From a virus (Duplodnaviria > Caudoviricetes), in the IMG/VR virus record IMGVR_UViG_3300034128_000015, positions 1 to 58,048 of that record: a stretch of 58,048 bases of DNA; one strand, 5' to 3'. How positions within the stretch are numbered: position 1 is the first letter of the stretch; each line of letters starts with the position of its first letter. The notes under the pieces were generated by a model that did no database searches, was not told the DNA's origin, and worked only from the letters and a program-made list of their open reading frames with translations. The translations under genes and the position numbers were made by a program. This document shows positions 1-58,048 of the stretch, piece by piece.

Positions 1-28
1 TCAGTCAGTCTTTTTTCGGGAGTAGCCC

Positions 29-1123
29 ATGAGCGCCGTCAATCGCGCAGCGGTGGAAGCCGTTCTTCGCCAATACACCGACCCCTATTTGAACCAGGAC
101 CCGGTCAGCGCCGGCTGTGTACGCGCCATCGAGGTCCAGGGCGACCAGGTGTCGGTCCGGATGGAACTGGGCTATGCCGCCGGCCTGTTCAAGAGCGGCT
201 GGGCGCAGATGCTGCAAATGGCCATCGAAGGCCTCGACGGCGTGGGTTCGGCCAAGGTCGACATTCAATGTGTGATCGCCCCGCACAAGGCCCAGGCGCA
301 GATCCCCGGCCTGGCTAACGTGAAAAATGTGGTGGCCGTGGCCTCCGGCAAGGGTGGCGTGGGTAAATCCACCACGGCGGCCAACCTGGCGCTGGCGCTG
401 GCGCGCGAAGGCGCTCGCGTGGGGATTCTCGACGCGGATATCTACGGCCCTAGCCAGGGCGTGATGTTCGGTATTGCCGAGGGCACTCGCCCGAAAATCA
501 AGGACCAGAAGTGGTTCGTGCCCATCGAGTCGCTGGGTGTGGAAGTGATGTCGATGGCGTTCCTGACCGACGACAACACACCGATGGTATGGCGTGGGCC
601 GATGGTCTCCGGCGCCTTGCTGCAACTGGTCACCCAGACCGCCTGGGGCGATTTGGACTACCTGGTGATCGACATGCCGCCAGGCACCGGTGATATCCAA
701 CTGACCCTGGCACAAAAAGTCCCGGTGGCCGGTGCGGTGATCGTCACCACCCCCCAGGACCTGGCGTTGCTGGACGCGAAGAAAGGCGTGGAAATGTTCC
801 GTAAGGTCAACATTCCAGTGCTGGGCGTCGTGGAAAACATGGCGGTACACATCTGCTCCAACTGCGGCCACGCCGAGCATCTGTTCGGCGAGGGGGGCGG
901 CGAGAAACTGGCCACCCAGTACGGCGTCGAGTTGCTCGCCTCGCTGCCGCTGGCAATGGTGATTCGTGAACAGGCCGATGGCGGCAAACCGACGGTGGCT
1001 GCCGAGCCCGACGGCCAGATCGCCATGGTTTATCAGGAGCTGGCGCGTCACGTGGGCGCGCGGATTGTGCTGCAGGAAGCGGCTGCTCCGGCCATGCCGA
1101 CCATTACAGTCAGCGACGACTGA
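29..1123 (+). CDS. apbC: Fe-S cluster carrier ATPase ApbC/Mrp
   Basis: SGKGGVGKST Walker A, WRGPM motif, ENM..hiCsnCG; N-terminal FeS-assembly domain. Confidence 0.96.
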   Translation: MSAVNRAAVEAVLRQYTDPYLNQDPVSAGCVRAIEVQGDQVSVRMELGYAAGLFKSGWAQMLQMAIEGLDGVGSAKVDIQCVIAPHKAQAQIPGLANVKNVVAVASGKGGVGKSTTAANLALALAREGARVGILDADIYGPSQGVMFGIAEGTRPKIKDQKWFVPIESLGVEVMSMAFLTDDNTPMVWRGPMVSGALLQLVTQTAWGDLDYLVIDMPPGTGDIQLTLAQKVPVAGAVIVTTPQDLALLDAKKGVEMFRKVNIPVLGVVENMAVHICSNCGHAEHLFGEGGGEKLATQYGVELLASLPLAMVIREQADGGKPTVAAEPDGQIAMVYQELARHVGARIVLQEAAAPAMPTITVSDD

Positions 1124-1139
1124 GCCAGTCGTAGGAAAC

Positions 1140-1168
1140 AAGCCTCGAATTTGTCGGGGCTTTTTCTT
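1140..1168 (+). terminator. Intrinsic terminator of apbC
   Basis: AAGCCTCGA/TCGGGGCTT stem followed by T run. Confidence 0.7.
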
Positions 1169-1218
1169 GTCCGCAGAACGGCCAGGCATTGCTTGCTGCG
1201 CGCTTACACAGTTGCTCG

Positions 1219-1236
1219 TGTAAGCATTTGCTTACT
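1219..1236 (+). promoter_or_regulatory. GacA box (upstream activating sequence of rsmZ)
   Basis: TGTAAGCATTTGCTTACT matches TGTAAG-N6-CTTACA, ~170 bp upstream of rsmZ; AT-rich spacer follows. Confidence 0.85.
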
Positions 1237-1372
1237 TTTACGTAAGTGTTTGGTTTTTTTAGCGCTGCCGGACGTCTCGAATTATCTGGCTATATTTCTA
1301 ATCAATTGAAATATAACAATTATTTATTGGCTTTCGAGCGCGATTGCTCGGCAGGCGGCGGTTTGGATTGCG

Positions 1373-1400
1373 TTGTACTTCCCTGGGAACTGGCTACTAT
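1373..1400 (+). promoter_or_regulatory. sigma70-type promoter of rsmZ
   Basis: TTGTAC-N16-TACTAT directly before the sRNA. Confidence 0.6.
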
Positions 1401-1408
1401 CTGCCCTG

Positions 1409-1542
1409 TGTCCACGGATTGACACAGCCATCAAGGAACGATGGTTTGAAGGAACGTCGCAGGATGCGATTCATCAGGATGATGAAAAAGGAATACAGGG
1501 ACTAGGGAAAAAATGTGGGCGGGTCATACCGCCCCTTTTTTT
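1409..1542 (+). ncRNA. rsmZ: RsmZ/PrrB small RNA (RsmA/RsmE sponge)
   Basis: Multiple GGA-loop hairpins, GGGCGGGTCATACCGCCCC-T7 terminator, GacA box upstream, position next to fdxA. Confidence 0.93.
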
Positions 1543-1579
1543 GCCTGCAGAAAAGTAAAATGCCTGCCTCTGAACGCAG

Positions 1580-1603
1580 AAAAGGCCCGTAAAGGGCCTT
1601 TTT
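1580..1603 (-). terminator. Bidirectional terminator downstream of fdxA
   Basis: AAAAGGCCC-GTAAA-GGGCCTTTT. Confidence 0.75.
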
Positions 1604-1620
1604 ATTGGGCAGCGGCGCTG

Positions 1621-1944
1621 TCAGCGCTCGAGATCTTTGATCTTGCCTTTCACACCATCCCACTCTTCCGCATCCGGCATCGACTCTTTCTTCTCCGTGA
1701 TGTTCGGCCAGATTTCCGCCAGTTCGACGTTCAACTGGATAAATTCCTGCATATCTTCCGGGACCTCGTCCTCGGAGAAAATAGCGACGGCCGGGCATTC
1801 AGGCTCACACAGGGCGCAGTCAATGCACTCGTCCGGGTGGATGACCAGGAAATTCGGGCCTTCGTAGAAGCAGTCCACCGGACAGACTTCTACGCAGTCG
1901 GTGTATTTGCACTTGATGCAGTTGTCGGTGACGACGAAGGTCAT
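1621..1944 (-). CDS. fdxA: 7Fe ferredoxin I
   Basis: [26 protein letters not shown]...[12 protein letters not shown]. Confidence 0.97.
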
Positions 1945-2087
1945 TTCTATTTTTCTCCTCAGGCGGCGGCAGCGAAACCCCTTATGGTGGGGCCCGCGAG
2001 GTTTGAGAGCGATAGTCTGCGGACCAGGCTAAAAAGCCCGCAGCATCCCAAACCGCGCGAGATAATATCAGCTTGCAAGCGTCTGCG

Positions 2088-4679
2088 TTAGATCCGTGTC
2101 TTCAGTGTGTAGAGCATTTCCAGCGCTTTTCGCGGTGTCAAGTCGTCCAGGTCAAGTTTTGCCAACTCATCCAGCACCGGATGGGGCAGGCTGGCGAACA
2201 TATCGCTCTGGTGTGGCGCGCTGGATTTGCTGCTGGCCTTCTTCGTGCTGGCGACCACGGTTTCGTGGGGCAGGGCGGTGGCCTCCAGACGGCTGAGGTG
2301 CTCGCGGGCGCGGGTGATCACGTCGTTCGGCACACCGGCCAACTGCGCCACGGCCAGGCCGTAGCTCTGGCTGGCCGGCCCTGGCAACACATGGTGCAGG
2401 AACACGATACGCTCGTTGTGCTCGGTGGCATTGAGATGCACGTTGGCCACCAGCGGCTCGCTTTCCGGCAGCACGGTCAGTTCGAAGTAATGGGTGGCGA
2501 ACAGCGTATAGGCGCGCAGGTGCGCCAGGCGCTCGGCCGCCGCCCAGGCCAGGGACAGGCCGTCGAAGGTGCTGGTGCCGCGGCCCACTTCGTCCATCAG
2601 CACCAGGCTGCGCTCGGTGGCGTTGTGCAGGATGTTCGCGGTTTCGCTCATTTCCACCATAAAGGTCGACCGGCCACCGGCGAGGTCATCGCTGGAACCA
2701 ATCCGCGTGAAGATGCGATCCACCAGGGACAGCTCGCAACTGGCCGCCGGTACAAAGCTGCCGATATGCGCCAGCAACACGATAAGCGCGGTCTGGCGCA
2801 TGTAGGTGGATTTACCGCCCATGTTCGGACCGGTGATCACCAGCATGCGGGTATCGTCATCCAGCGACAGGTCGTTGGCGACGAACGGCGTGGTCAATAC
2901 CTGCTCCACCACCGGGTGGCGACCCTGAACGATGCGCATGCACGGCTCGCTGACAAACCGCGGGCAGTTCAAGTCAAGGTTCAGCGCACGTTCGGCCAGG
3001 TTGCTCAGCACATCCAGTTCCGCCAATGCGGCGGCGGTGTCTTGCAACGGCGCCAAGCGGCCGATCAAATCTTCGAGCAGCGCTTCATACAGCATCTTTT
3101 CCCGCGCCAAGGCGCGGCTCTTGGCCGACAGCGCCTTATCTTCGAACGCTTTCAGCTCCGGGGTGATGAAGCGCTCGGCACCTTTTAGGGTTTGACGACG
3201 TTGATAGTCGATGGGCGCCTGCTCGGCCTGCTTGCTCGGCAACTCGATGAAGTAGCCATGCACGCGGTTGTAACCGACCTTCAGGTTGGCCAGGCCGGTG
3301 CGCGCTTTTTCGCGGGCTTCCAGGTCAATCAGGAACTGCCCGGCGTTCTCGCTCAGGGACTGCAGTTCATCCAGTTCGCTGTCATAACCAGTCTTGAGCA
3401 CGCCGCCGTCACGGATGATCGCCGGCGGGTTGTCGATGATGGCTTTTTCCAGCAGCGCCGCCAGGTCCGGGTAGGTGCCGGCAGTTACCGAAAGTTGTTG
3501 CAGGTGTGGCGTGTCCAGTTCGGTCATCGCCACTTGCAGTTGCGGCAGGGCGCTCAAGGCATCACGCAGACGCGCCAAGTCACGGGGCCGCGCGTTGCGC
3601 AGGCCGATCCGCGCCAGGATGCGCTCGATATCGCCGATTTCTTTCAACTGCGGCTGCAGCTTTTCGAAGCGATAGCCGTCCAGCAGGCAGGTAATCGACG
3701 TCTGCCGCGCTTGCAATACCGTCAAATCCCGCAGCGGGCGGTTCAGCCAACGGGTCAGCAAGCGGCTGCCCATGGCGGTCTGGCAACGGTCCACCACCGA
3801 TTGCAGAGTGTTGTCGCGGCCGCCGGCCAGGTTGGTGTCCAGTTCCAGGTTGCGACGGCTGGCGCCATCGAGCACGACGGTGTCGTCCAGGCGCTCATGG
3901 CGCAGGCTGCGCAAGTGCGGCAGGGCGGTGCGCTGGGTTTCCTTGGCATAGCTGAGCAGGCAACCGGCGGCGCCGATGGCCAGGGTCAGGGTTTCGCAAC
4001 CGAAGCCCTTGAGGTCCTGCACGGAGAACTGCTGGCACAGGCTTTTCAGCGCCGAATCACGCTCGAAATCCCACGGTGCGCGACGCTTGGTCCCACGACG
4101 ACGTTCCGCCGGCAGGTCCTTTGGCCAATCATCCGGGATCATCAGCTCCACCGGATTGATACGCTCCAGCTCCGCCAGCAGGTTCTCCCAGCCTTTGGTC
4201 TCCAACACACTGAAGTTGCCGCTGGTGATATCCAGTACCGCCAGGCCGAACAGCCGCTCATCGCCGAGCACCGCGGCGATCAGGTTATCGCGACGCTCAT
4301 CCAGCAGCGCCTCATCACTCACCGTCCCCGGCGTAATAATGCGCACCACCTGACGCTCCACCGGCCCCTTGCTGGTGGCCGGGTCGCCGATCTGCTCGCA
4401 GATCACCACCGACTCGCCCAGCTTCACCAGCTTGACGAGGTAGCCTTCCAACGAATGGTAAGGAATCCCACACATCGGAATCGACTGCCCCGCCGACTGC
4501 CCACGCGCGGTCAGGGTGATATCCAGCAACTTGGCGGCCTTCTTCGCGTCTTCGTAGAAGATCTCGTAGAAATCGCCCATGCGATAGAACATCAACTGAT
4601 CAGGGTGCTGGTTTTTCAGGCGCCAGTACTGCTGCATCATTGGGGTGTGGGAGGACAGATCGGAAATTGGCTTATTCAT
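2088..4679 (-). CDS. mutS: DNA mismatch repair protein MutS (863 aa; first codons supplied by the prophage end)
   Basis: [34 protein letters not shown]; ATG at 4679 chosen by homology with the copy at 50220. Confidence 0.97.
4639..4650 (+). repeat. attL core ATTGGGGTGTGG
   Basis: Identical to 50180-50191; both continue with NNGGACAGATCGGAA...TCATCAGA. Confidence 0.88.
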
Positions 4680-4708
4680 CAGAGGCTTAGGGGAAATTAA
4701 TAAAATGG

Positions 4709-4726
4709 TGGGGCGAAATTGGGGCA
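4709..4726 (+). repeat. Putative integrase arm-type sites (left)
   Basis: TGGGGCGAAATTGGGGCA tandem resembles TGGGGCAAAAATGGGGCA at 50041. Confidence 0.6.
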
Positions 4727-4857
4727 TTCACTGCCACAGATGGATGGTGGCTATTTCGCATTGCGTGCCCGCTATGTCTCAATAATTGAGGGTAACATGT
4801 GATGAACCTGTTGGCTCAGCGTGAGCCGCAAGATGACTACTGATCAAAGGGCTGCAG

Positions 4858-6153
4858 ATGAAACGGACGTTCCCTGGTTACTTCTCAAACGATGCAGACT
4901 CCCTAAAGGATACCTGGGCTCGGTGTCTATTCGTTTTGGATGCGAACGTCCTCCTTAGCTTGTATCGCTATTCGGATGAAACTCGCTCGGAGTTGTTTGA
5001 TATTTTCAATCTATTGAATGATCGTATTTGGGTGCCGCATCAGGTCGCTAGTGAATATTTAGTCAATCGTATTGGTGTTATCGGGCAGCAGGTTAAGCTC
5101 TATGATGATGCAATAAAAAATGTAGACGAACTGAGGCGCTCCTTTGAAAATCCCAAGCAGCATCCTTTTATAAGTGGCGAAACGTTGGTTGAGGTTGTTG
5201 GTGCTTTTGATAGGGCTGTGTCGGATTTGGCCGCGAACAAAAAACTGTACTTGTCTAAAGTGGAGGATGATGACGTAAAAGATCAACTCGAGCATCTTCT
5301 CGATGGATGTGTTGGTTCTGCGCTGTCTGCTCAGGATCAAGCCGATGTTTTGGTAGCGGGATCATTGCGTTATGCGCAAAAAATTCCACCTGGGTATAAA
5401 GATGCGAAAAAGGGTGGTGATTCTGAGTTGATCTCTGACAAGCTTAAACCTTTTGGTGATTATATTGTTTGGAGACAGACGCTTGAAAAAGCAAAGAGTT
5501 CTAATCAGCCTGTTATTTTCGTAACGGGTGATAGTAAAGAAGATTGGTGGACGATTTATAGTGGTAGGCCTATAGAGCCACATCCTCAGTTGGTTGATGA
5601 GTTTGTGCGCGAAGTTGGTGAAAGGTTTTTTATGTATCTTCCAGAAACGTTCATGACAAAAGCGAATGAGTTTTTAAATCGGGTCACTTCTCAAAGTGCT
5701 ATTGATGAAATTGTAGATGCTCGAGCTGAGGAAGTTGAAAGTGAAAATTTCAAGTCTAGAAAGTTTTTCTCGGATATTTCTCGGAAAACGTTGACTCTAA
5801 CCCCTACTGCTGAGTATCAGAAGTATGTGTTAAGTTCTGAGAGGGATGCGTTAGAAGTTCAAATGATTGAAATGCAGTCGCAGATGAACAAGCTTGAGGG
5901 TAAGATTGAAGCCATTACATATAGTATTAAAGATGTGCAGGGGCGTTACAACGTTTCTATGAAGAGCTCTAATGGTGTTGAATCGGCTCATTCTGCTAGG
6001 TTGGCTAACGTAGTTCGTGATATGGGGACTGATCTGCTAGCGGCAAAAATGGAATTTGAGGCTGTCGAACAGAGCTACAGTGCTATGTACCTCCATCTTT
6101 CAGAGTTGAGGTGGGAAATCGAGGCTATTACTGGTGCTGAACCGCCTCGATAA
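4858..6153 (+). CDS. PIN-like domain protein with C-terminal coiled coil (moron, candidate defence effector)
   Basis: VLDANVLL, PPGYKD, GDYIVW, FVTGDSKEDWW motifs; heptad-rich C-terminus; AT-rich. Confidence 0.75.
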   Translation: MKRTFPGYFSNDADSLKDTWARCLFVLDANVLLSLYRYSDETRSELFDIFNLLNDRIWVPHQVASEYLVNRIGVIGQQVKLYDDAIKNVDELRRSFENPKQHPFISGETLVEVVGAFDRAVSDLAANKKLYLSKVEDDDVKDQLEHLLDGCVGSALSAQDQADVLVAGSLRYAQKIPPGYKDAKKGGDSELISDKLKPFGDYIVWRQTLEKAKSSNQPVIFVTGDSKEDWWTIYSGRPIEPHPQLVDEFVREVGERFFMYLPETFMTKANEFLNRVTSQSAIDEIVDARAEEVESENFKSRKFFSDISRKTLTLTPTAEYQKYVLSSERDALEVQMIEMQSQMNKLEGKIEAITYSIKDVQGRYNVSMKSSNGVESAHSARLANVVRDMGTDLLAAKMEFEAVEQSYSAMYLHLSELRWEIEAITGAEPPR

Positions 6154-6164
6154 CAGTTTGGAGG

Positions 6165-7406
6165 CTAAAACATTTTACTTATACCATTCCAAATGGTTTG
6201 AATTTCTTTAGGAGACTCGTCATCCATCCACTTCGCATAGACCTCGACAAGCATAGTGAAGTCCTTGTGCCCCATTTGTTTAGCAATGAACGCAAGGTTG
6301 CCACGAGCAGTTAGGCACCAGCATGCATAGGTGTGACGGGTTTGATATGGTCGGCGTGGACGTATGCCTGACCGTTTCTGAATTGCTGTCCACTTTGTAT
6401 TCCACGCTGTGGGGACGTACCAAGGATTAATGATTTTTTTGCGCGCTTGGGTGGTGGGAGAAAGTAGTGGAGTAACTTTATCCTTCCGGCTCTCATGCCT
6501 GTTCTGGAACACCTCAATAGATTGCTTGGAGTGTTCGACAACTAGCGACATCAGAACCCGGCAAGCTTCTATGGCTGGCGGCATTAGTAATACAGTTCTC
6601 GGCTTCCCCGTTTTAGGAACCTTGAAAGTTCCGTTGGCGGTTATTGCCCGAGTGATGTTGATTTGCCCAGCGACCAGGTCAATGTCCTCGACGGCCAGAG
6701 CGCATAGCTCACCAGGTCGGAGTCCGGTATACACCGCCAGCGTGATGGCTGCCGAGTCCTGAGGATGAAGACACCCTTTATTGATTAGTAACTGGAATTC
6801 ATCGCGAGTCAAAGGATCTGGATCCTGACCTTGCATGACGAACCTATTGCAGGCTTCTGACAGCCCTTTGCGGCAGTATCCGTTGGTCTCGCACCAGCCC
6901 AGGAAGCCAGCGTACGTCGCCAGGTAATGGTTGACTGTGGACGGCGCTCGATCTGCGATCAGCAATGTCCGTAGCAACTGGATGTCCTCGGGTAACAAAA
7001 CGCCGGCTAGACGATCGATACCGACAATGCCAGTGCAGATGTCCAAGGCGTACCTGTATTTCTCCTCAGTCATGGGCGTAATGTCGACAGCCTTGAGCGG
7101 CTTATACCGCTCCAGTAGCGCCCCAAGCTTTTCGTCCTTAGCGCTGCTGTAGTTGGTCGCGTGCTTCGAGTTAGGAAAGTGCCGGCCGTAGTCAAAGCGA
7201 CCAGTTTTGATCTCGTGCAGAATCGCCGCCCTTAACAGGGCAGCATGTTTGATATTGGCTTTGGTGATCGGAAGGCCAAGGGATTCGCGGCAACGTATAC
7301 GCCGCCACATGAACACGACGCGCAAGTTGCCGCCGTGGATCTCAATCCCTTTGTGCTTTGCCAGTTCGGTTTCTAGGCCGCTTCCTGAGGTGCGCTCTCG
7401 GCCCAC
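6165..7406 (-). CDS. Tyrosine integrase with N-terminal arm-binding domain
   Basis: TGLRPGEL, YQTRHTYA, QMGH, VYAKW catalytic motifs. Confidence 0.95.
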   Translation of the reverse strand: MGRERTSGSGLETELAKHKGIEIHGGNLRVVFMWRRIRCRESLGLPITKANIKHAALLRAAILHEIKTGRFDYGRHFPNSKHATNYSSAKDEKLGALLERYKPLKAVDITPMTEEKYRYALDICTGIVGIDRLAGVLLPEDIQLLRTLLIADRAPSTVNHYLATYAGFLGWCETNGYCRKGLSEACNRFVMQGQDPDPLTRDEFQLLINKGCLHPQDSAAITLAVYTGLRPGELCALAVEDIDLVAGQINITRAITANGTFKVPKTGKPRTVLLMPPAIEACRVLMSLVVEHSKQSIEVFQNRHESRKDKVTPLLSPTTQARKKIINPWYVPTAWNTKWTAIQKRSGIRPRRPYQTRHTYACWCLTARGNLAFIAKQMGHKDFTMLVEVYAKWMDDESPKEIQTIWNGISKMF

Positions 7407-7570
7407 TTGTCATACTCCGTCATGTTGATTGCGATGCGGCCGTCCGGTGTCTTGCGCCAGACACGCCCTTGTGCCCATGTGCCGTTCTTCACTTTGTGGC
7501 GAATAGCGTCTTCGCTGTAGCCGGTGAGTTCAGAGGCGCGGCTGATCATTACCCATCTAGGAAAACTCAT
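7373..7570 (-). CDS. Excisionase
   Basis: Small winged-helix-like protein overlapping the integrase start. Confidence 0.8.
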   Translation of the reverse strand: MSFPRWVMISRASELTGYSEDAIRHKVKNGTWAQGRVWRKTPDGRIAINMTEYDKWAESAPQEAA

Positions 7571-7668
7571 GCTGATACCTCCAACATGTTGAATAGTTTG
7601 CCGCCAGAGTAGCTGGGGGCAGTGATATCATTATGATTAAGATCAAGACTGAAAGTCCGTTATTCATT

Positions 7669-8595
7669 TCAGTCACCGCTCATTGCGTGTTTGGATCTGC
7701 TGCCCGCAGATAACTCCGGTAGAAGTGCTCGTGCTGGCTTCACTGTAAAATAAGTACCCCCGATTTCGACGGTTTGGATACCTCGTAGGAAACCAGTTAT
7801 ATCTATGTCAATCCCGCTTTTTAAACGGCGTTGATGGGCTGCGACCAAGTGCAGAATAGGGCGCTTCCTGCCGGTATCTGTAAGTGGAATAGATCTTGCG
7901 TAAAGCAGGGACTTAATCTGCTCAGGCATAGATCCCAGTCGAGCAAAGCCGTTGGACTCGCGAGCTTCAATTGTCCAGCAGTAACGACTGTCGGCTATGA
8001 ATTGTAAAGCGATCGAAGCCATAGCTTCGCGTCCTTTCAGTTCTTTTTCCGGCGTGGTTAGGTATTGGCTGGTTTTGTACCGGTCAGCTAGTTCGAAGCG
8101 TTGTTCACAGGCAACGACTTTTCCTTCTTTAGTTACGCAAAAGAACGAACGGTCACCTTCAATAAAATTATTTTCAGAGGCGGCAATTATTATTTCGTAC
8201 AGTTGTCCGCCCGAACGTCTGTGCCATGTCTTGGGTAAAGTGCTGGCTTTGCGAACGTATGTGGTTTGAAAAAAACCTCCGTACTCATCGCTAGGGACTT
8301 GTACCGTTCTTGTAAAGCCAATACATCCGGCGGTAGGTAAAGGGTCATTGGTAATATCAAATTCCCATTCGCCAACATTAGTTGGGGGCGGTGCGATGAT
8401 GAATCTGTCTTTACTCGGAATGTACGGGCCGATTCCCCTGATTAAGTTCATTCGCTCATGAGTGAGAGTATTGGGGCCGGCACCTTTGTTTCTTTTGATT
8501 CTAGTTTCAAAACATGTGATCAAGGCCGCAGCCACAGAGTCTTCAAATGAATCAGTTGTCCAGAGGTCTTGATTGTCTGAGCAAGTTGGTTTCAT
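7669..8595 (-). CDS. Hypothetical AT-rich cargo protein (308 aa; ORF also open upstream to ATG 8907)
   Basis: RBS AAGGAG before ATG 8595; GC drops below about 8600. Confidence 0.65.
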   Translation of the reverse strand: MKPTCSDNQDLWTTDSFEDSVAAALITCFETRIKRNKGAGPNTLTHERMNLIRGIGPYIPSKDRFIIAPPPTNVGEWEFDITNDPLPTAGCIGFTRTVQVPSDEYGGFFQTTYVRKASTLPKTWHRRSGGQLYEIIIAASENNFIEGDRSFFCVTKEGKVVACEQRFELADRYKTSQYLTTPEKELKGREAMASIALQFIADSRYCWTIEARESNGFARLGSMPEQIKSLLYARSIPLTDTGRKRPILHLVAAHQRRLKSGIDIDITGFLRGIQTVEIGGTYFTVKPARALLPELSAGSRSKHAMSGD

Positions 8596-8903
8596 TGTAT
8601 TTCTCCTTGCTGTGCCATGCTCAGGCCAATTGCTGCAGGTTGGGCAATCTTGCTCAGCAGCATTCGAGGTGTGCGTATACCCCAAAACAGGCTGCGCGAG
8701 CAGGCGTTCTGGAGCGGTTAGCGTTGCATCACTGAGCGCTGCCCCGCGCAGCTGGTCGTGGGGTATAAGTGCCTCGGCGGTGGCGCCGGAAGGATCAATA
8801 ATGCCTGCTGCTGCGCAGCAGAGACTGTTTGTTTCTAGCGTGTCGACGCCACCTGCAGCGCGGAGCAAAGCGGGCAAGGCATTGGGGTTGTCCTGGTGGT
8901 TTT

Positions 8904-9446
8904 TCATGCCGCTTTCCTCCGGTGTTCGATAGCGAGTTGGTCCATCAGTCGCTGGTGGTAGGTGAGTCGGGCTTCTGCTACGGGCCATGGACGGATGGTT
9001 TCAGTCATGGGGTCTATGCCGACCAAGCAATCCCAGATAGCCGGATCTGTTGGCATAAGGTCGCGGCGCTCGGTGGCCAGTGCGATCATGTCGGCTTGGT
9101 GGATGCAGGCGGGTAGTTCTGGGGTGATGTCGAACCGCTCGCAAACGCGCCACCAGATACAGTCCTCGAAGTGTTGGTAGGCGCTAATCCACTGCTTGAG
9201 TGGCCGGGTCATGTCGCCCAGGTACGCTTCTGGCGCGTCGTGGAGCAGGGCGGCGAGTTTGTGTTCTTCCGGCACCAGCTCGGCGACGATGCAGCTGTGT
9301 TGAGCCACACTGTAGAACTCGCGGGTGTGGCCGTTGAAGCGGCACAGGTGCGCGAGCGAGTGCGAGATGTCCCGAGGGTCGATCATGTCTGCGTCAGGCT
9401 CGAATAGGTCAAAGCGCTTGCCGGTATGAGTGAGGATGAAGTTCAT
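8904..9446 (-). CDS. HD-domain phosphohydrolase (YfbR-like)
   Basis: RFNGH, YSVAQH, LLHDA.EAY.GD. Confidence 0.88.
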   Translation of the reverse strand: MNFILTHTGKRFDLFEPDADMIDPRDISHSLAHLCRFNGHTREFYSVAQHSCIVAELVPEEHKLAALLHDAPEAYLGDMTRPLKQWISAYQHFEDCIWWRVCERFDITPELPACIHQADMIALATERRDLMPTDPAIWDCLVGIDPMTETIRPWPVAEARLTYHQRLMDQLAIEHRRKAA

Positions 9447-9664
9447 GCGACCTCCTTCACGAGATCGGCGAGCAGCAGGGCGTTTTCGGTGGCCTTATGT
9501 GCCTGGCGTAGGACTTCGTAACCGATCAGTGCTTTCAACTGCCGGTCGAGTTCCTTGTTGTAGCGGGTTAGGGCGCGCAGTTCCTTGGTGGCCTGGGCGT
9601 GCTGCTGTTGCAGTGTGCCGGCGGCTTGAGGTGTCAAGCGAAGCATGGGAATGACGCGGCTCAT
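9443..9664 (-). CDS. Phage hypothetical protein
   Basis: ATGA-coupled within the early-left operon. Confidence 0.7.
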   Translation of the reverse strand: MSRVIPMLRLTPQAAGTLQQQHAQATKELRALTRYNKELDRQLKALIGYEVLRQAHKATENALLLADLVKEVA

Positions 9665-10242
9665 ACGTCACCGCCGACTGCTTTTTGGTTTCGGGTATGA
9701 AGTTCCGCTTCGGTTCGGAAAAATTGCACTGCTTTGCGGGCTTCTTCAGTGCTCATTGCTTCGGTTGGCTCGCGCTCTATCACCCATCGGCCTTGGGGCT
9801 CAGTGATTGAGCTGTTCGCTGGGGCCGGTTCCAGCTTTGGTGTTACTGGACCTAGTAAAGCTGCCATAGCAAGAGCTTGGTCGCGGAGGGCAAGTGAGTC
9901 GCGCTCGAGCTTTTTGCCGGTACGGAATGCGCTGAATGTTTCGGCCGCAATTCGCAGCTTTTCGGCGATCTCCAATAGAGTCTGGCGGGATGGTTCCCCA
10001 AGTTTCGAAGCGGCTAGTGCCCGCTCGTAATGGGAATACAACTTCATATACTGGGCGTGGGCCTGATCAAGCAGTCGCTTCAGATCCTCAATCGCCCCAG
10101 AGTTATCTGATTGCTGAATGGCCTTACCTTCGTCGATACCTTCGATGCGGCCATCAATCAGGCCTCCTCGATAGCCGACCCAATATAGGATCGCGGCTGC
10201 GAAAATGATGCTTATCAAGGCGCAGATTTGAATTGCAGTCAT
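9661..10242 (-). CDS. Phage protein with N-terminal TM helix
   Basis: Hydrophobic N-terminus, AGGAG RBS, translational coupling. Confidence 0.7.
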   Translation of the reverse strand: MTAIQICALISIIFAAAILYWVGYRGGLIDGRIEGIDEGKAIQQSDNSGAIEDLKRLLDQAHAQYMKLYSHYERALAASKLGEPSRQTLLEIAEKLRIAAETFSAFRTGKKLERDSLALRDQALAMAALLGPVTPKLEPAPANSSITEPQGRWVIEREPTEAMSTEEARKAVQFFRTEAELHTRNQKAVGGDV

Positions 10243-10293
10243 GTGGTGTGCTCCTGGTGGTGTGTTGGCTGGTGGTGGCAGCCAATTGGTGTG

Positions 10294-10491
10294 TTATTCG
10301 TCGTCTGGGTCTGGTGGATCTGCCAGGCCACACATCAGCTTGGCCTGATATGGCATGTAGCCCTCCTCGCGCAGGGCGTCGTAGCGGTAGTAGTCGGCAG
10401 CGAAGTAGTTGCACTCATCGCACAGCCGGCTGGGCGTTTCTCCGGCTGACAGAGGTGTGTGGCAGTGCCTACATTTGTTGAGCAATGACAT
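10294..10491 (-). CDS. Small Cys-containing phage protein
   Basis: CxxC..CxxC; GAGG RBS. Confidence 0.55.
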   Translation of the reverse strand: MSLLNKCRHCHTPLSAGETPSRLCDECNYFAADYYRYDALREEGYMPYQAKLMCGLADPPDPDDE

Positions 10492-10492
10492 G

Positions 10493-10813
10493 TCACACCT
10501 CCTCGCTGGCGGCTTCTGGTCGCGGCATCTCTTCGTCCGCCTTGTAAGCGCGGATGTCGATCAGTGCTGCGACGTGTTTTATGTGGGCGTACCGCAATGC
10601 CTTGACGCTGTGATCCAGGGTGGTCACTGGCAGCTGAATACGGCCGCTGTTGATCGCCTCGGTGAAGGTCTTTTCGTTGAGGTTCTTGAAGTAATGCACG
10701 CGCAGCTTTTCCAGGGGGATAAGCACGTCGCCGAAGAGTTGGTGCAGCATCTCGATGGTGGCGCTATCCGGTGCGGGTTGCAGTCGTAGTGGTGTTTGAG
10801 TGATGTTGCTCAT
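10493..10813 (-). CDS. Pyocin activator PrtN-family protein
   Basis: LFGDVLIPLE..RVHYF...I.SG.IQLPV...HIKHVAALID. Confidence 0.75.
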   Translation of the reverse strand: MSNITQTPLRLQPAPDSATIEMLHQLFGDVLIPLEKLRVHYFKNLNEKTFTEAINSGRIQLPVTTLDHSVKALRYAHIKHVAALIDIRAYKADEEMPRPEAASEEV

Positions 10814-10982
10814 GGGCAGCGGCCTCCTTGCGTTTGAGTCGTGAAGGGTGGTTCCAAGCATTCAGGCAATGGCGTTTGGTCAGCTCCCGCAGATGCTCCG
10901 GCACTTCGAGGAGCGCAGCGTTGCGCTCCTCGCGTGTACGCATGGCGACGATCTGGCGGGCGTACTCTCTAGGCCACGTCAC
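10764..10982 (-). CDS. Phage hypothetical protein (GTG start)
   Basis: WPREYARQI..RNAAL.EVPEH ORF within the operon. Confidence 0.55.
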   Translation of the reverse strand: MTWPREYARQIVAMRTREERNAALLEVPEHLRELTKRHCLNAWNHPSRLKRKEAAAHEQHHSNTTTTATRTG

Positions 10983-11253
10983 GGTTGTCTGCCGGGATGG
11001 CTGGCAGTTCGAGACCCAATTGCTCGGCCAGCCAGGGCATACCGGCTTGCCGGACCTTGGTCGACTGGCTGTACTGCATGCCGGCGGTCTCGTGGTACCA
11101 GTTGCCGTTTTTGATCCGCAGGTACTCACGATCACGGACAGGGAAGGCCGGTAGGTTGCGGTCGTTGAGCAGGCCCTTCTCACGCATGAGCGCGATCAGT
11201 TTGGGACGAGTGAGGCCAAAGTACTTGGCGGTTTTTTCCAGGCTACGTTCCAT
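10969..11253 (-). CDS. Antirepressor-like (KilAC/ANT-type) protein
   Basis: AKYFGL...L...MREKG....TKV...G..WL pattern. Confidence 0.65.
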   Translation of the reverse strand: MERSLEKTAKYFGLTRPKLIALMREKGLLNDRNLPAFPVRDREYLRIKNGNWYHETAGMQYSQSTKVRQAGMPWLAEQLGLELPAIPADNRDVA

Positions 11254-11262
11254 CTCGGCCTC

Positions 11263-11844
11263 CTAGGCTGCATGCGCGGCGGGTGTCGCCACGGCAGCCA
11301 GATGGGTGATGGATTCGGCGACCATGGAGTAGATCTCCACGTCACTGCCGTACACCGTGAAGCACTTGGTACGAGGCTTCCTGACGCCTATGCTCATGAT
11401 GGTAGTGATGCCTGCGCGGGTTTTGTTACGGTGGATTGCCAGGTTGATCGGTTGTTCAAAGCCCATATCGAGGCTGAGGGCGCCGCCGGTTTGCACCAGG
11501 TCGAATACCTGCTGCCGGTGTTCAGTCTCGAACACGCCGTAGCGGCGGTCTGCATGCGGCAAAGGCGATGGATCGGCAGAGGTGGTTGGCCCGTTGACGA
11601 TCTCTTCAATGAAGTCTGCAAGCTTGAGGTGCATCTTCTTGCTGTTGGTCAGGGTCAGCGTGTGGCGTTCGCTGTCCAGCTCAACAGTGAAGTGCGTGTC
11701 GACTTTGCGGCGTTCGACTTTCAGGCGGAAGGCCAGGGCTTCACGCTGCGTCTCGGCGCGCAGGAGGTGGTTGAAGGTTTCGGTCAAGTTGACCTGAGCC
11801 TTGAGCAGGGTCAGGGTACGATTGTCGAGTTTGTACTTGCTCAT
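11263..11844 (-). CDS. Phage hypothetical protein
   Basis: 193-aa ORF coupled within the operon. Confidence 0.7.
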   Translation of the reverse strand: MSKYKLDNRTLTLLKAQVNLTETFNHLLRAETQREALAFRLKVERRKVDTHFTVELDSERHTLTLTNSKKMHLKLADFIEEIVNGPTTSADPSPLPHADRRYGVFETEHRQQVFDLVQTGGALSLDMGFEQPINLAIHRNKTRAGITTIMSIGVRKPRTKCFTVYGSDVEIYSMVAESITHLAAVATPAAHAA

Positions 11845-12017
11845 GCTGCTTGCCCTCCGCCGTTTGGATCGAAGGGGGCGGGTGCGGTGCGCTGTTTCAG
11901 CTTGGGTTTGGAAGCGATGAAGGCGCAGCCGCTGTCTTGCGCCAGACGGCGGATTTCGAAGATGCGGGAGGGGTTAGCAGCGGCCGGGTGGACGTGCAAT
12001 GTGGCTGTGGTGTGCAT
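11841..12017 (-). CDS. First gene of the early-left operon, 58 aa (MHTTATLHVHPAAA...)
   Basis: GAGG RBS; stop overlaps next ATG; below the ORF-track cutoff. Confidence 0.65.
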   Translation of the reverse strand: MHTTATLHVHPAAANPSRIFEIRRLAQDSGCAFIASKPKLKQRTAPAPFDPNGGGQAA

Positions 12018-12049
12018 GGTGTTGCCTCGCTCTGTGGTGGAAGAGTTAG

Positions 12050-12125
12050 GCGAATATCACATATTGTTTTTATTGAATCAACACGAATTGTTATTTTTGT
12101 TTGGGTTTTTTGACGTTTCGTTTTG
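12050..12125 (-). promoter_or_regulatory. PL/OL region
   Basis: AT-rich; AC-N5-GT boxes CACATATTGTT, CACGAATTGTT, GACGTTTCGTT resemble those between cI and cro. Confidence 0.55.
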
Positions 12126-12195
12126 AGTTGCGCAAAAATATACTAGCTGTATCTTTTGTTTCTACTTGAATTCGTTGAGTTTTTCAGGAGGGAAA

Positions 12196-12558
12196 ATGTT
12201 TGAACTTGACCCGGACGAAGCAATTGCCGAGCGATATTTCAGATTCGCGAATGATGTGCCTGGACTGTTCGCGGTAGGGCTTTCCGCAACCTCGCTCCAA
12301 TTTCCGCACCCACAGCCGTTTGCGTGGTTTTTTCTATTTGTAGTGGTGTTGTGTGTGTTCGGAGGAGGTAAGCAATACCGAAATATTGCTGCCAAATACA
12401 TTAAGCGCTATCCCGGAGTGATCGGAGGGATGGTCCTGGTGTGGAGAGCCAAGATTTGCATCATTGGCATGTTGCTGCTTGCAGCAATAGCTCTGGGAGA
12501 TCTCACTGAGGCAGGGATTTATGCGTTCTTCAATCTCAACTCGGTAGCATCTAGCTGA
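12196..12558 (+). CDS. Small membrane protein (moron in the immunity region)
   Basis: 3-4 hydrophobic segments, AGGAGG RBS, convergent with cI. Confidence 0.7.
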   Translation: MFELDPDEAIAERYFRFANDVPGLFAVGLSATSLQFPHPQPFAWFFLFVVVLCVFGGGKQYRNIAAKYIKRYPGVIGGMVLVWRAKICIIGMLLLAAIALGDLTEAGIYAFFNLNSVASS

Positions 12559-12567
12559 GGGCTTGGG

Positions 12568-13233
12568 TCAAAGTGCCCCGCCGTGCCATACGATGCGACC
12601 GACGATTTTCAGATGGCCGATTTCATTATCGCTAGCAGCTTCATCTGGGTACTGACGCTTGTCTTCGTTATCGCTACGTATGATCCAGCCGCCAGTCATG
12701 CTCTGCGCTAGGCGCTTGATGATCAGCTCTCCATCAGGTTTGAGCATGGCGTAAATGCGTCGGTCTCTCGGCTCTTTTTGTGCTTCATCCAGCAGGACAA
12801 CATCGCCGTCACAGATGGTGGGTTCCATGCTCTGGCCTTTAGCGTAAATCACATGCAGGCTTCTTTCCCTCAAGGCCATACGGGCGAGCCAGTCTCGCCT
12901 GAAAACCAGTCCCCCTTTGATTTCTACGTGGTCGTTGAGATGCCCGTTGCCGGCTGAGCCGTGCGCTGTATATTGCGGAATCAGAGCGTACTCATCAATT
13001 TTTGGCGCTGTGCTTCTCGTTTGATCGTCGTCGCCTTCGACAAGGTCCATCAGAGGTTTTTTCAAGGCAAGCGAAAGCATGCGCAGATCCGCAAGGCTTG
13101 GTTCGCGCTTATCTTTTTCATAGTTTGCGATACGCCCTTGGCCGTTTTGCCAATTGCAGGCTGCAGCCAAGTCTTTCTGCGTGAGATTCGCTTCGTTTCT
13201 ATAGCGCGCCAGGCGCTGACCTAAAGTTTCCAT
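12568..13233 (-). CDS. CI-like repressor (XRE HTH + S24 peptidase)
   Basis: HTH N-terminus, SAG cleavage site, GQSMEP, IKRL. Confidence 0.93.
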   Translation of the reverse strand: METLGQRLARYRNEANLTQKDLAAACNWQNGQGRIANYEKDKREPSLADLRMLSLALKKPLMDLVEGDDDQTRSTAPKIDEYALIPQYTAHGSAGNGHLNDHVEIKGGLVFRRDWLARMALRERSLHVIYAKGQSMEPTICDGDVVLLDEAQKEPRDRRIYAMLKPDGELIIKRLAQSMTGGWIIRSDNEDKRQYPDEAASDNEIGHLKIVGRIVWHGGAL

Positions 13234-13239
13234 ATGTGG

Positions 13240-13325
13240 AAAATATCACGATTTGTGTAAGTGATTTACGACTTAACGTGTTGTAAAAATAACAAACCGT
13301 TGTTAGTCTCCGTTCGGGATCACGA
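13240..13325. promoter_or_regulatory. OR / PR-PRM region
   Basis: Divergent cI/cro spacer with CACGATTTGTG and AACAAACCGTT boxes. Confidence 0.6.
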
Positions 13326-13338
13326 AGAGAACCTTCTA

Positions 13339-13563
13339 ATGAATAGGATATCTGCCCTCAGAAACCGTAGTGGAATCAAGCAGACGGCACTTGCTGGGGC
13401 TCTGGGTTGGTCTCAGAGCCGGCTGAGTAATTACGAGTCGGGTACTCGAATTCCTGGCTTGTACGAGTGCCGTGCCATTACGGTAGCGCTCAATAAATTG
13501 GGGACTACATGCACTCTTGATGATGTTTTTCCTCCTGAGCATGATGTTCCAGAAGCAGCATAG
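13339..13563 (+). CDS. Cro-like HTH protein
   Basis: QTALAGALGWSQSRLSNYESG; divergent from cI. Confidence 0.88.
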   Translation: MNRISALRNRSGIKQTALAGALGWSQSRLSNYESGTRIPGLYECRAITVALNKLGTTCTLDDVFPPEHDVPEAA

Positions 13564-13888
13564 AAAAAAGGCGACCCAAGGGCCGCCTAGTTCCTCCCGG
13601 CACACACCACCACAGTGCTGTCGGGTCGCGACGAAGGTAGGAGGGCACACCACATGCAAACCACCTCCCTTTATCGCGCTGCCAAGGCACGGATGCCTTG
13701 GGTTGCTGCCTTCTCCACCACAGATTAGGCAGCTGTTGCGCCAGAGGTGAGCAACGGATTGTTCGCCTCGGCACGGTGCCGGTTTCGATCCCTAAGATCT
13801 GGCCGGCGTTTGGGCCCTTTCAAGCCACGCGGCAAATGTATCACCACTACACGTCGCGGGGCACTGGCAACTTAGTAGGATTAATGCC

Positions 13889-14407
13889 ATGAGCCGAGTA
13901 GCTTTAAGCTGTGTTGATCGAGCGCAAAGGGAAGTCCTGACGCTCGAATTAGCCCTGTACCACGCCGCACGGGACTATCCCGGCGGTGCCGCTGCAATCG
14001 CCGCCACCACCGGCCGCAATGCCACCACGTTGCAGCACAAGTTGTCTCCCACCCATCCCTCGCACGCGGTCAACATTCAAGAGTTCGGCGAGATCCTCGA
14101 ATTGACCAAGGACCGCCGCATCCTCGATGCGGTACATGCATTGGTCGGCGACACAACGTGGCAAGAGCTGGCTGAAACCTATACCAGCGACATGCCTGAG
14201 ACCCTGACCACCGGTATTGCCTCGTACTTCAGGCAGGTGGCTGACCTGGCCGACACCTGGGCCAAGAGCATTGGCGATGGCGTTGTGAGTGATCAGGAAC
14301 TGGCCGAGATTCGCCTGCAGGTATTTCGCGGAATCCAGGGACTGTTGGGGATGCTCAATCGCGCCCAATACGTCAACCAGACAACTCGGGGGGCGGACCG
14401 TGGCTGA
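13889..14407 (+). CDS. CII-family phage regulator
   Basis: YPGGAAAIA...TLQHKLSP...DGVVS..E. Confidence 0.8.
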   Translation: MSRVALSCVDRAQREVLTLELALYHAARDYPGGAAAIAATTGRNATTLQHKLSPTHPSHAVNIQEFGEILELTKDRRILDAVHALVGDTTWQELAETYTSDMPETLTTGIASYFRQVADLADTWAKSIGDGVVSDQELAEIRLQVFRGIQGLLGMLNRAQYVNQTTRGADRG

Positions 14408-14627
14408 CGACATCGACTTTGCAAATGACCTGGTGCAGGAGCGCATGGACCGTGCGCTCGCCGCACGAAACGTGAAAAAAGCCGCCATGCCCGCGCATTC
14501 CTTCATGTTCTGTGAAGAGTGCGACACGCCGATCCCAACAGCGCGCCGCGTGGCGATTCCCGGCTGCACGCATTGCGTGACCTGCCAATCCATCGACGAA
14601 GCCAGGAATGCCCGCCATGCTCGATGA
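14400..14627 (+). CDS. TraR/DksA C4 zinc-finger protein
   Basis: ADDID.A, CEECD.PIP.ARR.A.PGC..CV.CQ. Confidence 0.88.
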   Translation: MADDIDFANDLVQERMDRALAARNVKKAAMPAHSFMFCEECDTPIPTARRVAIPGCTHCVTCQSIDEARNARHAR

Positions 14628-16833
14628 GGTATTGAATCAGTTCGCGGACTACGGCCTTGAACCCGCTCAGCCCCTGGCCTTCGGCAAACTCACCCGCTGC
14701 AAAACCACCCAGGACAAGGGCAAGGAAAAAAACGGCTGGTACGTCATCCACGAACACCGTACCGAAAAAAACGAAACGCTGATCTTCGGCAGCTTCGGTG
14801 ACTGGCGCTCCGGTGACACCCAAAAGATCAAGGTCAAGGCCGGGCGCATGAGTCCCGAAGAGCGTGAGGTCATGCGCGCTCGGCAGGAAGAAGCCAAGCG
14901 TAAGGCTGCCGAGGTTGCGGCCAACGCCTCGCGCCGAGCGGCCAGCCGTGCTGCCGGCCTGTTCAAGCGCATGCCGGAGAAGGGCAAGAGCGCCTATCTG
15001 GATCGAAAGCAGATTGTCGGCTTCAAGGTTCGCTATGCGCCACGTACTGGCGCATTTTTGGTGCCTATGTGCAATGTGCGCGACCAGATCGTCGGCCTGC
15101 AGGTGATTTTCCCCTCGAAGCAAGAGGACACCGGCCGTGACAAGGCGTACTGGCCCTACGGCATGTCGAAGGAAGGCGCCTTCCACCTGATCGGCCCGCA
15201 TCCTGAGCCCGGCGAACCGGTGCTGGTGTGTGAGGGGTATGCCACGGGCGCCAGCCTGCACATGGCGACTTCGCTCACCGTCGCCATCGCCTTCGACGCG
15301 GGCAACCTGCTGCCGGTCTCCAAGGCCATGCGCGAGCGTTTCCCCGGTTGCCCGCTGATCATCTGCCGCGATGATGACTGGAAGACCACGCGCCCCAACG
15401 GTGACCCTTGGAACCCAGGCGAAGAGAAGGCCAACAATGCAGCGCTGGTTGTCGGCGGTCAGGTGGTCGCCCCGGTGTTCTCCGGCGAGCGCGAGATCAA
15501 GTGGACCGACTTCAACGACCTGCACGTCGCCGAGGGATTGGAGGCCGTCCGCCGCCAGGTGCTGGCGGTGGTCAAGCCTCCAGCAGCTGGTGGTTGGAAG
15601 GACCAACTGGCACGCACCGAAAACGGCTCCCTGATCGCGCACATGCAAAACGTCGAACTAATCCTGGGCAATGACGAACGCTGGGCCGGCGTCATCGGTT
15701 ACAGCGTGTTCAGCTCCAAGATCGTCAAGCTGCGGTCCGCGCCCTTTGGCGGCGGTGCCGGCGATTGGGCCGACATCGATGACATGCGGGTGATGAAGTG
15801 GCTTGCGCAGCAGTACAACTTGCGGGTCAAGGCGTCCCATGTGATCGAGGCGGTCAGCGTAGTTGCCCACGACCATTCCTTTCACCCGGTGCGCGAGTAC
15901 CTGGAGAAGCTGGAATGGGACCGCGTGCCCCGGCTGGAAACCTGGCTGACCGATGTGCTGGGCGTCCAGCCCACGGAGTACTCGGCCAAGGTCGGTAAGC
16001 GCTGGCCAATCTCGGCAGTTGCCCGGGTGATGCGCCCGGGCTGCAAGGCTGACTCAGTAATGATCCTCGAGGGCGGGCAGGGTGAAGGCAAGTCCACCGC
16101 CATGGGCGTTCTCGGCGGCGAGTGGTTTATGGACACACCCTTTGCCCTCGGCGACAAGGACAGCTTCCAGGCGATTCGCGGCAAGTGGATTGTCGAGCTG
16201 GGGGAGTTGGACAGCTTCAACAAGGCTGAAAGCACCAAGGCCAAGCAGTTTTTCTCCGCGTCCACCGACACCTACCGCGAGAGCTACGGCCGCAGGACGA
16301 ACGACGTGCCACGCCAGTGTGTGTTCGTGGGTACCACGAACCAAGAGGAATACCTCAAGGACGCCACCGGCAACCGTCGTTATTGGCCAGTGTTCTGTAA
16401 CAAGGTCGATCTGGAGCAACTGCGCGAGATCCGCGACCAGCTTTGGGCTGAGGCGCTGTTCTGCTTTGAGGCGGGCGATATCTGGTGGGTGACCAAGGAT
16501 GAAACCCGGATGTTCACCGAGGCCCAGGACGAACGCTTTGTGGTCGATGAATGGGAAGGGCCGATCCTGACCTGGATGGAAGAGTCGCAGATCGGCGAAA
16601 CCGCCACTGGCAACGAGATCCTGACCCAGGCGCTGAAGCTGGACTTCGGCCATTGGGGCAAGCCAGAGCAGATGCGGGTCGGGGCGATCATGCACCGGCT
16701 GGGTTGGCGCAAGCGGCGAATGCCGGCATTGCCAAAAAGCGGGGTACGGCCTTGGGCCTATGAGAAGCCTGCGGGCTGGGGCCGTGCGTCTGTGTTGCAG
16801 CAGTCGGTGATCGAGGAGCCTTGCTTTGATTAA
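14617..16833 (+). CDS. Primase (TOPRIM)-helicase (VirE/VapE) replication protein
   Basis: CEGYATG, DDD, TDFND; GGQGEGKST; TGNRRYWP. Confidence 0.9.
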   Translation: MLDEVLNQFADYGLEPAQPLAFGKLTRCKTTQDKGKEKNGWYVIHEHRTEKNETLIFGSFGDWRSGDTQKIKVKAGRMSPEEREVMRARQEEAKRKAAEVAANASRRAASRAAGLFKRMPEKGKSAYLDRKQIVGFKVRYAPRTGAFLVPMCNVRDQIVGLQVIFPSKQEDTGRDKAYWPYGMSKEGAFHLIGPHPEPGEPVLVCEGYATGASLHMATSLTVAIAFDAGNLLPVSKAMRERFPGCPLIICRDDDWKTTRPNGDPWNPGEEKANNAALVVGGQVVAPVFSGEREIKWTDFNDLHVAEGLEAVRRQVLAVVKPPAAGGWKDQLARTENGSLIAHMQNVELILGNDERWAGVIGYSVFSSKIVKLRSAPFGGGAGDWADIDDMRVMKWLAQQYNLRVKASHVIEAVSVVAHDHSFHPVREYLEKLEWDRVPRLETWLTDVLGVQPTEYSAKVGKRWPISAVARVMRPGCKADSVMILEGGQGEGKSTAMGVLGGEWFMDTPFALGDKDSFQAIRGKWIVELGELDSFNKAESTKAKQFFSASTDTYRESYGRRTNDVPRQCVFVGTTNQEEYLKDATGNRRYWPVFCNKVDLEQLREIRDQLWAEALFCFEAGDIWWVTKDETRMFTEAQDERFVVDEWEGPILTWMEESQIGETATGNEILTQALKLDFGHWGKPEQMRVGAIMHRLGWRKRRMPALPKSGVRPWAYEKPAGWGRASVLQQSVIEEPCFD

Positions 16834-17191
16834 GCGAATCGACGAGATGCTCAAGCTATGGGCGCAGGATCTACATTCGCCTGTACCAGAAAACGTTGGC
16901 GGGCCGAGTGGCGGCAACATGATCGCCATGTTGATGGAATGCAAAGGGGAGCTGATACGCGGCACGCGTGGTAGTCGAGTGCTGCTGGATGAATCAGTGG
17001 ATATTGAGCTAATCGTCAAGAAGCACCTGCCGCCCCGCCTTGCACTGGTCGTGTGGGAGCACTACTGCAACCACGAAAGCTTCCTTTCACAGAAGCTATT
17101 GCACTGTGCATGCAGCTCGCGGACGTACTATATGCGGCTGCATGACGCCCATGTGTTCATCCAGGGGATGCTGATGGGGAAGGCTGCATGA
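16826..17191 (+). CDS. Putative late regulator (Q-like position, C-terminal HTH)
   Basis: Lies between replication and lysis genes; SRTYYMRLHDAH. Confidence 0.55.
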   Translation: MIKRIDEMLKLWAQDLHSPVPENVGGPSGGNMIAMLMECKGELIRGTRGSRVLLDESVDIELIVKKHLPPRLALVVWEHYCNHESFLSQKLLHCACSSRTYYMRLHDAHVFIQGMLMGKAA

Positions 17192-17216
17192 CCCTCTGCG
17201 TCACTCCGCGTGCCTC

Positions 17217-17493
17217 TGTCCTACCGTCCTGCCTTGTCCGACTCGCATTTAGCGCAGTTGGACAGGCGCAGGCCGCGCCGTTGTTGGTCTGTCCTACCGT
17301 CCAACCTTTACCCATCCCACGCACACATGAGCATAGCGGGCACGTAGTCGCGCCCATGGCGCGCACGCGTGCTTTTAGCTTTCTCTCTATACACAAGAGA
17401 AAAGTAAAATAGGTAGGACAGTAGGGCAGAGCCCCGCATTCAGGCGCCTGTAGCTGTCCTACTACGATCTAGAATAGTGGGACAGGTAAGACA
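17217..17493. repeat. TGTCCTAC iteron-like direct and inverted repeats (candidate ori)
   Basis: TGTCCTACCGTCC at 17217 and 17290, TGTCCTAC at 17455, inverted GTAGGACA/GTAGGGCA/GTGGGACA/GTAAGACA at 17413-17493. Confidence 0.7.
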
Positions 17494-17673
17494 AGGCACC
17501 AGAAGCGATGGCCGATTGAATGCGTTGTCCCTGCGTTGCACCTGCGTCATACCTGTATTGCACCCGTATTGCGCCATGGCATTAAAACCCGCTTGCTGCC
17601 AGTAAAATCCACCTGTAAAAAGTACCCATCTTCGATAGGTGCGACCGCAAGCAGCGGGACACACCACCACACT

Positions 17674-17699
17674 GAACCCGGCCATTGCGCCGGGTTTTT
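17674..17699 (+). terminator. Terminator in the late leader before the holin
   Basis: AACCCGGC/GCCGGGTT + TTT. Confidence 0.7.
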
Positions 17700-17718
17700 G
17701 CGTTTATGGGGTAGGGCG

Positions 17719-18063
17719 ATGACGAACGAGCAGCAAGCGCTTATTGAGATGCCGGTCTGGATGGTGATCCTACTGTCCCTGGTCGGCGGGATTTCCGGCG
17801 AGGCGTGGCGGGCTGACAAAGCGGGGGTGAGTGGCTGGTCTTTGGTTCGCCGCTTGCTGCTTCGGTCCGGGGCGTGCGTGGTCTGCGGGCTTTCCACCAT
17901 GATGTTGCTGCACGCATCGGGCATGTCGGTACTGGCGGCGGGGAGCATCGGATGCCTTACCGCGATGGCCGGCGCCGATGTCGCCATTGGCCTGTACGAA
18001 CGTTGGGCTGCCAAGCGGTTGGGCGTGTGCGACGTGCCGCCCTCGGGAGGCGGTCAGGTGTGA
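17719..18063 (+). CDS. Holin
   Basis: 3 TM segments; near-identical to the tailocin holin at 51749. Confidence 0.88.
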   Translation: MTNEQQALIEMPVWMVILLSLVGGISGEAWRADKAGVSGWSLVRRLLLRSGACVVCGLSTMMLLHASGMSVLAAGSIGCLTAMAGADVAIGLYERWAAKRLGVCDVPPSGGGQV

Positions 18064-18132
18064 TGCGCTGGAGGCCACGGAATACGTGGCCTGTAGCGAA
18101 TCGCATCAAAATGGTGCGCCGGAAAATCGCCG

Positions 18133-18262
18133 GGGACCCTGGCGGCATCCGGGGGGTACGGGGCATGAAACCCGCGGGAAAGCGTTAGCGGGAGGGCAGC
18201 CAACTTACTGAAATTCAATCCATTGAAATTGAAAGGCTTGCATTGAAAAGCCGTTGAAAAAG
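18133..18262 (+). other. Lambda-like cos site (predicted 12-nt cohesive end GGGCATGAAACC, 18161-18172)
   Basis: GGGACCC...ATCCG..GGTACG|GGGCATGAAACC|CGCGGG parallels lambda cosQ-cosN; TTGAAA repeats before terS. Confidence 0.72.
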
Positions 18263-18270
18263 GAGAGCTC

Positions 18271-18873
18271 ATGACAGAACCAACCTACCTGTCAAAGAGC
18301 GCTTTCGCGGCTCGCATCGGCAGGACGCCGAGTTACATCACCTGGCTAAAAGGCAACAACCGCCTAGTGCTTTCGCCGGATGGCAAGATGGTGGATGTGC
18401 TGGCAACCGAAGCACTGATCCTCGAAACCGCCGACCCTAGCAAAGCCGCCGTCGCGGCTCGACACCAACAGGACCGGATCCAGCGTGACGTTTACAGTCA
18501 ACTTTCCCCCCTGGTCGAGCCGACTAACACGGCTGCGCCGCAGCGGCCAATTGCTGTCGGCGCCAAGGGCCATGACTTCCAGAAGGCTCGCGCAATGCGC
18601 GAACACAACCTGGCGCAACTGGCCGAGATCGAGCTGCACAAGGCGCAGGGCTCGCTGGTTGCCAGGGATGCTGTCGAGCTGGGGGCCTACAACGCGGGGC
18701 GCCACTTGCGTGACCAACTCTTCGGCCTGCTGCCCCAGCTGTCCCACAAAGTTGCAGCCATGACCGATCCCTGGGACATCGAAAAACACCTGACGGCAAC
18801 ACTCCGCAAATCACTGGAAGAGGCGGAGCGTATGTCTTCGTCCGACCTTGAACGAGCGATAACTGTGAGCTGA
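18271..18873 (+). CDS. Terminase small subunit
   Basis: N-terminal HTH, immediately precedes terL. Confidence 0.85.
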   Translation: MTEPTYLSKSAFAARIGRTPSYITWLKGNNRLVLSPDGKMVDVLATEALILETADPSKAAVAARHQQDRIQRDVYSQLSPLVEPTNTAAPQRPIAVGAKGHDFQKARAMREHNLAQLAEIELHKAQGSLVARDAVELGAYNAGRHLRDQLFGLLPQLSHKVAAMTDPWDIEKHLTATLRKSLEEAERMSSSDLERAITVS

Positions 18874-18876
18874 CCT

Positions 18877-20901
18877 ATGACCACGGAATTTCCTGACGGT
18901 GACCGTGCGTACCGTGAGGCGTATTTCCGTGGGCTACGACCCGATCCGGACCTCTGGATCGACGAGTGGGCCGACGAATACATGCGCATCCCACGGGACA
19001 CCGGCGCCCCTGAGCCTGGTAAGTACCGCACCGAACGGACGCCATACGCTCGCGAGCCCATGCGCTGCCTGTCACCGGCTCACCCTTGTCGGCGAGTGGT
19101 CACCATGGTGGCTTCGCAGCTGATGAAAACGCAGATCGCCTTGAACTGGATGGGCGGCCTTATCCACATGGCACCGTCGAACATTCTGGCGCTGCTACCC
19201 AGCCTGGGCCTGTCCAAGCGAGTTTCCGGGCGTATCAGCAAGACGATCAAAGCAACCCCAGAACTGGCGAAGCGAGTAGCGGCCAGCCGTTCGCGGGACG
19301 CACGCAATACCATGGACACCAAGGAGTTCGAGGGCGGTTCCCTGTACGTCACGACGGCCGGCTCTGCAGCCAACCTGTCTGAGCTTTCGGCGCGTTACAT
19401 CTACGGCGATGAGGTCGACCGCTGGGAAAATGATGTCGGCCAGGAAGGTGATCCTATTGTGCTGGCGGAAACGCGGGCGACCAACTTTGGCCGAAACGCG
19501 AAGATCTACTTCTCCAGCTCGCCGACGATCAAGGGCGCCTCGCGGATCTCGGACCTGTTCGAGTCCAGCGACCAGCGTTACTACTACGTGCCATGCCCCT
19601 CCTGCGGGCACATGCAGGTGCTGGAATGGGAGCGGCTGCTCTACAGCAAGGACTACCGCACGGTTCACTACCAGTGCGCTGCGCCTGAATGTGACGTGCT
19701 GATCGAGGAACACCACAAGACTGACATGCTTGCCCGGGGCGAATGGCGTGCCCATGGCAGCGGCGATGGCAAGACGGTGGGCTTCCACCTCAACGCTCTG
19801 TACTCGCCGATTGGCTGGAAGGATTGGCCCTCACTGGCCGAGGAGTTCGAAGACGCCAAGAAGGCCCAGTCCAAAGGCGACATGGGACTGATGCAGGTGT
19901 TCTACAACACCCGTCTCGCCAAGGTTTGGGACAGCGCGCAAGAGCAGACCAAGGCCGAAGTGCTGGTCGCTCGGGCACGGCTGGAGACCTACACCCTCGG
20001 AAGCATGCCGGTGGGCGTCCTGATGCTGACTGGCGCTGTCGATGTCCAGGCCAATCGCCTGGAGCTGATGGTGATGGGCTTCGGCGTTGGGATGGAACGT
20101 TGGGTGGTCGACCACCAGGTGATATGGGGCGACCCTGCAGATGAGCGCATCTGGGCGGTGTTGGACGAAAAGCTCAAGGTTCGATACCGGCATCCCTGCG
20201 GCGTTGCCTTGGCGATCCTGGCGACTGGCGTTGACTCCGGCGGTCACCACACCGACGAGGTGTACCAGTTCTGCCGTGTGAGGCGCTGGCGCAACATCTT
20301 CGCCATCAAGGGCGCGAGCAAGCCCGGCAAACCGGTGATTGCTCAGCGGCCTTCCATGGTCGACGTGACATGGAAGGGCCAGACCGAACGCGGCGGCGCA
20401 GAGCTGTGGTTTGTCGGTACCGATACCGCGAAGGACTGGATCTACAACCGCTACGCCTTCGAGGACGGCCCTGGTTCGCTGCACTTTGCCAACGACTTAC
20501 CGGACGAATTTTTCGCTCAGTGCGTTGCCGAGCGCAAGGTTGCCCGATACGTCAAAGGCTACAAGCGTATCGAGTGGGTCAAGGGCAAGGCTGAGCGCAA
20601 CGAAGCGCTCGACCTGATGGTGTACTGCCTGGCGATGGCACATTACCTCGGCATCAACCGGTACCAGGAACACGACTGGGAGCGGGTACGCCAAGCGCTG
20701 GCTCAGTCCGGATTGTTCGACGATGTGTTGGGCGTCAAGCCTGTGCAAGGCGAGCGCGTCGACGTTGAAGAAGCACCGGCACCGGTTGCTGCGCGTCAGT
20801 CGCTTCCAGCACCGCCACTTGCTGCCCCAGTCGCCCGACCGCGACCCGCCGCACCCCCACAACGCCGCAGTTCCACCAGCGGTTATCTGAAGAGACGCTG
20901 A
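18877..20901 (+). CDS. Terminase large subunit (gpA family)
   Basis: SQLMKT, GDEVD, SSPT, CPSC, VDSGG. Confidence 0.95.
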   Translation: MTTEFPDGDRAYREAYFRGLRPDPDLWIDEWADEYMRIPRDTGAPEPGKYRTERTPYAREPMRCLSPAHPCRRVVTMVASQLMKTQIALNWMGGLIHMAPSNILALLPSLGLSKRVSGRISKTIKATPELAKRVAASRSRDARNTMDTKEFEGGSLYVTTAGSAANLSELSARYIYGDEVDRWENDVGQEGDPIVLAETRATNFGRNAKIYFSSSPTIKGASRISDLFESSDQRYYYVPCPSCGHMQVLEWERLLYSKDYRTVHYQCAAPECDVLIEEHHKTDMLARGEWRAHGSGDGKTVGFHLNALYSPIGWKDWPSLAEEFEDAKKAQSKGDMGLMQVFYNTRLAKVWDSAQEQTKAEVLVARARLETYTLGSMPVGVLMLTGAVDVQANRLELMVMGFGVGMERWVVDHQVIWGDPADERIWAVLDEKLKVRYRHPCGVALAILATGVDSGGHHTDEVYQFCRVRRWRNIFAIKGASKPGKPVIAQRPSMVDVTWKGQTERGGAELWFVGTDTAKDWIYNRYAFEDGPGSLHFANDLPDEFFAQCVAERKVARYVKGYKRIEWVKGKAERNEALDLMVYCLAMAHYLGINRYQEHDWERVRQALAQSGLFDDVLGVKPVQGERVDVEEAPAPVAARQSLPAPPLAAPVARPRPAAPPQRRSSTSGYLKRR

Positions 20902-20902
20902 T

Positions 20903-21109
20903 ATGTCGTTTACCCCGAAGCACCTCGAAGCCATCGAGCGCGCCATCGCACGCGGTGAAAAGACCGTGCGCTACAGCGACCGCACGGTGGAGTACCGCTC
21001 CATCGACGAACTGCTCAAGGCCCGCGACGAGATCCGCACGTCGCTGACCAACGCTGCCGGGCCGCGCTCTCGTGTGGTTCGGCTTACCCACGGAGGCAAG
21101 GGACTCTAA
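20903..21109 (+). CDS. Head-tail joining protein (gpW-like)
   Basis: V.Y.DR.VEYRSI.EL. Confidence 0.85.
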   Translation: MSFTPKHLEAIERAIARGEKTVRYSDRTVEYRSIDELLKARDEIRTSLTNAAGPRSRVVRLTHGGKGL

Positions 21110-22590
21110 TGGCCCGACATTATCCGACGCTGACCCGTAACGGATTCTTGCTGCCGTCGAACATCAAGGCCAGTTACGAAGGCGCCGGGGAGGGCAGGCG
21201 TTCGGCCAGTTGGGAAGCCACCGACGACGGCATCAACAGTATCAACACCCCGGCACTGCGCAATCTGCGCGCTCGTTCGCGGGCGGCGGTGCGCAATGAC
21301 CCGTATGCCTTCAATGTCATCGACAAGCGCGTCAGCAACCTGATCGGCACCGGCATCACGCCCAGGCCGACCACGGATGACGCGGCACTGCGCAAGCTGA
21401 AGCAGCAATTGTGGGACGACTGGGTGGATGAGGCGGACGCTGATGAGTTGACCGACTTCTACGGCATGCAGGCGCTGGTGGCGCGCACCGTAGAAACTGC
21501 AGGGGAATGCTTCGTCCGATTGCGGCCACGCAGCCAGAGCGAAGGTTTGGCGGTCCCGCTGCAGCTACAGGCGCTGGCGCCTGAGTTTGTGCCGCACGAC
21601 AAGTTCGAGACGGCCAAAAACGGCAACGTCATCCGCGCCGGTATCGAGTTCAATCCGGCCGGCAAGCGTGTGGCGTATTGGATGTACCTCTCGCACCCAC
21701 GCGATTCGTCGTCGTTGAACGCGGGCTACAACCAGTTGGTACGTGTGCCGGCGGCTCAGGTGCTGCATATCTTCGAACCGATGGAGCCAGGGCAACTGCG
21801 CGGCGTGCCGCGTCTGGCGCCGGTATTGAAGCGCCTGCGCAGCCTGGACAACTACGATGACGCGGTGCTGTTCCGCCAGGAAGTGGCGAACCTGTTCGCA
21901 GGTTTCATCAAGCGACCGGCGCCGGACACCGGGCAACAGCCACGCGATCCCGTCACGGGGCAGTTGCTGGTCACCGACCGCGACGGCTTCACGCCGATGG
22001 TCGCCCTGGAGCCCGGCACGATGCAGGAGCTGGGACCAGGTGAAGAGGTGGAGTTCTCCAAACCACCGGACGCCGGCAACAACTACCCGGACTTTATGCG
22101 TCAGCAGTTGATGGCGGCAGCGGCGGGTTCGGGCACCCCCTACGAGATCCTCACCGGCGACATGCGGGAGGTCAACGACCGGGCGCTACGGGTAGTACTC
22201 AACGAGTTCCGTCGGCGCCTAGAACAACTGCAGTTCGGCGTGTATGTGCATCAGCTGTGCCGCCCGGTGCGGGCTGCATGGATGGACATGGCGGTGCTGT
22301 CCGGCGCCCTGGTGCTGCCGGACTACGCGCAACGTCGGCGCGAGTATCTGCGCACGCGTTGGGTACCGCAGGGTTGGGCCTACATCCAACCAGTGCAGGA
22401 CGTGCAAGCGCGGCGGATGGAAGTGCAAGCGGGCTTCGCCTCGCGCAGTGAGATGGTGCTGCGTACCGGCTATGACGCGGAAACGGTCGATACCGAAAAC
22501 GCTGCAGATCTCGTCAGGGCCACGGGCCTTGGCCTCAATTACACGACTCTTGAAGCCATCGAGGTGATCGATGACAAGGAACAACTATGA
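21109..22590 (+). CDS. Portal protein, lambda family
   Basis: YEGA, LRARSR..VRND, GQLRGVP. Confidence 0.93.
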   Translation: MARHYPTLTRNGFLLPSNIKASYEGAGEGRRSASWEATDDGINSINTPALRNLRARSRAAVRNDPYAFNVIDKRVSNLIGTGITPRPTTDDAALRKLKQQLWDDWVDEADADELTDFYGMQALVARTVETAGECFVRLRPRSQSEGLAVPLQLQALAPEFVPHDKFETAKNGNVIRAGIEFNPAGKRVAYWMYLSHPRDSSSLNAGYNQLVRVPAAQVLHIFEPMEPGQLRGVPRLAPVLKRLRSLDNYDDAVLFRQEVANLFAGFIKRPAPDTGQQPRDPVTGQLLVTDRDGFTPMVALEPGTMQELGPGEEVEFSKPPDAGNNYPDFMRQQLMAAAAGSGTPYEILTGDMREVNDRALRVVLNEFRRRLEQLQFGVYVHQLCRPVRAAWMDMAVLSGALVLPDYAQRRREYLRTRWVPQGWAYIQPVQDVQARRMEVQAGFASRSEMVLRTGYDAETVDTENAADLVRATGLGLNYTTLEAIEVIDDKEQL

Positions 22591-23717
22591 GCAAAAAAGC
22601 CAAGCCCCGCGTTTATGACAAGGCGGGCAAGCAGGTAAAGGTCGCCGATAAAAGCTGGTACACCTTCCAGGCCAGCGGCGAAGCCGAGCAACGCAGCATA
22701 GAGATCTTCGTGTACGGCGAGATCGGCGCCTGGGGCGTCACCGCCAATCAGTTTGTGCAGGATCTGCGCGCCATGGATGACGGCGTGTCCCCGGTGATTG
22801 CGGCGTTCAACAGCATCGGCGGCGAGTTGTTCGATGGCCTGGCGATCCACAACGCGCTTTCCCGGTTGGGCGAGCGCTGCACTGGCCGCATCGATGCGTT
22901 GGCTGCCAGCGCGGCCGGTGTCGCTGTGTGTGGTGCTCACAGGGTGGTGATCGCTGCAAACGCCATGCTGATGATCCACAACCCATGGACCTATGCGGCG
23001 GGTGACGCCGAGGATTTGCGTAAGGTAGCTGATGCGCTCGACCAGAGCCTGGAAGCGATCATCGCAGCTTACAAATCCAAGGCGCCTGACATCGACGAAG
23101 TTGAGCTGAGGCGCATGGTGAATGCCGAGACCTGGCTCACGGCCAACGAGGCGGTGGCGCTGGGCCTGGCAGACGAGGTGGGCGACGGCCTCAAAGTCAA
23201 AGCCTGTCTTGGCCAGGGCAGCGTGTTGCAGCGCTTCCAGCATGCGCCGCCTGAACTGCTCGCCCAGCTTGATGAAGAACCGGAAGTCGAGCCGCCGGAG
23301 CCTGATCCGGCGCCGGTAGTGGACTCGTCCAAACTGGCGCTGATGGTCACCCAAGGTTGTGCGGCGGCGGGCATCAATAACCTGGTGGATTCGTTACTTG
23401 CCACCACAAAGCTGGAAAGCGAAGCCGTGGTCCAGGCTGCGCTGACAAAGGCCAAAGCCCTCCACGGCCTTTGCGTCGCGGCGCGGCTCCCGGAGTTGAC
23501 TGCCGAATTCATCTCAGCGGGCCTGGACGAAGCCGCAGTCCGCGCGCGGTTATTCGACAAGCTAGTGGGCAGTGGCGGTGGCTTTGAAATCAACAACAGC
23601 CTGCCGCTGGACGATGACCCAGCCCCAACGATCAAGGCCAAACAGGTCGACACCCACGCAGTCTGGGCCGCCCGTCAGGTAGCACAGAACGGAACCTCGA
23701 AAGGAGTAAGAGCATGA
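22587..23717 (+). CDS. ClpP-type head maturation protease/scaffold
   Basis: NSIGG, AASAA, MIHNPW, ETWLTA.EA..LG.AD. Confidence 0.92.
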   Translation: MSKKAKPRVYDKAGKQVKVADKSWYTFQASGEAEQRSIEIFVYGEIGAWGVTANQFVQDLRAMDDGVSPVIAAFNSIGGELFDGLAIHNALSRLGERCTGRIDALAASAAGVAVCGAHRVVIAANAMLMIHNPWTYAAGDAEDLRKVADALDQSLEAIIAAYKSKAPDIDEVELRRMVNAETWLTANEAVALGLADEVGDGLKVKACLGQGSVLQRFQHAPPELLAQLDEEPEVEPPEPDPAPVVDSSKLALMVTQGCAAAGINNLVDSLLATTKLESEAVVQAALTKAKALHGLCVAARLPELTAEFISAGLDEAAVRARLFDKLVGSGGGFEINNSLPLDDDPAPTIKAKQVDTHAVWAARQVAQNGTSKGVRA

Positions 23718-24058
23718 CCATCAAACTGGAATCGATGCACGCGGGCGAGTTTCTGCTGTCCGAAGGCGCCGGCAATATTTCCCGTGAAGCGATCAACGTC
23801 GCCGCAGGGGCTGCCCTGGAGCCGGGTCAGATCCTCGGCCTGATTACGGTCAGCGGCGAGTTTGCGCCCTACCAGCCAACGGCCGAGGACGGCACTGAAA
23901 ATGCCATCGCGATTCTTTACGGGCCGCTGGGACAATCGGACGTCGTCCGGCGCGGTCGTGCGGTAGTGCGGCTGGCCGAGGTCAGCGAAGCGCATCTGAC
24001 GGGGCTTGATCCCGCCGCCGAAAAGGCTCTGGCCGCCCATTTCCTGATCGTCCGCTAA
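23714..24058 (+). CDS. Head decoration protein
   Basis: Position before capsid; G.ILG...DGTE.A.AIL. Confidence 0.82.
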   Translation: MTIKLESMHAGEFLLSEGAGNISREAINVAAGAALEPGQILGLITVSGEFAPYQPTAEDGTENAIAILYGPLGQSDVVRRGRAVVRLAEVSEAHLTGLDPAAEKALAAHFLIVR

Positions 24059-24121
24059 GACGCTCCCCCTATTTATCCATCCCGCCGAGTGCGGGATTTT
24101 TCGTTTCTGGAGAGTACCCCC

Positions 24122-25117
24122 ATGGCCGATATCGCCATTTTTGAAGACGATGCGTTCAGCGTCTCCTCGCTGACCGCTGCAATCAATGAACAGGAATACC
24201 TGCCGGGCCGCATCAGTAGCTTGGGTCTGTTTCGCGAAGAGGGCATCAGCACGATCACCGTGCAGATCGAGAAGGACGGTGACACGCTGGCCCTGGTGCC
24301 GGCGGGGGAGCGTGGCACCTCGGGCCTGGTGGTCGGCGGGACCAAACGTCAGTTGATCCCATTCAACACCGTGCACCTGCCGGAACGCTTCACCATCAAG
24401 GCCGATGAGATCCAGGGTATCCGCGCATTCGGCACTCGCACCGAGTTGCAGTCGGTGCAAGATGTGGTCAACAAACGCCTGGCGAAGGCTCGCCGCCAGT
24501 TGGATGCCACGCACGAATTCCAGCGCATGGGTGCCCTGAATGGGCAGATCCTGGACGCGGACGGCAAGACCTCGCTGCTGGATATCTACAAGACGTTTGG
24601 CGTCAATCGCAAAAAGCTGCCGATGGGCCTGGGCAACCCGGACACTGAGTTGCGTGTCCGTGCCGGTGAAGCTCTCGATATGCAAGAGGAAGCCCTTGGC
24701 AGTATCACCAGCACCGGTTCCCGCGCCTTCTGCGGCAAGAACTTCTGGAACAAGCTGATCGTTCACCGGTCGGTCAAAGAGACCTACCTCAACACTATGC
24801 AAGCCGCGTCCCTGCGTGGCGATGCCCGTGAAAGCTTCGAATTCGGCGGGATCGTCTGGGAGCGTTATCGTGGCAAGGTGGCCGGTGTTTCGTTCGTCCA
24901 CGACGACAAGGCCCTGTTGATCCCCGAAGGCGTCCCGGATCTGTACATCTCGTCCTTCGCACCGGCCGACTACATGGAAACGGTCAACACCCAGGGCATC
25001 CCGTACTACAGCAAGATCGAGCCGCTGCCGTTCAACAAGGGCGTGGCCGGTGAAGCCCAGTCCAACCCGTTGCACCTGTGCACGCGGCCCCTGGCGCAGA
25101 TCCTGCTGGAACTCTAA
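24122..25117 (+). CDS. Major capsid protein (gpE family)
   Basis: SLTAAIN, LFREEG, THEFQRMGAL, QSNPL...RP. Confidence 0.92.
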   Translation: MADIAIFEDDAFSVSSLTAAINEQEYLPGRISSLGLFREEGISTITVQIEKDGDTLALVPAGERGTSGLVVGGTKRQLIPFNTVHLPERFTIKADEIQGIRAFGTRTELQSVQDVVNKRLAKARRQLDATHEFQRMGALNGQILDADGKTSLLDIYKTFGVNRKKLPMGLGNPDTELRVRAGEALDMQEEALGSITSTGSRAFCGKNFWNKLIVHRSVKETYLNTMQAASLRGDARESFEFGGIVWERYRGKVAGVSFVHDDKALLIPEGVPDLYISSFAPADYMETVNTQGIPYYSKIEPLPFNKGVAGEAQSNPLHLCTRPLAQILLEL

Positions 25118-25119
25118 CC

Positions 25120-25440
25120 ATGGCCTTCCGCGATCTGATCGACGATATCGACGACGTGGTATTCGAGACCCTGGGCGACAGCGCCCAGATCGAAGGCCGC
25201 GCTGAGCCCGTGCTGGGCATGTTCGTGGCGCCGTGGAAGCAACCGCAGTTCGGCAAGGTCCACACCGGCTTACGCGAACCTCGCTTTGAGATCCGCGTGA
25301 AGGATTCAGACGGACTGAGCAAGGGGCTGCGGGTCACCATCGACCTACCGACCCTGGATGGCGGTGGCGATTACGACCTGCTGCAACTGGAGCCCGGCGG
25401 CGATGGCTTGGTTGCCCTGATCTTGAGGAAGCGACCATGA
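25120..25440 (+). CDS. Head-tail joining protein (gpFII-like)
   Basis: Position and size. Confidence 0.7.
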   Translation: MAFRDLIDDIDDVVFETLGDSAQIEGRAEPVLGMFVAPWKQPQFGKVHTGLREPRFEIRVKDSDGLSKGLRVTIDLPTLDGGGDYDLLQLEPGGDGLVALILRKRP

Positions 25441-26093
25441 GCGTCGGCAGCCATGTGCAGCAAAACCGCGACAGCGGGATGATCAACATCCTACCGTCGG
25501 AGGTGCATTCCCAGGCCTTGCGCGAGTTTGGCCAACTGGTGCCCAAGGCTGCGGCGGCGGCTCAGCGTCGAGCAATCAACAAGACGTTGGGCAGGCTGCG
25601 TACCCACATCGCTCGGGCGGTAGGCAAGCAGGAGCGGATCGCCATCGGCGCCGTCCGGCAACGCTTGCGGGCTTATCCGGTCAGTGGTGGGACGATGCGC
25701 GGCAAGTTGTGGTTTGGGGTCAACGCCATCGAGGCCAGCCGCATCGGACGGCCTCGGCAATCCCGCGCTGGTGTCTCGGTGGCGGGGCGGCGCTACCAGG
25801 GCGCGTTCTTCAAGCAGGTGTATGGCAGCAGTCCTGACATCTGGATCCGCACGTCGAGCAAGCACTTCAACGCCACGGATTACCCCGACAGCACGCAGGG
25901 GCGGCGCAGCTCTGGCTTCATTGCGGAAAGCGACAACCGTTTCCCCTTGGCGAAAGCCAAGGTCTCGCTGGAACAAGTGCGACCGCACTTCTACAGCTGG
26001 GTGAAGCGCGCCGATGAACTCTTGCTGGAGATCCTCAAGCAAGAACTCAACTTTGAATTGCAGAAATACCTCAAGGGGACCGCCCGTGTCTGA
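25437..26093 (+). CDS. Minor tail/neck protein (gpZ-like)
   Basis: RAINKT, Arg-rich. Confidence 0.7.
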   Translation: MSVGSHVQQNRDSGMINILPSEVHSQALREFGQLVPKAAAAAQRRAINKTLGRLRTHIARAVGKQERIAIGAVRQRLRAYPVSGGTMRGKLWFGVNAIEASRIGRPRQSRAGVSVAGRRYQGAFFKQVYGSSPDIWIRTSSKHFNATDYPDSTQGRRSSGFIAESDNRFPLAKAKVSLEQVRPHFYSWVKRADELLLEILKQELNFELQKYLKGTARV

Positions 26094-26604
26094 TCAGCCT
26101 TTCAGCCTCGACTGTCTGTATGACGCCATCGAGCAGCACCTGCAGGAGCAATTGCCAGGCATTCGGGGCGCGTCGTTCTGGCCGGATCTGTCGGCAGACA
26201 CCAGCATTCCTACGCCGGTGGTGTTACTGGAAATGGCCGAGATGGAACCGGCGCCGGATATCGGTACCGGTGAAACCTCGCTGACCTGCAAGTTCGAGGC
26301 GCGGATCATTGTCGATTCGATCAGCGCGGATCCGCAACGTCAGGCCGTGCAACTGGCCTCACAACTGGCGGTGCTTTTGCGAGGGCAGAACTGGGGCGTG
26401 GAGGTCGCTTGCGCGCAGTTCGTGCGCTCCACCCAGGACTGGACCAAGCCCGAACTGGATGGCTACTTCGTCTGGCTGGTGGAGTGGGATCAGACGGTTT
26501 ACCTGGGCGCTGAGGAATGGCCGTGGCCGGATGAGCCTCCGGGTTCGCTGGTCATCGACCTGGGGCCAGGCGTCGGGCCGGTGAGCCCCGAGGACATTCA
26601 GTGA
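26086..26604 (+). CDS. Tail completion/terminator-like protein
   Basis: Position; homologous to tailocin 52114 (LA.QL..L...WG, W.V...Q..YLG). Confidence 0.65.
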   Translation: MSDQPFSLDCLYDAIEQHLQEQLPGIRGASFWPDLSADTSIPTPVVLLEMAEMEPAPDIGTGETSLTCKFEARIIVDSISADPQRQAVQLASQLAVLLRGQNWGVEVACAQFVRSTQDWTKPELDGYFVWLVEWDQTVYLGAEEWPWPDEPPGSLVIDLGPGVGPVSPEDIQ

Positions 26605-27206
26605 GTTACGCCAGTGCGGAACATGACCGCATGATTGCCGCCATGCTGATGCCGTGCGTGGTGGTCGGTGTAGATCTCGCGGCGCCGGCGGTGCGGGTGT
26701 CCAACGGCGAATGGACCAGCGCTTGGGTGCGCTGGCACAGCCTGGCTGCCGGCAAGGCGCGGCACTGGCGGGCGCCAAGCCTGGGCGAGCAGGGGGTGTT
26801 GTTCAACCCCAGTGGCCAGGCGGGCATGGGCACGTTTATCCCTGGGCTGTACGGCAATGCCGGCGGCCCACCGGATAATCGCGATCATGTCGAGGTCTGG
26901 CGTTTTGATGATGGCGGCTCGCTGGTCTACGACTGGGCGGCCAAGACCTACACCATCACCCTGCCAACCGGTACCGTCACTATCAAAGTGGGCAGCACCG
27001 TTGTGACCGTTACGGATAACGCGGTGAATGCCACGGTGGGCGGTACCGAGTTCGACCTGGCTCCCGGTTGGGCGGCGATTAAATCGCCTCAGATAGCATT
27101 GATCGGTGCGGTAGAGATCGATGGCCCGTTACACGTAACGCAGAGCATCACCGGCGCCGCCGACATCCTGGCGGCCGGTAACAGCGACAACCACCACAAG
27201 CACTAA
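26601..27206 (+). CDS. Baseplate spike (gpV)
   Basis: PSLGEQ, C-terminal HHKH. Confidence 0.9.
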   Translation: MSYASAEHDRMIAAMLMPCVVVGVDLAAPAVRVSNGEWTSAWVRWHSLAAGKARHWRAPSLGEQGVLFNPSGQAGMGTFIPGLYGNAGGPPDNRDHVEVWRFDDGGSLVYDWAAKTYTITLPTGTVTIKVGSTVVTVTDNAVNATVGGTEFDLAPGWAAIKSPQIALIGAVEIDGPLHVTQSITGAADILAAGNSDNHHKH

Positions 27207-27259
27207 CCACATTCACCTACAGCCCGCCGCGTGCGGGCTTTTTCATGCCCGGAGAAATC

Positions 27260-27481
27260 ATGGCCAAGACCATCGAGAAGCCCGTAACAGAAGATCAGGC
27301 CCCGGCCGCGCAAGCGTCGCTGACGTTCCGCGATTTGGTCTACGCGTCGCGCACGCTGGTTGTGCCTGACACCGATCGTACTTACCCGGTGGCCAAGCAC
27401 CTGGTGGTGGTGCCGGAGTCCGACAAAGAGGCTGTGGCCTTCCTGAAGGCCAATAGCGAATACGCCGCCCAGGAGGGCTAA
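27260..27481 (+). CDS. Hypothetical protein
   Basis: GGAG RBS; within the tail operon. Confidence 0.6.
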   Translation: MAKTIEKPVTEDQAPAAQASLTFRDLVYASRTLVVPDTDRTYPVAKHLVVVPESDKEAVAFLKANSEYAAQEG

Positions 27482-27486
27482 GCCAG

Positions 27487-27813
27487 ATGATCGGAATGGA
27501 TCGCCACACCGGGCAGCCCATATCCGGCATCGAGCATTTGCGCCAGTCCATCGCCGATATCTTGGGCACACCCCTGGGCAGTCGCCGGCACCGGCCGGAG
27601 TACGGCAGCAAGTTGCGCTTGTTCGTTGACTTACCAATTAACGCCGGTTGGAAAAGTGCAGTGCAGGCGGAAGCAGCCAGAGCCTTGGGTCGATGGGAGC
27701 CACGTCTGAAGCTGGAGCGGGTGGCGGCCCTGTCTTTGCTAGACGGGAAAATTAATCTACGTGTTGCCGGCGAGTACCTGGGCGACAGCGTTGTCTGGGA
27801 GATAAGCGTATGA
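27487..27813 (+). CDS. Baseplate protein W/gp25
   Basis: HLRQSI.DIL.TP.GSR..RPEYGS, WEPR. Confidence 0.92.
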   Translation: MIGMDRHTGQPISGIEHLRQSIADILGTPLGSRRHRPEYGSKLRLFVDLPINAGWKSAVQAEAARALGRWEPRLKLERVAALSLLDGKINLRVAGEYLGDSVVWEISV

Positions 27814-28712
27814 GCATCGTGGATCTGTCGGCGCTGCCGGCGCCTGAGGTGCTGGAGCCGCTGGACTTTGAGGAGGTCTACGACGAAGGGCTGTCAGCGT
27901 TTCGCGACTACATGGGCGACAACTGGAACGCTGCACTCGAAAGCGATCCTGTTACCAAAGTGCTGGAGGTGGGGGCTTATAACAAGGTCGGTAACCGCGC
28001 CCGGGTTAACGATGCCTGCAAGGCGCTGCTGTTGGCTCACGCCATCAAGGGCGACCTCGATCAGTTGGGCGCAAACGTCAACCTTCAGCGCCTGGTGATT
28101 CAGCCCGAGAATCTGCTGGCGGTTCCGCCGGTGGCTGAAGTCCTTGAGGGTGATGACCCGTTTCGTGAGCGCATCCAGTTGGCCTATGAGGGGCTGACCA
28201 CGGCGGGACCGCGTAACAGCTACATCCTGCACGCGCGTAACGCGTCCGGCCTTGTGCTGGATGCCACGGCGGAAAGTCCGTCGCCGGCGGTCGTTATCGT
28301 AACGGTGCTGAGTACCGAAGGGGATGGGACGGCCACGTCGGAGTTGTTGGCCACGGTGGCTTTGGCCCTGAATGACGATGACGTGCGGCCACTGGGTGAC
28401 CGGGTAACAGCCCAGGGCGCCGAAATTCTGAATTACCGAATTGACGCAATCCTGCACATGAACAGCGCCGGACCAGAAGGTGACGCCGCCCTGGCTGAAG
28501 CCTCGAGCCGCCTCTCGAAATGGGTCAACCCCCGTAAACGTCTTGGCGTTGAGGTGGCCCGGTCTGCTGTGGACGCCCAGGTTCATGTTGCCGGCGTTTC
28601 GCGTGTCGAGCTGCCCGGGTGGGTCGACTTGGCCCCTACTAAAGCCCAGGCCGCGTACTGCACTGGTTACAGCGTGAGGTTGGCGGATGAAAAGCCTACT
28701 GCCCAGCAATAG
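27810..28712 (+). CDS. Baseplate protein J
   Basis: DLSALPAP, LESDP, TAGP, VRPLGD. Confidence 0.92.
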   Translation: MSIVDLSALPAPEVLEPLDFEEVYDEGLSAFRDYMGDNWNAALESDPVTKVLEVGAYNKVGNRARVNDACKALLLAHAIKGDLDQLGANVNLQRLVIQPENLLAVPPVAEVLEGDDPFRERIQLAYEGLTTAGPRNSYILHARNASGLVLDATAESPSPAVVIVTVLSTEGDGTATSELLATVALALNDDDVRPLGDRVTAQGAEILNYRIDAILHMNSAGPEGDAALAEASSRLSKWVNPRKRLGVEVARSAVDAQVHVAGVSRVELPGWVDLAPTKAQAAYCTGYSVRLADEKPTAQQ

Positions 28713-29292
28713 CACACAGCTAGAGCGGGCTATGGAGGCAGCGTTCTACGAAAAAACCATTGTTCCGTTGCGCACGCTCTACAACGCCGATACGTGTCCA
28801 GCCCATTTGCTGCTGCATCTGGCGTGGGCCTGGTCGGTCGACCGCTGGGATTACCGGTGGAGCGAGGCGACCAAGCGGGCCGCCATAAAGGCCTCGTATT
28901 ACATCCACAAGCACAAAGGCACGATTGGCGCATTGCGCCGCGTGGTCGAGCCGCTGGGTTACCTGATTGAGGTCATGGAGTGGTGGCAGACGGTGCCCGA
29001 GGGCGTGCCGGGCACGTTCGCGCTGAAGGTAGGCGTTCTGGACACCGGCATTACCGAGGAAATGTACGAAGAGCTGACCCGGCTCATTGATGACGCCAAA
29101 CCCGTCAGCCGGCATATGACTGGCCTGGCGATCAGCCTGGAAACCACCGGCTACATCGGCATCGGCGCCTGTGTAAGCGAGGGTGAAGTTATCGACGTTT
29201 ACCCGCCAACCCCCCGCGATATCGAAGTGACCGGCACCTATGGCCTGGTCATGTGTATTGATGAAATTGACACCCTGGACGTGTATCCATGA
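28687..29292 (+). CDS. Tail protein I
   Basis: LLPSNST.LE, LAWAWSVD, KGT. Confidence 0.92.
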   Translation: MKSLLPSNSTQLERAMEAAFYEKTIVPLRTLYNADTCPAHLLLHLAWAWSVDRWDYRWSEATKRAAIKASYYIHKHKGTIGALRRVVEPLGYLIEVMEWWQTVPEGVPGTFALKVGVLDTGITEEMYEELTRLIDDAKPVSRHMTGLAISLETTGYIGIGACVSEGEVIDVYPPTPRDIEVTGTYGLVMCIDEIDTLDVYP

Positions 29293-31049
29293 TTGATCAG
29301 AACAGTCAGTTCTTCGCCATCCTTACGGCAGTGGGGGAGGCGAAACAGGCAAACGCTACCGCCCTGGGCCAGCCCTGGACCTTCTCGCAAATGGGAGTAG
29401 GTGATGCCAACAACACGGACCCTATTCCAAATCGGACCCAAACGCGGCTGATCAACGAGTGGCGCCGGGCAGCGGTCAATCAGGTGCGAACCGATCCGGC
29501 CAACCCGAACATCATCATCACCGAGCAGGTGATCCCGGCCGACGTTGGCGGTAAGTGGATCCGGGAAATCGCTCTGTATGACGCCGACGGCGACATGGTG
29601 GCGGTGGCCAACTGCGCGCCGAGCTTCAAGCCGTTGCTTCTGCAGGGGACCGGCAAGACCCAAATCATTCGGATGAATTTCATCGTCGCGAATACCGCGA
29701 GTGTCGTCCTGAAGATTGACCCGGCGATTGTCCTGGCGACCCGTGAATACGTTGACACTCAGATTGTTGAAGCCATGGCAAAAATGGACTTCAAACATTC
29801 GGTGTTGGTGGCCACCACGGCCAACATCGCCCTGAGTGGCGTGCAGACCATCGACGGCGTGCTGTTGCCGGCGGATGCGCGCGTGCTGGTGAAGGATCAG
29901 ACGGCAGCCAAGGAAAACGGCCTGTACGTGGTTTCTTCGACCGGCGTGTGGAAGCGCACCCAGGACGCAGACAGTAGCGTCGAGGTGACGCCTGGGCTGT
30001 TCGTCAGTGTTGAGACGGGCAATGTCAACGGCGACAGCGTTTGGCAACTGGTGACGGATGCGCCGATTGTCCTGGGAACCACGGCGCTGACCTTCGAAAT
30101 GATCGTTGGCCGGACCGGCGTCATCGCCGGGACTTACCGGAGTGTGACGGTCGACAAAAACGGTCAGGTGATTGGCGGCACAAACCCTACGTCCATGGCA
30201 GGGTATGGCATTACGGACGCCGTTACTAAACCGTTAGTTGTTCCTGTTGCAGCGTCAAAAGCGCTGGCGATTAATGAGTTGGGGGTGGTCCTAATTGACG
30301 CTAGTGCGGCGCCGGTAACAGTTACGCTGCCGGCCGCCGACGCGGGCCTGGGGGTTCGGGACGTACTTGTTCGCCGCATTGACAACGGCGGCAATCGCCT
30401 CGTTATCCAGGTGACCGGTACGGACAAAATCAAGTTTCACACCCATTTGCGCGCCGAGGGTTATCCGTTCTTTGTGCTGATGGGCGCCGGGGATTATTGG
30501 CACTTGCGCAGCGACGGTGCGGGAAGCTGGTTTCCAATTGCTCGCTTTGATGGAACGCCCGTGGGGCGTCTGGTATTCGAAACCACCACTGCTTTCCAGC
30601 CGGGCGGCTGGGGCGCTCAAAACGGTTTTATTTACAACCGTGCGGAATGGCCGTGGGTGTGGGATCACGCCCAGGCGTCAGGGATGCTGACGACCGAAGC
30701 CCTGCGCGCCGGCAAAGAGGGTATGTGGACCTCGGGCGACGGTGCGACGACCTTCCGTAGCCCTGAAGCGCGCGGCGAATTCATGCGGGTGCTCGATGAG
30801 TCGCGCGGTGTGGACGCTTCTCGGGTGGCGGGTAGCTGGCAGACCGGGACCAACATCACTGCCGACAACGGCTTATCGCCAACGGTACAGGGCATCGGTA
30901 ACGGCGCTTTGATCGGTGGTGACCCAACCAGTTTTTCCGGAGACATCTACATGATAACCCCGACAACAACAGGTAATTACGCGGCGCCGTACTGGAGCAT
31001 GACGCGCCCGCGCAACATCGCCTATCCAGGCCGTCTGAAACTGATCTGA
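29289..31049 (+). CDS. Tail fibre (gpH-like)
   Basis: ILT..G, MGVGD, WIREI, collar motif GDGATTF..P..RGEF.R. Confidence 0.9.
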   Translation: MIDQNSQFFAILTAVGEAKQANATALGQPWTFSQMGVGDANNTDPIPNRTQTRLINEWRRAAVNQVRTDPANPNIIITEQVIPADVGGKWIREIALYDADGDMVAVANCAPSFKPLLLQGTGKTQIIRMNFIVANTASVVLKIDPAIVLATREYVDTQIVEAMAKMDFKHSVLVATTANIALSGVQTIDGVLLPADARVLVKDQTAAKENGLYVVSSTGVWKRTQDADSSVEVTPGLFVSVETGNVNGDSVWQLVTDAPIVLGTTALTFEMIVGRTGVIAGTYRSVTVDKNGQVIGGTNPTSMAGYGITDAVTKPLVVPVAASKALAINELGVVLIDASAAPVTVTLPAADAGLGVRDVLVRRIDNGGNRLVIQVTGTDKIKFHTHLRAEGYPFFVLMGAGDYWHLRSDGAGSWFPIARFDGTPVGRLVFETTTAFQPGGWGAQNGFIYNRAEWPWVWDHAQASGMLTTEALRAGKEGMWTSGDGATTFRSPEARGEFMRVLDESRGVDASRVAGSWQTGTNITADNGLSPTVQGIGNGALIGGDPTSFSGDIYMITPTTTGNYAAPYWSMTRPRNIAYPGRLKLI

Positions 31050-31056
31050 GGTGTCT

Positions 31057-31626
31057 ATGAGCTTTATCTATATCGTGGGCTCTGCTGGCGCCCTGTCTGG
31101 GCCGGTGACCTTGCCGGTTGTGCCGGGTGTCGGTGTGCAGGTTCCAGAGAATACCATTGAGCTGGATGATGTGTTGCCGCCGTGCGATCCGGGCCGCGCT
31201 TGGGCGCTGGTCGACGGTGAGCCCGTGCAATTGATGGACAGGCGCGGCTTGGTCTATCAAACCGAAACTGGGGCAGCGCTTGAATGGTCGGCGCTGGGCG
31301 ACTTACCCGATGAGGTGACGTCGACGCCGTTTCCTGGGCCTTACCATGTTTGGCGCTTGGGTGCTTGGGTGCTTGATAAGGAAGCCAAAACCAGCGCGAC
31401 GGCCGCCCTGGTGCTGGCGGAGCGTGACAGCCGATTGGGGGCCTCCCAACTGCGCATCGCGCCGCTGCAATACGCGGTTAACTTGGATATGGCCACTGAT
31501 CTGGAGAAATCCGCCTTGCTGGACTGGATGCGCTACAGCGTGAGTCTAAACCGCGTTGAGCAGCAGTCAGGCTACCCGCTAGCCATCGAATGGCCGTCGC
31601 CGCCAGGTGTTACCGCCATGCCATAA
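31057..31626 (+). CDS. Tail fibre assembly chaperone
   Basis: IAPLQYAV.L..AT..E, I.WP..P. Confidence 0.85.
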   Translation: MSFIYIVGSAGALSGPVTLPVVPGVGVQVPENTIELDDVLPPCDPGRAWALVDGEPVQLMDRRGLVYQTETGAALEWSALGDLPDEVTSTPFPGPYHVWRLGAWVLDKEAKTSATAALVLAERDSRLGASQLRIAPLQYAVNLDMATDLEKSALLDWMRYSVSLNRVEQQSGYPLAIEWPSPPGVTAMP

Positions 31627-31730
31627 GCGCTCGGCACTGACGGGGCGTTTTCTTTTCCGTTACGCATAACACGAACATCCCTCACAGCCTCGCTTATGCG
31701 GGGCTTTTTCGTTTCTGGAGAATGAGCCTT

Positions 31731-32897
31731 ATGAGTTTCTTTCACGGCGTCACTACTTCGTTGATTGACACCGGCGCGCGCACCATCACGCTCCCGTCGT
31801 CCTCGATCATCGGCCTGTGCGACACCTTCACCCCGGGCATTCTTGGCGGCGGTAATGCCAAGGCCGGCGAGCTGAAGCTGATCACGTCCGAGCGTGAAGC
31901 CATTGCAGCGTTCGGTGCTGACTCGGCGATTACCCGGGCTTGCCAGGCGATCTATGTGCGGGCAAAGGCTGTGATCGTCGCAATTGGCGTCCCTAAGCTC
32001 GCTGACGCCGCGTTGCAAACGTCCGCCATGATTGGTGGTGTTCTGGCAGATGGGCAGCGCACGGGCCTTCAGGCGTTACTGGACGGCAAGAGCCGACACA
32101 ACGCCCAGCCCAAGTTGCTGATTGCCCCGGGGCACTCGGCCACCCAGGCGGTGGCCACCGCCATGGACGCCCTGGCCGGCAAGTTGCGCGCGATTGCCAT
32201 TGTTGATGGCCCGAACACCACCGACGAGGCCGCCATGGCCTACGCGCTGAACTTCGGCAGTAAGCGCATCTATCTGGTGGATCCGGGCGTGCAGTTCTGG
32301 AGCAACGTCGACAGCGCGACCGTGGATGCCCCGGCCTCGGCCTGGGTGGCGGGTCTGTTTGCCTGGACTGATGCCGAGTACGGCTACTGGGCGTCGCCAT
32401 CGAACAAAGAGTTCGTAGGCATCACCGGTACCACGCGGCCGGTGGAGTACTTGGATGGCGACGCAACGTGCCGGGCAAACCTGCTCAATAACGCGAACAT
32501 CACCACGATCATCCGTGACGGCGGCTACCGCCTGTGGGGTAACCGCACTTGTTCGGCTGATGCCAAGTGGTCGTTCGTCACCCGCGTGCGTACCTGCGAC
32601 ATCCTCATGGATGCGATCCAGGCAGGGCACAAGTGGGCCGTTGACCGCTCGATCACGAAAACCTACGTCTCGGACGTTACCGCCGGGCTTCAGTCCTTCA
32701 TGCGCGACCAGAAGAACTCTGGCGCGGTGATCAACTTCGAGGTCTACGCCGACACCGAGCTGAACACGGCCTCCCAGTTGGAGCAGGGCAAAGTCTTCTG
32801 GCGCATTCGCTTTACCGACGTGCCGCCGGCTGAGAACCCGAATTTCCTGATCGAGGTCACCAACGAGTGGCTGACCGAAGTACTTGAAGCAGCCTAA
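31731..32897 (+). CDS. Tail sheath (FI)
   Basis: FFHGV, SPSN, LWGNRT. Confidence 0.93.
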   Translation: MSFFHGVTTSLIDTGARTITLPSSSIIGLCDTFTPGILGGGNAKAGELKLITSEREAIAAFGADSAITRACQAIYVRAKAVIVAIGVPKLADAALQTSAMIGGVLADGQRTGLQALLDGKSRHNAQPKLLIAPGHSATQAVATAMDALAGKLRAIAIVDGPNTTDEAAMAYALNFGSKRIYLVDPGVQFWSNVDSATVDAPASAWVAGLFAWTDAEYGYWASPSNKEFVGITGTTRPVEYLDGDATCRANLLNNANITTIIRDGGYRLWGNRTCSADAKWSFVTRVRTCDILMDAIQAGHKWAVDRSITKTYVSDVTAGLQSFMRDQKNSGAVINFEVYADTELNTASQLEQGKVFWRIRFTDVPPAENPNFLIEVTNEWLTEVLEAA

Positions 32898-32909
32898 GGG
32901 GGCCGTCTG

Positions 32910-33413
32910 ATGATTCCTGAAATGTTGACCAACTGCGTCATGTTCGTTGATGGCGTGAGCTTTTCCGGTGACGTGCCGTCCATGACGCTGCCCAAGCTGT
33001 CGATCAAATCCGAGGAATACCGGGGCGGCGGTATGAGCGGCCCGGTCGACCTGCCCACCGGCTTGGAAAAGCTGGAAGCGGCATTCACCACAAATGGCGT
33101 GCGCAAAGAGTCGCTGAAGTTTTTCGGTCTGGCGGATCAAACGGCTTGCAACGCCGTTTTTCGTGCGTCGTTCAAGGGCCAGAAAGGCACTGTCAAAGCG
33201 GTAACTGTGACGCTGCGCGGGTCGCTCAAAGAAGTGGACATGGGCGATTGGAAGCCAGGCGACAAGTCCGAAATCAAGCACGGCATGGCCGTCACCTATT
33301 ACAAGCTCGAAATCGACGGGCGTGTGATGTACGAAATCGATTTTGCCAACATGGTTCAGGTGATCAACGGTGTTGATCAGTTGGCCGCTGAGCGTTCGGC
33401 CTTGGGCCTTTAA
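32910..33413 (+). CDS. Tail tube (FII)
   Basis: LPKL...EEYRGGGM, YYKLE, NGVD. Confidence 0.93.
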   Translation: MIPEMLTNCVMFVDGVSFSGDVPSMTLPKLSIKSEEYRGGGMSGPVDLPTGLEKLEAAFTTNGVRKESLKFFGLADQTACNAVFRASFKGQKGTVKAVTVTLRGSLKEVDMGDWKPGDKSEIKHGMAVTYYKLEIDGRVMYEIDFANMVQVINGVDQLAAERSALGL

Positions 33414-33424
33414 GGACTAATGAT

Positions 33425-33736
33425 ATGACTGATGTATCTCTCACCGATCCGCTGCCGTCCTGGCTGGCTCTGAGCGCCGATGGCGTTACCGTAACGCTCA
33501 AGTACCCCGCCAATTTCAATGGTGTGCTGACCGACAAGCTGACCATGCGCGCGCCCAGCGTCAAGGATGTGATGGCGGCCAAGGTGGCCGGCGGTGGCGA
33601 CTATGAAAAGATGGAACTGAACATGTTTTGTAGCCTGCTGATGGCTACCGAGGCAGAAATCACGTCCCTCAAATACAAGGACTACAAGCGCCTTTCGGCG
33701 GGCTATTTTCGCCTGGTTGAAGACGACGACGTGTAA
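33425..33736 (+). CDS. Tail assembly chaperone (gpE-like)
   Basis: MRAP.VKD, DY.RL; precedes the tape measure gene. Confidence 0.85.
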   Translation: MTDVSLTDPLPSWLALSADGVTVTLKYPANFNGVLTDKLTMRAPSVKDVMAAKVAGGGDYEKMELNMFCSLLMATEAEITSLKYKDYKRLSAGYFRLVEDDDV

Positions 33737-33848
33737 CGAGGTCACGCTTAAGGCGATGGCCAGGCGCTTGGCCAAAGAGACGGGTTTCTCTTCTGCCGAG
33801 ATCCTGGCGATGCCCTTCGATGTGATGGTGTGGTGGCTCACGGATTGA
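33708..33848 (+). CDS. gpE'-like chaperone extension (frameshift product, or own ATG at 33756)
   Basis: LAKETGFSSAEILAMPFDVMVWW in the +1 frame. Confidence 0.65.
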   Translation, partial: FAWLKTTTCNEVTLKAMARRLAKETGFSSAEILAMPFDVMVWWLTD

Positions 33849-33884
33849 GCCGCTGTTGATCTTCCCGACGTATAGGGCGCGCAC

Positions 33885-36374
33885 ATGGCAAACAAACTTG
33901 CTCTCGGCCTGGTCATTGGCGGGGCTGTCAGCTCGACGGTAGGGGCGGCGTTTAAGGACGTCAGCAACAAAATCAAGAAGCTGGAGGAACAAGGTTCCCG
34001 GGCGCGGGTACTGGAAAAAACCATCGGCGAGACCATGCGCCTGCGCGATGAATGGCGCAAAGCGCACATGGCCGGCGACAAGGGAGCCGAAGCTCTGCGC
34101 CGCAAGCTGGAGAACAATCTTGATGGCCTGCGCAAGCAGGGCGTGGAAGTGCGCAACCTGACCAAGGCCTATGCGGCCATGGGACAGGCGGCGACTAAGG
34201 CCGAGCTTAAAGCCAAGGGGCACATGCAGCTCGATGCTGGCAAACAGCAGATGAGAAGCAGTATTGGCCAGGCGGCGGCCGCCACGGCAGCGATGGCCAT
34301 TCCGACGAAGGTTAGCGCGGATTACGGCGCGATCATTCGTGACATTGCGATCAAGGCGAACATTGCCAACAAGCCCGAAGAAGCGCAGATGTCGAAAACG
34401 ATCATCGGCACGTCGCGTGATACTGGCATGGCTCGCAATCAGGTGGCCGAGGTGGTCAACGCCCTGGTGGGTGCCGGCATGGAGCTGGATAAGGCCCTGT
34501 CATATGCGCCAGTGGCGGCCAAGTTCGCGATTGGCCAGGGTTCGGACGGCGGCGAAACGGCCCGAATGATCAACGCCCTGGGACAGAACGCCAAAATCTC
34601 CGATCCGGTCGTGATGCAAAAGGCGCTGGAGGCCATCGCCTATCAGGGCCAAGCAGGCAGTTTTGAAGCGGCCGACATGGCGCGTTGGTTCCCTGAGCTG
34701 TTGGCGGGCATGGGCAAGATCGGCATCACTGGCATGGATGCGGTAACACAACTGGGCTCAATGCTTCAGGTGCAAATGAAGACCGCCGGCGGCGCTGATG
34801 AAGCGGCCAACAACCTCAAAAACTGGATGGAGAAAATCGGTTCTGGCGATACGGTCAAGGCCTACAAGGATGCCGGGATTGACTACCAAGGGTCGATGAA
34901 TACCGGCCTGCAGAATGGTAAATCCACCCTTGAATCCAGCTTTGAGCTGGCACAGAAGTACATTGCGGCAACGGATCCGAAGAAGGCCGTCGAGATGGCG
35001 GCTGCTACAGCGAAGATCAGTAAGGAAACTGACCCCGAGAAAGCCAAGGCCATGATTGCGTCCCTGGAGCAGGCTTTGCGGACTGGGGATCTTTTCGCGG
35101 ACATGCAGGTTAAGGGCGCTTTGACGGCCTACATGCAGAACAAAGAGCTGTATGCCCAGCTCAAGAAAGACTCGGCCAGTGCCACCGGGATCCTTGATAA
35201 GAACCTTGAGGAGCGCCGGCAGGCGTCAGCGCAGAAATGGGCGGAAATGGCCCAGGGCATGGACGAAGCCATGCGCGCCATTGGTGACGCGTTCCGGCCG
35301 GTCACTGACAAAGTGGCGGATGGTTTGACCTATGTTACCCAGGGGCTGGCCAAACTGTCGGACGAGTCCCCCCGGGTCGTGACGGGTATTGGCGCCGCTG
35401 TTGCGGCTGTAATCGCGTTTCAGACCGCTATGAGCGGATTCAAGATCGCGAAGGGGCTGCTCAACATTGGGCGCGGCTCGCTGATGGGCAATCCGAACAT
35501 CCCGCAAAAAGTCATTGTCACCAACATGCCCGTTGGCGGATCTGGTGGCATGGATTTGGGGGGCGTCGACGACGCTGGCGGCAAGGATGGAAAAGGTAGG
35601 GGCAAGGGCGGCGGCCGTGGTGGTCGAGGCCCCGGGCGCGACATTGGGGCAGGCCTGAAGGGGCCGGCAGTATTGGCCGTGATAGAGGCCGGTTTTAAGG
35701 TCAAAGACACTTACGACAACGCTGAAACCCAGGACGAAAAAGCCGAAGGCTATGGCGCGGCGGCTGGCGGACTTGCTGGCACGCTCGCCGGTGCGGCGGC
35801 CGGCGCGGCCATCGGTTCAGCGGTGCCGGTAATTGGCACCATCCTGGGCGGCCTGATTGGTGGCTATCTGGGGAGCTTGGGTGGTGATGCCCTGGGCGGT
35901 GCCATCGGCAAGTCGATGTTTGGCTCTGACGAAAGCAAGAAGGTCATGCCCGTGGCCGGTCCGTTGATGATGAAGGATGCCGGCAAGGACATTCCGCCAG
36001 TGCTGGGGGATATCGCCAAGTCGTTTGCGCCTTCGCGCACCGGGCCGCTGATGCTGACCAACCCAGGTCAAGGTGCTTTGTCGGCAGCACCTGGCGCTGT
36101 TAATCAGGGTGATGTCGCGCGGTCCATGATGATGCCTCAGGTCAACGCAGAAGCGACGGCCGGGCCACTCGCGGCGGCCGTGGTTGCGAAGGTCCAGCCG
36201 GCCAAGATCGAGCCCAAGGTGGACATTCACGCGCCTATCACGCTGACGGTGCAAGGCGACGTTAAGGATCCGGCCGAGCTTATGGCCCAGTTGCGGCCGC
36301 TGATGGAGCAGCAGCAACGGGAAATCGCCCAGCAGCTCGAAAACCGCAAGCTATACGACGCGCCGCATACCTAA
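33885..36374 (+). CDS. Tape measure protein
   Basis: 829 aa, Ala/Gly-rich helical, expected position. Confidence 0.92.
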   Translation: MANKLALGLVIGGAVSSTVGAAFKDVSNKIKKLEEQGSRARVLEKTIGETMRLRDEWRKAHMAGDKGAEALRRKLENNLDGLRKQGVEVRNLTKAYAAMGQAATKAELKAKGHMQLDAGKQQMRSSIGQAAAATAAMAIPTKVSADYGAIIRDIAIKANIANKPEEAQMSKTIIGTSRDTGMARNQVAEVVNALVGAGMELDKALSYAPVAAKFAIGQGSDGGETARMINALGQNAKISDPVVMQKALEAIAYQGQAGSFEAADMARWFPELLAGMGKIGITGMDAVTQLGSMLQVQMKTAGGADEAANNLKNWMEKIGSGDTVKAYKDAGIDYQGSMNTGLQNGKSTLESSFELAQKYIAATDPKKAVEMAAATAKISKETDPEKAKAMIASLEQALRTGDLFADMQVKGALTAYMQNKELYAQLKKDSASATGILDKNLEERRQASAQKWAEMAQGMDEAMRAIGDAFRPVTDKVADGLTYVTQGLAKLSDESPRVVTGIGAAVAAVIAFQTAMSGFKIAKGLLNIGRGSLMGNPNIPQKVIVTNMPVGGSGGMDLGGVDDAGGKDGKGRGKGGGRGGRGPGRDIGAGLKGPAVLAVIEAGFKVKDTYDNAETQDEKAEGYGAAAGGLAGTLAGAAAGAAIGSAVPVIGTILGGLIGGYLGSLGGDALGGAIGKSMFGSDESKKVMPVAGPLMMKDAGKDIPPVLGDIAKSFAPSRTGPLMLTNPGQGALSAAPGAVNQGDVARSMMMPQVNAEATAGPLAAAVVAKVQPAKIEPKVDIHAPITLTVQGDVKDPAELMAQLRPLMEQQQREIAQQLENRKLYDAPHT

Positions 36375-36383
36375 GGGGGAAAT

Positions 36384-37229
36384 ATGGAATCGCTGGCACA
36401 GCTACAGTCCGGCCTGAAGTATCTGGCCTCGGCCGGTGAAGCGGGCCGGCGCAGTATCGATGGCATGATGGGACCGGTAAATGGTGCCATCAGCGAAATC
36501 ACCGGCGCCGCCAATGAACTGGAGGATCTGCCGTTTATTGGTCCTGCGGTGGGGGCGAAGCTACAGCGAGTCATGCGCGGAATTTCTACGGCCCAGGCCA
36601 AGGTTGGGAAGGTTATCGCAACCTACAATCGTGCTTCCCGCGCCTTGTCGCAGATTGATGAGCGCATGGGCACGCTAAAAGAGCAGGCAGGGAGGGCTGC
36701 AACCGCTATCAACAAGATCGCCGGAATGATTGACCCGTCACTGGCCAACATCATTCCCACCGGTGCATTCGCCACGGATGCAACGCCGGCGAAAGAGGCC
36801 GTGAAGCCTTTCCCCCATCTGCTGATCATTCAGCCGCTGGATCCGAAGGCGCAGCCGTATTACTTCAACCTTGATACGGCGGCCTTTGATTCGCTGCGCC
36901 GCTCGACTGAATACCGATGGGCCTCCCAGGAGCGCCTGACGCGCCGGTCGGCCCAGCAGGCCGTGGGTATGGGTGACGAGAAAATCACGCTCAAGGGCGA
37001 TATTTTTCCTGGCTACCGTGGCGGGCTGGAACAGCTCAACACGCTGCGCTCGATAGGCTCCCAGCTCAAGCCGGTGACCCTGACAACGGGGTATGGCTTT
37101 GTGCTGGGTACCTGGTGCCTGAAGACCATTGACGAAGACCAAAGCGCGCTGATGCAGGGTGGTATCCCTCGCAAACAGGCGTTTACCTTGGAGTTAGTGC
37201 GCTATGGCGACGACATGCAGAACATTTGA
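36384..37229 (+). CDS. Tail protein (gpU-like C-terminus)
   Basis: YRWASQER, ITLKG, G.WC. Confidence 0.82.
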   Translation: MESLAQLQSGLKYLASAGEAGRRSIDGMMGPVNGAISEITGAANELEDLPFIGPAVGAKLQRVMRGISTAQAKVGKVIATYNRASRALSQIDERMGTLKEQAGRAATAINKIAGMIDPSLANIIPTGAFATDATPAKEAVKPFPHLLIIQPLDPKAQPYYFNLDTAAFDSLRRSTEYRWASQERLTRRSAQQAVGMGDEKITLKGDIFPGYRGGLEQLNTLRSIGSQLKPVTLTTGYGFVLGTWCLKTIDEDQSALMQGGIPRKQAFTLELVRYGDDMQNI

Positions 37230-37410
37230 CGGGGATCTGCTCGATACCATTTGCCATAACTTCTATGGCCATCTGGTGGGCAGTGTTGAGGCAGTGTTGG
37301 CGGCCAATCAGGGCCTGGCGGATGAGGATCAGCCTTACCGTGCTGGCGTGGTGATTGTCTTGCCGGATCTGCCAGGCCCTGTGGATGAGCAAGTGGCGCT
37401 GTGGGATTGA
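37204..37410 (+). CDS. Tail protein X
   Basis: GD.LD.IC..YG, ANQGL, LWD. Confidence 0.88.
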   Translation: MATTCRTFDGDLLDTICHNFYGHLVGSVEAVLAANQGLADEDQPYRAGVVIVLPDLPGPVDEQVALWD

Positions 37411-37504
37411 TTCAGTTCTATCGGCTGCGCCCTTGTTCCGTTATGCGTAACGCCTCCATTCCCTAAAGCCCGCTCAGTGCGGGCTTTTTATTGGCCAATG
37501 CCCT

Positions 37505-38554
37505 ATGACTCCACAATTTAGAATCGTCGCGAACGGTTCCGATATTACGTCGCTGATTAACGATCGGCTTTTGCTGTTGCGCACCACGGACAAGCCCGGC
37601 ATGGAGTCGGACGAGTTTGAGTTGCGCATTGATGACCGTGACGGCCTGGTGACCCTGCCCAAGCGCGGCGCCGGCATCGAGGTCTACCTGGGCTATGCCG
37701 AAACGTCCCTGGTGCGCCTGGGTCGCTATGTAGTCGACGAGATCGAGGTATCCGGTCCGCCGGACACCATCGTTATCCGGGGCAAGGCCAGCGACATGCG
37801 CGGCACCGGAAAATCCATTCGTAGCGGTAGCTGGGAAGACGTGCCGCTGTCGAAAATTGTTTCCGATATCGCGGCCCGCAATGGCTGGACACCGGCCTGC
37901 ACCATCGCTACGAAGGTCGCCCGGGCTGACCAGCTCCACGAGTCTGACTTCAGCTTTGTCACACGCCTGGCCAAGCAATACGACTGCACCGCCAAGGTGG
38001 GCGACGGCAAGTTGATGGTTATGCAGCGCCAAGCGGGCCTGAGTGCCAGCGGCAAGGTGATTGGCGCGATCACCCTCACGCGCAGCGACGTAAGCCGCTG
38101 GCAATTCCGCCTTGGCGACCGTAACGCGCACAAGACCGTGGCGGCGAAGCATCAGGACAGGAAGACGGGCAAGTTGTCGGTGGTTTCCCTGGAGAATGAC
38201 GACGTGCCGGACGGCCTGCCGGCAGTACACACCGACCGCCATATCCACCCGAACAAGACCGCTGCGGAATCCGCAGCCAAGGCGCGCTTGGCTGCGTTCA
38301 ACCGATCTACGGCTGGCGTGCGTCTGGAAATGCCAGGGCGCACGGACCTATTCGCGGAGCGCTCTATCAATGCTCAGGGTTTCAAGGTGGGGCTCGATGG
38401 CGAATATCTGGTGGACTCAGTCGAACAAACATTCACCCAAGCCGGCTGGTCCACCACCGTCGAGTGCAACGGCGGCAAAAAGGGCAAGACCAAAGCCAAG
38501 GGCAAGAAAACGAAGAAAGCCGCGAAGCCCGTCAAGGTTGTCAGCCTGGCGTAG
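37505..38554 (+). CDS. Late control D / baseplate hub
   Basis: DIT..I..RL, ESD.SF..RLA. Confidence 0.9.
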   Translation: MTPQFRIVANGSDITSLINDRLLLLRTTDKPGMESDEFELRIDDRDGLVTLPKRGAGIEVYLGYAETSLVRLGRYVVDEIEVSGPPDTIVIRGKASDMRGTGKSIRSGSWEDVPLSKIVSDIAARNGWTPACTIATKVARADQLHESDFSFVTRLAKQYDCTAKVGDGKLMVMQRQAGLSASGKVIGAITLTRSDVSRWQFRLGDRNAHKTVAAKHQDRKTGKLSVVSLENDDVPDGLPAVHTDRHIHPNKTAAESAAKARLAAFNRSTAGVRLEMPGRTDLFAERSINAQGFKVGLDGEYLVDSVEQTFTQAGWSTTVECNGGKKGKTKAKGKKTKKAAKPVKVVSLA

Positions 38555-38607
38555 CGTTCGCGCACCACAACCCCCGCTAAGTGCGGCTACTCATGTTAGG
38601 AGCTTGT

Positions 38608-39171
38608 ATGCCCATCACCCAGCAGCAGTTGCTGCAGATCCTCCCGAACGCCGGCCGCCAAGCCGGCGTTTTTGTATCCGCCCTAAACGCAGCCATGGCG
38701 AATCGAAAGATCGACACACCGAAGCGCCAGGCGGCATTCCTCGGCCAGGTCGGCCACGAGTCCGGCCAACTGCAGTACGTGCGTGAACTGGGGAGTGATC
38801 AATACCTCAGCAAGTACGACACCGGAACGCTTGCGGCCAAGCTAGGGAACACGCCTGCAGCCGACGGTGACGGCCAACGCTATCGGGGTCGCGGGCTGAT
38901 CCAGATCACCGGCTACGACAACTACCTGCGCTGCAGCTTGGCATTGTTCGGCGACGAGCGATTGCTTGGCACGCCTGAGCTGCTCGAGCAGCCGCAGTGG
39001 GCGGCAGAGTCTGCCGCGTGGTTCTGGTCGGTAAACGGGCTTAACGCGCTCGCGGATCAAGAGCAATTCAACACCATCACCCGCCGCATCAACGGTGGGA
39101 TCAACGGCCTGGAAGATCGCCTGCAGCTCTGGGGCAGGGCGAGGGCAGTGTTATGCGTCTCCTCGACCTGA
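38608..39171 (+). CDS. GH19 endolysin
   Basis: AAFL.Q.GHESG, YRGRGLIQITG..NY, INGG.NG. Confidence 0.93.
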   Translation: MPITQQQLLQILPNAGRQAGVFVSALNAAMANRKIDTPKRQAAFLGQVGHESGQLQYVRELGSDQYLSKYDTGTLAAKLGNTPAADGDGQRYRGRGLIQITGYDNYLRCSLALFGDERLLGTPELLEQPQWAAESAAWFWSVNGLNALADQEQFNTITRRINGGINGLEDRLQLWGRARAVLCVSST

Positions 39172-39695
39172 TCCCTGGGCAGTTCCGTATCGCTACTGTT
39201 GGCTTGTTGCTGGTGATGTTGGCGGTCGGCTCCGCTGCATTGGCCTGGACCGTTCAAGGATGGCGTTACGGCCAGCAGTTGGAGCGTCAGGCCCGGCTGC
39301 ATGCGGACACCCTCAACGAGTTATCACAAGCCTCTGCCGCCCTGCAGCGTACCGAGCAGGACAAGCGCTTTGCCCTGGAGCAGCGCCTGCAGAACAAAGA
39401 CCAAACCCACCACAAGGAATTGACCGATGAGCAAACGAAGCAGGCTCGTCTGCGTGATCGCCTGGCTACTGATGATCTGCGGTTGTCAGTCGTACTCGCC
39501 GCCACCGACGCCGCCAGCGGCTGTTCAGTGCCAGCCACCACCGCCACCGGCCGCGTGGTTCATGGCCCCACAAGAGCCCAACTTGACCCAGCGCATGCTC
39601 AACGAATTATCGGAATCACCGATGCCGGCGACCAAGGATTGATCGCCCTGCGGGCCTGTCAGGCCTACGCAAAAGAAGTCTCTACACCGAAGTAA
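39153..39695 (+). CDS. i-spanin (Rz-like)
   Basis: N-terminal TM, coiled coil, L.ACQ.Y. Confidence 0.88.
   Translation: MRLLDLIPGQFRIATVGLLLVMLAVGSAALAWTVQGWRYGQQLERQARLHADTLNELSQASAALQRTEQDKRFALEQRLQNKDQTHHKELTDEQTKQARLRDRLATDDLRLSVVLAATDAASGCSVPATTATGRVVHGPTRAQLDPAHAQRIIGITDAGDQGLIALRACQAYAKEVSTPK
39427..39642 (+). CDS. o-spanin (Rz1-like lipoprotein) embedded in Rz
   Basis: Lipobox-like ICGC, Pro-rich mature region, +1 frame. Confidence 0.8.
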   Translation: MSKRSRLVCVIAWLLMICGCQSYSPPPTPPAAVQCQPPPPPAAWFMAPQEPNLTQRMLNELSESPMPATKD

Positions 39696-39810
39696 AAGGA
39701 GCGACCGGGCAGGATGCGTCAACATCCAACCCGGCCACCTTCCTCGCAGAACGTCCCTGCAAGTCCAGCCAAGGCTCCTGCTTCGTGCACAAAGCGGAGC
39801 GAGCCTAGCA

Positions 39811-39826
39811 CTGTTTATCCATACAG
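39811..39826. promoter_or_regulatory. LexA (SOS) box upstream of the methylase
   Basis: CTGTTTATCCATACAG = CTG-N10-CAG. Confidence 0.75.
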
Positions 39827-39844
39827 CAAAGGTCTTGCTTTTAT

Positions 39845-40639
39845 ATGTCCACACCCATCATCCCTTGGATGGGCGGCAAACGCCGCCTGGCCGATCGCCT
39901 CATCCCGCTTTTCCCACCTCACGAATGCTACGTCGAAGTCTTTGCCGGCGGCGCCGCGCTCTACTTCATGCGCCCCCAGGCCGCGCCGGTTGAAGTCCTC
40001 AACGACATCAACGGCGACCTGGTGACGCTGTACCGCGTCGTGCAGAACCACCTGGAAGAATTTGTGCGCCAGTTCAAATGGGCGCTCAGTTCTCGACAGG
40101 TGTTCGAGTGGCAGAAGATGACCCGTCCTGAAACCCTTACAGACATCCAGCGTGCTGCTCGATTTTTCTACCTGCAGCACCATGCCTTTGCCGGCAAGGT
40201 CACAGGGCAGACGTTTGGCACCGCGACCACCGGCCCTGCGATCAACCTGCTGCGGATTGAGGAAAACCTATCTGCAGCATGGCAGCGTCTGTCAGGCACC
40301 TATGTGGAAAACCTGGGCTGGCTTGAGTGTGCCGAGCGCTACGACCGTGCCCATACCTTCCACTACATGGACCCGCCCTACTGGCAGACGGCCGGTTATG
40401 GCGTGGATTTTCCCTTTGAGAATTACGAGCGCATGGCCGACTTCATGCGGCGCTGCAAGGGGAAGGTCATGGTCAGCATCAATGATCACCCGGACATTCG
40501 GCGTGCTTTCGAGGGCTTTCATTTCGAATACCTGGACATTCGTTACAGCAACACCAATCAACGCCAAGGTAAGGCAGAGGTAACCGGTGAACTTGTCATC
40601 ATGAACTGGATACCTTCTGCTCTTGGTTGCCTGTTTTAA
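39845..40639 (+). CDS. DNA adenine methyltransferase (D12/Dam family, orphan)
   Basis: WMGGK, EVFAGG, NDIN, DPPY. Confidence 0.92.
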   Translation: MSTPIIPWMGGKRRLADRLIPLFPPHECYVEVFAGGAALYFMRPQAAPVEVLNDINGDLVTLYRVVQNHLEEFVRQFKWALSSRQVFEWQKMTRPETLTDIQRAARFFYLQHHAFAGKVTGQTFGTATTGPAINLLRIEENLSAAWQRLSGTYVENLGWLECAERYDRAHTFHYMDPPYWQTAGYGVDFPFENYERMADFMRRCKGKVMVSINDHPDIRRAFEGFHFEYLDIRYSNTNQRQGKAEVTGELVIMNWIPSALGCLF

Positions 40640-40716
40640 TCTCGAACTAGCAGTTGAATTAGTTTGACGATTTCGATGGCTAAGGTAAGGGTGCGTTCAA
40701 TGAGTTCGATAATCAT
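40636..40716 (-). CDS. 26-aa amphipathic peptide MIIELIERTLTLAIEIVKLIQLLVRD
   Basis: GGAG RBS shortly before ATG; stop overlaps the methylase stop. Confidence 0.5.
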   Translation of the reverse strand: MIIELIERTLTLAIEIVKLIQLLVRD

Positions 40717-41008
40717 ATGATTCTCCAGGTTGAGTTCAGCTGTCCGGCGCGTTAATTGGCGTCGGTTGCGGTTAGCTTTAAATGACTTGGAGATTAAACA
40801 TATAGGTTGGCTTGGCTGTCAATGCTCTTTAGGTTTTTTCCTGAAGGGCGGCCGCTAAGCCGCAGCCCGCCGTTGTCAATGGATGCATGGGGATGAAAGT
40901 TTCTCAGTTGTTAAGGCTAGATATTCTGTCTAGCTTGCGTAGGTTGCATAAGTTACGTGTTTGCTTAATTACGTACATACGTAAATTTTATAGATGATTA
41001 GCCTTGTA

Positions 41009-41124
41009 GCTATCAAAAGATATCTAGTGGATATCCACTAGGTATCCATTGGCTACTAAAAAGATATCCAGCAAATATTGGATGAATATCTTGGGCATAC
41101 TCATTAGGTGTGCTTTGGATATCC
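41009..41124. repeat. Cluster of GATATC-centred repeats with an 18-bp perfect palindrome
   Basis: CTAGTGGATATCCACTAG at 41024-41041; AAAAGATATC twice; TGGATATCC again near 41117. Confidence 0.6.
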
Positions 41125-41162
41125 TCGCGCGGAGCCTTCTGTTTATGTATGAATTAGGTGCC

Positions 41163-41867
41163 TTAGCTTTGCTCTGAGTCTAGTATCGGGATAATCAAGT
41201 CAGCACCTTGGTTTCGAACGTTACCTACTGAGGTGCCCACCCGAAACCACTCAAAGTCATCGACTGGCTGACAACACTCCTTCGCTATTTCCTCGGCCCG
41301 GCCTAGCGCAAGGCTGGGGTCGATCCATTCCCTGGCATGCGCAGCTGCCAACACCAATGGCTTGCGGTCGTGGATGTCCACCATGCCCTGATCGCTGGCG
41401 GCAGTGATGATCACAAATCCGTCTCCGTCGTGGAGATCCAGGCCAGGATGAACTTGGGCGAGTGCGCCAAAGAACATGGGCTTCTGACTCTTAAGGCGAA
41501 TGAAGTAGGGCTGCTTTCTAGTCGGATCGTCAGGGTCTTTGACCCACTCATACCACCCTTCACTCGGCACCAGGGCTCGGCCATTCGGCCAAAGTTGCTT
41601 GAAGAACCTTCCCGTGGTGACTGTCTCTACACGGGCGTTGATCGGATCAGGGCGCTTGCCCTTGGCCCAGAACGGCGCCCATCCCCATTTGATTGCATCG
41701 ATATGCAGCCCATCCTCTGCGGCGTGCATCAACGGCACTCGCGTCGACGGAGCTATGTTGTAGCGATCAATAGGCTGGGCGTCGTAACCGCTGAACAGCT
41801 CTATCTGGGGACCCAATTCTTCAATGAAGATCGCCATCCCTTCGTACTGCACGAATCGTCCGCACAT
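41163..41867 (-). CDS. SOS response-associated peptidase (SRAP/HMCES family)
   Basis: MCGRF N-terminus, YNIAP, INAR.E, YEW, IHDR.P. Confidence 0.93.
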   Translation of the reverse strand: MCGRFVQYEGMAIFIEELGPQIELFSGYDAQPIDRYNIAPSTRVPLMHAAEDGLHIDAIKWGWAPFWAKGKRPDPINARVETVTTGRFFKQLWPNGRALVPSEGWYEWVKDPDDPTRKQPYFIRLKSQKPMFFGALAQVHPGLDLHDGDGFVIITAASDQGMVDIHDRKPLVLAAAHAREWIDPSLALGRAEEIAKECCQPVDDFEWFRVGTSVGNVRNQGADLIIPILDSEQS

Positions 41868-41932
41868 ACGCACCTCTCCGCCTGTCGAAATCCCCTACAG
41901 AAAAATTGACCGCAATCGCCATACAAAGTTAA

Positions 41933-41948
41933 CTGTACATTCATACAG
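41933..41948. promoter_or_regulatory. LexA box between divergent SRAP and umuD
   Basis: CTGTACATTCATACAG; TTGACC at 41906. Confidence 0.88.
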
Positions 41949-41968
41949 TAATTGTAAAGGGCCGCATC

Positions 41969-42394
41969 ATGAGCTTCACCATTCTAGGTCCCATCGCTGA
42001 GGTCGGCGCAAAGCTGCCGTTGTGCTCGTTCCAGGTCCCGGCCGGTTTTCCTTCGCCGGCAGCGGATCACATTGAGCAGCACATCTCATTGGATGAGGTC
42101 CTGAATATCCGGGCGCCCCACGTGTACCTGGTAGCAATCACCGGTGAGAGCATGCAGGGCGTCGGGATCTTCGATGGAGACCTGGCCGTCGTGGATCGTG
42201 CCATTGAGCCGGTCCATGGGCATGTAGTGGTGGCACTCCTGAACAATGAGCCTGTCTGCAAGCGCTTGTGTAAGCGCGGCCGGGAAGTGGTCCTGCTTTC
42301 CGAGAACCCCAAGTTCCCGGCCCGCTACGTACTTGAGGGCGACGAGCTGTCGATCTGGGGCGTGATCACCAGCACAGTGCGCAGCCATGTCTAA
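41969..42394 (+). CDS. umuD: Pol V subunit UmuD/RulA
   Basis: [18 protein letters not shown]. Confidence 0.92.
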
Positions 42395-43664
42395 GCAACA
42401 GCCGACCTTTGCACTGATCGACTGCAACAGCTTCTATGCCAGCTGCGAACGGGTATTCCGGCCCGACCTGGCGAAGGTGCCCATCGTGGTGCTGAGTAAT
42501 AACGACGGCTGTGTCATCGCCCGGAGCTACGACGCCAAACCCTTCATCAAGATGGGGGAGCCGTATTTCCAGATCAAGCACAAGCTCAAGCAGCACGGCA
42601 TTGTCCCGTTCTCCTCCAACTATGCGCTGTACGGTGACATGAGCGAGCGCGTGATGAGCCTGATCGAGGCGATGGTGCCGGAAGTTGAGGTGTACAGCAT
42701 CGACGAGGCGTTCGCCGATCTGACGGGCATCAGTGGGCTGGATGTCTTAGGCCGGCAGATTCGCGCCCAGGTGCTCCGTTGCACTGGTATCCCTGTCGGT
42801 GTAGGCATTGCTCACACAAAGACACTGGCGAAGCTGGCAAACCACACCGCGAAACGCCTGCAGTCCCAAACCGGTGGGGTGGTCAACATCACCGATCCGG
42901 TTAAGCGTGACTGGGTGCTACGCAATACGGACGTGGCGGAGGTGTGGGGCGTCGGCCGCAAGATGAAACTCCATCTTGATGCCATGGGAATCAAGTCGGC
43001 TATGGACCTGGCTAAGGCCGATCCGTGGACGCTCCGCAAGAAGTTCAGCATTGTGATCGAGAAGACGGCCAGGGAGTTGGGCGGCACGCCTTGTCTGGAA
43101 CTGGATGAGCCGGATCCGCCAAAGCAGGAGATCTGCTGCAGCCGCATGTTTGGCAAGAGGCTGACGGAGCTGCCGCCAATCAAGGAGGCGGTGGCCACCT
43201 ACATGATGCGAGCCTCGGAAAAACTTCGGGCCCAGAACTCGCTTTGCAAGAAGGTGCGCGTATGCATCCGTACCGGCATGTTCAATCCGGAGGAGGCGAA
43301 GTATGCCAATGGGGTGGTGGTGGATATGCCGTATCCAACCGACGACATGCGGCTGCTAACTCAGGCTGCGGTTGGCGCGGTTGATCTCATATTTCGTCAA
43401 GGTTTCAAGTACAGCAAAGCAGAGGTGATGTTGCTCAACTTGTGCCAACCCGGCGAGTACACCGATGATCTGTTTGCAATATCGCAACCAACCGAGGCTA
43501 CTCGGGTTATGACGGTGCTGGACCAGATCAATAATCGGTGGGGAAGGGGGACATTGCGTTCGGCTAGTGTCCCTGAACGTCCTGAATGGGGTATGCGACG
43601 TGAGATGATGAGCCAGAGCTATACAACGCGTCTAGACCAGCTTTGGTCGATCCCTTGCAATTAG
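42387..43664 (+). CDS. umuC: Pol V subunit UmuC/RulB (Y-family)
   Basis: [25 protein letters not shown]. Confidence 0.95.
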
Positions 43665-43942
43665 GTTGGCTTAACTGTCGGGATGTATTGCCCACCTATC
43701 AAAAGCCCCCTTTTTGTGGAGGCTTCGCCTAAAAACATACTTTTACACGAGTTTTTTGAGTTCTATGGATCGAACTTTTAGCAAATTTTCACAATTCCCA
43801 CTAGCCAGAAACGGACCGCGGCCCGAGCGATAAAGGCTTTTCAGTTTCCGGCGCTTGTTTCACGTTTTTTCATTAACCCCGGCGAAGGGATCGATCAACC
43901 ATGCAAAGGACCGTCCTGGTCAGGCGTCAAATAATTAATCCA

Positions 43943-45499
43943 CTAAGCGAAGCTCTGCCGCAGAAGCTTTCTGAATTGCTCGAATGCAGCCATAAAGGAA
44001 ACTGGGTGCTGGCCTTTACGGAACCTATGATTCGACATCAATAGCTGTTCCATCTCTGCCTGGGTTCTCTCTAGGGCATCACCAACACCGATCGGCCCTA
44101 TAACCTCGGAGCCGATTCTTTCGCCGATATGGGGTGAGATGCTAAACCGTCCTCCCCCCGGCTCTTTACTATCCTCTTCAATTTGGTTGAAGAGATTTCC
44201 CATAGAACCCGCTGGCTTATCTTTTAACCATTCAGTAAGTGTTATCAAGTCCTTAAGTGTCATGTAAATAACATCTTTAAGTTTCACGGGAAGGCAGCCG
44301 TATTTTTGTACAAGGGCATCTTCAAAACCATCTTGTATATAGTGGGAAACGTATTCGCCGCCATAGATGTGAAAATCTTCCAGGGTAACAACTATTATTC
44401 TTATTTTTTTGTTTTTAAAACTATCCACTGCGCTTAATTTGAAAGCTGTTTCTTGACCCTGTTCAACACCCTTAATGAAACTATCTTTTAGAAGCTCAGA
44501 GAGCAAACTAGGATCGTATGCGCATCTCATCAATACCGACGGAGTTATCGCCTTTGATTCAAATACGAAAACATCATCTTTATCTACTGCGACATAGTCT
44601 GCGATTTTTCCAATTTTAATCGGGATTATTTTATTTAGATCGGGCATGGAGTATACTTTCAGAGATGTTATTTTTAAGCGTTCTCCTACGTAGCACTCCA
44701 CATCTCCACCAAATTTTCCATAAAACTGCGGACAGCTTTTAAGAACGTCCATTGCAATGCTTCTTAATCCCGAAACACACAACCCGGCATTGAAAATAAC
44801 CAGTCCATCACTTTCAATAATAATTGGTTTGTTTTTGAAGGGTGTTTCTTGATAGAGTTCTGCAGAATTACAATCCTTGACGGAATAAGTGTTGAGATAT
44901 TGGGGCAGCATTTGAAAAGGAATTGCGACAAGTTTCAGGAAGTTAGCTAATGTTTTGTTGCTTATAGCGGGGGATAAATGGGAGTAAAATGCCGTCATAC
45001 TCCACCTAACGACGCTGTTAGGATCTTCCTTGCCCGTTATCGTCATTAGGTAACATGCAATCTTGTAATAGTCGTTTAGGGTGATTCCGACTTTTTTATA
45101 GAAAAGATCATTGTTGAAGTTGAGCGAGCGTTCAAGTAGGGTGCGCTGTAGAATTACTTGGCGCCAGCTATCAGTTATTGGGACTTGGTACCACAGCTGC
45201 TGGATTATCATCGCTCGCATCATTAGCATAAAAATTTCGGGGGAGGTATCTAGTAGTCGATTAGATAGCTTGTAAACCCTATTTACCAATCTTAAAAAAT
45301 CATTTGTATTAATTTCAAGGGAGCCGCTTTTTTCCAAAAGCGAAAGCTTTAAGAAAAACATCACTACCCATGGCATGTTTTTTAAGGAGCGGCCTTGATC
45401 GAGATAATTCAGTGCGCAATTAAAAACTGAATGGTGCGAGTAGCGGGATAAGTCTGTCTTAATATTTTCGAGCTCTCTGGTATATGACGCTACAATCAA
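43943..45499 (-). CDS. Hypothetical 518-aa protein with C-terminal PD-(D/E)xK-like nuclease (candidate anti-phage)
   Basis: E.YV...IADYV...VFESKA; AT-rich; TTG start with GGAGG RBS. Confidence 0.7.
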   Translation of the reverse strand: MIVASYTRELENIKTDLSRYSHHSVFNCALNYLDQGRSLKNMPWVVMFFLKLSLLEKSGSLEINTNDFLRLVNRVYKLSNRLLDTSPEIFMLMMRAMIIQQLWYQVPITDSWRQVILQRTLLERSLNFNNDLFYKKVGITLNDYYKIACYLMTITGKEDPNSVVRWSMTAFYSHLSPAISNKTLANFLKLVAIPFQMLPQYLNTYSVKDCNSAELYQETPFKNKPIIIESDGLVIFNAGLCVSGLRSIAMDVLKSCPQFYGKFGGDVECYVGERLKITSLKVYSMPDLNKIIPIKIGKIADYVAVDKDDVFVFESKAITPSVLMRCAYDPSLLSELLKDSFIKGVEQGQETAFKLSAVDSFKNKKIRIIVVTLEDFHIYGGEYVSHYIQDGFEDALVQKYGCLPVKLKDVIYMTLKDLITLTEWLKDKPAGSMGNLFNQIEEDSKEPGGGRFSISPHIGERIGSEVIGPIGVGDALERTQAEMEQLLMSNHRFRKGQHPVSFMAAFEQFRKLLRQSFA

Positions 45500-45615
45500 A
45501 ACTCACCTCCTGATTTTTACCGAATGTAGCCACCAATTGAGCCAAATCTGATCCACCATACTCCTAGGATCAAAAGTGTCGCTAAGAAATGACCGACCCA
45601 ACACCACGGGAAACT

Positions 45616-45670
45616 ACCCACGGCGTCAGCTTCATTACCGCCGCCTCCAACGCAAGCTGGTTCTCATAGA
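45616..45670 (-). pseudogene. Fragment duplicating part of the small gene at 47401-47622
   Basis: 48/55 nt identical to 47528-47582 (YENQLALEAAVMKLT). Confidence 0.75.
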
Positions 45671-45837
45671 GAGGCTGCTTTCGGCTAAGTTTGAAAAACC
45701 TTTAAGACCACATTATTCCTAACACCCATTCATGCTGCTACTGTGTCTAAAAGAATATGTGCTATGGAACAAGTAGGAATTAGGGCAGACCACGATTAAA
45801 AAATCGCCCAACTGTGGGGCAGCCCAAATCATTCCCT

Positions 45838-46281
45838 TTAGTGTTCAAATTTTTCGATCAGATCCTCTAGTCCGCCTAGCCAAGCAGAGACATCTTTTGC
45901 CTCACTAGGGAGCGACTTATAGTTATGTGCAGCCTCATTTCTAACAGTGTAATCCTTGTCCAGTTTTGCGCGAACCTTCTGATTGGCGTCGAATATTAGA
46001 TCAAGGCGCTTGCGGACTGGGTATTCTTTTAGTGCATCTCTTAAATGTTGCCAGGCAAATCTATCTATCGTTTTTGCCCTCGCATTTTGCTCTACGATTT
46101 CCTTTGATTCCTGCCGAACTAGATATTCGAATTGTCCCCAGCCTAAGAGGTAAAATGCAATGTCAAGCGTCTCTCGAATCTTATTTAAATTTGACGAGTC
46201 AGATGCTCTTTTCCGAATTTCCTCATCAAGCAAACGGGCTAGCTGGTCATATGCGCGCTTGGTCTCACCCACACGGCTCAT
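45838..46281 (-). CDS. Small HEPN-like protein
   Basis: RNEAAH (Rx4H) in a helical protein; upstream FE motif. Confidence 0.68.
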   Translation of the reverse strand: MSRVGETKRAYDQLARLLDEEIRKRASDSSNLNKIRETLDIAFYLLGWGQFEYLVRQESKEIVEQNARAKTIDRFAWQHLRDALKEYPVRKRLDLIFDANQKVRAKLDKDYTVRNEAAHNYKSLPSEAKDVSAWLGGLEDLIEKFEH

Positions 46282-47195
46282 GGCTTCACCATATAGCTGA
46301 TGATTTTTTCTTTTGTAAGCATTTCAGCATTTTTTCGGTTGTCCGGGTCAACTTCACACCAGTTGAAAATTGATTTTTCATCTTTTATTGCTACTAATAT
46401 TCGCGTTTTGACTTGAGTTATAACATCTATTCGTCCCGATGCACCAATCACCCAAAGCCCCCTCGGAACGAAGCTTGCGATAACCTGCTCGCCATGCATA
46501 ACGTCGAGAATCGGAAGCTCTCTATCGCTTACAGCATATTTTTGCATCAATTCTTCAGACATTGTTACAGTCCGTGTTTTTTCGAAGTGTAAAGAACTTT
46601 GGTCGGACAGCCATTCTTCAATTCTTATATAAAACTCCCTTACTCGCGACTCCCAGTCTATGACTCTGTCAACAACCTGGCTTCGCCTAAAAATACTCTC
46701 ACTGGTTTTCTCCCAAACATCTATCGGAGACATTTTTACAAAATCAAGAAGCCCTGCCTCTAAACGTTGAATAACCAACTTCAGGTTCTCAATATTAAAG
46801 TGCCAAACCTGCATTTCTTTTCCATGAAACCTGGCTGCCTTTATTCGTTCTGACGCATAAGAAATGTCTCGATCTTTAGGGTCTCTTTCTCTCACTTTAA
46901 TTTCAATTAGTTTTTCGTTGCCATCTATATCCGTGAGTACTAAGTCTCCTTCGCAGTCGCTGCTATCTTTTTTTTGCAATCTCGTCATGCCACTTACTTG
47001 CAGCGTTTGAACTATACGCTCTTCCGCTACATCACTCTCGTCAGCAACGCGAGGCAGAACAAGAGAATCGGTTTCAGGGTCAAACTTAGACTTTTCAGGG
47101 AGTCCGATGGATGAACCAAAAACAACATATCTATTTCCAATATTGACGAGGACTTGTGTCTGGTTTTTCTGTTCGGGTTTCATATTATTCTGCAC
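46278..47195 (-). CDS. Hypothetical protein with PD-(D/E)xK-like domain
   Basis: E...GDLVL...LIEIK; ATGA overlap with the HEPN gene. Confidence 0.65.
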   Translation of the reverse strand: MQNNMKPEQKNQTQVLVNIGNRYVVFGSSIGLPEKSKFDPETDSLVLPRVADESDVAEERIVQTLQVSGMTRLQKKDSSDCEGDLVLTDIDGNEKLIEIKVRERDPKDRDISYASERIKAARFHGKEMQVWHFNIENLKLVIQRLEAGLLDFVKMSPIDVWEKTSESIFRRSQVVDRVIDWESRVREFYIRIEEWLSDQSSLHFEKTRTVTMSEELMQKYAVSDRELPILDVMHGEQVIASFVPRGLWVIGASGRIDVITQVKTRILVAIKDEKSIFNWCEVDPDNRKNAEMLTKEKIISYMVKP

Positions 47196-47400
47196 TTATT
47201 AAGTTTTTTTGATCACTAATCTTCACGTTTCACACTTTCGACAAGCCATGCGAGGGCGATACTGAAATCGCTATCTAGCTAGAATACGTTAAACGCAATC
47301 TTATTATCTATAGGACGAATGCCCGCGCCTGGCCGGTTGCTGCCGGTTAGCACCTGTGCGCTGCCCGCGTTAGGATTACCGGATGCAAACCTGAAAAGGC

Positions 47401-47622
47401 CTAGGCTTGACCGGAACTCGAAGCCTTGAGCTTGGCCAAGCCCTGTTTGATGTGGCCAGCGTTCTCTCCAATAGCTTCCAGTGCTCCACGGATATTATCG
47501 CCGACCTCTGACGAAGCCCTCTGTTCCACCCACAACGTCAGCTCCATTACCGCCGCCTCCAAGGCGAGCTGATTGTCATAGATCCTTTCCAGAACATCGG
47601 GTAGTGAGTAATCACCTGACAT
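47401..47622 (-). CDS. Small helical hypothetical protein (73 aa)
   Basis: AAGGAG RBS; host-like GC. Confidence 0.65.
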   Translation of the reverse strand: MSGDYSLPDVLERIYDNQLALEAAVMELTLWVEQRASSEVGDNIRGALEAIGENAGHIKQGLAKLKASSSGQA

Positions 47623-47680
47623 GGGGTCGACTCCTTTCGAGAGAAAGATCAAGCATAGCAGCGGCAGTGGAGAAGATGTT

Positions 47681-47810
47681 TAGGGCAAAATTAGGGCAGA
47701 TTCAGGGCCGCCATAGACCGTATGGCGCCATGAGCAAAGGACGAAAACATCGTATTTTCTGGCCTTAAGCGGTATACAGAGACGCAAGGAGGGGTTCGAA
47801 TCCCTATCTC
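47681..47810 (+). other. Relic attachment-end module (arm-like repeat + tRNA T-arm-like fragment)
   Basis: TAGGGCAAAATTAGGGCA; GGGGTTCGAATCCC at 47791-47804. Confidence 0.5.
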
Positions 47811-47892
47811 AATATTGAAATCGAAAGCAGCTATTGCCACTGCGGGAAATTTATGTTGTTTCGATTTCGGCCCAAATTTTAAACTGGGAGTT

Positions 47893-49674
47893 TTATTTTG
47901 GATATTGAAATCTCAGTAATAATCTGTCGATGTTGTCTTTAGAAAATACGAGCTGCTTCTCTGATAGTTTTTTTCGGTAAGACATATAATTAAGCTCTAC
48001 CATTTTGAACCCTTGTGCTACGGAAATAATCGTCGCGTCCATTGAGGCGAGCGCCATTAACCATCGCATGATAGAGTCTAGATAGTCATGAGTATTCTCT
48101 ATCAAGACCTCCGCATAAGAAGGTGTGGAGCCATCATGTACGATAGTGTTTCTTGCGCGGTATATTCGGCGCAGTTGCCAAGCAACTCTTTTTTCGTGGT
48201 TGTCTAGAATTTTTAAAATTTCAGTAGGACTAGTCAGCAGGCTGACAAGATACTTATAACGATCCTCGAGCAAATGATAGTCGCCAAAACTTGCCTCTAA
48301 CTCGTCACGTAAATATTGATATTCTGGCAGGGCAAGCAAGTGCGCGGTTTTCGAAGAGATGCCTTGTGTGTCGATTTTTTTGTACAGTTTGCGAACCAGA
48401 TTTTTATTCCATTGTAATAAATCTTTGAAGAATCTAGTTAGTAATTTGTTTATGTACTCAAGATTAAGGAATGGGGTAATAGATGATGTTAAATGGTCAA
48501 TTTGAGCTAAATCTTTATCTGTTTTGCTTGGTACTAGGGACTCTAGTGCGATCCATAAATTGATCATCTGGTTTTCTATGGAGTCACTACCTAGTGCAAG
48601 AGAATGCAGTTCGGCGCTTCGGTGGAATTTGTTAAAGGATTCTTTGTCCAATGCAAAAGCTTTGAGGAAACTCGATAATTTCTTAGATGCAACACTTGGA
48701 ACGGCATCAGCGCATTTGTGCATTGGATTTGTATGTTTAGAAATTTTTGTACAAGTTTCCGTGGCGGCATTTTTTACCAAGCATTCGTTTATAGGTTTTG
48801 GTGATTCTTTATGATGGTATAGTCCAATTAGAGTTTGAATCGCCTCAACTGAACTGTCGGCTTTGATTTTGACAAAGTTTGGTTCTTTTCCTTTTATTTT
48901 CTCCAGGCAAATAAAAACTTCATTGTTTCCTAAGTGTATGTCGTGTCTTCTAATGTCTTCCTCGGTTATAGGGCAGTTCTCCAAGTTTTCAAGTACATTT
49001 ATTCCTAGAAGTCCTGCCGCTTCGGAAAATGCCACAAGATAAGAAGGTGCTTTGTAAATCACATAGTGCTCAGTTACTTTTGTAGAAAAGTATCTAAAGT
49101 AATCCTCTATAGCTCCGTTTCCCGATATTCTGTCTGTCGAGTAATGGAAAAAATCTTTGGATGTTTGGCATATGTACGTGGCGGTATATCCGCTATTGAG
49201 TAGCGTGGTGATGTATGATCGCGTTAGCTTGCGCAACCGCGAACTTTGCTCTCTTCCCAGCAGTTCCTCCTTAATCAGTTCTTCATTTTTTGCCTTGTAA
49301 GCAGGCAGTGGGATCTGACGCAGTAATAACTTAACAACTGTAGCAATGCTGGCATCTGAGGATTTTGGATTCGTAAGGGTGTTTATTACGCCAACTTCAT
49401 CAACAGACATTAGGCTGCGAGCAACCTCGTCAGATTGCAGGTTTTCGCACAGCTCATTTAGTATGTGAAGCAAATTAGGCTTCATCACAATTCCAGCGTC
49501 AATTGCCACAATTGTATCGGCAGCCTCCTTAACTAGTAAGGCTGTGTTCATGGCTGATGGCTTATAGCTATCAAGAGTGTAGTCAAACATTAATTCATCT
49601 ATTAGCTGAGCAACAAATATCAACCCCTTGGACTCTGATTTGTTATCCCATTTGTTCAGGCTTCGGAACCGCAT
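47893..49674 (-). CDS. Large HEPN-domain protein, ApeA-like C-terminus (593 aa)
   Basis: LWIALESL and RIYRARNTIVHDG (Rx4H); AT-rich; GAGG RBS at 49674 (ORF open to 49815). Confidence 0.78.
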   Translation of the reverse strand: MRFRSLNKWDNKSESKGLIFVAQLIDELMFDYTLDSYKPSAMNTALLVKEAADTIVAIDAGIVMKPNLLHILNELCENLQSDEVARSLMSVDEVGVINTLTNPKSSDASIATVVKLLLRQIPLPAYKAKNEELIKEELLGREQSSRLRKLTRSYITTLLNSGYTATYICQTSKDFFHYSTDRISGNGAIEDYFRYFSTKVTEHYVIYKAPSYLVAFSEAAGLLGINVLENLENCPITEEDIRRHDIHLGNNEVFICLEKIKGKEPNFVKIKADSSVEAIQTLIGLYHHKESPKPINECLVKNAATETCTKISKHTNPMHKCADAVPSVASKKLSSFLKAFALDKESFNKFHRSAELHSLALGSDSIENQMINLWIALESLVPSKTDKDLAQIDHLTSSITPFLNLEYINKLLTRFFKDLLQWNKNLVRKLYKKIDTQGISSKTAHLLALPEYQYLRDELEASFGDYHLLEDRYKYLVSLLTSPTEILKILDNHEKRVAWQLRRIYRARNTIVHDGSTPSYAEVLIENTHDYLDSIMRWLMALASMDATIISVAQGFKMVELNYMSYRKKLSEKQLVFSKDNIDRLLLRFQYPK

Positions 49675-50040
49675 CTGCACACCCTCAAAAAAACGTCGGT
49701 TTTGCATGATGCCATAACGACATAATGAGGGGCAGTAGAATTGGTAAATAGTCTTCTGAAGAGCGTGCATTAAGTACGATGGCGCTCGCATGCACAGGTC
49801 GAATGTAGTGAGCAAAAAGCTCTTTCTAGCTTTTCGTCTGATATAGCATTGACTCCTTTCGAAAAAGAAAAAGGCATAGTACCGGTAGTACTCTTTGTGG
49901 GCGGTAAATGCTGCATGCTTAGAAATTGCTACAAAGCATTGTGTTATCGAGGAATTAGCCAGGCTGGCCGGGGGCGACGAGCGACTACGCCCAATCCATC
50001 ATCGGACGGATCGTTTCTCTAGAACCTCGAGCACCGAGCG

Positions 50041-50060
50041 TGGGGCAAAAATGGGGCAAA
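50041..50060 (+). repeat. Putative integrase arm-type sites (right)
   Basis: TGGGGCAAAAATGGGGCAAA. Confidence 0.65.
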
Positions 50061-50172
50061 CCATACGCCAATCTATGCCACCCAATGCCAATTATACGTT
50101 TATGCAACCTGAAGCATGCGCGCATTACAGCCAGCAACCACGGGCCTATCCCCCAAAATCCCTTACATACCC

Positions 50173-50220
50173 CTACACAATTGGGGTGTGGCTGGACAGA
50201 TCGGAAGTGTTTTTACTCAT
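50173..50220 (-). pseudogene. mutS: Displaced mutS 5' end ([13 protein letters not shown], then IV-stop in phage DNA)
   Basis: Aligns codon for codon with the start of mutS at 4679. Confidence 0.85.
50180..50191 (+). repeat. attR core ATTGGGGTGTGG
   Basis: Identical to 4639-4650. Confidence 0.88.
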
Positions 50221-50418
50221 CAGATAATTAGCGAATTCGTTAAAAGGAGTGGGGCAAAGGGGGCGCTTGGCCCAGCTGATTTTGCGATGGCGGCAAGGTT
50301 AACACGCGAGGTCGACCGTTCGCAGGCCCGCTCAAAAGTCACGGAAAATGCATAAAAATGCATAGTCAATGCAAATTAGCATTTGCCAAGCCTGAAATCT
50401 GTCGTCACTATCCGCTTT

Positions 50419-51153
50419 ATGCAAAAACGCAACGTTTCTATCGTCTTAAGAGAGCTGTTGGACCGCGACCGGATCTCCCCCACGGAGCTTCACCGGCGTA
50501 CCGGCGTGCCTCAATCCACGCTGTCCCGGATACTCAGCGGCAAGATCGTTGACCCCTCGGACAAGCACATCTCCCGCATCGCCGAGTACTTCCGCGTCAG
50601 CACCGACCAACTGCGCGGGCGCGCGGCGGTGGGCGTTTCGCGGGATGACGGGCGCGACCCGACGCATTCGGAACTCAAGGACATAAGCCTGTGGGATGAC
50701 GACACCCCCGTGAATGACGACGAGGTGTCGATCCCCTTTTTGCGTGAGGTTGAATTGGCTGCTGGATCAGGAAGATTCGTCATCGAGGAAAGCGAAAAGG
50801 CCAGCCTGCGGTTCGGCAAGCGCAGCCTGCGGCATAACGGCGTGCAGTTCGACCAGGCCAAGTGCGTGACAGTGCGCGGCAACAGTATGTTGCCAGTGCT
50901 GCGTGATGGCGCGACGGTGGGGGTGAATGCGGGCAAGAGCGCGATTGGCGACATCGTCGATGGCGACTTGTACGCCATCAATCACAATGGCCAGTTGCGG
51001 GTCAAACAGCTCTATCGCTTGCCTTCCGGGATTCGCCTGCGCAGTTTCAACCGCGATGAACACCCGGACGAGGACTACAGCTTCCAGGACATCCAGGATG
51101 AACAAATCAGCATCCTCGGTCATGTCTTCTGGTGGGGCATGTACGCCCGTTAA
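50419..51153 (+). CDS. prtR: PrtR-like tailocin repressor (XRE HTH + S24)
   Basis: HTH, AAGSG, GNSM.P, VKQL; first gene of the mutS-linked tailocin. Confidence 0.85.
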   Translation: MQKRNVSIVLRELLDRDRISPTELHRRTGVPQSTLSRILSGKIVDPSDKHISRIAEYFRVSTDQLRGRAAVGVSRDDGRDPTHSELKDISLWDDDTPVNDDEVSIPFLREVELAAGSGRFVIEESEKASLRFGKRSLRHNGVQFDQAKCVTVRGNSMLPVLRDGATVGVNAGKSAIGDIVDGDLYAINHNGQLRVKQLYRLPSGIRLRSFNRDEHPDEDYSFQDIQDEQISILGHVFWWGMYAR

Positions 51154-51169
51154 CCTCCTCGCGTAAGAC

Positions 51170-51197
51170 AAAGCCCGCCAATGAGCGGGCTTTTTTT
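51170..51197 (+). terminator. Terminator of the repressor gene
   Basis: AAAGCCCGC/GCGGGCTTT + T run. Confidence 0.85.
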
Positions 51198-51240
51198 CGT
51201 CTGTTGAAAGGCATCAAACCCTTTGCTAGCAAGGCTCTAA

Positions 51241-51313
51241 ATGCATCAGTGCATTTGCGCGCTGAAAATAAATGCATTTGTGCATTGACTGTATATGCAT
51301 ACATGCATATTCT
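51241..51313 (+). promoter_or_regulatory. Tailocin promoter with ATGCA-N4-TGCAT operators and an imperfect SOS box
   Basis: TTGACT-N17-TATTCT; three ATGCA..TGCAT palindromes; CTGTATATGCATACAT; similar ATGCA boxes at 50348-50382. Confidence 0.7.
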
Positions 51314-51319
51314 TTGTCT

Positions 51320-51675
51320 CAAGCCGGCCAACAAGGCCTGGTGGAGGCGGCAAGGATGCTGCCAAGGACGACAAGGAAGGCACGCAACATCGGCACGGAC
51401 GCCATCGAAGCGATGGCAGGGATGCCAAGCAACACCGGCAAGGATGCCGACGCTCTTTAGTTTCACCGTTTTACAAGAACAGGCAGCGATGAACCGGCCT
51501 TAACGGTTCAGAGGGTTGGCAACTGACCCGGGTGTGCAGCGTAAAGCACCAGAAGCAGTTATCCGGCAGACAGGGATCGTGGTCGGAAAAACATTGAGGA
51601 AAGATCCGTACCGCGCCAGTAGCGCCGAAAGATCAAGGACCGCATTACTGAAAAGCCCGGGCAACCGGGCTTTTT
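51320..51675 (+). ncRNA. Structured tailocin leader RNA (GGA hairpins, boxA, terminator)
   Basis: Four GGC-ANGGA(T/C)-GC hairpins, CGCTCTTTA, AAAAGCCCGG/CCGGGCTTTTT. Confidence 0.5.
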
Positions 51676-51748
51676 GGAATGCCTACCTATAAATGGATTT
51701 ACCCGAACACCGGCATTCTGCCGGCATTGCTCAGCCAGGAGGCGTGAC

Positions 51749-52093
51749 ATGACAAACGAGCAGCAAGCGTTAGCGGAAATGCCTATCTGGCTGGTGATCG
51801 TACTGGCGCTGATCGGCGGAGTTTCCGGCGAAATGTGGCGCGCCGACAAGGAGGGCGCCCGTGGTTGGTCGCTGATCCGGCGCCTGGCGCTGCGGTCTGG
51901 GGCGTGCATGGTCTGCGGGGTCTCGGCGTTGATGCTGTTGTACGCCGCCGGTATGTCGATCTGGACCGCCGGCGCCCTCGGTTGCCTGACCGCCATGGCC
52001 GGTGCGGACGTCGCCATCGGCCTTTATGAACGTTGGGCGGCCAAGCGCATTGGCGTCAACGAGGCCCCGCCCTCCCGCCCGGATCAGCAGTAA
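51749..52093 (+). CDS. Tailocin holin
   Basis: 3 TM segments, AGGAGG RBS. Confidence 0.9.
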   Translation: MTNEQQALAEMPIWLVIVLALIGGVSGEMWRADKEGARGWSLIRRLALRSGACMVCGVSALMLLYAAGMSIWTAGALGCLTAMAGADVAIGLYERWAAKRIGVNEAPPSRPDQQ

Positions 52094-52113
52094 CCGCTGC
52101 AAGGACGCGACTG

Positions 52114-52629
52114 ATGACATCTATCGAAAAACCTTCCCAACTGCCCATCGCAATTGGTGACGCGCTTAAGGGCGCCTTCCCACAATTGCGTGTGGGCAAT
52201 CACCAGGACTTCCAGGGCGCCGGGGATAAAACCGGCGTGCTGATTACTGTGGAACGCAACGGCCCCGGCGTTCGATCCCTTGAAGGGCGCAAGGCCCATG
52301 CACTGTCGGTGTCACTCATGGCCAGGGTTGCCAGCGGCTCGGCGCCTTACGACGCCTGCGACCTGGCCAGCCAATTGATGGATTTGGCCCTCGATAATCG
52401 CTGGGGCCTGCCGGCGGATCAGTGCGACCTGCCAACCGCCATCGTCGCGGCGCCGACCCTACAGGGCAGTGCCGAAACGGACTACGACACCTGGACAGTG
52501 TCCTTCACCCAAAACATCTACCTCGGCCCGCCGTTACTCGAAGATCCCACCGGAAAACCTCTGTTTGCCTGCACGTGGGAAGTCTCGAATATCGACGATC
52601 CTGACCAATACCGACCATTACAGGAGTAG
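52114..52629 (+). CDS. Tailocin tail completion-like protein
   Basis: Homologous to the 26086 gene. Confidence 0.7.
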   Translation: MTSIEKPSQLPIAIGDALKGAFPQLRVGNHQDFQGAGDKTGVLITVERNGPGVRSLEGRKAHALSVSLMARVASGSAPYDACDLASQLMDLALDNRWGLPADQCDLPTAIVAAPTLQGSAETDYDTWTVSFTQNIYLGPPLLEDPTGKPLFACTWEVSNIDDPDQYRPLQE

Positions 52630-52632
52630 TCC

Positions 52633-53244
52633 ATGTTCGATGCGCTGTTACGCATGCAACTGGGACCGATCGTCGAGCGCCTGGCGGAAATGGAGGCCCA
52701 GCTCGAAGATCTGTACCGCCGCGCTGAAAGCTTCTGTCGGATCGGTATCTGCCAACAGGCCGACGCCGCCAGCAATACCTGCACCGTCAGCCACGGTGAT
52801 TTGCTCACTCCAGCGATTCGTTTTTTCAACCCCAGTGCGGGGGCGCAGACTGAAACGCGGATTCCGTCAGTGGGCGAACAATGCTTGCTGCTCAACTATG
52901 GCGGCGGGGAAGGCGCTGCCCAGGCGGTGGCGCTTTTCGGGCTCAACAGTAGTCTGTTTCCGCCGGTCTCCAGCGTTGCATCGTTGACCCGGCGCCGCCA
53001 TCAGGACGGCACACAAAGTGACTATGACGACGTCAGCCACACGTTCAACTGGACCAATGGACCTACTGTCTTCAGCGGTTCCCGCGAACAGGTCGAGGCG
53101 AAGGTCGGCGCCGCCACGCTGCGGCTGACCACCAACCACATCACCTTGCAACTCGGCGCCGTCGGCCTGCTATTGGATGCTGGCGGCGTGCATTTGAGCG
53201 GCCCGCTGGTGGATCACCAGGGCCGCGTGATCAGCACCGCATAA
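52633..53244 (+). CDS. Tailocin baseplate spike (gpV)
   Basis: R.G, PSVGEQ. Confidence 0.88.
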   Translation: MFDALLRMQLGPIVERLAEMEAQLEDLYRRAESFCRIGICQQADAASNTCTVSHGDLLTPAIRFFNPSAGAQTETRIPSVGEQCLLLNYGGGEGAAQAVALFGLNSSLFPPVSSVASLTRRRHQDGTQSDYDDVSHTFNWTNGPTVFSGSREQVEAKVGAATLRLTTNHITLQLGAVGLLLDAGGVHLSGPLVDHQGRVISTA

Positions 53245-53253
53245 GGATTTGCC

Positions 53254-53586
53254 ATGATCGGAATCGATAGGAACACCGGGGCAGCCGTCGATGACTGGCT
53301 GCAATTCGTGCAGCGCGCCACCCGAGCGCTGACCACCCCCGTGGGCACTCGCCAGAAGCGTCCGTTGTACGGCTCGCTGATCCCCCAACTGCTCGGGCAG
53401 AACCTCGGCGACGACCTCTTGATCCTCGCCCAAAGCCACGCTGCCAAAGCGTTCTACAACGTCGAGAACGGCATCGCCGACTTTCAACCCCAAGTCATCG
53501 TCGCCACCCGCCAGGGCGCCGGCCTGTTGCTGCGGTTTGCCGGCACCTGGAAAAACCGCCAACAATCCTTCGAGGTCATGACATGA
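53254..53586 (+). CDS. Tailocin baseplate W/gp25
   Basis: MIGIDR.TG, LTTP.GTR..RP.YGS. Confidence 0.85.
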   Translation: MIGIDRNTGAAVDDWLQFVQRATRALTTPVGTRQKRPLYGSLIPQLLGQNLGDDLLILAQSHAAKAFYNVENGIADFQPQVIVATRQGAGLLLRFAGTWKNRQQSFEVMT

Positions 53587-54578
53587 GCATGCTGATCCCT
53601 GGCCAGAACCAACTGGCGGAGCCGGCGATCATTGCCGTCGACGCGTTCGAGCCGTTGCTGGCGGAGTTCAAGGCGTTTGTCATCGACTACGTCGCCACCC
53701 GTGCGCCGCAAAGCGCCGCCAAACTCAAGGTCAGCCTCGACAACGAAAGCGAACTGCTGACCCTGGCCCTGGAAGCGTTTTGCGTGCGCCTGCAAACCCA
53801 CGAACGCAAGTACAACGCGCGCATCAAGCAGATGCTGGCGTGGTGGGCCACCGGCAGTAACCTCGACGCACGCCTGGCCGATATGGGGCTGGAGCGCCAG
53901 GTGCTGGACCCCGGTGACCCGGCGGCCTTCCCGCCGGTGCCGCCGACATTGGAAAGCGACGACGACGCACGGCTGCGCTATTACTTGGCGCCCCACGCGC
54001 CGGCGGCGGGTTCGCGCATGCAGTATCGCCGCGAGGTGTTCACCCTCGGCGAACGACCCGCGGTGAACGTGGAAAGCGCGACACCGGGTGTCGTCACGGT
54101 CACCTATACCTTCGACCCGGATGGCTATGCGGCGCAGGTCAAGGATGGCAACGGCCGACGCACCGCCCCCGGAGAGGTGAGGGTGACGGTGCTGTCCAGG
54201 GACGGCGACGGAACCCCTTCTGCCGATTTGCTTGACGGCGTGCGCAGACATTTCGCACGGCCCGATGTACGGCCGGAAACTGATCTCGTCACGGTCCAAA
54301 GTGCGCAGATCCAACGCTACAAGATTCGCGTCGTGGCCAAGATCAACGCCGGCCCGGATTCGGGCCTGACCCAAGTGGCCGCGCAGCAGTTGCTGCAAAC
54401 CTACGCCGAATCCTGCCACCGCCTGGAAGGGCGAGTCGACCCGAGCTGGATCGACTACGCCATCCACAGTGCCGGAGCGGCGCAACTGCAAATCCTCGAA
54501 CCGCTGGCGCCGATTGTCTGCTCGGCGTTCCAGGCACCGTATTGCACGGGCGTCGAGGTGGAGGTGCGCACGCTATGA
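53583..54578 (+). CDS. Tailocin baseplate J
   Basis: ATGSNLD, ESDD..R.R, VRP.TD. Confidence 0.88.
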   Translation: MSMLIPGQNQLAEPAIIAVDAFEPLLAEFKAFVIDYVATRAPQSAAKLKVSLDNESELLTLALEAFCVRLQTHERKYNARIKQMLAWWATGSNLDARLADMGLERQVLDPGDPAAFPPVPPTLESDDDARLRYYLAPHAPAAGSRMQYRREVFTLGERPAVNVESATPGVVTVTYTFDPDGYAAQVKDGNGRRTAPGEVRVTVLSRDGDGTPSADLLDGVRRHFARPDVRPETDLVTVQSAQIQRYKIRVVAKINAGPDSGLTQVAAQQLLQTYAESCHRLEGRVDPSWIDYAIHSAGAAQLQILEPLAPIVCSAFQAPYCTGVEVEVRTL

Positions 54579-55213
54579 GTGAACCCAAATCGAGTTTGTT
54601 GCCCGCCAATAGCTCACCGTTGGAAAAGGCGTTGGACCTGGGGTTTGGCACGTTGCTCGAGCGGATCATGCCACCGTTTCCGGCGTTGATGAACCCGCTA
54701 CAAACGCCCTCCGAATTCCTTCCCTACCTGGCCGCCGATCGGGGCGTCAGTGAATGGGACGCGGATGCCAGCGAGACGGAAAAGCGCCTCACCGTGGGCT
54801 TGTCCTGGCAGATCCAGCGCCAGGCGGGCACGCCCAAGGCCTTGAGTTATGCGGTGGAGTCGCTGGGTTTCAGCCCCAACATCAGCGCCTGGTATCAACA
54901 GCGGCCGCTGGGCGTGCCTTACACCTTCGATGTGCAGGCGATCATCGGGCGCAGTTGGTCCAGCGGCGACCATAACCGCTTGATCCGCCGTATCAACGCC
55001 GCGAAGAGCGAGCGCGACCAGGCGACGATTACCGTGGTTCACCAGACGCAAGCACGCCTTGGCCTGACCGCGATTGTCCACGCCCCGTTTAACGACAGCG
55101 AGTTCAGCCTGCAAGGTGCATTACCCGAACTTGCCTTGGGCGCTCGACTTAACAGTGCCGGCGTTGCCCGGCACTACACCATTAACGACTACGACCTCAG
55201 GGCGCAGCCATGA
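54575..55213 (+). CDS. Tailocin tail protein I
   Basis: SLLPANSS.LE, LPYLA, GT. Confidence 0.85.
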   Translation: MSEPKSSLLPANSSPLEKALDLGFGTLLERIMPPFPALMNPLQTPSEFLPYLAADRGVSEWDADASETEKRLTVGLSWQIQRQAGTPKALSYAVESLGFSPNISAWYQQRPLGVPYTFDVQAIIGRSWSSGDHNRLIRRINAAKSERDQATITVVHQTQARLGLTAIVHAPFNDSEFSLQGALPELALGARLNSAGVARHYTINDYDLRAQP

Positions 55214-55740
55214 CAGATGACATTACGCGCCTGGTGCGCTTCACCTCCAAAGGTTTGGATGAAGTGCTGCAGGCAAAGAACCAGGGCTTGAAAGGCGAAA
55301 TCACCCACATCGGCGCCGGCACCGGCCGCTACAACCCAGACGGCACGGAAGTGGCCTTGCGTGACGAGCGCCAGCGGGTCGCCATTGTGGATTACGAGGA
55401 CTTGGGCGAGCGCCAACTCCGGATGGCCGCGCTGTTCGATGGCGAAGGCGAGTATGAGATTGGTGAGTTTGGTTTTTACCTCGCCAGTGGCACGTTGTTG
55501 GCGGTGTATTCCGTGGCGGGGAAGTTGCTGACGTATAAAGCGGCGGCGGCTCGGGTGCTGCAGAAGTTCACGTTGGATGTTTCGCCGTTGCCGGCGGAGA
55601 GCGTGACGATTGTGGTGGGCAGTGAAAACCTGAATGTGTTGCTGGCTGAGGAAATCGCGATTATGGCGGCGGCATCGGTTGGCAATATGTCTCGCCACGT
55701 CGACTTGATGCTCAGGGTTATGCACCTCGAAGCTAAATAA
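55210..55740 (+). CDS. Short tail-fibre anchor protein
   Basis: T.KGL, I.HIG.G.G, I.EFG. Confidence 0.75.
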   Translation: MTDDITRLVRFTSKGLDEVLQAKNQGLKGEITHIGAGTGRYNPDGTEVALRDERQRVAIVDYEDLGERQLRMAALFDGEGEYEIGEFGFYLASGTLLAVYSVAGKLLTYKAAAARVLQKFTLDVSPLPAESVTIVVGSENLNVLLAEEIAIMAAASVGNMSRHVDLMLRVMHLEAK

Positions 55741-55787
55741 TTGCACCTGCAAAAGTGCTGAAAAGAAAACATGACAGGGAGTTAATG

Positions 55788-56573
55788 ATGGGGATTGAAG
55801 CGACTATCACGAAAGTTGTGGATGCATGTAACAAACTCACGGAAACGGTTACCAATCAAATTGGGAAAATTGATGCTCGAGTAGATGCCGCATCGAGTCA
55901 GTTCGCGGTTTGGCGTAATAGTGTGCAGGCGAAGGATATCAACGGGCGTTCGCTATACAGTCAAGAAATTGATCTTACTGGGCTACCTACCGATACGTTC
56001 TATCCAGTCTGGTGGACGATGCCGGGAAATGATAGCGGTGAGACGGAGATCACGATCTCTCGTATCTATAGTCGTGATGCGGGCTCTGCCCCTTTTGGGC
56101 AAGGAGTGGTTCATATCGCGGGTCTTAATCTGCAAATGGAGGGGTGTGGTCACATCTGGAATGGAGATGGCAACTTTCTGACGGTGAAGCGAATTTCGCA
56201 AACGTACCGCGAGACGGTTCGTGGTGTGAGTTTCGGAATGATCTGTATCGCTCGACATGTATCAGGGGTCAGGCCGCTGTATCTGGGGCTCAAGGATGGG
56301 CAGATTATTCAATCCTCCATTCACTCTGGGCTGTATCTGCGAGGAGGCTTGAGCTACACGGTTAATAAATCGTTTGCTGGAGCGGTTGGCTTCAGTCGTT
56401 CAGATAGCGAAGTTCCCATGGGCGAAAGCACCCAAGGTGACTGGGAGATCCGTTGGTGTGTTCGACCCTATCGTCTGGCAGATGCCGATGCAGTATTAGG
56501 TGCGACATTGCCTGAAAAGCGGATGGCTTACGCTTATGACAACGACAAAATCTACGCTATGAAGGGAGCATAA
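55788..56573 (+). CDS. Tailocin fibre / receptor-binding protein (putative)
   Basis: N-terminal coiled coil, FYPVW, YLRGG; lower GC. Confidence 0.65.
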   Translation: MGIEATITKVVDACNKLTETVTNQIGKIDARVDAASSQFAVWRNSVQAKDINGRSLYSQEIDLTGLPTDTFYPVWWTMPGNDSGETEITISRIYSRDAGSAPFGQGVVHIAGLNLQMEGCGHIWNGDGNFLTVKRISQTYRETVRGVSFGMICIARHVSGVRPLYLGLKDGQIIQSSIHSGLYLRGGLSYTVNKSFAGAVGFSRSDSEVPMGESTQGDWEIRWCVRPYRLADADAVLGATLPEKRMAYAYDNDKIYAMKGA

Positions 56574-56876
56574 ATGACGATTTCCATTAAGTCCGTAGTT
56601 ACACCCAGCGGCGAGCAATTGATCAACGTCCCAGCAGATCCTGAGATTCTCAAAAACCTCGGGTTTTCCCCAGAGCAAGCAGCTGAGCTTTGTGCTGACG
56701 CGGCTAAAACCATTCAACTGGAAAACTCCATAGTTGCGCGTCGCACGCTCTATGTGACTGAAGCTGACCCACTGTTCCTTGAGTGGCAGTACGACGAAAC
56801 CCCTGAAAAAGAAAAGGCTTGGCGAGACAAAGTCGCTGAAATCAAAGCGCTTTACCCCTTGCCTGATCGCATTTGA
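56574..56876 (+). CDS. Fibre chaperone-like protein
   Basis: R...Y..EADPL..EW.YD...W...V.EIK..YP. Confidence 0.6.
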   Translation: MTISIKSVVTPSGEQLINVPADPEILKNLGFSPEQAAELCADAAKTIQLENSIVARRTLYVTEADPLFLEWQYDETPEKEKAWRDKVAEIKALYPLPDRI

Positions 56877-56962
56877 CCCACCGCGAAAGCGGTTTTTTTT
56901 CGCCCCCCCCAAAGCCCCTCCCGCAGGGGCTTTGGCGTTCTACACCCGGAGATTTTCCCACC

Positions 56963-57136
56963 ATGCCTAACCGCCAAACCTACACCGTCCTAATCCCATT
57001 CCCCACCGGCGCCGGCCATTGGTCCACCGCCGGCCAGGAATTGGAACTGCTGGACGTCGAAGCATCCGCCCTGCGCACCGCCGGCCGCTTGGAACTGACC
57101 AGCGTCCTCAATACCACCCCCAAGGAGGCTGAATAA
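56963..57136 (+). CDS. Small tailocin protein
   Basis: GGAG RBS; lies before the sheath. Confidence 0.65.
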   Translation: MPNRQTYTVLIPFPTGAGHWSTAGQELELLDVEASALRTAGRLELTSVLNTTPKEAE

Positions 57137-57138
57137 CC

Positions 57139-58048
57139 ATGGCAGAAGTTCTGAACTTCGAGCACAACGGCATCACCGTCAATGCCACCGAATCCCCCGA
57201 GGCCATGGGCGGCCTTGGCGACAACGTCATTGGCCTGGTCGGCACCGCGCCGAATGCCCACGCGTCGATCCCGAAAAACGCCCCGTTCCGCATCAACAGC
57301 TTCACCACCCAGGCGCTGCTGGACCCTAGCGGCAGTGAGGCGGGCACGCTGTTTCAGGCGGTGTACCAGATCCTCAAAGTGGTCAAGGTGCCGGTCTACG
57401 TGGTGATCGTGGAGGAGGGCGCGACCCCGGCTGACACGCTCAACAATGTGATCGGCGGTAACGAACCGGTCACCGGCCGCAAACTCGGCCTGGCAGCCCT
57501 GAGCAGTGTCCCGGAAGACCTGACCATCATCGGCGCCCCAGGCTTCACTGGCACCAAGGCCGTGGCGGGCGAGTTCGCCGCCTTCGGCAAGCGCATCAAG
57601 GCCCGCGTGGTGCTGGATGGGAAGGACGCCTCTGTTGCCGATCAGGTGACCTACAGCGGCGAGCTGGGCGGTGCCGATCTTGGCTTCGACCGCTGCCTGC
57701 TGGTACACAACATGCCGTCGGTGTACTCCAAAGCCGCGAAGAAGAACGTGTTTCTTTCGCCGTCGTCCCTGGCCATCGCTGCACTGGCCAAGGTCAAGCA
57801 GTGGGAAAGCCCGGGCAATCAGGTGACTTTCGCCGAGGACGTTTCCCGCGTGGTCGAGTACAACATCCTCGACACCTCCACCGAAGGCGACCTGCTCAAT
57901 CGCTACGGCGTGAGCTACTACGCTCGCACCATCCTCGGCGGTTTTTCGCTGCTGGGTAACCGCTCCATCACCGGCAAGTTCATCAGCTACGTCGGCCTGG
58001 AAGATGCCATCAGCCGCAAGCTGGTCAAGGCCGGGCAGAAGGCCATGG
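57139..58048 (+). CDS. Tailocin tail sheath (truncated by the window edge)
   Basis: MAEVLNFEHNG, IGLVGTAP, WESPGNQ, LGNR. Confidence 0.9.
   Translation, partial: MAEVLNFEHNGITVNATESPEAMGGLGDNVIGLVGTAPNAHASIPKNAPFRINSFTTQALLDPSGSEAGTLFQAVYQILKVVKVPVYVVIVEEGATPADTLNNVIGGNEPVTGRKLGLAALSSVPEDLTIIGAPGFTGTKAVAGEFAAFGKRIKARVVLDGKDASVADQVTYSGELGGADLGFDRCLLVHNMPSVYSKAAKKNVFLSPSSLAIAALAKVKQWESPGNQVTFAEDVSRVVEYNILDTSTEGDLLNRYGVSYYARTILGGFSLLGNRSITGKFISYVGLEDAISRKLVKAGQKAM

Follow-up and report, generated by a model that had tools for sequence, protein, structure and literature searches.

The repeated CACCAC loops in the transcript leaders of this phage are real and are conserved in a family of Pseudomonas prophages. 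Most likely, they are the sense-strand halves of an RNA–RNA pairing network centered on the cro–cII spacer. We lean, at slightly better than even confidence, toward a particular form of this network in which a GUGGUG-looped antisense RNA base-pairs at start regions of its own phage, in the manner of the P1/P7 c4 RNA. The original prediction had offered nut-like antitermination, translational control or an sRNA-target system as possible roles for the loops. Repeats at gene starts, concerted sequence changes and signals on the opposite strand favor an sRNA-target or translational-control system, whereas the nut/N option finds no support.

All six motif sites proposed earlier are present in the sequence, five of them exactly where they had been placed; the sixth, ACACCACCACA, was one base off and is found at 17661–17671. 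The 58,048-nt window (the whole stretch of DNA that was analysed) contains 66 copies of CACCAC compared with 32.0 ± 5.2 in 100 shuffled sequences, none of which reaches 66. The bulk of this excess is due to codon usage inside genes (ACC-ACC in sense, GTG-GTG in antisense orientation), and the late genes at 18–41 kb carry 14 copies on each strand. The genuine CACCAC signal is local, not window-wide. Between positions 9600 and 17750, 15 of 16 copies lie on the transcribed strand (the sole exception is at 12343), and eleven copies, at nine sites, are in non-coding leaders.

Across as many as 160 related Pseudomonas prophage loci, the motif is kept in an identical set of four leaders: (i) in the cro–cII spacer, where most of 146 distinct sequences have it at about −284/−281, −241, −173 and −47; (ii) upstream of the holin gene, where 89 of 113 distinct sequences have it (131 copies); (iii) upstream of p58, in 117 of 134 (120 copies) and (iv) upstream of p193b, in 77 of 79 (159 copies). 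GTGGTG is absent from all four contexts in these relatives (79–146 distinct sequences each), so the earlier claim of a sense-strand-only motif holds throughout.

The cro–cII spacer (13564–13888, 325 nt) is a nine-hairpin RNA that constitutes the conserved leader of the cII mRNA. In this fold, 96.8% of alignment cells pair compared with 33.5–40.8% in slid controls, and 30 of 88 pairs change on both sides compared with 15.6 ± 2.0 after shuffling (0 of 500 shuffles reach 30). Since G-U cells (489) outnumber A-C cells (56), 97.8% of cells are canonical when read as the + strand and 89.9% as the − strand, with H6 and H5 showing the greatest strand asymmetry. Covariation therefore favors the + strand, and the selected fold is that of the cII leader rather than that of an antisense RNA. 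Covariation and strand bias in relatives, both of which the original prediction had named as checks, are thus found, and the Rfam search that it had also suggested matches the motif region to no described family. At the gathering score, cmscan of the whole window reports only RsmZ and no C4; a scan of 13450–13950 on both strands, with E-values up to 10, yields six chance-level rows, none of them C4.

H1 is a minus-strand intrinsic terminator called by the terminator scan (13563–13588; hairpin 13570–13587), with 8 pairs, 6 of them G-C, followed by TTTTTT. It is paired in 99% of cells, and the run of six A residues that precedes it, corresponding to the terminator T run, is present in 144 of 146 distinct relatives. 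The remaining hairpins are read on the + strand. H2 (13596–13625) displays the loop CACCACCACAG at 13605–13615, and its loop-closing pair covaries (GC in 39, AU in 24 and GU in 7 of 72 sequences). H3 (13627–13678) has covarying outer stems and an inner hairpin, GCA-CACCACA-UGC, at 13645–13657. H4 (13682–13701) has a CGGA loop within CACGGAUG, with changes on both sides in six of eight pairs; we take it to be a GGA hairpin of the RsmA/E-binding type. The inner hairpin of H5 (13705–13733), UCU-CCACCAC-AGA, has a loop word in common with the p58 leader. H6 (13736–13776) also has a CGGA loop, with five pairs changing on both sides and the largest strand asymmetry (98.6% canonical cells as the + strand versus 77.9% as the − strand). 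H7 (13778–13807), predicted by RNAalifold, has a covarying inner stem and a weak U run behind it. This hairpin, which the terminator scan does not call, is a possible counterpart of tR1. H8 (13825–13861; 13 pairs, 95.7% paired) combines an invariant 5′ arm and a variable 3′ arm with the loop UCACCAC at 13841–13847. H9 (13865–13889), with five pairs that are invariant in 72 of 72 sequences, has the cII Shine–Dalgarno sequence AGGA as part of its loop, and its stem directly adjoins the start codon. With CGGA loops in H4 and H6 and AGGA in the H9 loop at the cII start, the leader has the GGA features of a CsrA/RsmA-regulated leader, with predicted RsmA/E sites assigned by the binding consensus.

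Words from the spacer recur at the starts of two early-left genes on the minus strand. The p58 leader hairpin (12026–12049), with loop UCCACCAC, lies 5′ of the Shine–Dalgarno sequence GAGG and overlaps it, and is found at −22 in 108 of 134 distinct sequences. The H5 word UCCACCACAGA is identical to positions 12031–12041 of this hairpin (11 nt), and the identity extends to 15–18 nt in 21 of 134 distinct pairs. The first codons of p58 (12006–12015), GCACACCACA, which encode the protein start MHTT, are an exact 10-mer match to H3. The p193b leader (10240–10285), for which 79 distinct sequences were aligned, consists of a hairpin, a spacer and an SD–AUG region. The hairpin, UUGGCUG-CCACCAC-CAGCCAA (10265–10285), has a stem that varies among these sequences (GGCCG/CGGCC, GGACUG/CAGUCC). 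The H2 11-mer ACACACCACCA recurs as the leader's spacer (10255–10265), and the H3 word GCACACCACATG is identical over 12 nt to the start region SD-CACACCAC-AUG at 10240–10251.

Outside the cro–cII spacer, its longest exact repeats in the window all have the sense orientation: one of 13 nt lies in the late leader, one of 12 nt at the p193b start, and two of 11 nt in the p58 hairpin and the p193b spacer, respectively. By our own arithmetic, about 9 exact matches of 11 nt, 2.3 of 12 nt and 0.6 of 13 nt are expected by chance in 58 kb. Matches of this length are therefore not rare, and the case rests on their conservation and concerted change. Read on the minus strand, the spacer presents loops with complementarity to 12 nt of the p193b start, 11 nt of the p58 hairpin and 10 nt of the p58 start. 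The predicted duplex between the antisense of H5 and the p58 hairpin has an energy of −35.9 kcal/mol (z = −5.7 against shuffled targets), and that between the antisense of H3 and the p193b leader −28.4 kcal/mol (z = −3.8); a third is predicted at −24.4 kcal/mol (z = −2.7).

The late-leader repeat is the H2 13-mer ACACACCACCACA, a C/A-rich segment at 17659–17671 on the + strand, directly before an intrinsic terminator called by the terminator scan (17674–17697). As originally described, this copy has no clear stem: it is single-stranded, between a small hairpin and the terminator. The stems of the spacer hairpins, by contrast, are real. Among relatives, the late-leader motif, present in 89 of 113 distinct sequences, is conserved as a C/A-rich stretch in which exact words are not kept, and it matches the spacer of its own phage no better than those of other phages (228 of 300 permutations reach the observed value). 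The suggested extension of the system to the late operon thus finds no support here.

Loop and target change together at the early-left genes. All five loci with the H3 variant GCAAACCAAAUG, i.e. (C/U)AAACCAAAUG, carry GAGCAAACCAAAUG at the p193b start, a sequence found in none of the 85 loci in which H3 is of the usual type and the p193b start is readable. In three of the five, the p58 start is also changed, to GCAAACCA. Likewise, all 16 loci with the H5 variant CUUACCACAGAG have a p58 loop other than CCACCAC. Across loci, the p193b start matches the spacer of its own phage over 11.74 nt compared with 11.39 nt when permuted, and the p58 start over 12.07 nt compared with 11.52 nt; neither observed value is reached in any of 300 permutations. 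The cleanest concerted change, that in H3, is a single variant type of five loci and could trace to few events; phages that carry it occur in several host species.

The opposite strand of the spacer is bracketed by a conserved extended −10-like element and the conserved H1 terminator; the candidate promoter is a consensus match. A relaxed scan identifies the element, TGnTACATT, at 13835–13843 on the minus strand, with a predicted antisense RNA start near 13828 and no −35 element found. Among 146 distinct relatives, 144 have its reverse complement together with one flanking base and two retain just the nine core bases; within the element, only the n position varies. Metatranscriptome contigs suggest a discrete, abundant RNA of 117–129 nt from the spacer, covering H3, H4 and H5 (13618–13746). 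In three of four runs, contigs start at 13618 with adaptor letters just before, and they end at 13734 (run X4) or 13746 (run X3), again with adaptor letters after the end. For the bin 13576–13859, the summed depth of contigs is 22830 versus 374 and 824 in the adjacent bins (run X1) and 2233 versus 51 and 28 (run X3). These ends differ from the predicted antisense start (∼13828) and terminator (∼13565), and the RNA is assigned to neither strand because the contigs carry none. Set against two internal controls, the orientation of the adaptors gives a hint of minus-strand origin; a plus-strand origin is hinted at by the greater sharpness of the 13618 end and by the position of the other end, flush with H5.

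From these features we infer minus-strand transcription, pairing and, as its effect, repression. The opposite strand of the spacer would be transcribed from the extended −10 promoter at 13843–13835, starting near 13828, and would stop at the terminator at 13588–13563, yielding an RNA of about 265 nt, possibly processed further into a ∼120-nt core. Its loops, complementary to H2, H3 and H5, would contain GUGGUG and have the cII leader as their target in cis. In trans, the loops would pair with the hairpin loop and first codons of p58 and with the hairpin, spacer and SD–AUG region of p193b, and the expected outcome would be a block to translation of the early-left genes. If so, changing the loop from CACACCAC to CAAACCAA would abolish the effect and a matching change in the target would restore it.

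An unlikely alternative is that a phage or host protein recognizes CACCAC in single-stranded RNA or loops, so that the copies in three operons are its binding sites, either for N-like antitermination at nut sites or as operators of a translational repressor. The sites do resemble nutL and nutR in lying downstream of each early promoter and ahead of the first gene or terminator, the conserved loops sit on covarying stems and N/boxB pairs likewise show concerted site change. A candidate protein might be the early-left p193a, predicted as two β-β-β-β-α repeats, whose top Foldseek rows bind single-stranded nucleic acid (MRP1/2, PUR-alpha, ThermoDBP and Whirly; E-values of 3e-3 or weaker), but VIA-align shows this fold match to be unspecific, with Z no higher than 6.3 and common α/β arrangements. 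As the original prediction had noted, no lambda N-like gene is recognizable: neither an N-like nor another RNA-binding family was found for p58, p193a, p193b or p121. The first early-left gene, p58 (58 aa), matches no Pfam or NCBIfam family and only PHROGs of unknown function, and its N-terminus, MHTTATLHVHP, is not arginine-rich. No boxA was found in the four leaders, where the best match to the boxA consensus has 2–4 mismatches in 8 positions. Residues diagnostic of the five H3-variant loci are absent from p58, p193a, KilAC, PrtN-like, cII, DksA-like, p121 and holin; p193b has one and primase has five, in clustered columns at the C-terminus. That no tested phage protein tracks the variant argues against protein–operator co-evolution, and the association survives mosaic backgrounds. 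Site identity also runs over 12–18 nt, including stem arms and AUG, which is more than a loop-binding protein needs, and one repeated site is a linear start region whose twin is a loop. In the absence of a boxA and a co-varying protein, and with one site linear, we do not adopt the nut/N reading.

Somewhat less probable still is that the functional RNA is the sense strand itself, a stable cII-leader fragment (13618–13734/13746) that mimics the p58 and p193b starts and acts as a decoy to draw off a G/U-rich RNA or factor, much as the anti-sRNA AgvB mimics the targets of GcvB. Covariation selects the + strand fold, start regions are mimicked without mismatch over 10–12 nt and the abundant RNA could be a processed + strand RNA, given its end flush with H5 and a 13618 end shared with an 8-fold-depth contig that runs through cII to 14805 (run X2). 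Such a decoy would find no GUGGUG partner in the conserved leaders when these are read in sense (0 GTGGTG); the sole encoded complement is the spacer's own antisense strand. Nor is there reason to expect a host partner to vary along with a phage variant found in several host species, and the adaptor orientation hints at the minus strand. We give least credence to generic C/A-rich elements that act without a specific partner, as unstructured translational enhancers, ribosome standby sites or Rho-binding (rut) segments. Enterobacteria do have C/A-rich enhancers 5′ of ribosome-binding sites, several copies lie 0–35 nt from Shine–Dalgarno sequences, the p193b leader is 47% C and 14% G and the late-leader copy varies in just this way. 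The cII leader, however, has no marked C excess (31.7% versus 27.7% G), four copies occupy hairpin loops 47–284 nt upstream of cII and exact words of 10–18 nt, beyond composition, are kept and changed in concert at distant sites.

The spacer RNA is absent from Rfam; the proposed antisense RNA can be compared with several known systems. As with lambdoid nut sites, conserved-loop hairpins are located just downstream of both early promoters, in the cro–cII gap on the right; besides lacking a boxA and a recognizable N-like protein, the present system differs in having four to five motif copies on the right arm and some copies that overlap start codons. STnc6030 of the Salmonella prophage BTP1 is described as an antisense RNA, highly expressed in lysogens, that base-pairs on the phage's own kind, with escape mutations mapping to the paired segment (PMC7067206). 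It is >700 nt long and antisense to late structural genes, without the multi-loop arrangement or matched trans sites of the spacer RNA. The lambda OOP RNA, as summarized in PMC12197685, is a small RNA made opposite to the cII transcript, from a dedicated promoter to a dedicated terminator, and affects the choice between lysis and lysogeny. The proposed spacer RNA would likewise lie opposite the cII transcript, with a candidate promoter and a terminator for itself. Unlike OOP, which overlaps the cII 3′ end and acts only in cis, it overlaps the 5′ leader, and its conserved loops have matched sites in another operon.

The closest parallel is the c4 RNA of P1 and P7, described in the same source as a structured phage RNA whose loops pair with short complements around the ribosome-binding site of its own genes, and in which loop and target differ in step between related phages, giving heteroimmunity (PMC12197685). 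By sequence, the antisense loops of the spacer are likewise complementary to start regions of their own phage, and loop and target vary together. Relatives of c4 include the P4 CI RNA and N15 CA RNA (Rfam family C4), and a c4-type regulator is released from its leader by RNase P processing. The spacer matches no Rfam model, C4 included, on either strand with E-values up to 10, and the absence of a complementary GTGGTG from every leader sense strand excludes a same-strand regulator of the c4 type. Instead of being cut from the strand of its targets, the proposed regulator would be the antisense of the cII leader, with its own promoter-like element and terminator, its targets in the divergent early-left operon and three loops in about 265 nt rather than the about 77 nt of c4. 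If this model is correct, these prophages possess a second, RNA-based layer of early-gene control that works like the c4 RNA of P1 and P7.

The window is Pseudomonas DNA, with rsmZ at 1407–1542 in an Rfam covariance-model scan, and it contains a lambda-like prophage, which occupies roughly 5–41 kb. On the minus strand lie the integrase (6165–7406), p193b with its hydrophobic N-terminus (9661–10242; small phage proteins are named by their length in amino acids), a zinc-ribbon-like protein of 65 aa (10294–10491), a PrtN/excisionase-like protein (10493–10813), a KilAC-like protein (10969–11253), p193a (11263–11844), p58 (11841–12017), which is the first gene of the leftward operon, and a cI-type repressor (12568–13233). 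The plus strand carries a cro-like gene (13339–13563), a cro–cII spacer of 325 nt (13564–13888), cII of the CP76 family (13889–14407), a DksA/TraR-like gene (14400–14627), a primase-helicase (14608–16833), p121 of the PA0613 family (16826–17191), a late leader (17192–17718) that ends in an intrinsic terminator identified by a terminator scan (17674–17697), and the holin (from 17719).

Related loci were collected with the cII protein, as the best 80 of 108 matches in species-representative genomes and 80 of 491 viral-contig matches. The 80 best genome loci are all from Pseudomonas and represent dozens of named species; a cII alignment, used in a further scan of viral sequences to reach distant relatives, yielded the same close loci. 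Synteny is kept across the family, with p121 and the primase each found in 156 of the 160 loci, p58 in 142, p193a in 139, the holin in 135 and p193b in 89. The same cro is present in only 30 loci and the same cI in only 7; thus the immunity module is mosaic and both arms are conserved. A membrane-protein gene (12196–12558), on the plus strand and flanked by cI and the leftward operon, has low GC3 and a homologue in none of the 160 loci, and is probably a moron. The zinc-ribbon-like gene is found in only 11 loci, and metatranscriptome contigs join position 10284 to 10517 through 36 letters of other sequence (three of four runs) or to 10526 (the fourth), indicating that this gene is missing from the common relatives in the environment.

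Several further features of the prophage and its surroundings were noted. The assignment of p121 (121 aa), which precedes the late leader, is by NCBIfam equivalog (E 3e-57), and Foldseek likens its C-terminal half to sigma-factor region 4 (probability up to 0.95, but E about 1). PA0613 itself lies before the holin in the P. aeruginosa pyocin cluster. The p121 protein is probably the late-gene regulator. Several GTCCTAC-, GGACAG- and TTGCAC-type words upstream of the leader, in the late control region (17200–17560), may be binding sites for the late regulator or for cII. The C-termini of p58, p193a and p121 end in Ala-Ala (QAA, HAA and KAA), conserved in the respective alignments and reminiscent of C-terminal protease tags. 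Just outside the prophage, three long minus-strand ORFs at 43943–49815 have a GC3 of 0.38–0.43, against 0.7–0.8 around them; they are probably foreign DNA and possibly a defence island.

The original prediction described CACCAC loops on variable stems and proposed that covariation be sought. In an alignment of 72 spacers with pairwise identity under 94%, RNAalifold gives nine hairpins (H1–H9, numbered 5′ to 3′ on the plus strand) with compensatory changes in 28 of 79 pairs. With inner stems included for the CACCAC hairpins, 96.8% of cells pair, compared with only 33.5–40.8% in slid controls, and 30 of 88 pairs show changes on both sides, against 15.6 ± 2.0 after shuffling (none of 500 shuffles reaches 30). 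CACCAC occupies the 7–11-nt loops of H2, H3, H5 and H8; H4 and H6 have CGGA loops, and the loop of H9 contains AGGA, the Shine–Dalgarno sequence of cII. G-U cells greatly outnumber A-C cells (489 versus 56), with 97.8% canonical on the plus strand versus 89.9% on the minus strand, and selection has therefore acted on the plus-strand fold, that of the cII leader. The asymmetry peaks in H6 and H5, with little of it in H2–H4. The Rfam search that had also been proposed found no family for the spacer on either strand in a covariance-model scan.

GGA is thus presented in the loops of three cII-leader hairpins, at 13682–13701 and 13736–13776 (the CGGA tetraloops, one of them in the context CACGGAUG) and at 13865–13889. 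Selection on the plus strand is clearest in H6. The arrangement matches that of leaders targeted by RsmA/E (CsrA), and the Gac/Rsm pathway may control the synthesis of cII.

All six CACCAC sites of the original prediction are in the sequence as described, one of them off by a single base. Over the whole window CACCAC is in two-fold excess (66 matches versus 32.0 ± 5.2 in shuffled sequence), an excess that is mostly codon usage: matches within genes sit in ACC-ACC frames or, on the other strand, GTG-GTG, and the late genes have 14 on each strand. The early region (9600–17750) is different in that the transcribed strand holds 15 of 16 matches; the non-coding leaders hold 11 matches at nine sites. 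Among 146 distinct spacers CACCAC stands at fixed places, and it is found upstream of the holin in 89 of 113 distinct sequences, of p58 in 117 of 134 and of p193b in 77 of 79, with not one GTGGTG in the spacers or in any of these three sets. The left arm overall has about 20 sense copies per antisense copy, part of which are Thr-Thr codons. In five complete genomes CACACCACCACA gave 17 matches, versus 7 for the reversed control; 13 of the 17 were inspected as sequence and the remaining 4 placed by coordinates. Six lie in prophage leaders and the other 11 in coding-looking sequence without hairpin or terminator context, 4 of them being one conserved gene.

Other roles for the motif were considered and rejected. 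One was a leader peptide or histidine attenuation: an ATG in H3 begins a frame of 24 codons in the window, but indels of 1–6 nt just 3′ of it shift the frame in relatives, so that no leader peptide is conserved; by eye, those late-leader frames that pass through CACCACCAC lack a start codon or have at most a TTG in the holin frame. A Chi site, GCTGGTGG, within the p193b hairpin is absent from the other copies of the motif and is a coincidence. Iterons or a primase origin acting as DNA are rejected on the G-U excess among pairing intermediates together with the strictly sense-stranded motif.

Parts of the spacer recur exactly at other places in the window, and the longest of these repeats are all in the sense orientation. 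They comprise 13 nt in the late leader; 12 nt spanning the Shine–Dalgarno, spacing and AUG of p193b (GCACACCACAUG, the H3 inner hairpin); 11 nt in the p58 leader hairpin (UCCACCACAGA, H5); 11 nt in the p193b spacer (H2); and 10 nt in the first p58 codons (H3). By our own arithmetic about 9, 2.3 and 0.6 matches of 11, 12 and 13 nt are expected by chance in 58 kb; such matches are not rare, and the weight therefore rests on the comparative data. H3 reads (C/U)AAACCAAAUG in five loci, all of which have GAGCAAACCAAAUG at the p193b start, a sequence absent from that site in each of the 85 loci where H3 is of the usual kind and the p193b start is readable; about nine further loci have single differences on one side only. 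The p58 start is altered in the same way in three of the five. Where H5 is the variant CUUACCACAGAG, the p58 loop is not CCACCAC in any of 16 loci and is UUUACCACAGAG in 7; deviant p58 loops also occur in a few loci with the usual H5. For both the p193b and the p58 start regions, the longest match to the own spacer exceeds that to permuted spacers, with none of 300 permutations reaching the observed mean, and in 21 of 134 distinct pairs the p58 start region is identical to its own spacer over 15–18 nt. Two other approaches added little: classing mismatches by the strand that permits wobble was dominated by fixed flanking differences and was set aside, and whole-RNA duplex folding against all start regions was uninformative, with long loops dominating. 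The finding is real, and the element, a probable phage regulator in which loops and start regions co-vary, is more structured than was originally described.

Could a protein account for the association? A protein partner of the CACCAC motifs remains a rival, and p193a (PHROG 15582, function unknown) is a candidate, predicted with good confidence as two beta-beta-beta-beta-alpha repeats (pLDDT 84) with single-stranded nucleic acid binders (MRP1/2, PUR-alpha, ThermoDBP and Whirly) as its best Foldseek rows, which are weak at E 3e-3 and above. VIA-align, however, finds only common arrangements (Z at most 6.3), and the p193a and p121 profiles have no match below E 0.5 among PDB sequences. No residue diagnostic of the five H3-variant loci was found in p58, p193a, KilAC, the PrtN-like protein, cII, the DksA-like protein, p121 or the holin; p193b has one, and five cluster near the C-terminus of the primase-helicase, the only multi-residue signature common to these five CAAACCAA loci. 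Neither a co-varying protein, as far as proteins were tested, nor a shared backbone by itself explains why the variants remain associated across the mosaic immunity region. The nut/N-like antitermination initially suggested is not supported, as the leaders have no boxA, no N-like protein is recognisable and no tested protein co-varies. Nor is the suggested extension of the network to the late operon supported: the 13-nt match in the window makes it plausible, but the late-leader copy matches its own spacer no better than it matches those of other phages, and it varies as a C/A-rich single-stranded stretch.

The sense copies are identical and cannot pair with one another, and GTGGTG is in no sense leader; the only encoded complement is the opposite strand of the spacer. 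This strand has a canonical intrinsic terminator, formed by H1 and six T (13588–13563), whose T run is kept in 144 of 146 spacers; the corresponding six-A run preceding the hairpin has no obvious role on the plus strand. An extended −10-like element, TGnTACATT (13843–13835), is invariant except at n and shares bases with the loop of H8 and with its invariant 5′ arm. From the two signals one would expect an antisense RNA about 265 nt long, with loops complementary to the late leader, to the p193b start and to p58 at both its hairpin and its first codons. Predicted duplexes, with z scores relative to shuffled targets, are −35.9 kcal/mol for antisense H5 with the p58 leader (z −5.7), −28.4 for antisense H3 with the p193b start (z −3.8), −24.4 for antisense H3 with the p58 start (z −2.7) and −38.8 for antisense H2 with the late leader (z −3.0).

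Expression data come from contigs of four wetland metatranscriptome runs (X1–X4) from four studies, in which library DNA is possible. Summed contig depth, which gives neither strand nor true RNA level, is 22830 over 13576–13859 in X1 versus 374 and 824 in the adjoining bins, and 2233 versus 51 and 28 in X3; it is 384 versus 50 on the left in X2, staying at 416 to about 14805, and 209 and 216 over 13292–13859 versus 29 and 56 outside in X4. Contigs start at 13618 in X1, X2 and X3, preceded by letters that we take to be sequencing-adaptor ends, and end at 13746 (X3) or 13734 (X4), again with adaptor letters behind them. The contigs thus suggest a discrete and abundant RNA, 117–129 nt long, over H3–H5. 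Two other adaptor-bearing ends, at 10207 and 15745, lie within genes whose direction is known, and with these as reference the adaptor orientation hints at the minus strand. A plus-strand fragment would be a better fit to the sharper end at 13618 and to the end flush with H5. On balance the minus strand is very slightly favored. Since neither end falls at the predicted start or terminator, one would have to assume processing.

We propose, as a reading slightly more probable than not, that the loops of an antisense spacer RNA pair with the p58 and p193b start regions and block translation. The RNA would also be fully complementary to the cII leader, and both early arms would come under a second layer of control exerted by RNA. 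Activity of PR could titrate the antisense RNA by supplying sense leader. A bolder model is possible though the less probable outcome: lysogens would constantly make an abundant multi-loop antisense RNA whose three GUGGUG loops silence the cII leader and the early-left starts, both in the resident prophage and in incoming relatives with a different protein repressor. Loop variants (CACACCAC versus CAAACCAA, CCACCAC versus UUACCAC) would then be RNA immunity groups independent of cI/cro type.

If correct, this model would add an RNA layer, missed by gene annotation, to the lysis/lysogeny switch of a large family of temperate Pseudomonas phages, with base pairing linking two divergent early operons. 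It could explain cross-immunity between phages with different repressors and would offer natural, programmable multi-loop regulator/target pairs for Pseudomonas. The metatranscriptome contigs hint that spacer RNA may be among the prophage products made most abundantly in natural communities, and the RsmA/E-type GGA hairpins make a Gac/Rsm input into cII synthesis possible.

The element is not described in the searchable full-text literature or in the accessible text of a 2025 review of phage small RNAs (PMC12197685), where the one Pseudomonas phage RNA listed is unrelated to it. Among the systems covered in that text, the P1/P7 c4 RNA is alike in the logic of loop–target pairing, but the spacer fails the covariance-model test for the Rfam C4 family and the strand arrangement differs. 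The likeness to lambda OOP (PMC12197685) lies in the overlap with the cII transcript, and the high expression proposed for lysogens recalls STnc6030 of BTP1 (PMC7067206).

Follow-up and report, generated by a model that had tools for sequence, protein, structure and literature searches.

The window is the whole stretch of DNA that was analyzed, 58,048 bases in length, and the region examined in it (51320-51748) is the 5' leader between a cI-like repressor gene and the holin gene of a tailocin. The locus is made up of the following features.

50383 to 51153, + strand: cI/LexA-like repressor gene (PrtR/PtbA type), in the same orientation as the tailocin operon.
51170 to 51193, + strand: intrinsic terminator of the repressor gene, nine pairs followed by TTTTCGTCTG, found by a terminator scan and conserved in alignments.
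51268 to 51313, + strand: operator repeats overlapping the promoter, ATAAATGCATTTGT at 51268-81 plus ATGCAT repeats.
51285 to 51313, + strand: promoter, -35 TTGACT (51285-90) and -10 TATTCT (51308-13), spacer of 17.
51324 to 51341, + strand: P1, the first leader hairpin (CCGG...CTGG), helix 1 of the model.
51346 to 51449, + strand: GGA module, four hexaloop hairpins (ANGGAN loops, GGC-ANGGAN-GCC type: HP1 51346-63, HP2 51392-403, HP3 51414-27 and HP4 51436-49), two single-stranded AAGGA motifs (51364-69 and 51373-78) and an alternative central hairpin.
51451 to 51459, + strand: boxA, CGCTCTTTA, one base after HP4.
51481 to 51586, + strand: conserved RNA core, AGGCAGCGAUG followed by helices P2 (51490-96/51504-10), P3 (51513-19/51523-29), P4 (51531-35/51546-50, loop GCAGCGUAAA) and P5 (51563-70/51577-86).
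51603 to 51639, + strand: variable hairpin (about 51603-34), then CAAGGA (51634-39), from alignments, with boundaries set by eye.
51642 to 51682, + strand: long 3' hairpin, GCAUU / bulged A / CUG / AAAAGCCCGG-GCAA-CCGGGCUUUU / UGG / AAUGC.
51651 to 51675, + strand: terminator-like element, AAAAGCCCGG-GCAA-CCGGGCTTTTT, the inner part of the 51642-82 hairpin.
51710 to 51751, + strand: small hairpin (51710-24), Shine-Dalgarno CAGGAGG (51736-42) and holin ATG (51749), read from the sequence with boundaries set by eye and conserved in the alignment.
51749 to 52093, + strand: holin gene, the first gene of the tailocin operon (Pfam Phage_holin_3_5, E 2.4e-54).

The repressor matches the Pfam families Peptidase_S24 (E 8.6e-19), HTH_3, and HTH_26 and has 472 relatives among the genome contigs, the best 80 of which are 87-100% identical to it. 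In the tailocin the parts follow the order repressor, terminator, operators and promoter, and leader; by the ORF list and Pfam, no homologue of Q, AlpA, or PrtN lies between the repressor gene and the holin gene. The promoter TTGACT-17-TATTCT, which the initial annotation had proposed at this place, is the sole sigma-70-like site found by a promoter scan of 50000-52500. Shuffled sequences yield as many such sites (1.1 expected versus 1 found), so that the scan alone proves nothing, and the support for the promoter is its conservation, as it is near-invariant in alignments of 18 and 30 relatives and overlaps ATGCAT-type operators. In P. protegens CHA0, a ChIP-seq peak of PrtR1 is located on ATAAATGCATTTAC, 391 bp upstream of hol (PMC12066065).

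The GGA module contains the densest group of CANGGA motifs in the window. There are 92 CANGGA motifs on the + strand and 52 on the - strand, six of which fall within 130 nt at 51351 (Poisson tail for at least six, 8.9e-8 per stretch, with about 893 stretches), and the next-densest stretch, with three, is the true rsmZ. None of 20,000 mononucleotide shuffles of 51320-51460 reached six CANGGA motifs or four hexaloop hairpins. The four GGA hairpins and two further AAGGA motifs that had been read from the sequence earlier are all present, as is the multi-GGA cluster of Rsm type, with six CANGGA motifs and four hexaloops; the leader further has a true boxA and, before the holin gene, a terminator-like hairpin. 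The hairpins as then drawn require one correction, in that HP2 and HP3 compete with the central hairpin at 51401-17, which forms in the minimum-energy fold and shows one compensatory pair (in five sequences). Among 67 distinct relatives, GGA is kept in all 67 at five motifs and in 58 at the first single-stranded motif, and loop positions 2 and 6 vary whereas GGA does not. The GGA stems are 99.5% paired, with one pair changed on both sides, a result equaled by 29 to 39 of 500 shuffles; because they hardly vary, covariation neither proves nor disproves them. The module alone shows no unusual folding (z -1.6; 17 of 200 shuffles were as good). The number of units varies between relatives by duplication, with GACAAGGAA units expanded in leaders L047 and L064.

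Judged from sequence comparisons, the GGA module is a lineage-specific insert of the P. fluorescens subgroup. It sits between P1 and boxA in this one Pseudomonas subgroup only, occurs in 60 of the 401 genomes of the genus sample (versus 216 of 401 for the core), and is absent from leaders of the gingeri/fuscovaginae/batumici type, from putida-like leaders, and from 20 further leaders of the fluorescens lineage. In other lineages, hairpins with GGA loops appear elsewhere in this leader, at another of its variable sites. Genome G128 has a second, partial GGA match, which belongs to the same leader type with a shorter GGA module and has no Rfam match; its candidacy as an rsm gene was rejected, as it is another copy of this kind of leader. 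A sigma-54 reading of TGGCA-N4-TGCC was also rejected by eye, the spacing being wrong for the consensus.

From its sequence, the GGA module is a candidate for RsmA/E binding. Three CsrA-family genes are present in each of the related genomes G001 and G329, and rsmZ itself lies within the window; the GGA cluster is about 300 nt away from the ribosome-binding site of the holin gene, in which respect it differs from classical Rsm targets. The hairpins might instead be unrelated to Rsm and serve as boxB-like sites for another RNA-binding protein or as DNA operators, or result from neutral tandem-repeat growth, since the units duplicate easily (L047 and L064) and the stems are near-palindromic as DNA. 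However, the conserved GGA is strand specific and lies in a nonpalindromic loop, HP1 contains G-U pairs in 57 of 67 sequences and so is not symmetric as DNA, and the invariance of GGA among varying neighbors argues against neutrality. In addition, the repressor and holin flanks are identical in kind in leaders with and without the insert, and no lineage-specific protein gene accompanies it. A role of the hairpins outside the Rsm system is considered very unlikely.

The initial annotation further likened the leader to RsmX/Y/Z, and this likeness does not extend to family identity. PrrB_RsmZ reaches 20.7 bits (gathering score 44) and rsmX reaches 19.3 bits (gathering score 56), with the rsmX match covering only the 3' hairpin; a scan of the window at gathering scores returned rsmZ alone (126.5), and an E-value scan returned subthreshold matches only, mostly on the two terminators. 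The leader is not a member of the RsmX/Y/Z families (Rfam CL00106). GacA boxes have the consensus TGTAAG-N6-CTTACA. None is present in 51150-51320. The nearest match, with three mismatches, lies inside the repressor gene, and matches of this quality are as frequent as chance predicts (14 found versus 11.75 expected); a GacA-type box with one mismatch is located at 1219-1236, ahead of the true rsmZ.

A damage-induced Rsm sponge would require most transcripts to stop at 51675, and the resulting RNA of about 355 nt, carrying five to six GGA motifs, would titrate RsmA/E in trans and switch on Gac/Rsm functions. The GGA density above that of the true rsmZ in the same window, the GGA invariance in 67 of 67 sequences, the strong 3'-end hairpin with a U-run, the weak but full-length PrrB_RsmZ alignment (20.7 bits, E 0.015), and the depth of an RNA-library contig covering 51327-52076 in run X11 (mean 484, versus 162 for the next contig) all fit such a function. 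However, the GGA insert is younger than the terminator and the other parts of the leader, which most lineages have without it, there is no GacA box, and both Rfam matches are below their gathering scores. An RNA made only during commitment to holin-driven lysis would also be of limited use as a trans signal. The RNA libraries bear on the same question, as their contigs run unbroken from about 51327-51351 through the 3' hairpin into the holin gene and beyond, and read-through past the 3' hairpin occurs. These contigs give no sign of the discrete RNA of about 355 nt predicted earlier, and assembled contigs cannot show RNA ends or local depth; the X11 depth step falls after the holin gene, not at 51675. 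Taken as a whole, the sponge appears unlikely, and the second option of the initial annotation, gating by the Gac/Rsm state, fits the anatomy better.

Run X2 has no contig over 51170-51350, and a contig of 14.3 kb starts at 51351. The X11 contig from 51327 carries 962 unrelated bases 5' of that position (a loose end), so that 51327 is not counted as a transcription start, and the X2 gap is a better start-site hint than the X11 contig end. The raw-read run X23 had 0 reads on the stretch. The leader also contains open frames of 58-65 codons (51272-51460, 51295-51492, and 51516-51692) that could encode a small protein. Two of these ORFs start inside the promoter, upstream of the RNA-contig starts, the length differences among relatives are not multiples of three (aligned stretch of 157 nt in the window, 170 nt in L047, and 173 nt in L064), L003 has a 110-nt insert within the third frame, and substitutions track base pairing rather than codons, all of which makes a leader-encoded protein extremely improbable.

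The boxA that had been placed at 51451 is present there and is letter identical to the rrn leader boxA of the related genome G329 (cgctctttaacaa), which was used as the reference, G001 having no assembled 16S gene; by this identity it matches the host boxA consensus, a feature of nut and rrn-type Nus-factor sites. CGCTCTTTA occurs as a single copy in the window, and 21 of 100 shuffles also give at least one copy. In the repressor-anchored loci, counted over the best 80 of the 472 repressor relatives, GCTCTTTA is found at the homologous place in 76 of 80, boxA is at the homologous place in 19 of 20 further loci, and CGCTCTTTAG is present in 62 of 67 distinct sequences. P1, which lies 5' of the GGA insert in window-type sequences, has compensatory changes in 5 of 5 pairs among 51 sequences. 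In L134 and L137, boxA is located upstream of P1, which represents a second arrangement with the core. Putida-like leaders have the core and lack boxA.

The covarying core at 51481-51586, which the initial annotation overlooked, comprises four to five helices in about 105-140 nt. In a MAFFT alignment of the core (A3), 97.2% of cells are paired and 15 of 32 pairs are compensatory, a level reached by none of 500 shuffles, with slid controls at 24-46%; in a model-fitted alignment of 51 sequences (A5), 97.9% are paired and 25 of 32 pairs are compensatory. The core model (R1) scores 121 bits in the window, its single match there. The bases of the core loops and junctions are extremely conserved across genera. 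The core has no counterpart among the 4227 models of Rfam 15, with no match at E up to 10 in 51100-51800 and, for a second leader copy (L160), none over the core at E up to 1. The core is the better candidate for the antitermination module, of which boxA would be only one part, missing from putida-like leaders.

The core is present in 216 of the 401 sampled Pseudomonas genomes. Temperate phages have it too, directly behind cI where the early-left operon begins, as do plasmids of the P. syringae group; in the phages Orimi01, Medea1, and PseuP_224 it is found just after or near cI, heading the operon that points away from cro and the replication genes, and the tailocin repeats this order. In a family-level sample, 11 of 151 genomes contain the core, four of them as weak matches (37-50 bits), and none of 150 other genomes of a class-level sample does under strict filters. 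The genes that follow it are unrelated and include a holin gene, a lytic transglycosylase gene, csrA, and small ORFs without Pfam matches, so that no common phage-encoded partner is evident; no N-like gene was recognized, the first downstream ORFs in the phages and a plasmid having no Pfam match. By these sequence matches, the core is a widespread RNA family without a name on Pseudomonas phages, tailocins, and plasmids. A literature search of article texts returned no account of this leader, of an Rsm sponge under SOS control, or of an RNA resembling put in Pseudomonas. The "boxA" mentions in PMC4684702 refer to BOX-PCR primers and are unrelated to the boxA site.

The terminator reported earlier at 51651-51675 is present at these coordinates, where it forms the central portion of a 3' hairpin that extends further on both sides and covaries (51642-82; -30.5 kcal/mol, z -6.3). 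The inner element, GCCCGG-GCAA-CCGGGC followed by UUUUU, is a G+C-rich hairpin with a U-run (A/U-extended hairpin, -17.0 kcal/mol); a simple terminator scan passed over it, probably since its stem is extended by A/T pairs that reach into the T run. The long hairpin forms a helix of about 19 bp with a conserved bulged A, has compensatory changes in 11 of 17 predicted pairs among 18 diverse sequences, and was found in 108 distinct versions. Directly 5' of it lies CAAGGA (51634-39), preceded by the variable hairpin, which differs in length and sequence by lineage, some lineages carrying a hairpin with a ACAGGAUU loop plus GAAGGA. The A-tract/U-tract pairs of the 3' hairpin covary, changing from A-U to G-C in L125, L126, L072, and L073, which argues for selection on the helix, not the U-run, and no U-run follows the hairpin in phage, plasmid, and csrA contexts. 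In these nontailocin contexts, the hairpin lies 10-25 nt ahead of the ribosome-binding site, and in L134 it also occurs alone inside an operon, ahead of csrA. The core and the terminator appear to be coupled. Of six leaders that have lost the core, four have no terminator and two have a weakened one (-8.9 and -10.2 kcal/mol), whereas all 76 core-bearing leaders measured have the hairpin-plus-U pattern (mean, -16.3; weakest, -11.5), a pattern that missed L059, whose hairpin is present in the alignment. This link represents about five independent events, some of which may be due to one large deletion each.

In lambda, an RNase III hairpin lies between nutL and the start of N, and by this model the 3' hairpin could be an RNase III-type processing site and the core a 5'-end folding or stability domain of long mobile-element mRNAs, with the polymerase unaffected. 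The long helix with its conserved bulged A, the preservation of pairing rather than of the U-run, and the constant position of the hairpin immediately before a start codon, with a further copy in front of csrA in L134, are consistent with an element for processing, stability, or translation. Such an element leaves boxA unexplained, however, as well as the loss or weakening of the terminator after core loss and the U-run kept in the tailocin leaders (76 of 76 core-bearing leaders measured), and it is regarded as quite unlikely.

The core might also be a sensor, riboswitch-like or responding to a protein or RNA, that sets whether the 3' hairpin terminates transcription, as proposed for tailocins, or hides the first gene's start, as proposed for phages and plasmids, forming a second checkpoint besides the repressor with the GGA module as an added input. 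The extreme conservation of loop and junction bases across genera and the position of the nontailocin hairpins near ribosome-binding sites would be expected of such an attenuator. In CHA0, mitomycin C still raises the output of an intergenic reporter by about 3 logs in a prtR1 deletion, from which the authors infer further regulation (PMC12066065). Other repressor paralogues could explain the CHA0 result. In addition, no alternative pairing was found between the core and the 3' hairpin, which are separated by a hairpin of changing length, the 3' hairpin of L134 stands alone within an operon ahead of csrA, and the core has no Rfam aptamer match. A sensor-type attenuator is therefore considered rather unlikely.

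The whole leader folds better than 100 of 100 shuffles (z -3.5), and it is a conserved, highly structured RNA that probably controls whether the polymerase continues into the lysis and tail genes. The explanation we favor, with a probability of roughly 40%, is a nut/put-like cis antitermination leader to which Rsm binding has been added as a gate. The neighboring cI-like repressor (PrtR/PtbA type) would silence the leader promoter until DNA damage. The leader then transcribed would act as a modular cis RNA, in the order P1, GGA module, boxA, five-helix core, variable hairpin, and long terminal hairpin (with a U-run in tailocins), in which the core, aided in this lineage by boxA and host Nus factors, may modify the transcribing RNA polymerase as nut and put sites do. 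The modified polymerase would pass the leader's own terminator and resist further termination over the length of the operon. Sitting a single base away from boxA, the inserted GGA module would bind RsmA/E dimers on the nascent leader, such that free Rsm protein (Gac off) may hinder assembly of the read-through complex and titration of Rsm (Gac on) may permit it; with such a gate on a damage-induced leader, DNA damage would lead to tailocin suicide only in cells whose Gac/Rsm state permits it. Leader RNA that has been terminated or processed could, incidentally, also take up part of the Rsm protein.

The covarying core and 3' hairpin, the nutL/putL-like position in phages, the rrn-type boxA, and the coupling of core and terminator suggest the antitermination leader. 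A further point in its favor, provided that the CHA0 leader carries the core, is that mitomycin C induces a reporter of the 516-bp intergenic region by about 3 logs in CHA0 cells lacking the entire tailocin cluster (PMC12066065). What speaks against it is that a cis element would be on every transcript, with no obvious reason to keep a terminator unless read-through is regulated. The putida cores without boxA and the phage and plasmid hairpins without a U-run indicate that the pairing of terminator and antiterminator may be a tailocin-specific use and that the element may have another basic role. A wider proposal is that the core is a new class of host-factor-only processive antitermination RNA across Pseudomonadaceae tailocins, phages, and conjugative plasmids, and that its fusion in the P. 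fluorescens subgroup to an RsmA/E array beside boxA forms a damage-and-Gac/Rsm AND gate, with the leader feeding back on the Rsm pool; this is offered as a doubtful, though conceivable, extension. Antitermination by host factors only has precedents in put of phage HK022 and in the EAR element of Bacillus.

Since making tailocins is lethal to the producing cell, the decision to transcribe the holin gene must be tightly controlled. Published work on the tailocin cluster, in its accessible part, stops at the repressor and leaves the leader of about 390-480 nt and the PrtR1-independent mitomycin response unexplained (PMC12066065). The leader now has a defined anatomy, from which mutants for testing the proposed mechanism can be specified to the base. 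An antiterminator function of the core, if confirmed, would add a new RNA class to a very short list, and RsmA/E binding by the GGA insert, if confirmed, would link the SOS response to the Gac/Rsm network. Should this hold, and should the leader of P. fluorescens SBW25 carry the insert, it could bear on the gacS mutations that relieve SOS/tailocin-driven plasmid costs in that strain, a relief that its authors explained through PFLU4242 (PMC8544851).

Compared with known systems, the leader resembles RsmX/Y/Z in having several CA(N)GGA motifs, mostly in the loops of short G-C-closed hairpins, and a unit number that varies between strains. It differs from them in being part of an mRNA with a repressor-controlled promoter and no GacA box and in having about 200 nt of other structured RNA (boxA, core, and variable hairpin) between the GGA cluster and the 3' hairpin. 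The E. coli pgaA leader has six CsrA sites, and CsrA promotes Rho termination in it. Both are long 5' leaders with numerous GGA sites, and in both the point of action may be transcription elongation instead of the ribosome-binding site, whereas the predicted sites of the tailocin leader cluster about 300 nt upstream of the start codon, beside boxA. The lambda PR'-6S RNA-tR' region likewise has a promoter, a short terminator-ended leader, and the holin gene as the first gene; the leader differs from it in that lambda needs DNA-loaded Q, and none was found between the repressor and the holin gene here (PMC4684702).

The rrn-identical boxA with a hairpin immediately 5' of it is shared with lambda nutL and rrn leaders, and the order of repressor gene, operators and promoter, leader, and first gene, with a long hairpin between the site and the first start codon, is shared with nutL. 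In lambda, nutL occupies the corresponding position, and boxA is not known to be part of put. The differences from nutL are that no N-like gene is found in the tailocin cluster, that the core is far larger than boxB, and that putida-like leaders lack boxA. A search of HK022 with the core model R1 gave nothing at E up to 1, so that the core does not resemble put, which is a point against the antitermination reading. What the leader and HK022 putL/putR have in common is that a structured RNA follows closely after an early promoter under repressor control and that no phage protein partner common to them is evident; the position of the HK022 sites is described in PMC9378689. The put sites measure about 70 nt with two stem-loops (PMC9378689), in contrast to the four to five helices and about 105-140 nt of the core.

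The leader lies in the 595-base gap between a repressor gene and a holin gene, and the features that frame it are as follows (coordinates without a locus name are window positions).

1407-1542: a true rsmZ (Rfam, 126.5 bits), near the window start
50383-51153: cI/LexA-like repressor gene (Peptidase_S24 and HTH)
51749-52093: holin gene (Phage_holin_3_5, E = 2.4e-54)

The long same-strand ORFs beyond the holin are read as tailocin genes. The repressor is of the PrtR or PtbA type, which, unlike in P. aeruginosa, is encoded on the tail-gene strand and lacks a PrtN partner (PMC4684702). The nearest relatives of the window, among the best 80 of 472 found with the repressor gene, are Pseudomonas paraveronii and P. 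veronii chromosomes, with repressor identities of 100% and 98%, respectively. The rsmZ region and the repressor gene are separated by a long prophage-like stretch, and the record carries a bona fide Rsm sponge and a GGA-rich leader 50 kb apart. A GacA-type box (TGTAAGCATTTGCTTACT; one mismatch to the consensus), at 1219-1236, lies about 170 nt upstream of rsmZ. Immediately upstream of the repressor gene is a minus-strand ORF of 640 codons (47893-49815); the stretch around it (47893-50300) looks A+T-rich by eye and may be a separate island between prophage and tailocin.

Alignment with relatives reveals that the leader is modular and that its conservation peaks at positions 51481-51586, here called the core, rather than in the GGA cluster; the initial annotation overlooked this core. 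The core consists of AGGCAGCGAUG followed by four hairpins (P2-P5), and a fifth hairpin (P1) stands at the leader 5' end. When 19 diverse sequences were aligned with MAFFT, pairing across the five helices reached 97.2% and 15 of the 32 pairs were compensatory; none of 500 shuffles was as good, and slid controls gave 24 to 46% pairing. A covariance-model alignment of 51 sequences, which is biased towards the model, gave 97.9% pairing with 25 of 32 pairs compensatory. The leader is almost certainly a functional structured RNA, by a rough and uncalibrated estimate, and an Rfam scan matched the core to no Rfam family. By DNA search, the core is present in 216 of 401 genomes sampled evenly across the genus (215 of 400 without one unpublished genome, G100), with up to four copies per genome in some. 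A family-level sample of 151 genomes gave 11 with a model match to the core, four of these matches being weak (37 to 50 bits) with helices kept via many double changes, and a class-level sample of 150 other genomes gave none.

The initial annotation had likened the leader to the Rsm-titrating RNAs RsmX/Y/Z on the strength of four hexaloop hairpins (HP1-HP4) and two single-stranded AAGGA motifs, all of which are present at the positions described. The six CANGGA motifs within 130 nt make the densest such cluster on both strands of the window, against three motifs in the true rsmZ, and 0 of 20,000 shuffles gave six CANGGA motifs or four hexaloop hairpins. All 67 distinct relatives retain the GGA triplet at five motifs, and 58 do so at the sixth, with loop positions 2 and 6 varying freely. 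The proposed fold needs amendment, in that a central hairpin (51401-17) competes with HP2 and HP3, shows some covariation, and is favoured in the minimum-energy fold. Covariation cannot test the GGA stems because they are too conserved. The GGA module probably binds RsmA/E; the rival is a non-Rsm role for these hairpins. As a claim of family membership, the likeness to RsmX/Y/Z fails on score, promoter type, and gene architecture, and we consider it unlikely that the module is mainly a sponge acting in trans.

The GGA module is nearly full length in 60 of the 401 genus-sample genomes, with short, weak matches in four more, and the leader layouts show it to be an insert in a modular leader.

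Leader layouts between P1 and the core
Window and P. fluorescens subgroup leaders: GGA module, then boxA
Gingeri, fuscovaginae, and batumici type leaders: short unrelated hairpin, then boxA
Twenty further fluorescens-lineage leaders: P1 then boxA directly (19/20), without ANGGA
Putida-like leaders: no insert and no boxA

The module changes size in whole units, GACAAGGAA repeats being expanded at two related loci (L047 and L064). Genome G128 contains a further copy of the entire leader type elsewhere (locus L160, G128:C1:2433400-2435400, ~870-1250), with similar operators and a shortened module (HP1 degenerate, HP2 and HP3 missing). Some leaders without a 5' insert carry a GGA-loop hairpin and GAAGGA at a variable site ahead of the 3' hairpin. 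The boxA reported at 51451-59 (CGCTCTTTA) matches the rrn-leader boxA of a related genome letter for letter and occupies the corresponding place in 76 of 80 loci (the best 80 of 472 anchored on the repressor).

The annotated promoter, TTGACT-17-TATTCT at 51285-51313, was the sole site from a scan in which chance also gives one; it is credible because it is near-invariant in relatives and overlaps ATGCAT-type operator repeats, not because of the scan. PMC12066065 describes, in P. protegens CHA0, a PrtR1 ChIP-seq peak on a matching ATAAATGCATTTAC 391 bp upstream of hol, a spacing that fits leaders without the GGA insert. In that study, mitomycin C raises the output of a reporter of the whole prtR1-hol intergenic region about 3 logs even in a strain lacking the tailocin cluster, and the reporter remains about 3 logs inducible in a prtR1 deletion strain, which the authors left unexplained (PMC12066065). 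This leader RNA type would be an obvious candidate to explain the PrtR1-independent induction. The RNA evidence consists of contigs assembled from RNA libraries. Run X2 has a contig ending at 51169, no coverage of 51170-51350, and a 14.3-kb contig that begins at 51351, crosses the leader and hairpin, and reaches the tail genes. In run X11, a contig of depth 5.8 ends at 51326 and one of depth 484 begins at 51327, which is not counted as a transcription start because unrelated sequence precedes 51327 in that contig. The contigs are in keeping with a start shortly past the -10 element; they show that read-through RNA across the 3' hairpin exists and say nothing on the share stopping at 51675.

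The terminator assigned to 51651-75 does have a hairpin and U-run, which a simple terminator scan missed, and it is only part of a larger conserved hairpin at 51642-82, a single long helix with a bulged A (GCAUU-A-CUG-AAAAGCCCGG / GCAA / CCGGGCUUUU-UGG-AAUGC). The place and base of this hairpin are kept across tailocins, phages, and plasmids, with 11 of 17 predicted pairs compensatory. The U-run is confined to tailocin versions (the others end in GGGAAA, 10 to 25 nt ahead of the ribosome-binding site) and A-tract/U-tract pairs covary in some leaders, so that selection acts on the helix. A role as a terminator is plausible rather than proven. The core and the terminator were compared in 83 leaders (the window, the best 80 of 472 repressor-anchored loci, L141, and L142). 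The core is present in 77, and the hairpin-plus-U pattern was measured in 76 of these (mean, -16.3 kcal/mol; weakest, -11.5), the hairpin of L059 being present but missed by the pattern. Of the six leaders without a core, four have no terminator and two have weaker ones (-8.9 and -10.2 kcal/mol). Such joint loss or weakening is to be expected if polymerase needs the core to get past the terminator; it was seen in about five independent events, and single large deletions could lie behind some of them. Inserts within the leader around the 3' hairpin, of ~110 nt in L003 (~4260-4368; the P. veronii type, also in RNA-library contigs of organism A) and ~240 nt in L075 (~4225-4460), are, as a guess, repeat-element insertions.

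The core also occurs in 11 phage and 27 plasmid records. In phages Orimi01, Medea1, and PseuP_224, it heads an operon running away from cro and the replication genes, just after cI in two of the three. Plasmids of the P. syringae group have it between a helix-turn-helix regulator gene on one side and, on the other, genes including a lytic transglycosylase; in related chromosomal loci, judged from translated sequences, the flanks are an HTH-S24 repressor (upstream) and type IV secretion-like genes (downstream). The tailocin order is the phage order: repressor, terminator, operators and promoter, leader. The first downstream genes are mutually unrelated and the three scanned have no Pfam match, so no common phage-encoded partner is evident. 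Some tailocin clusters (L161, L170, and L176) carry cargo ORFs between leader and holin, including, as first ORF past the leader, a small Cys-rich one (MLKDFRCGHCK...) that may resemble phage Mu Com. In three independent non-tailocin leaders, a CsrA-family gene (Pfam matches, E = 3e-25 and 1.8e-26) stands immediately after the leader or after a second 3' hairpin copy.

L137, 1053-1322 (-): CsrA-family gene, mobile-element context
L134, 964-1128 (-): CsrA-family gene, mobile-element context
L153, 1196-1360 (-): CsrA-family gene, mobile-element context (distant relative; model match of 37 bits only)

This suggests that leader-driven operons often carry their own Rsm/Csr protein; these neighbours and the GGA-loop hairpins elsewhere hint at an Rsm connection as leads, not as binding evidence. 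One operon of L134 has two copies of the 3' hairpin motif (UUUCACUG-stem-YGGGAAA; 1148-1191 and 1401-1460, both minus strand), one where the leader ends and one just ahead of the csrA start, and the motif may therefore be an independent module.

We favour a cis-acting, nut/put-like RNA. The core, with boxA in the window lineage, would render RNA polymerase termination-resistant, and the terminal hairpin would halt polymerases left unmodified. Binding of RsmA/E to the GGA module, one base away from boxA on the nascent transcript, would tie the decision to the Gac/Rsm state. Less likely rivals are a sensor-type attenuator and a processing or stability element. We put the odds that the leader acts on transcription elongation or termination at about 0.55, a rough, uncalibrated estimate like those for the other steps; that the GGA module is mainly a cis gate is a tentative proposal, at somewhat under even odds.

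The literature, as far as available, yielded no description of the leader RNA, the core, or a damage-driven Rsm-binding RNA in Pseudomonas; supplementary transcript maps may exist. Homology to HK022 put was rejected after a negative model test. The leader has boxA in common with nut and rrn sites, and in tailocins and phages it holds the place that nutL has in lambda. PutL of HK022 has the same place (PMC9378689). We rate the leader as joining two known designs, a GGA array of Rsm type and an antitermination leader of phage type, and its RNA family as undescribed.
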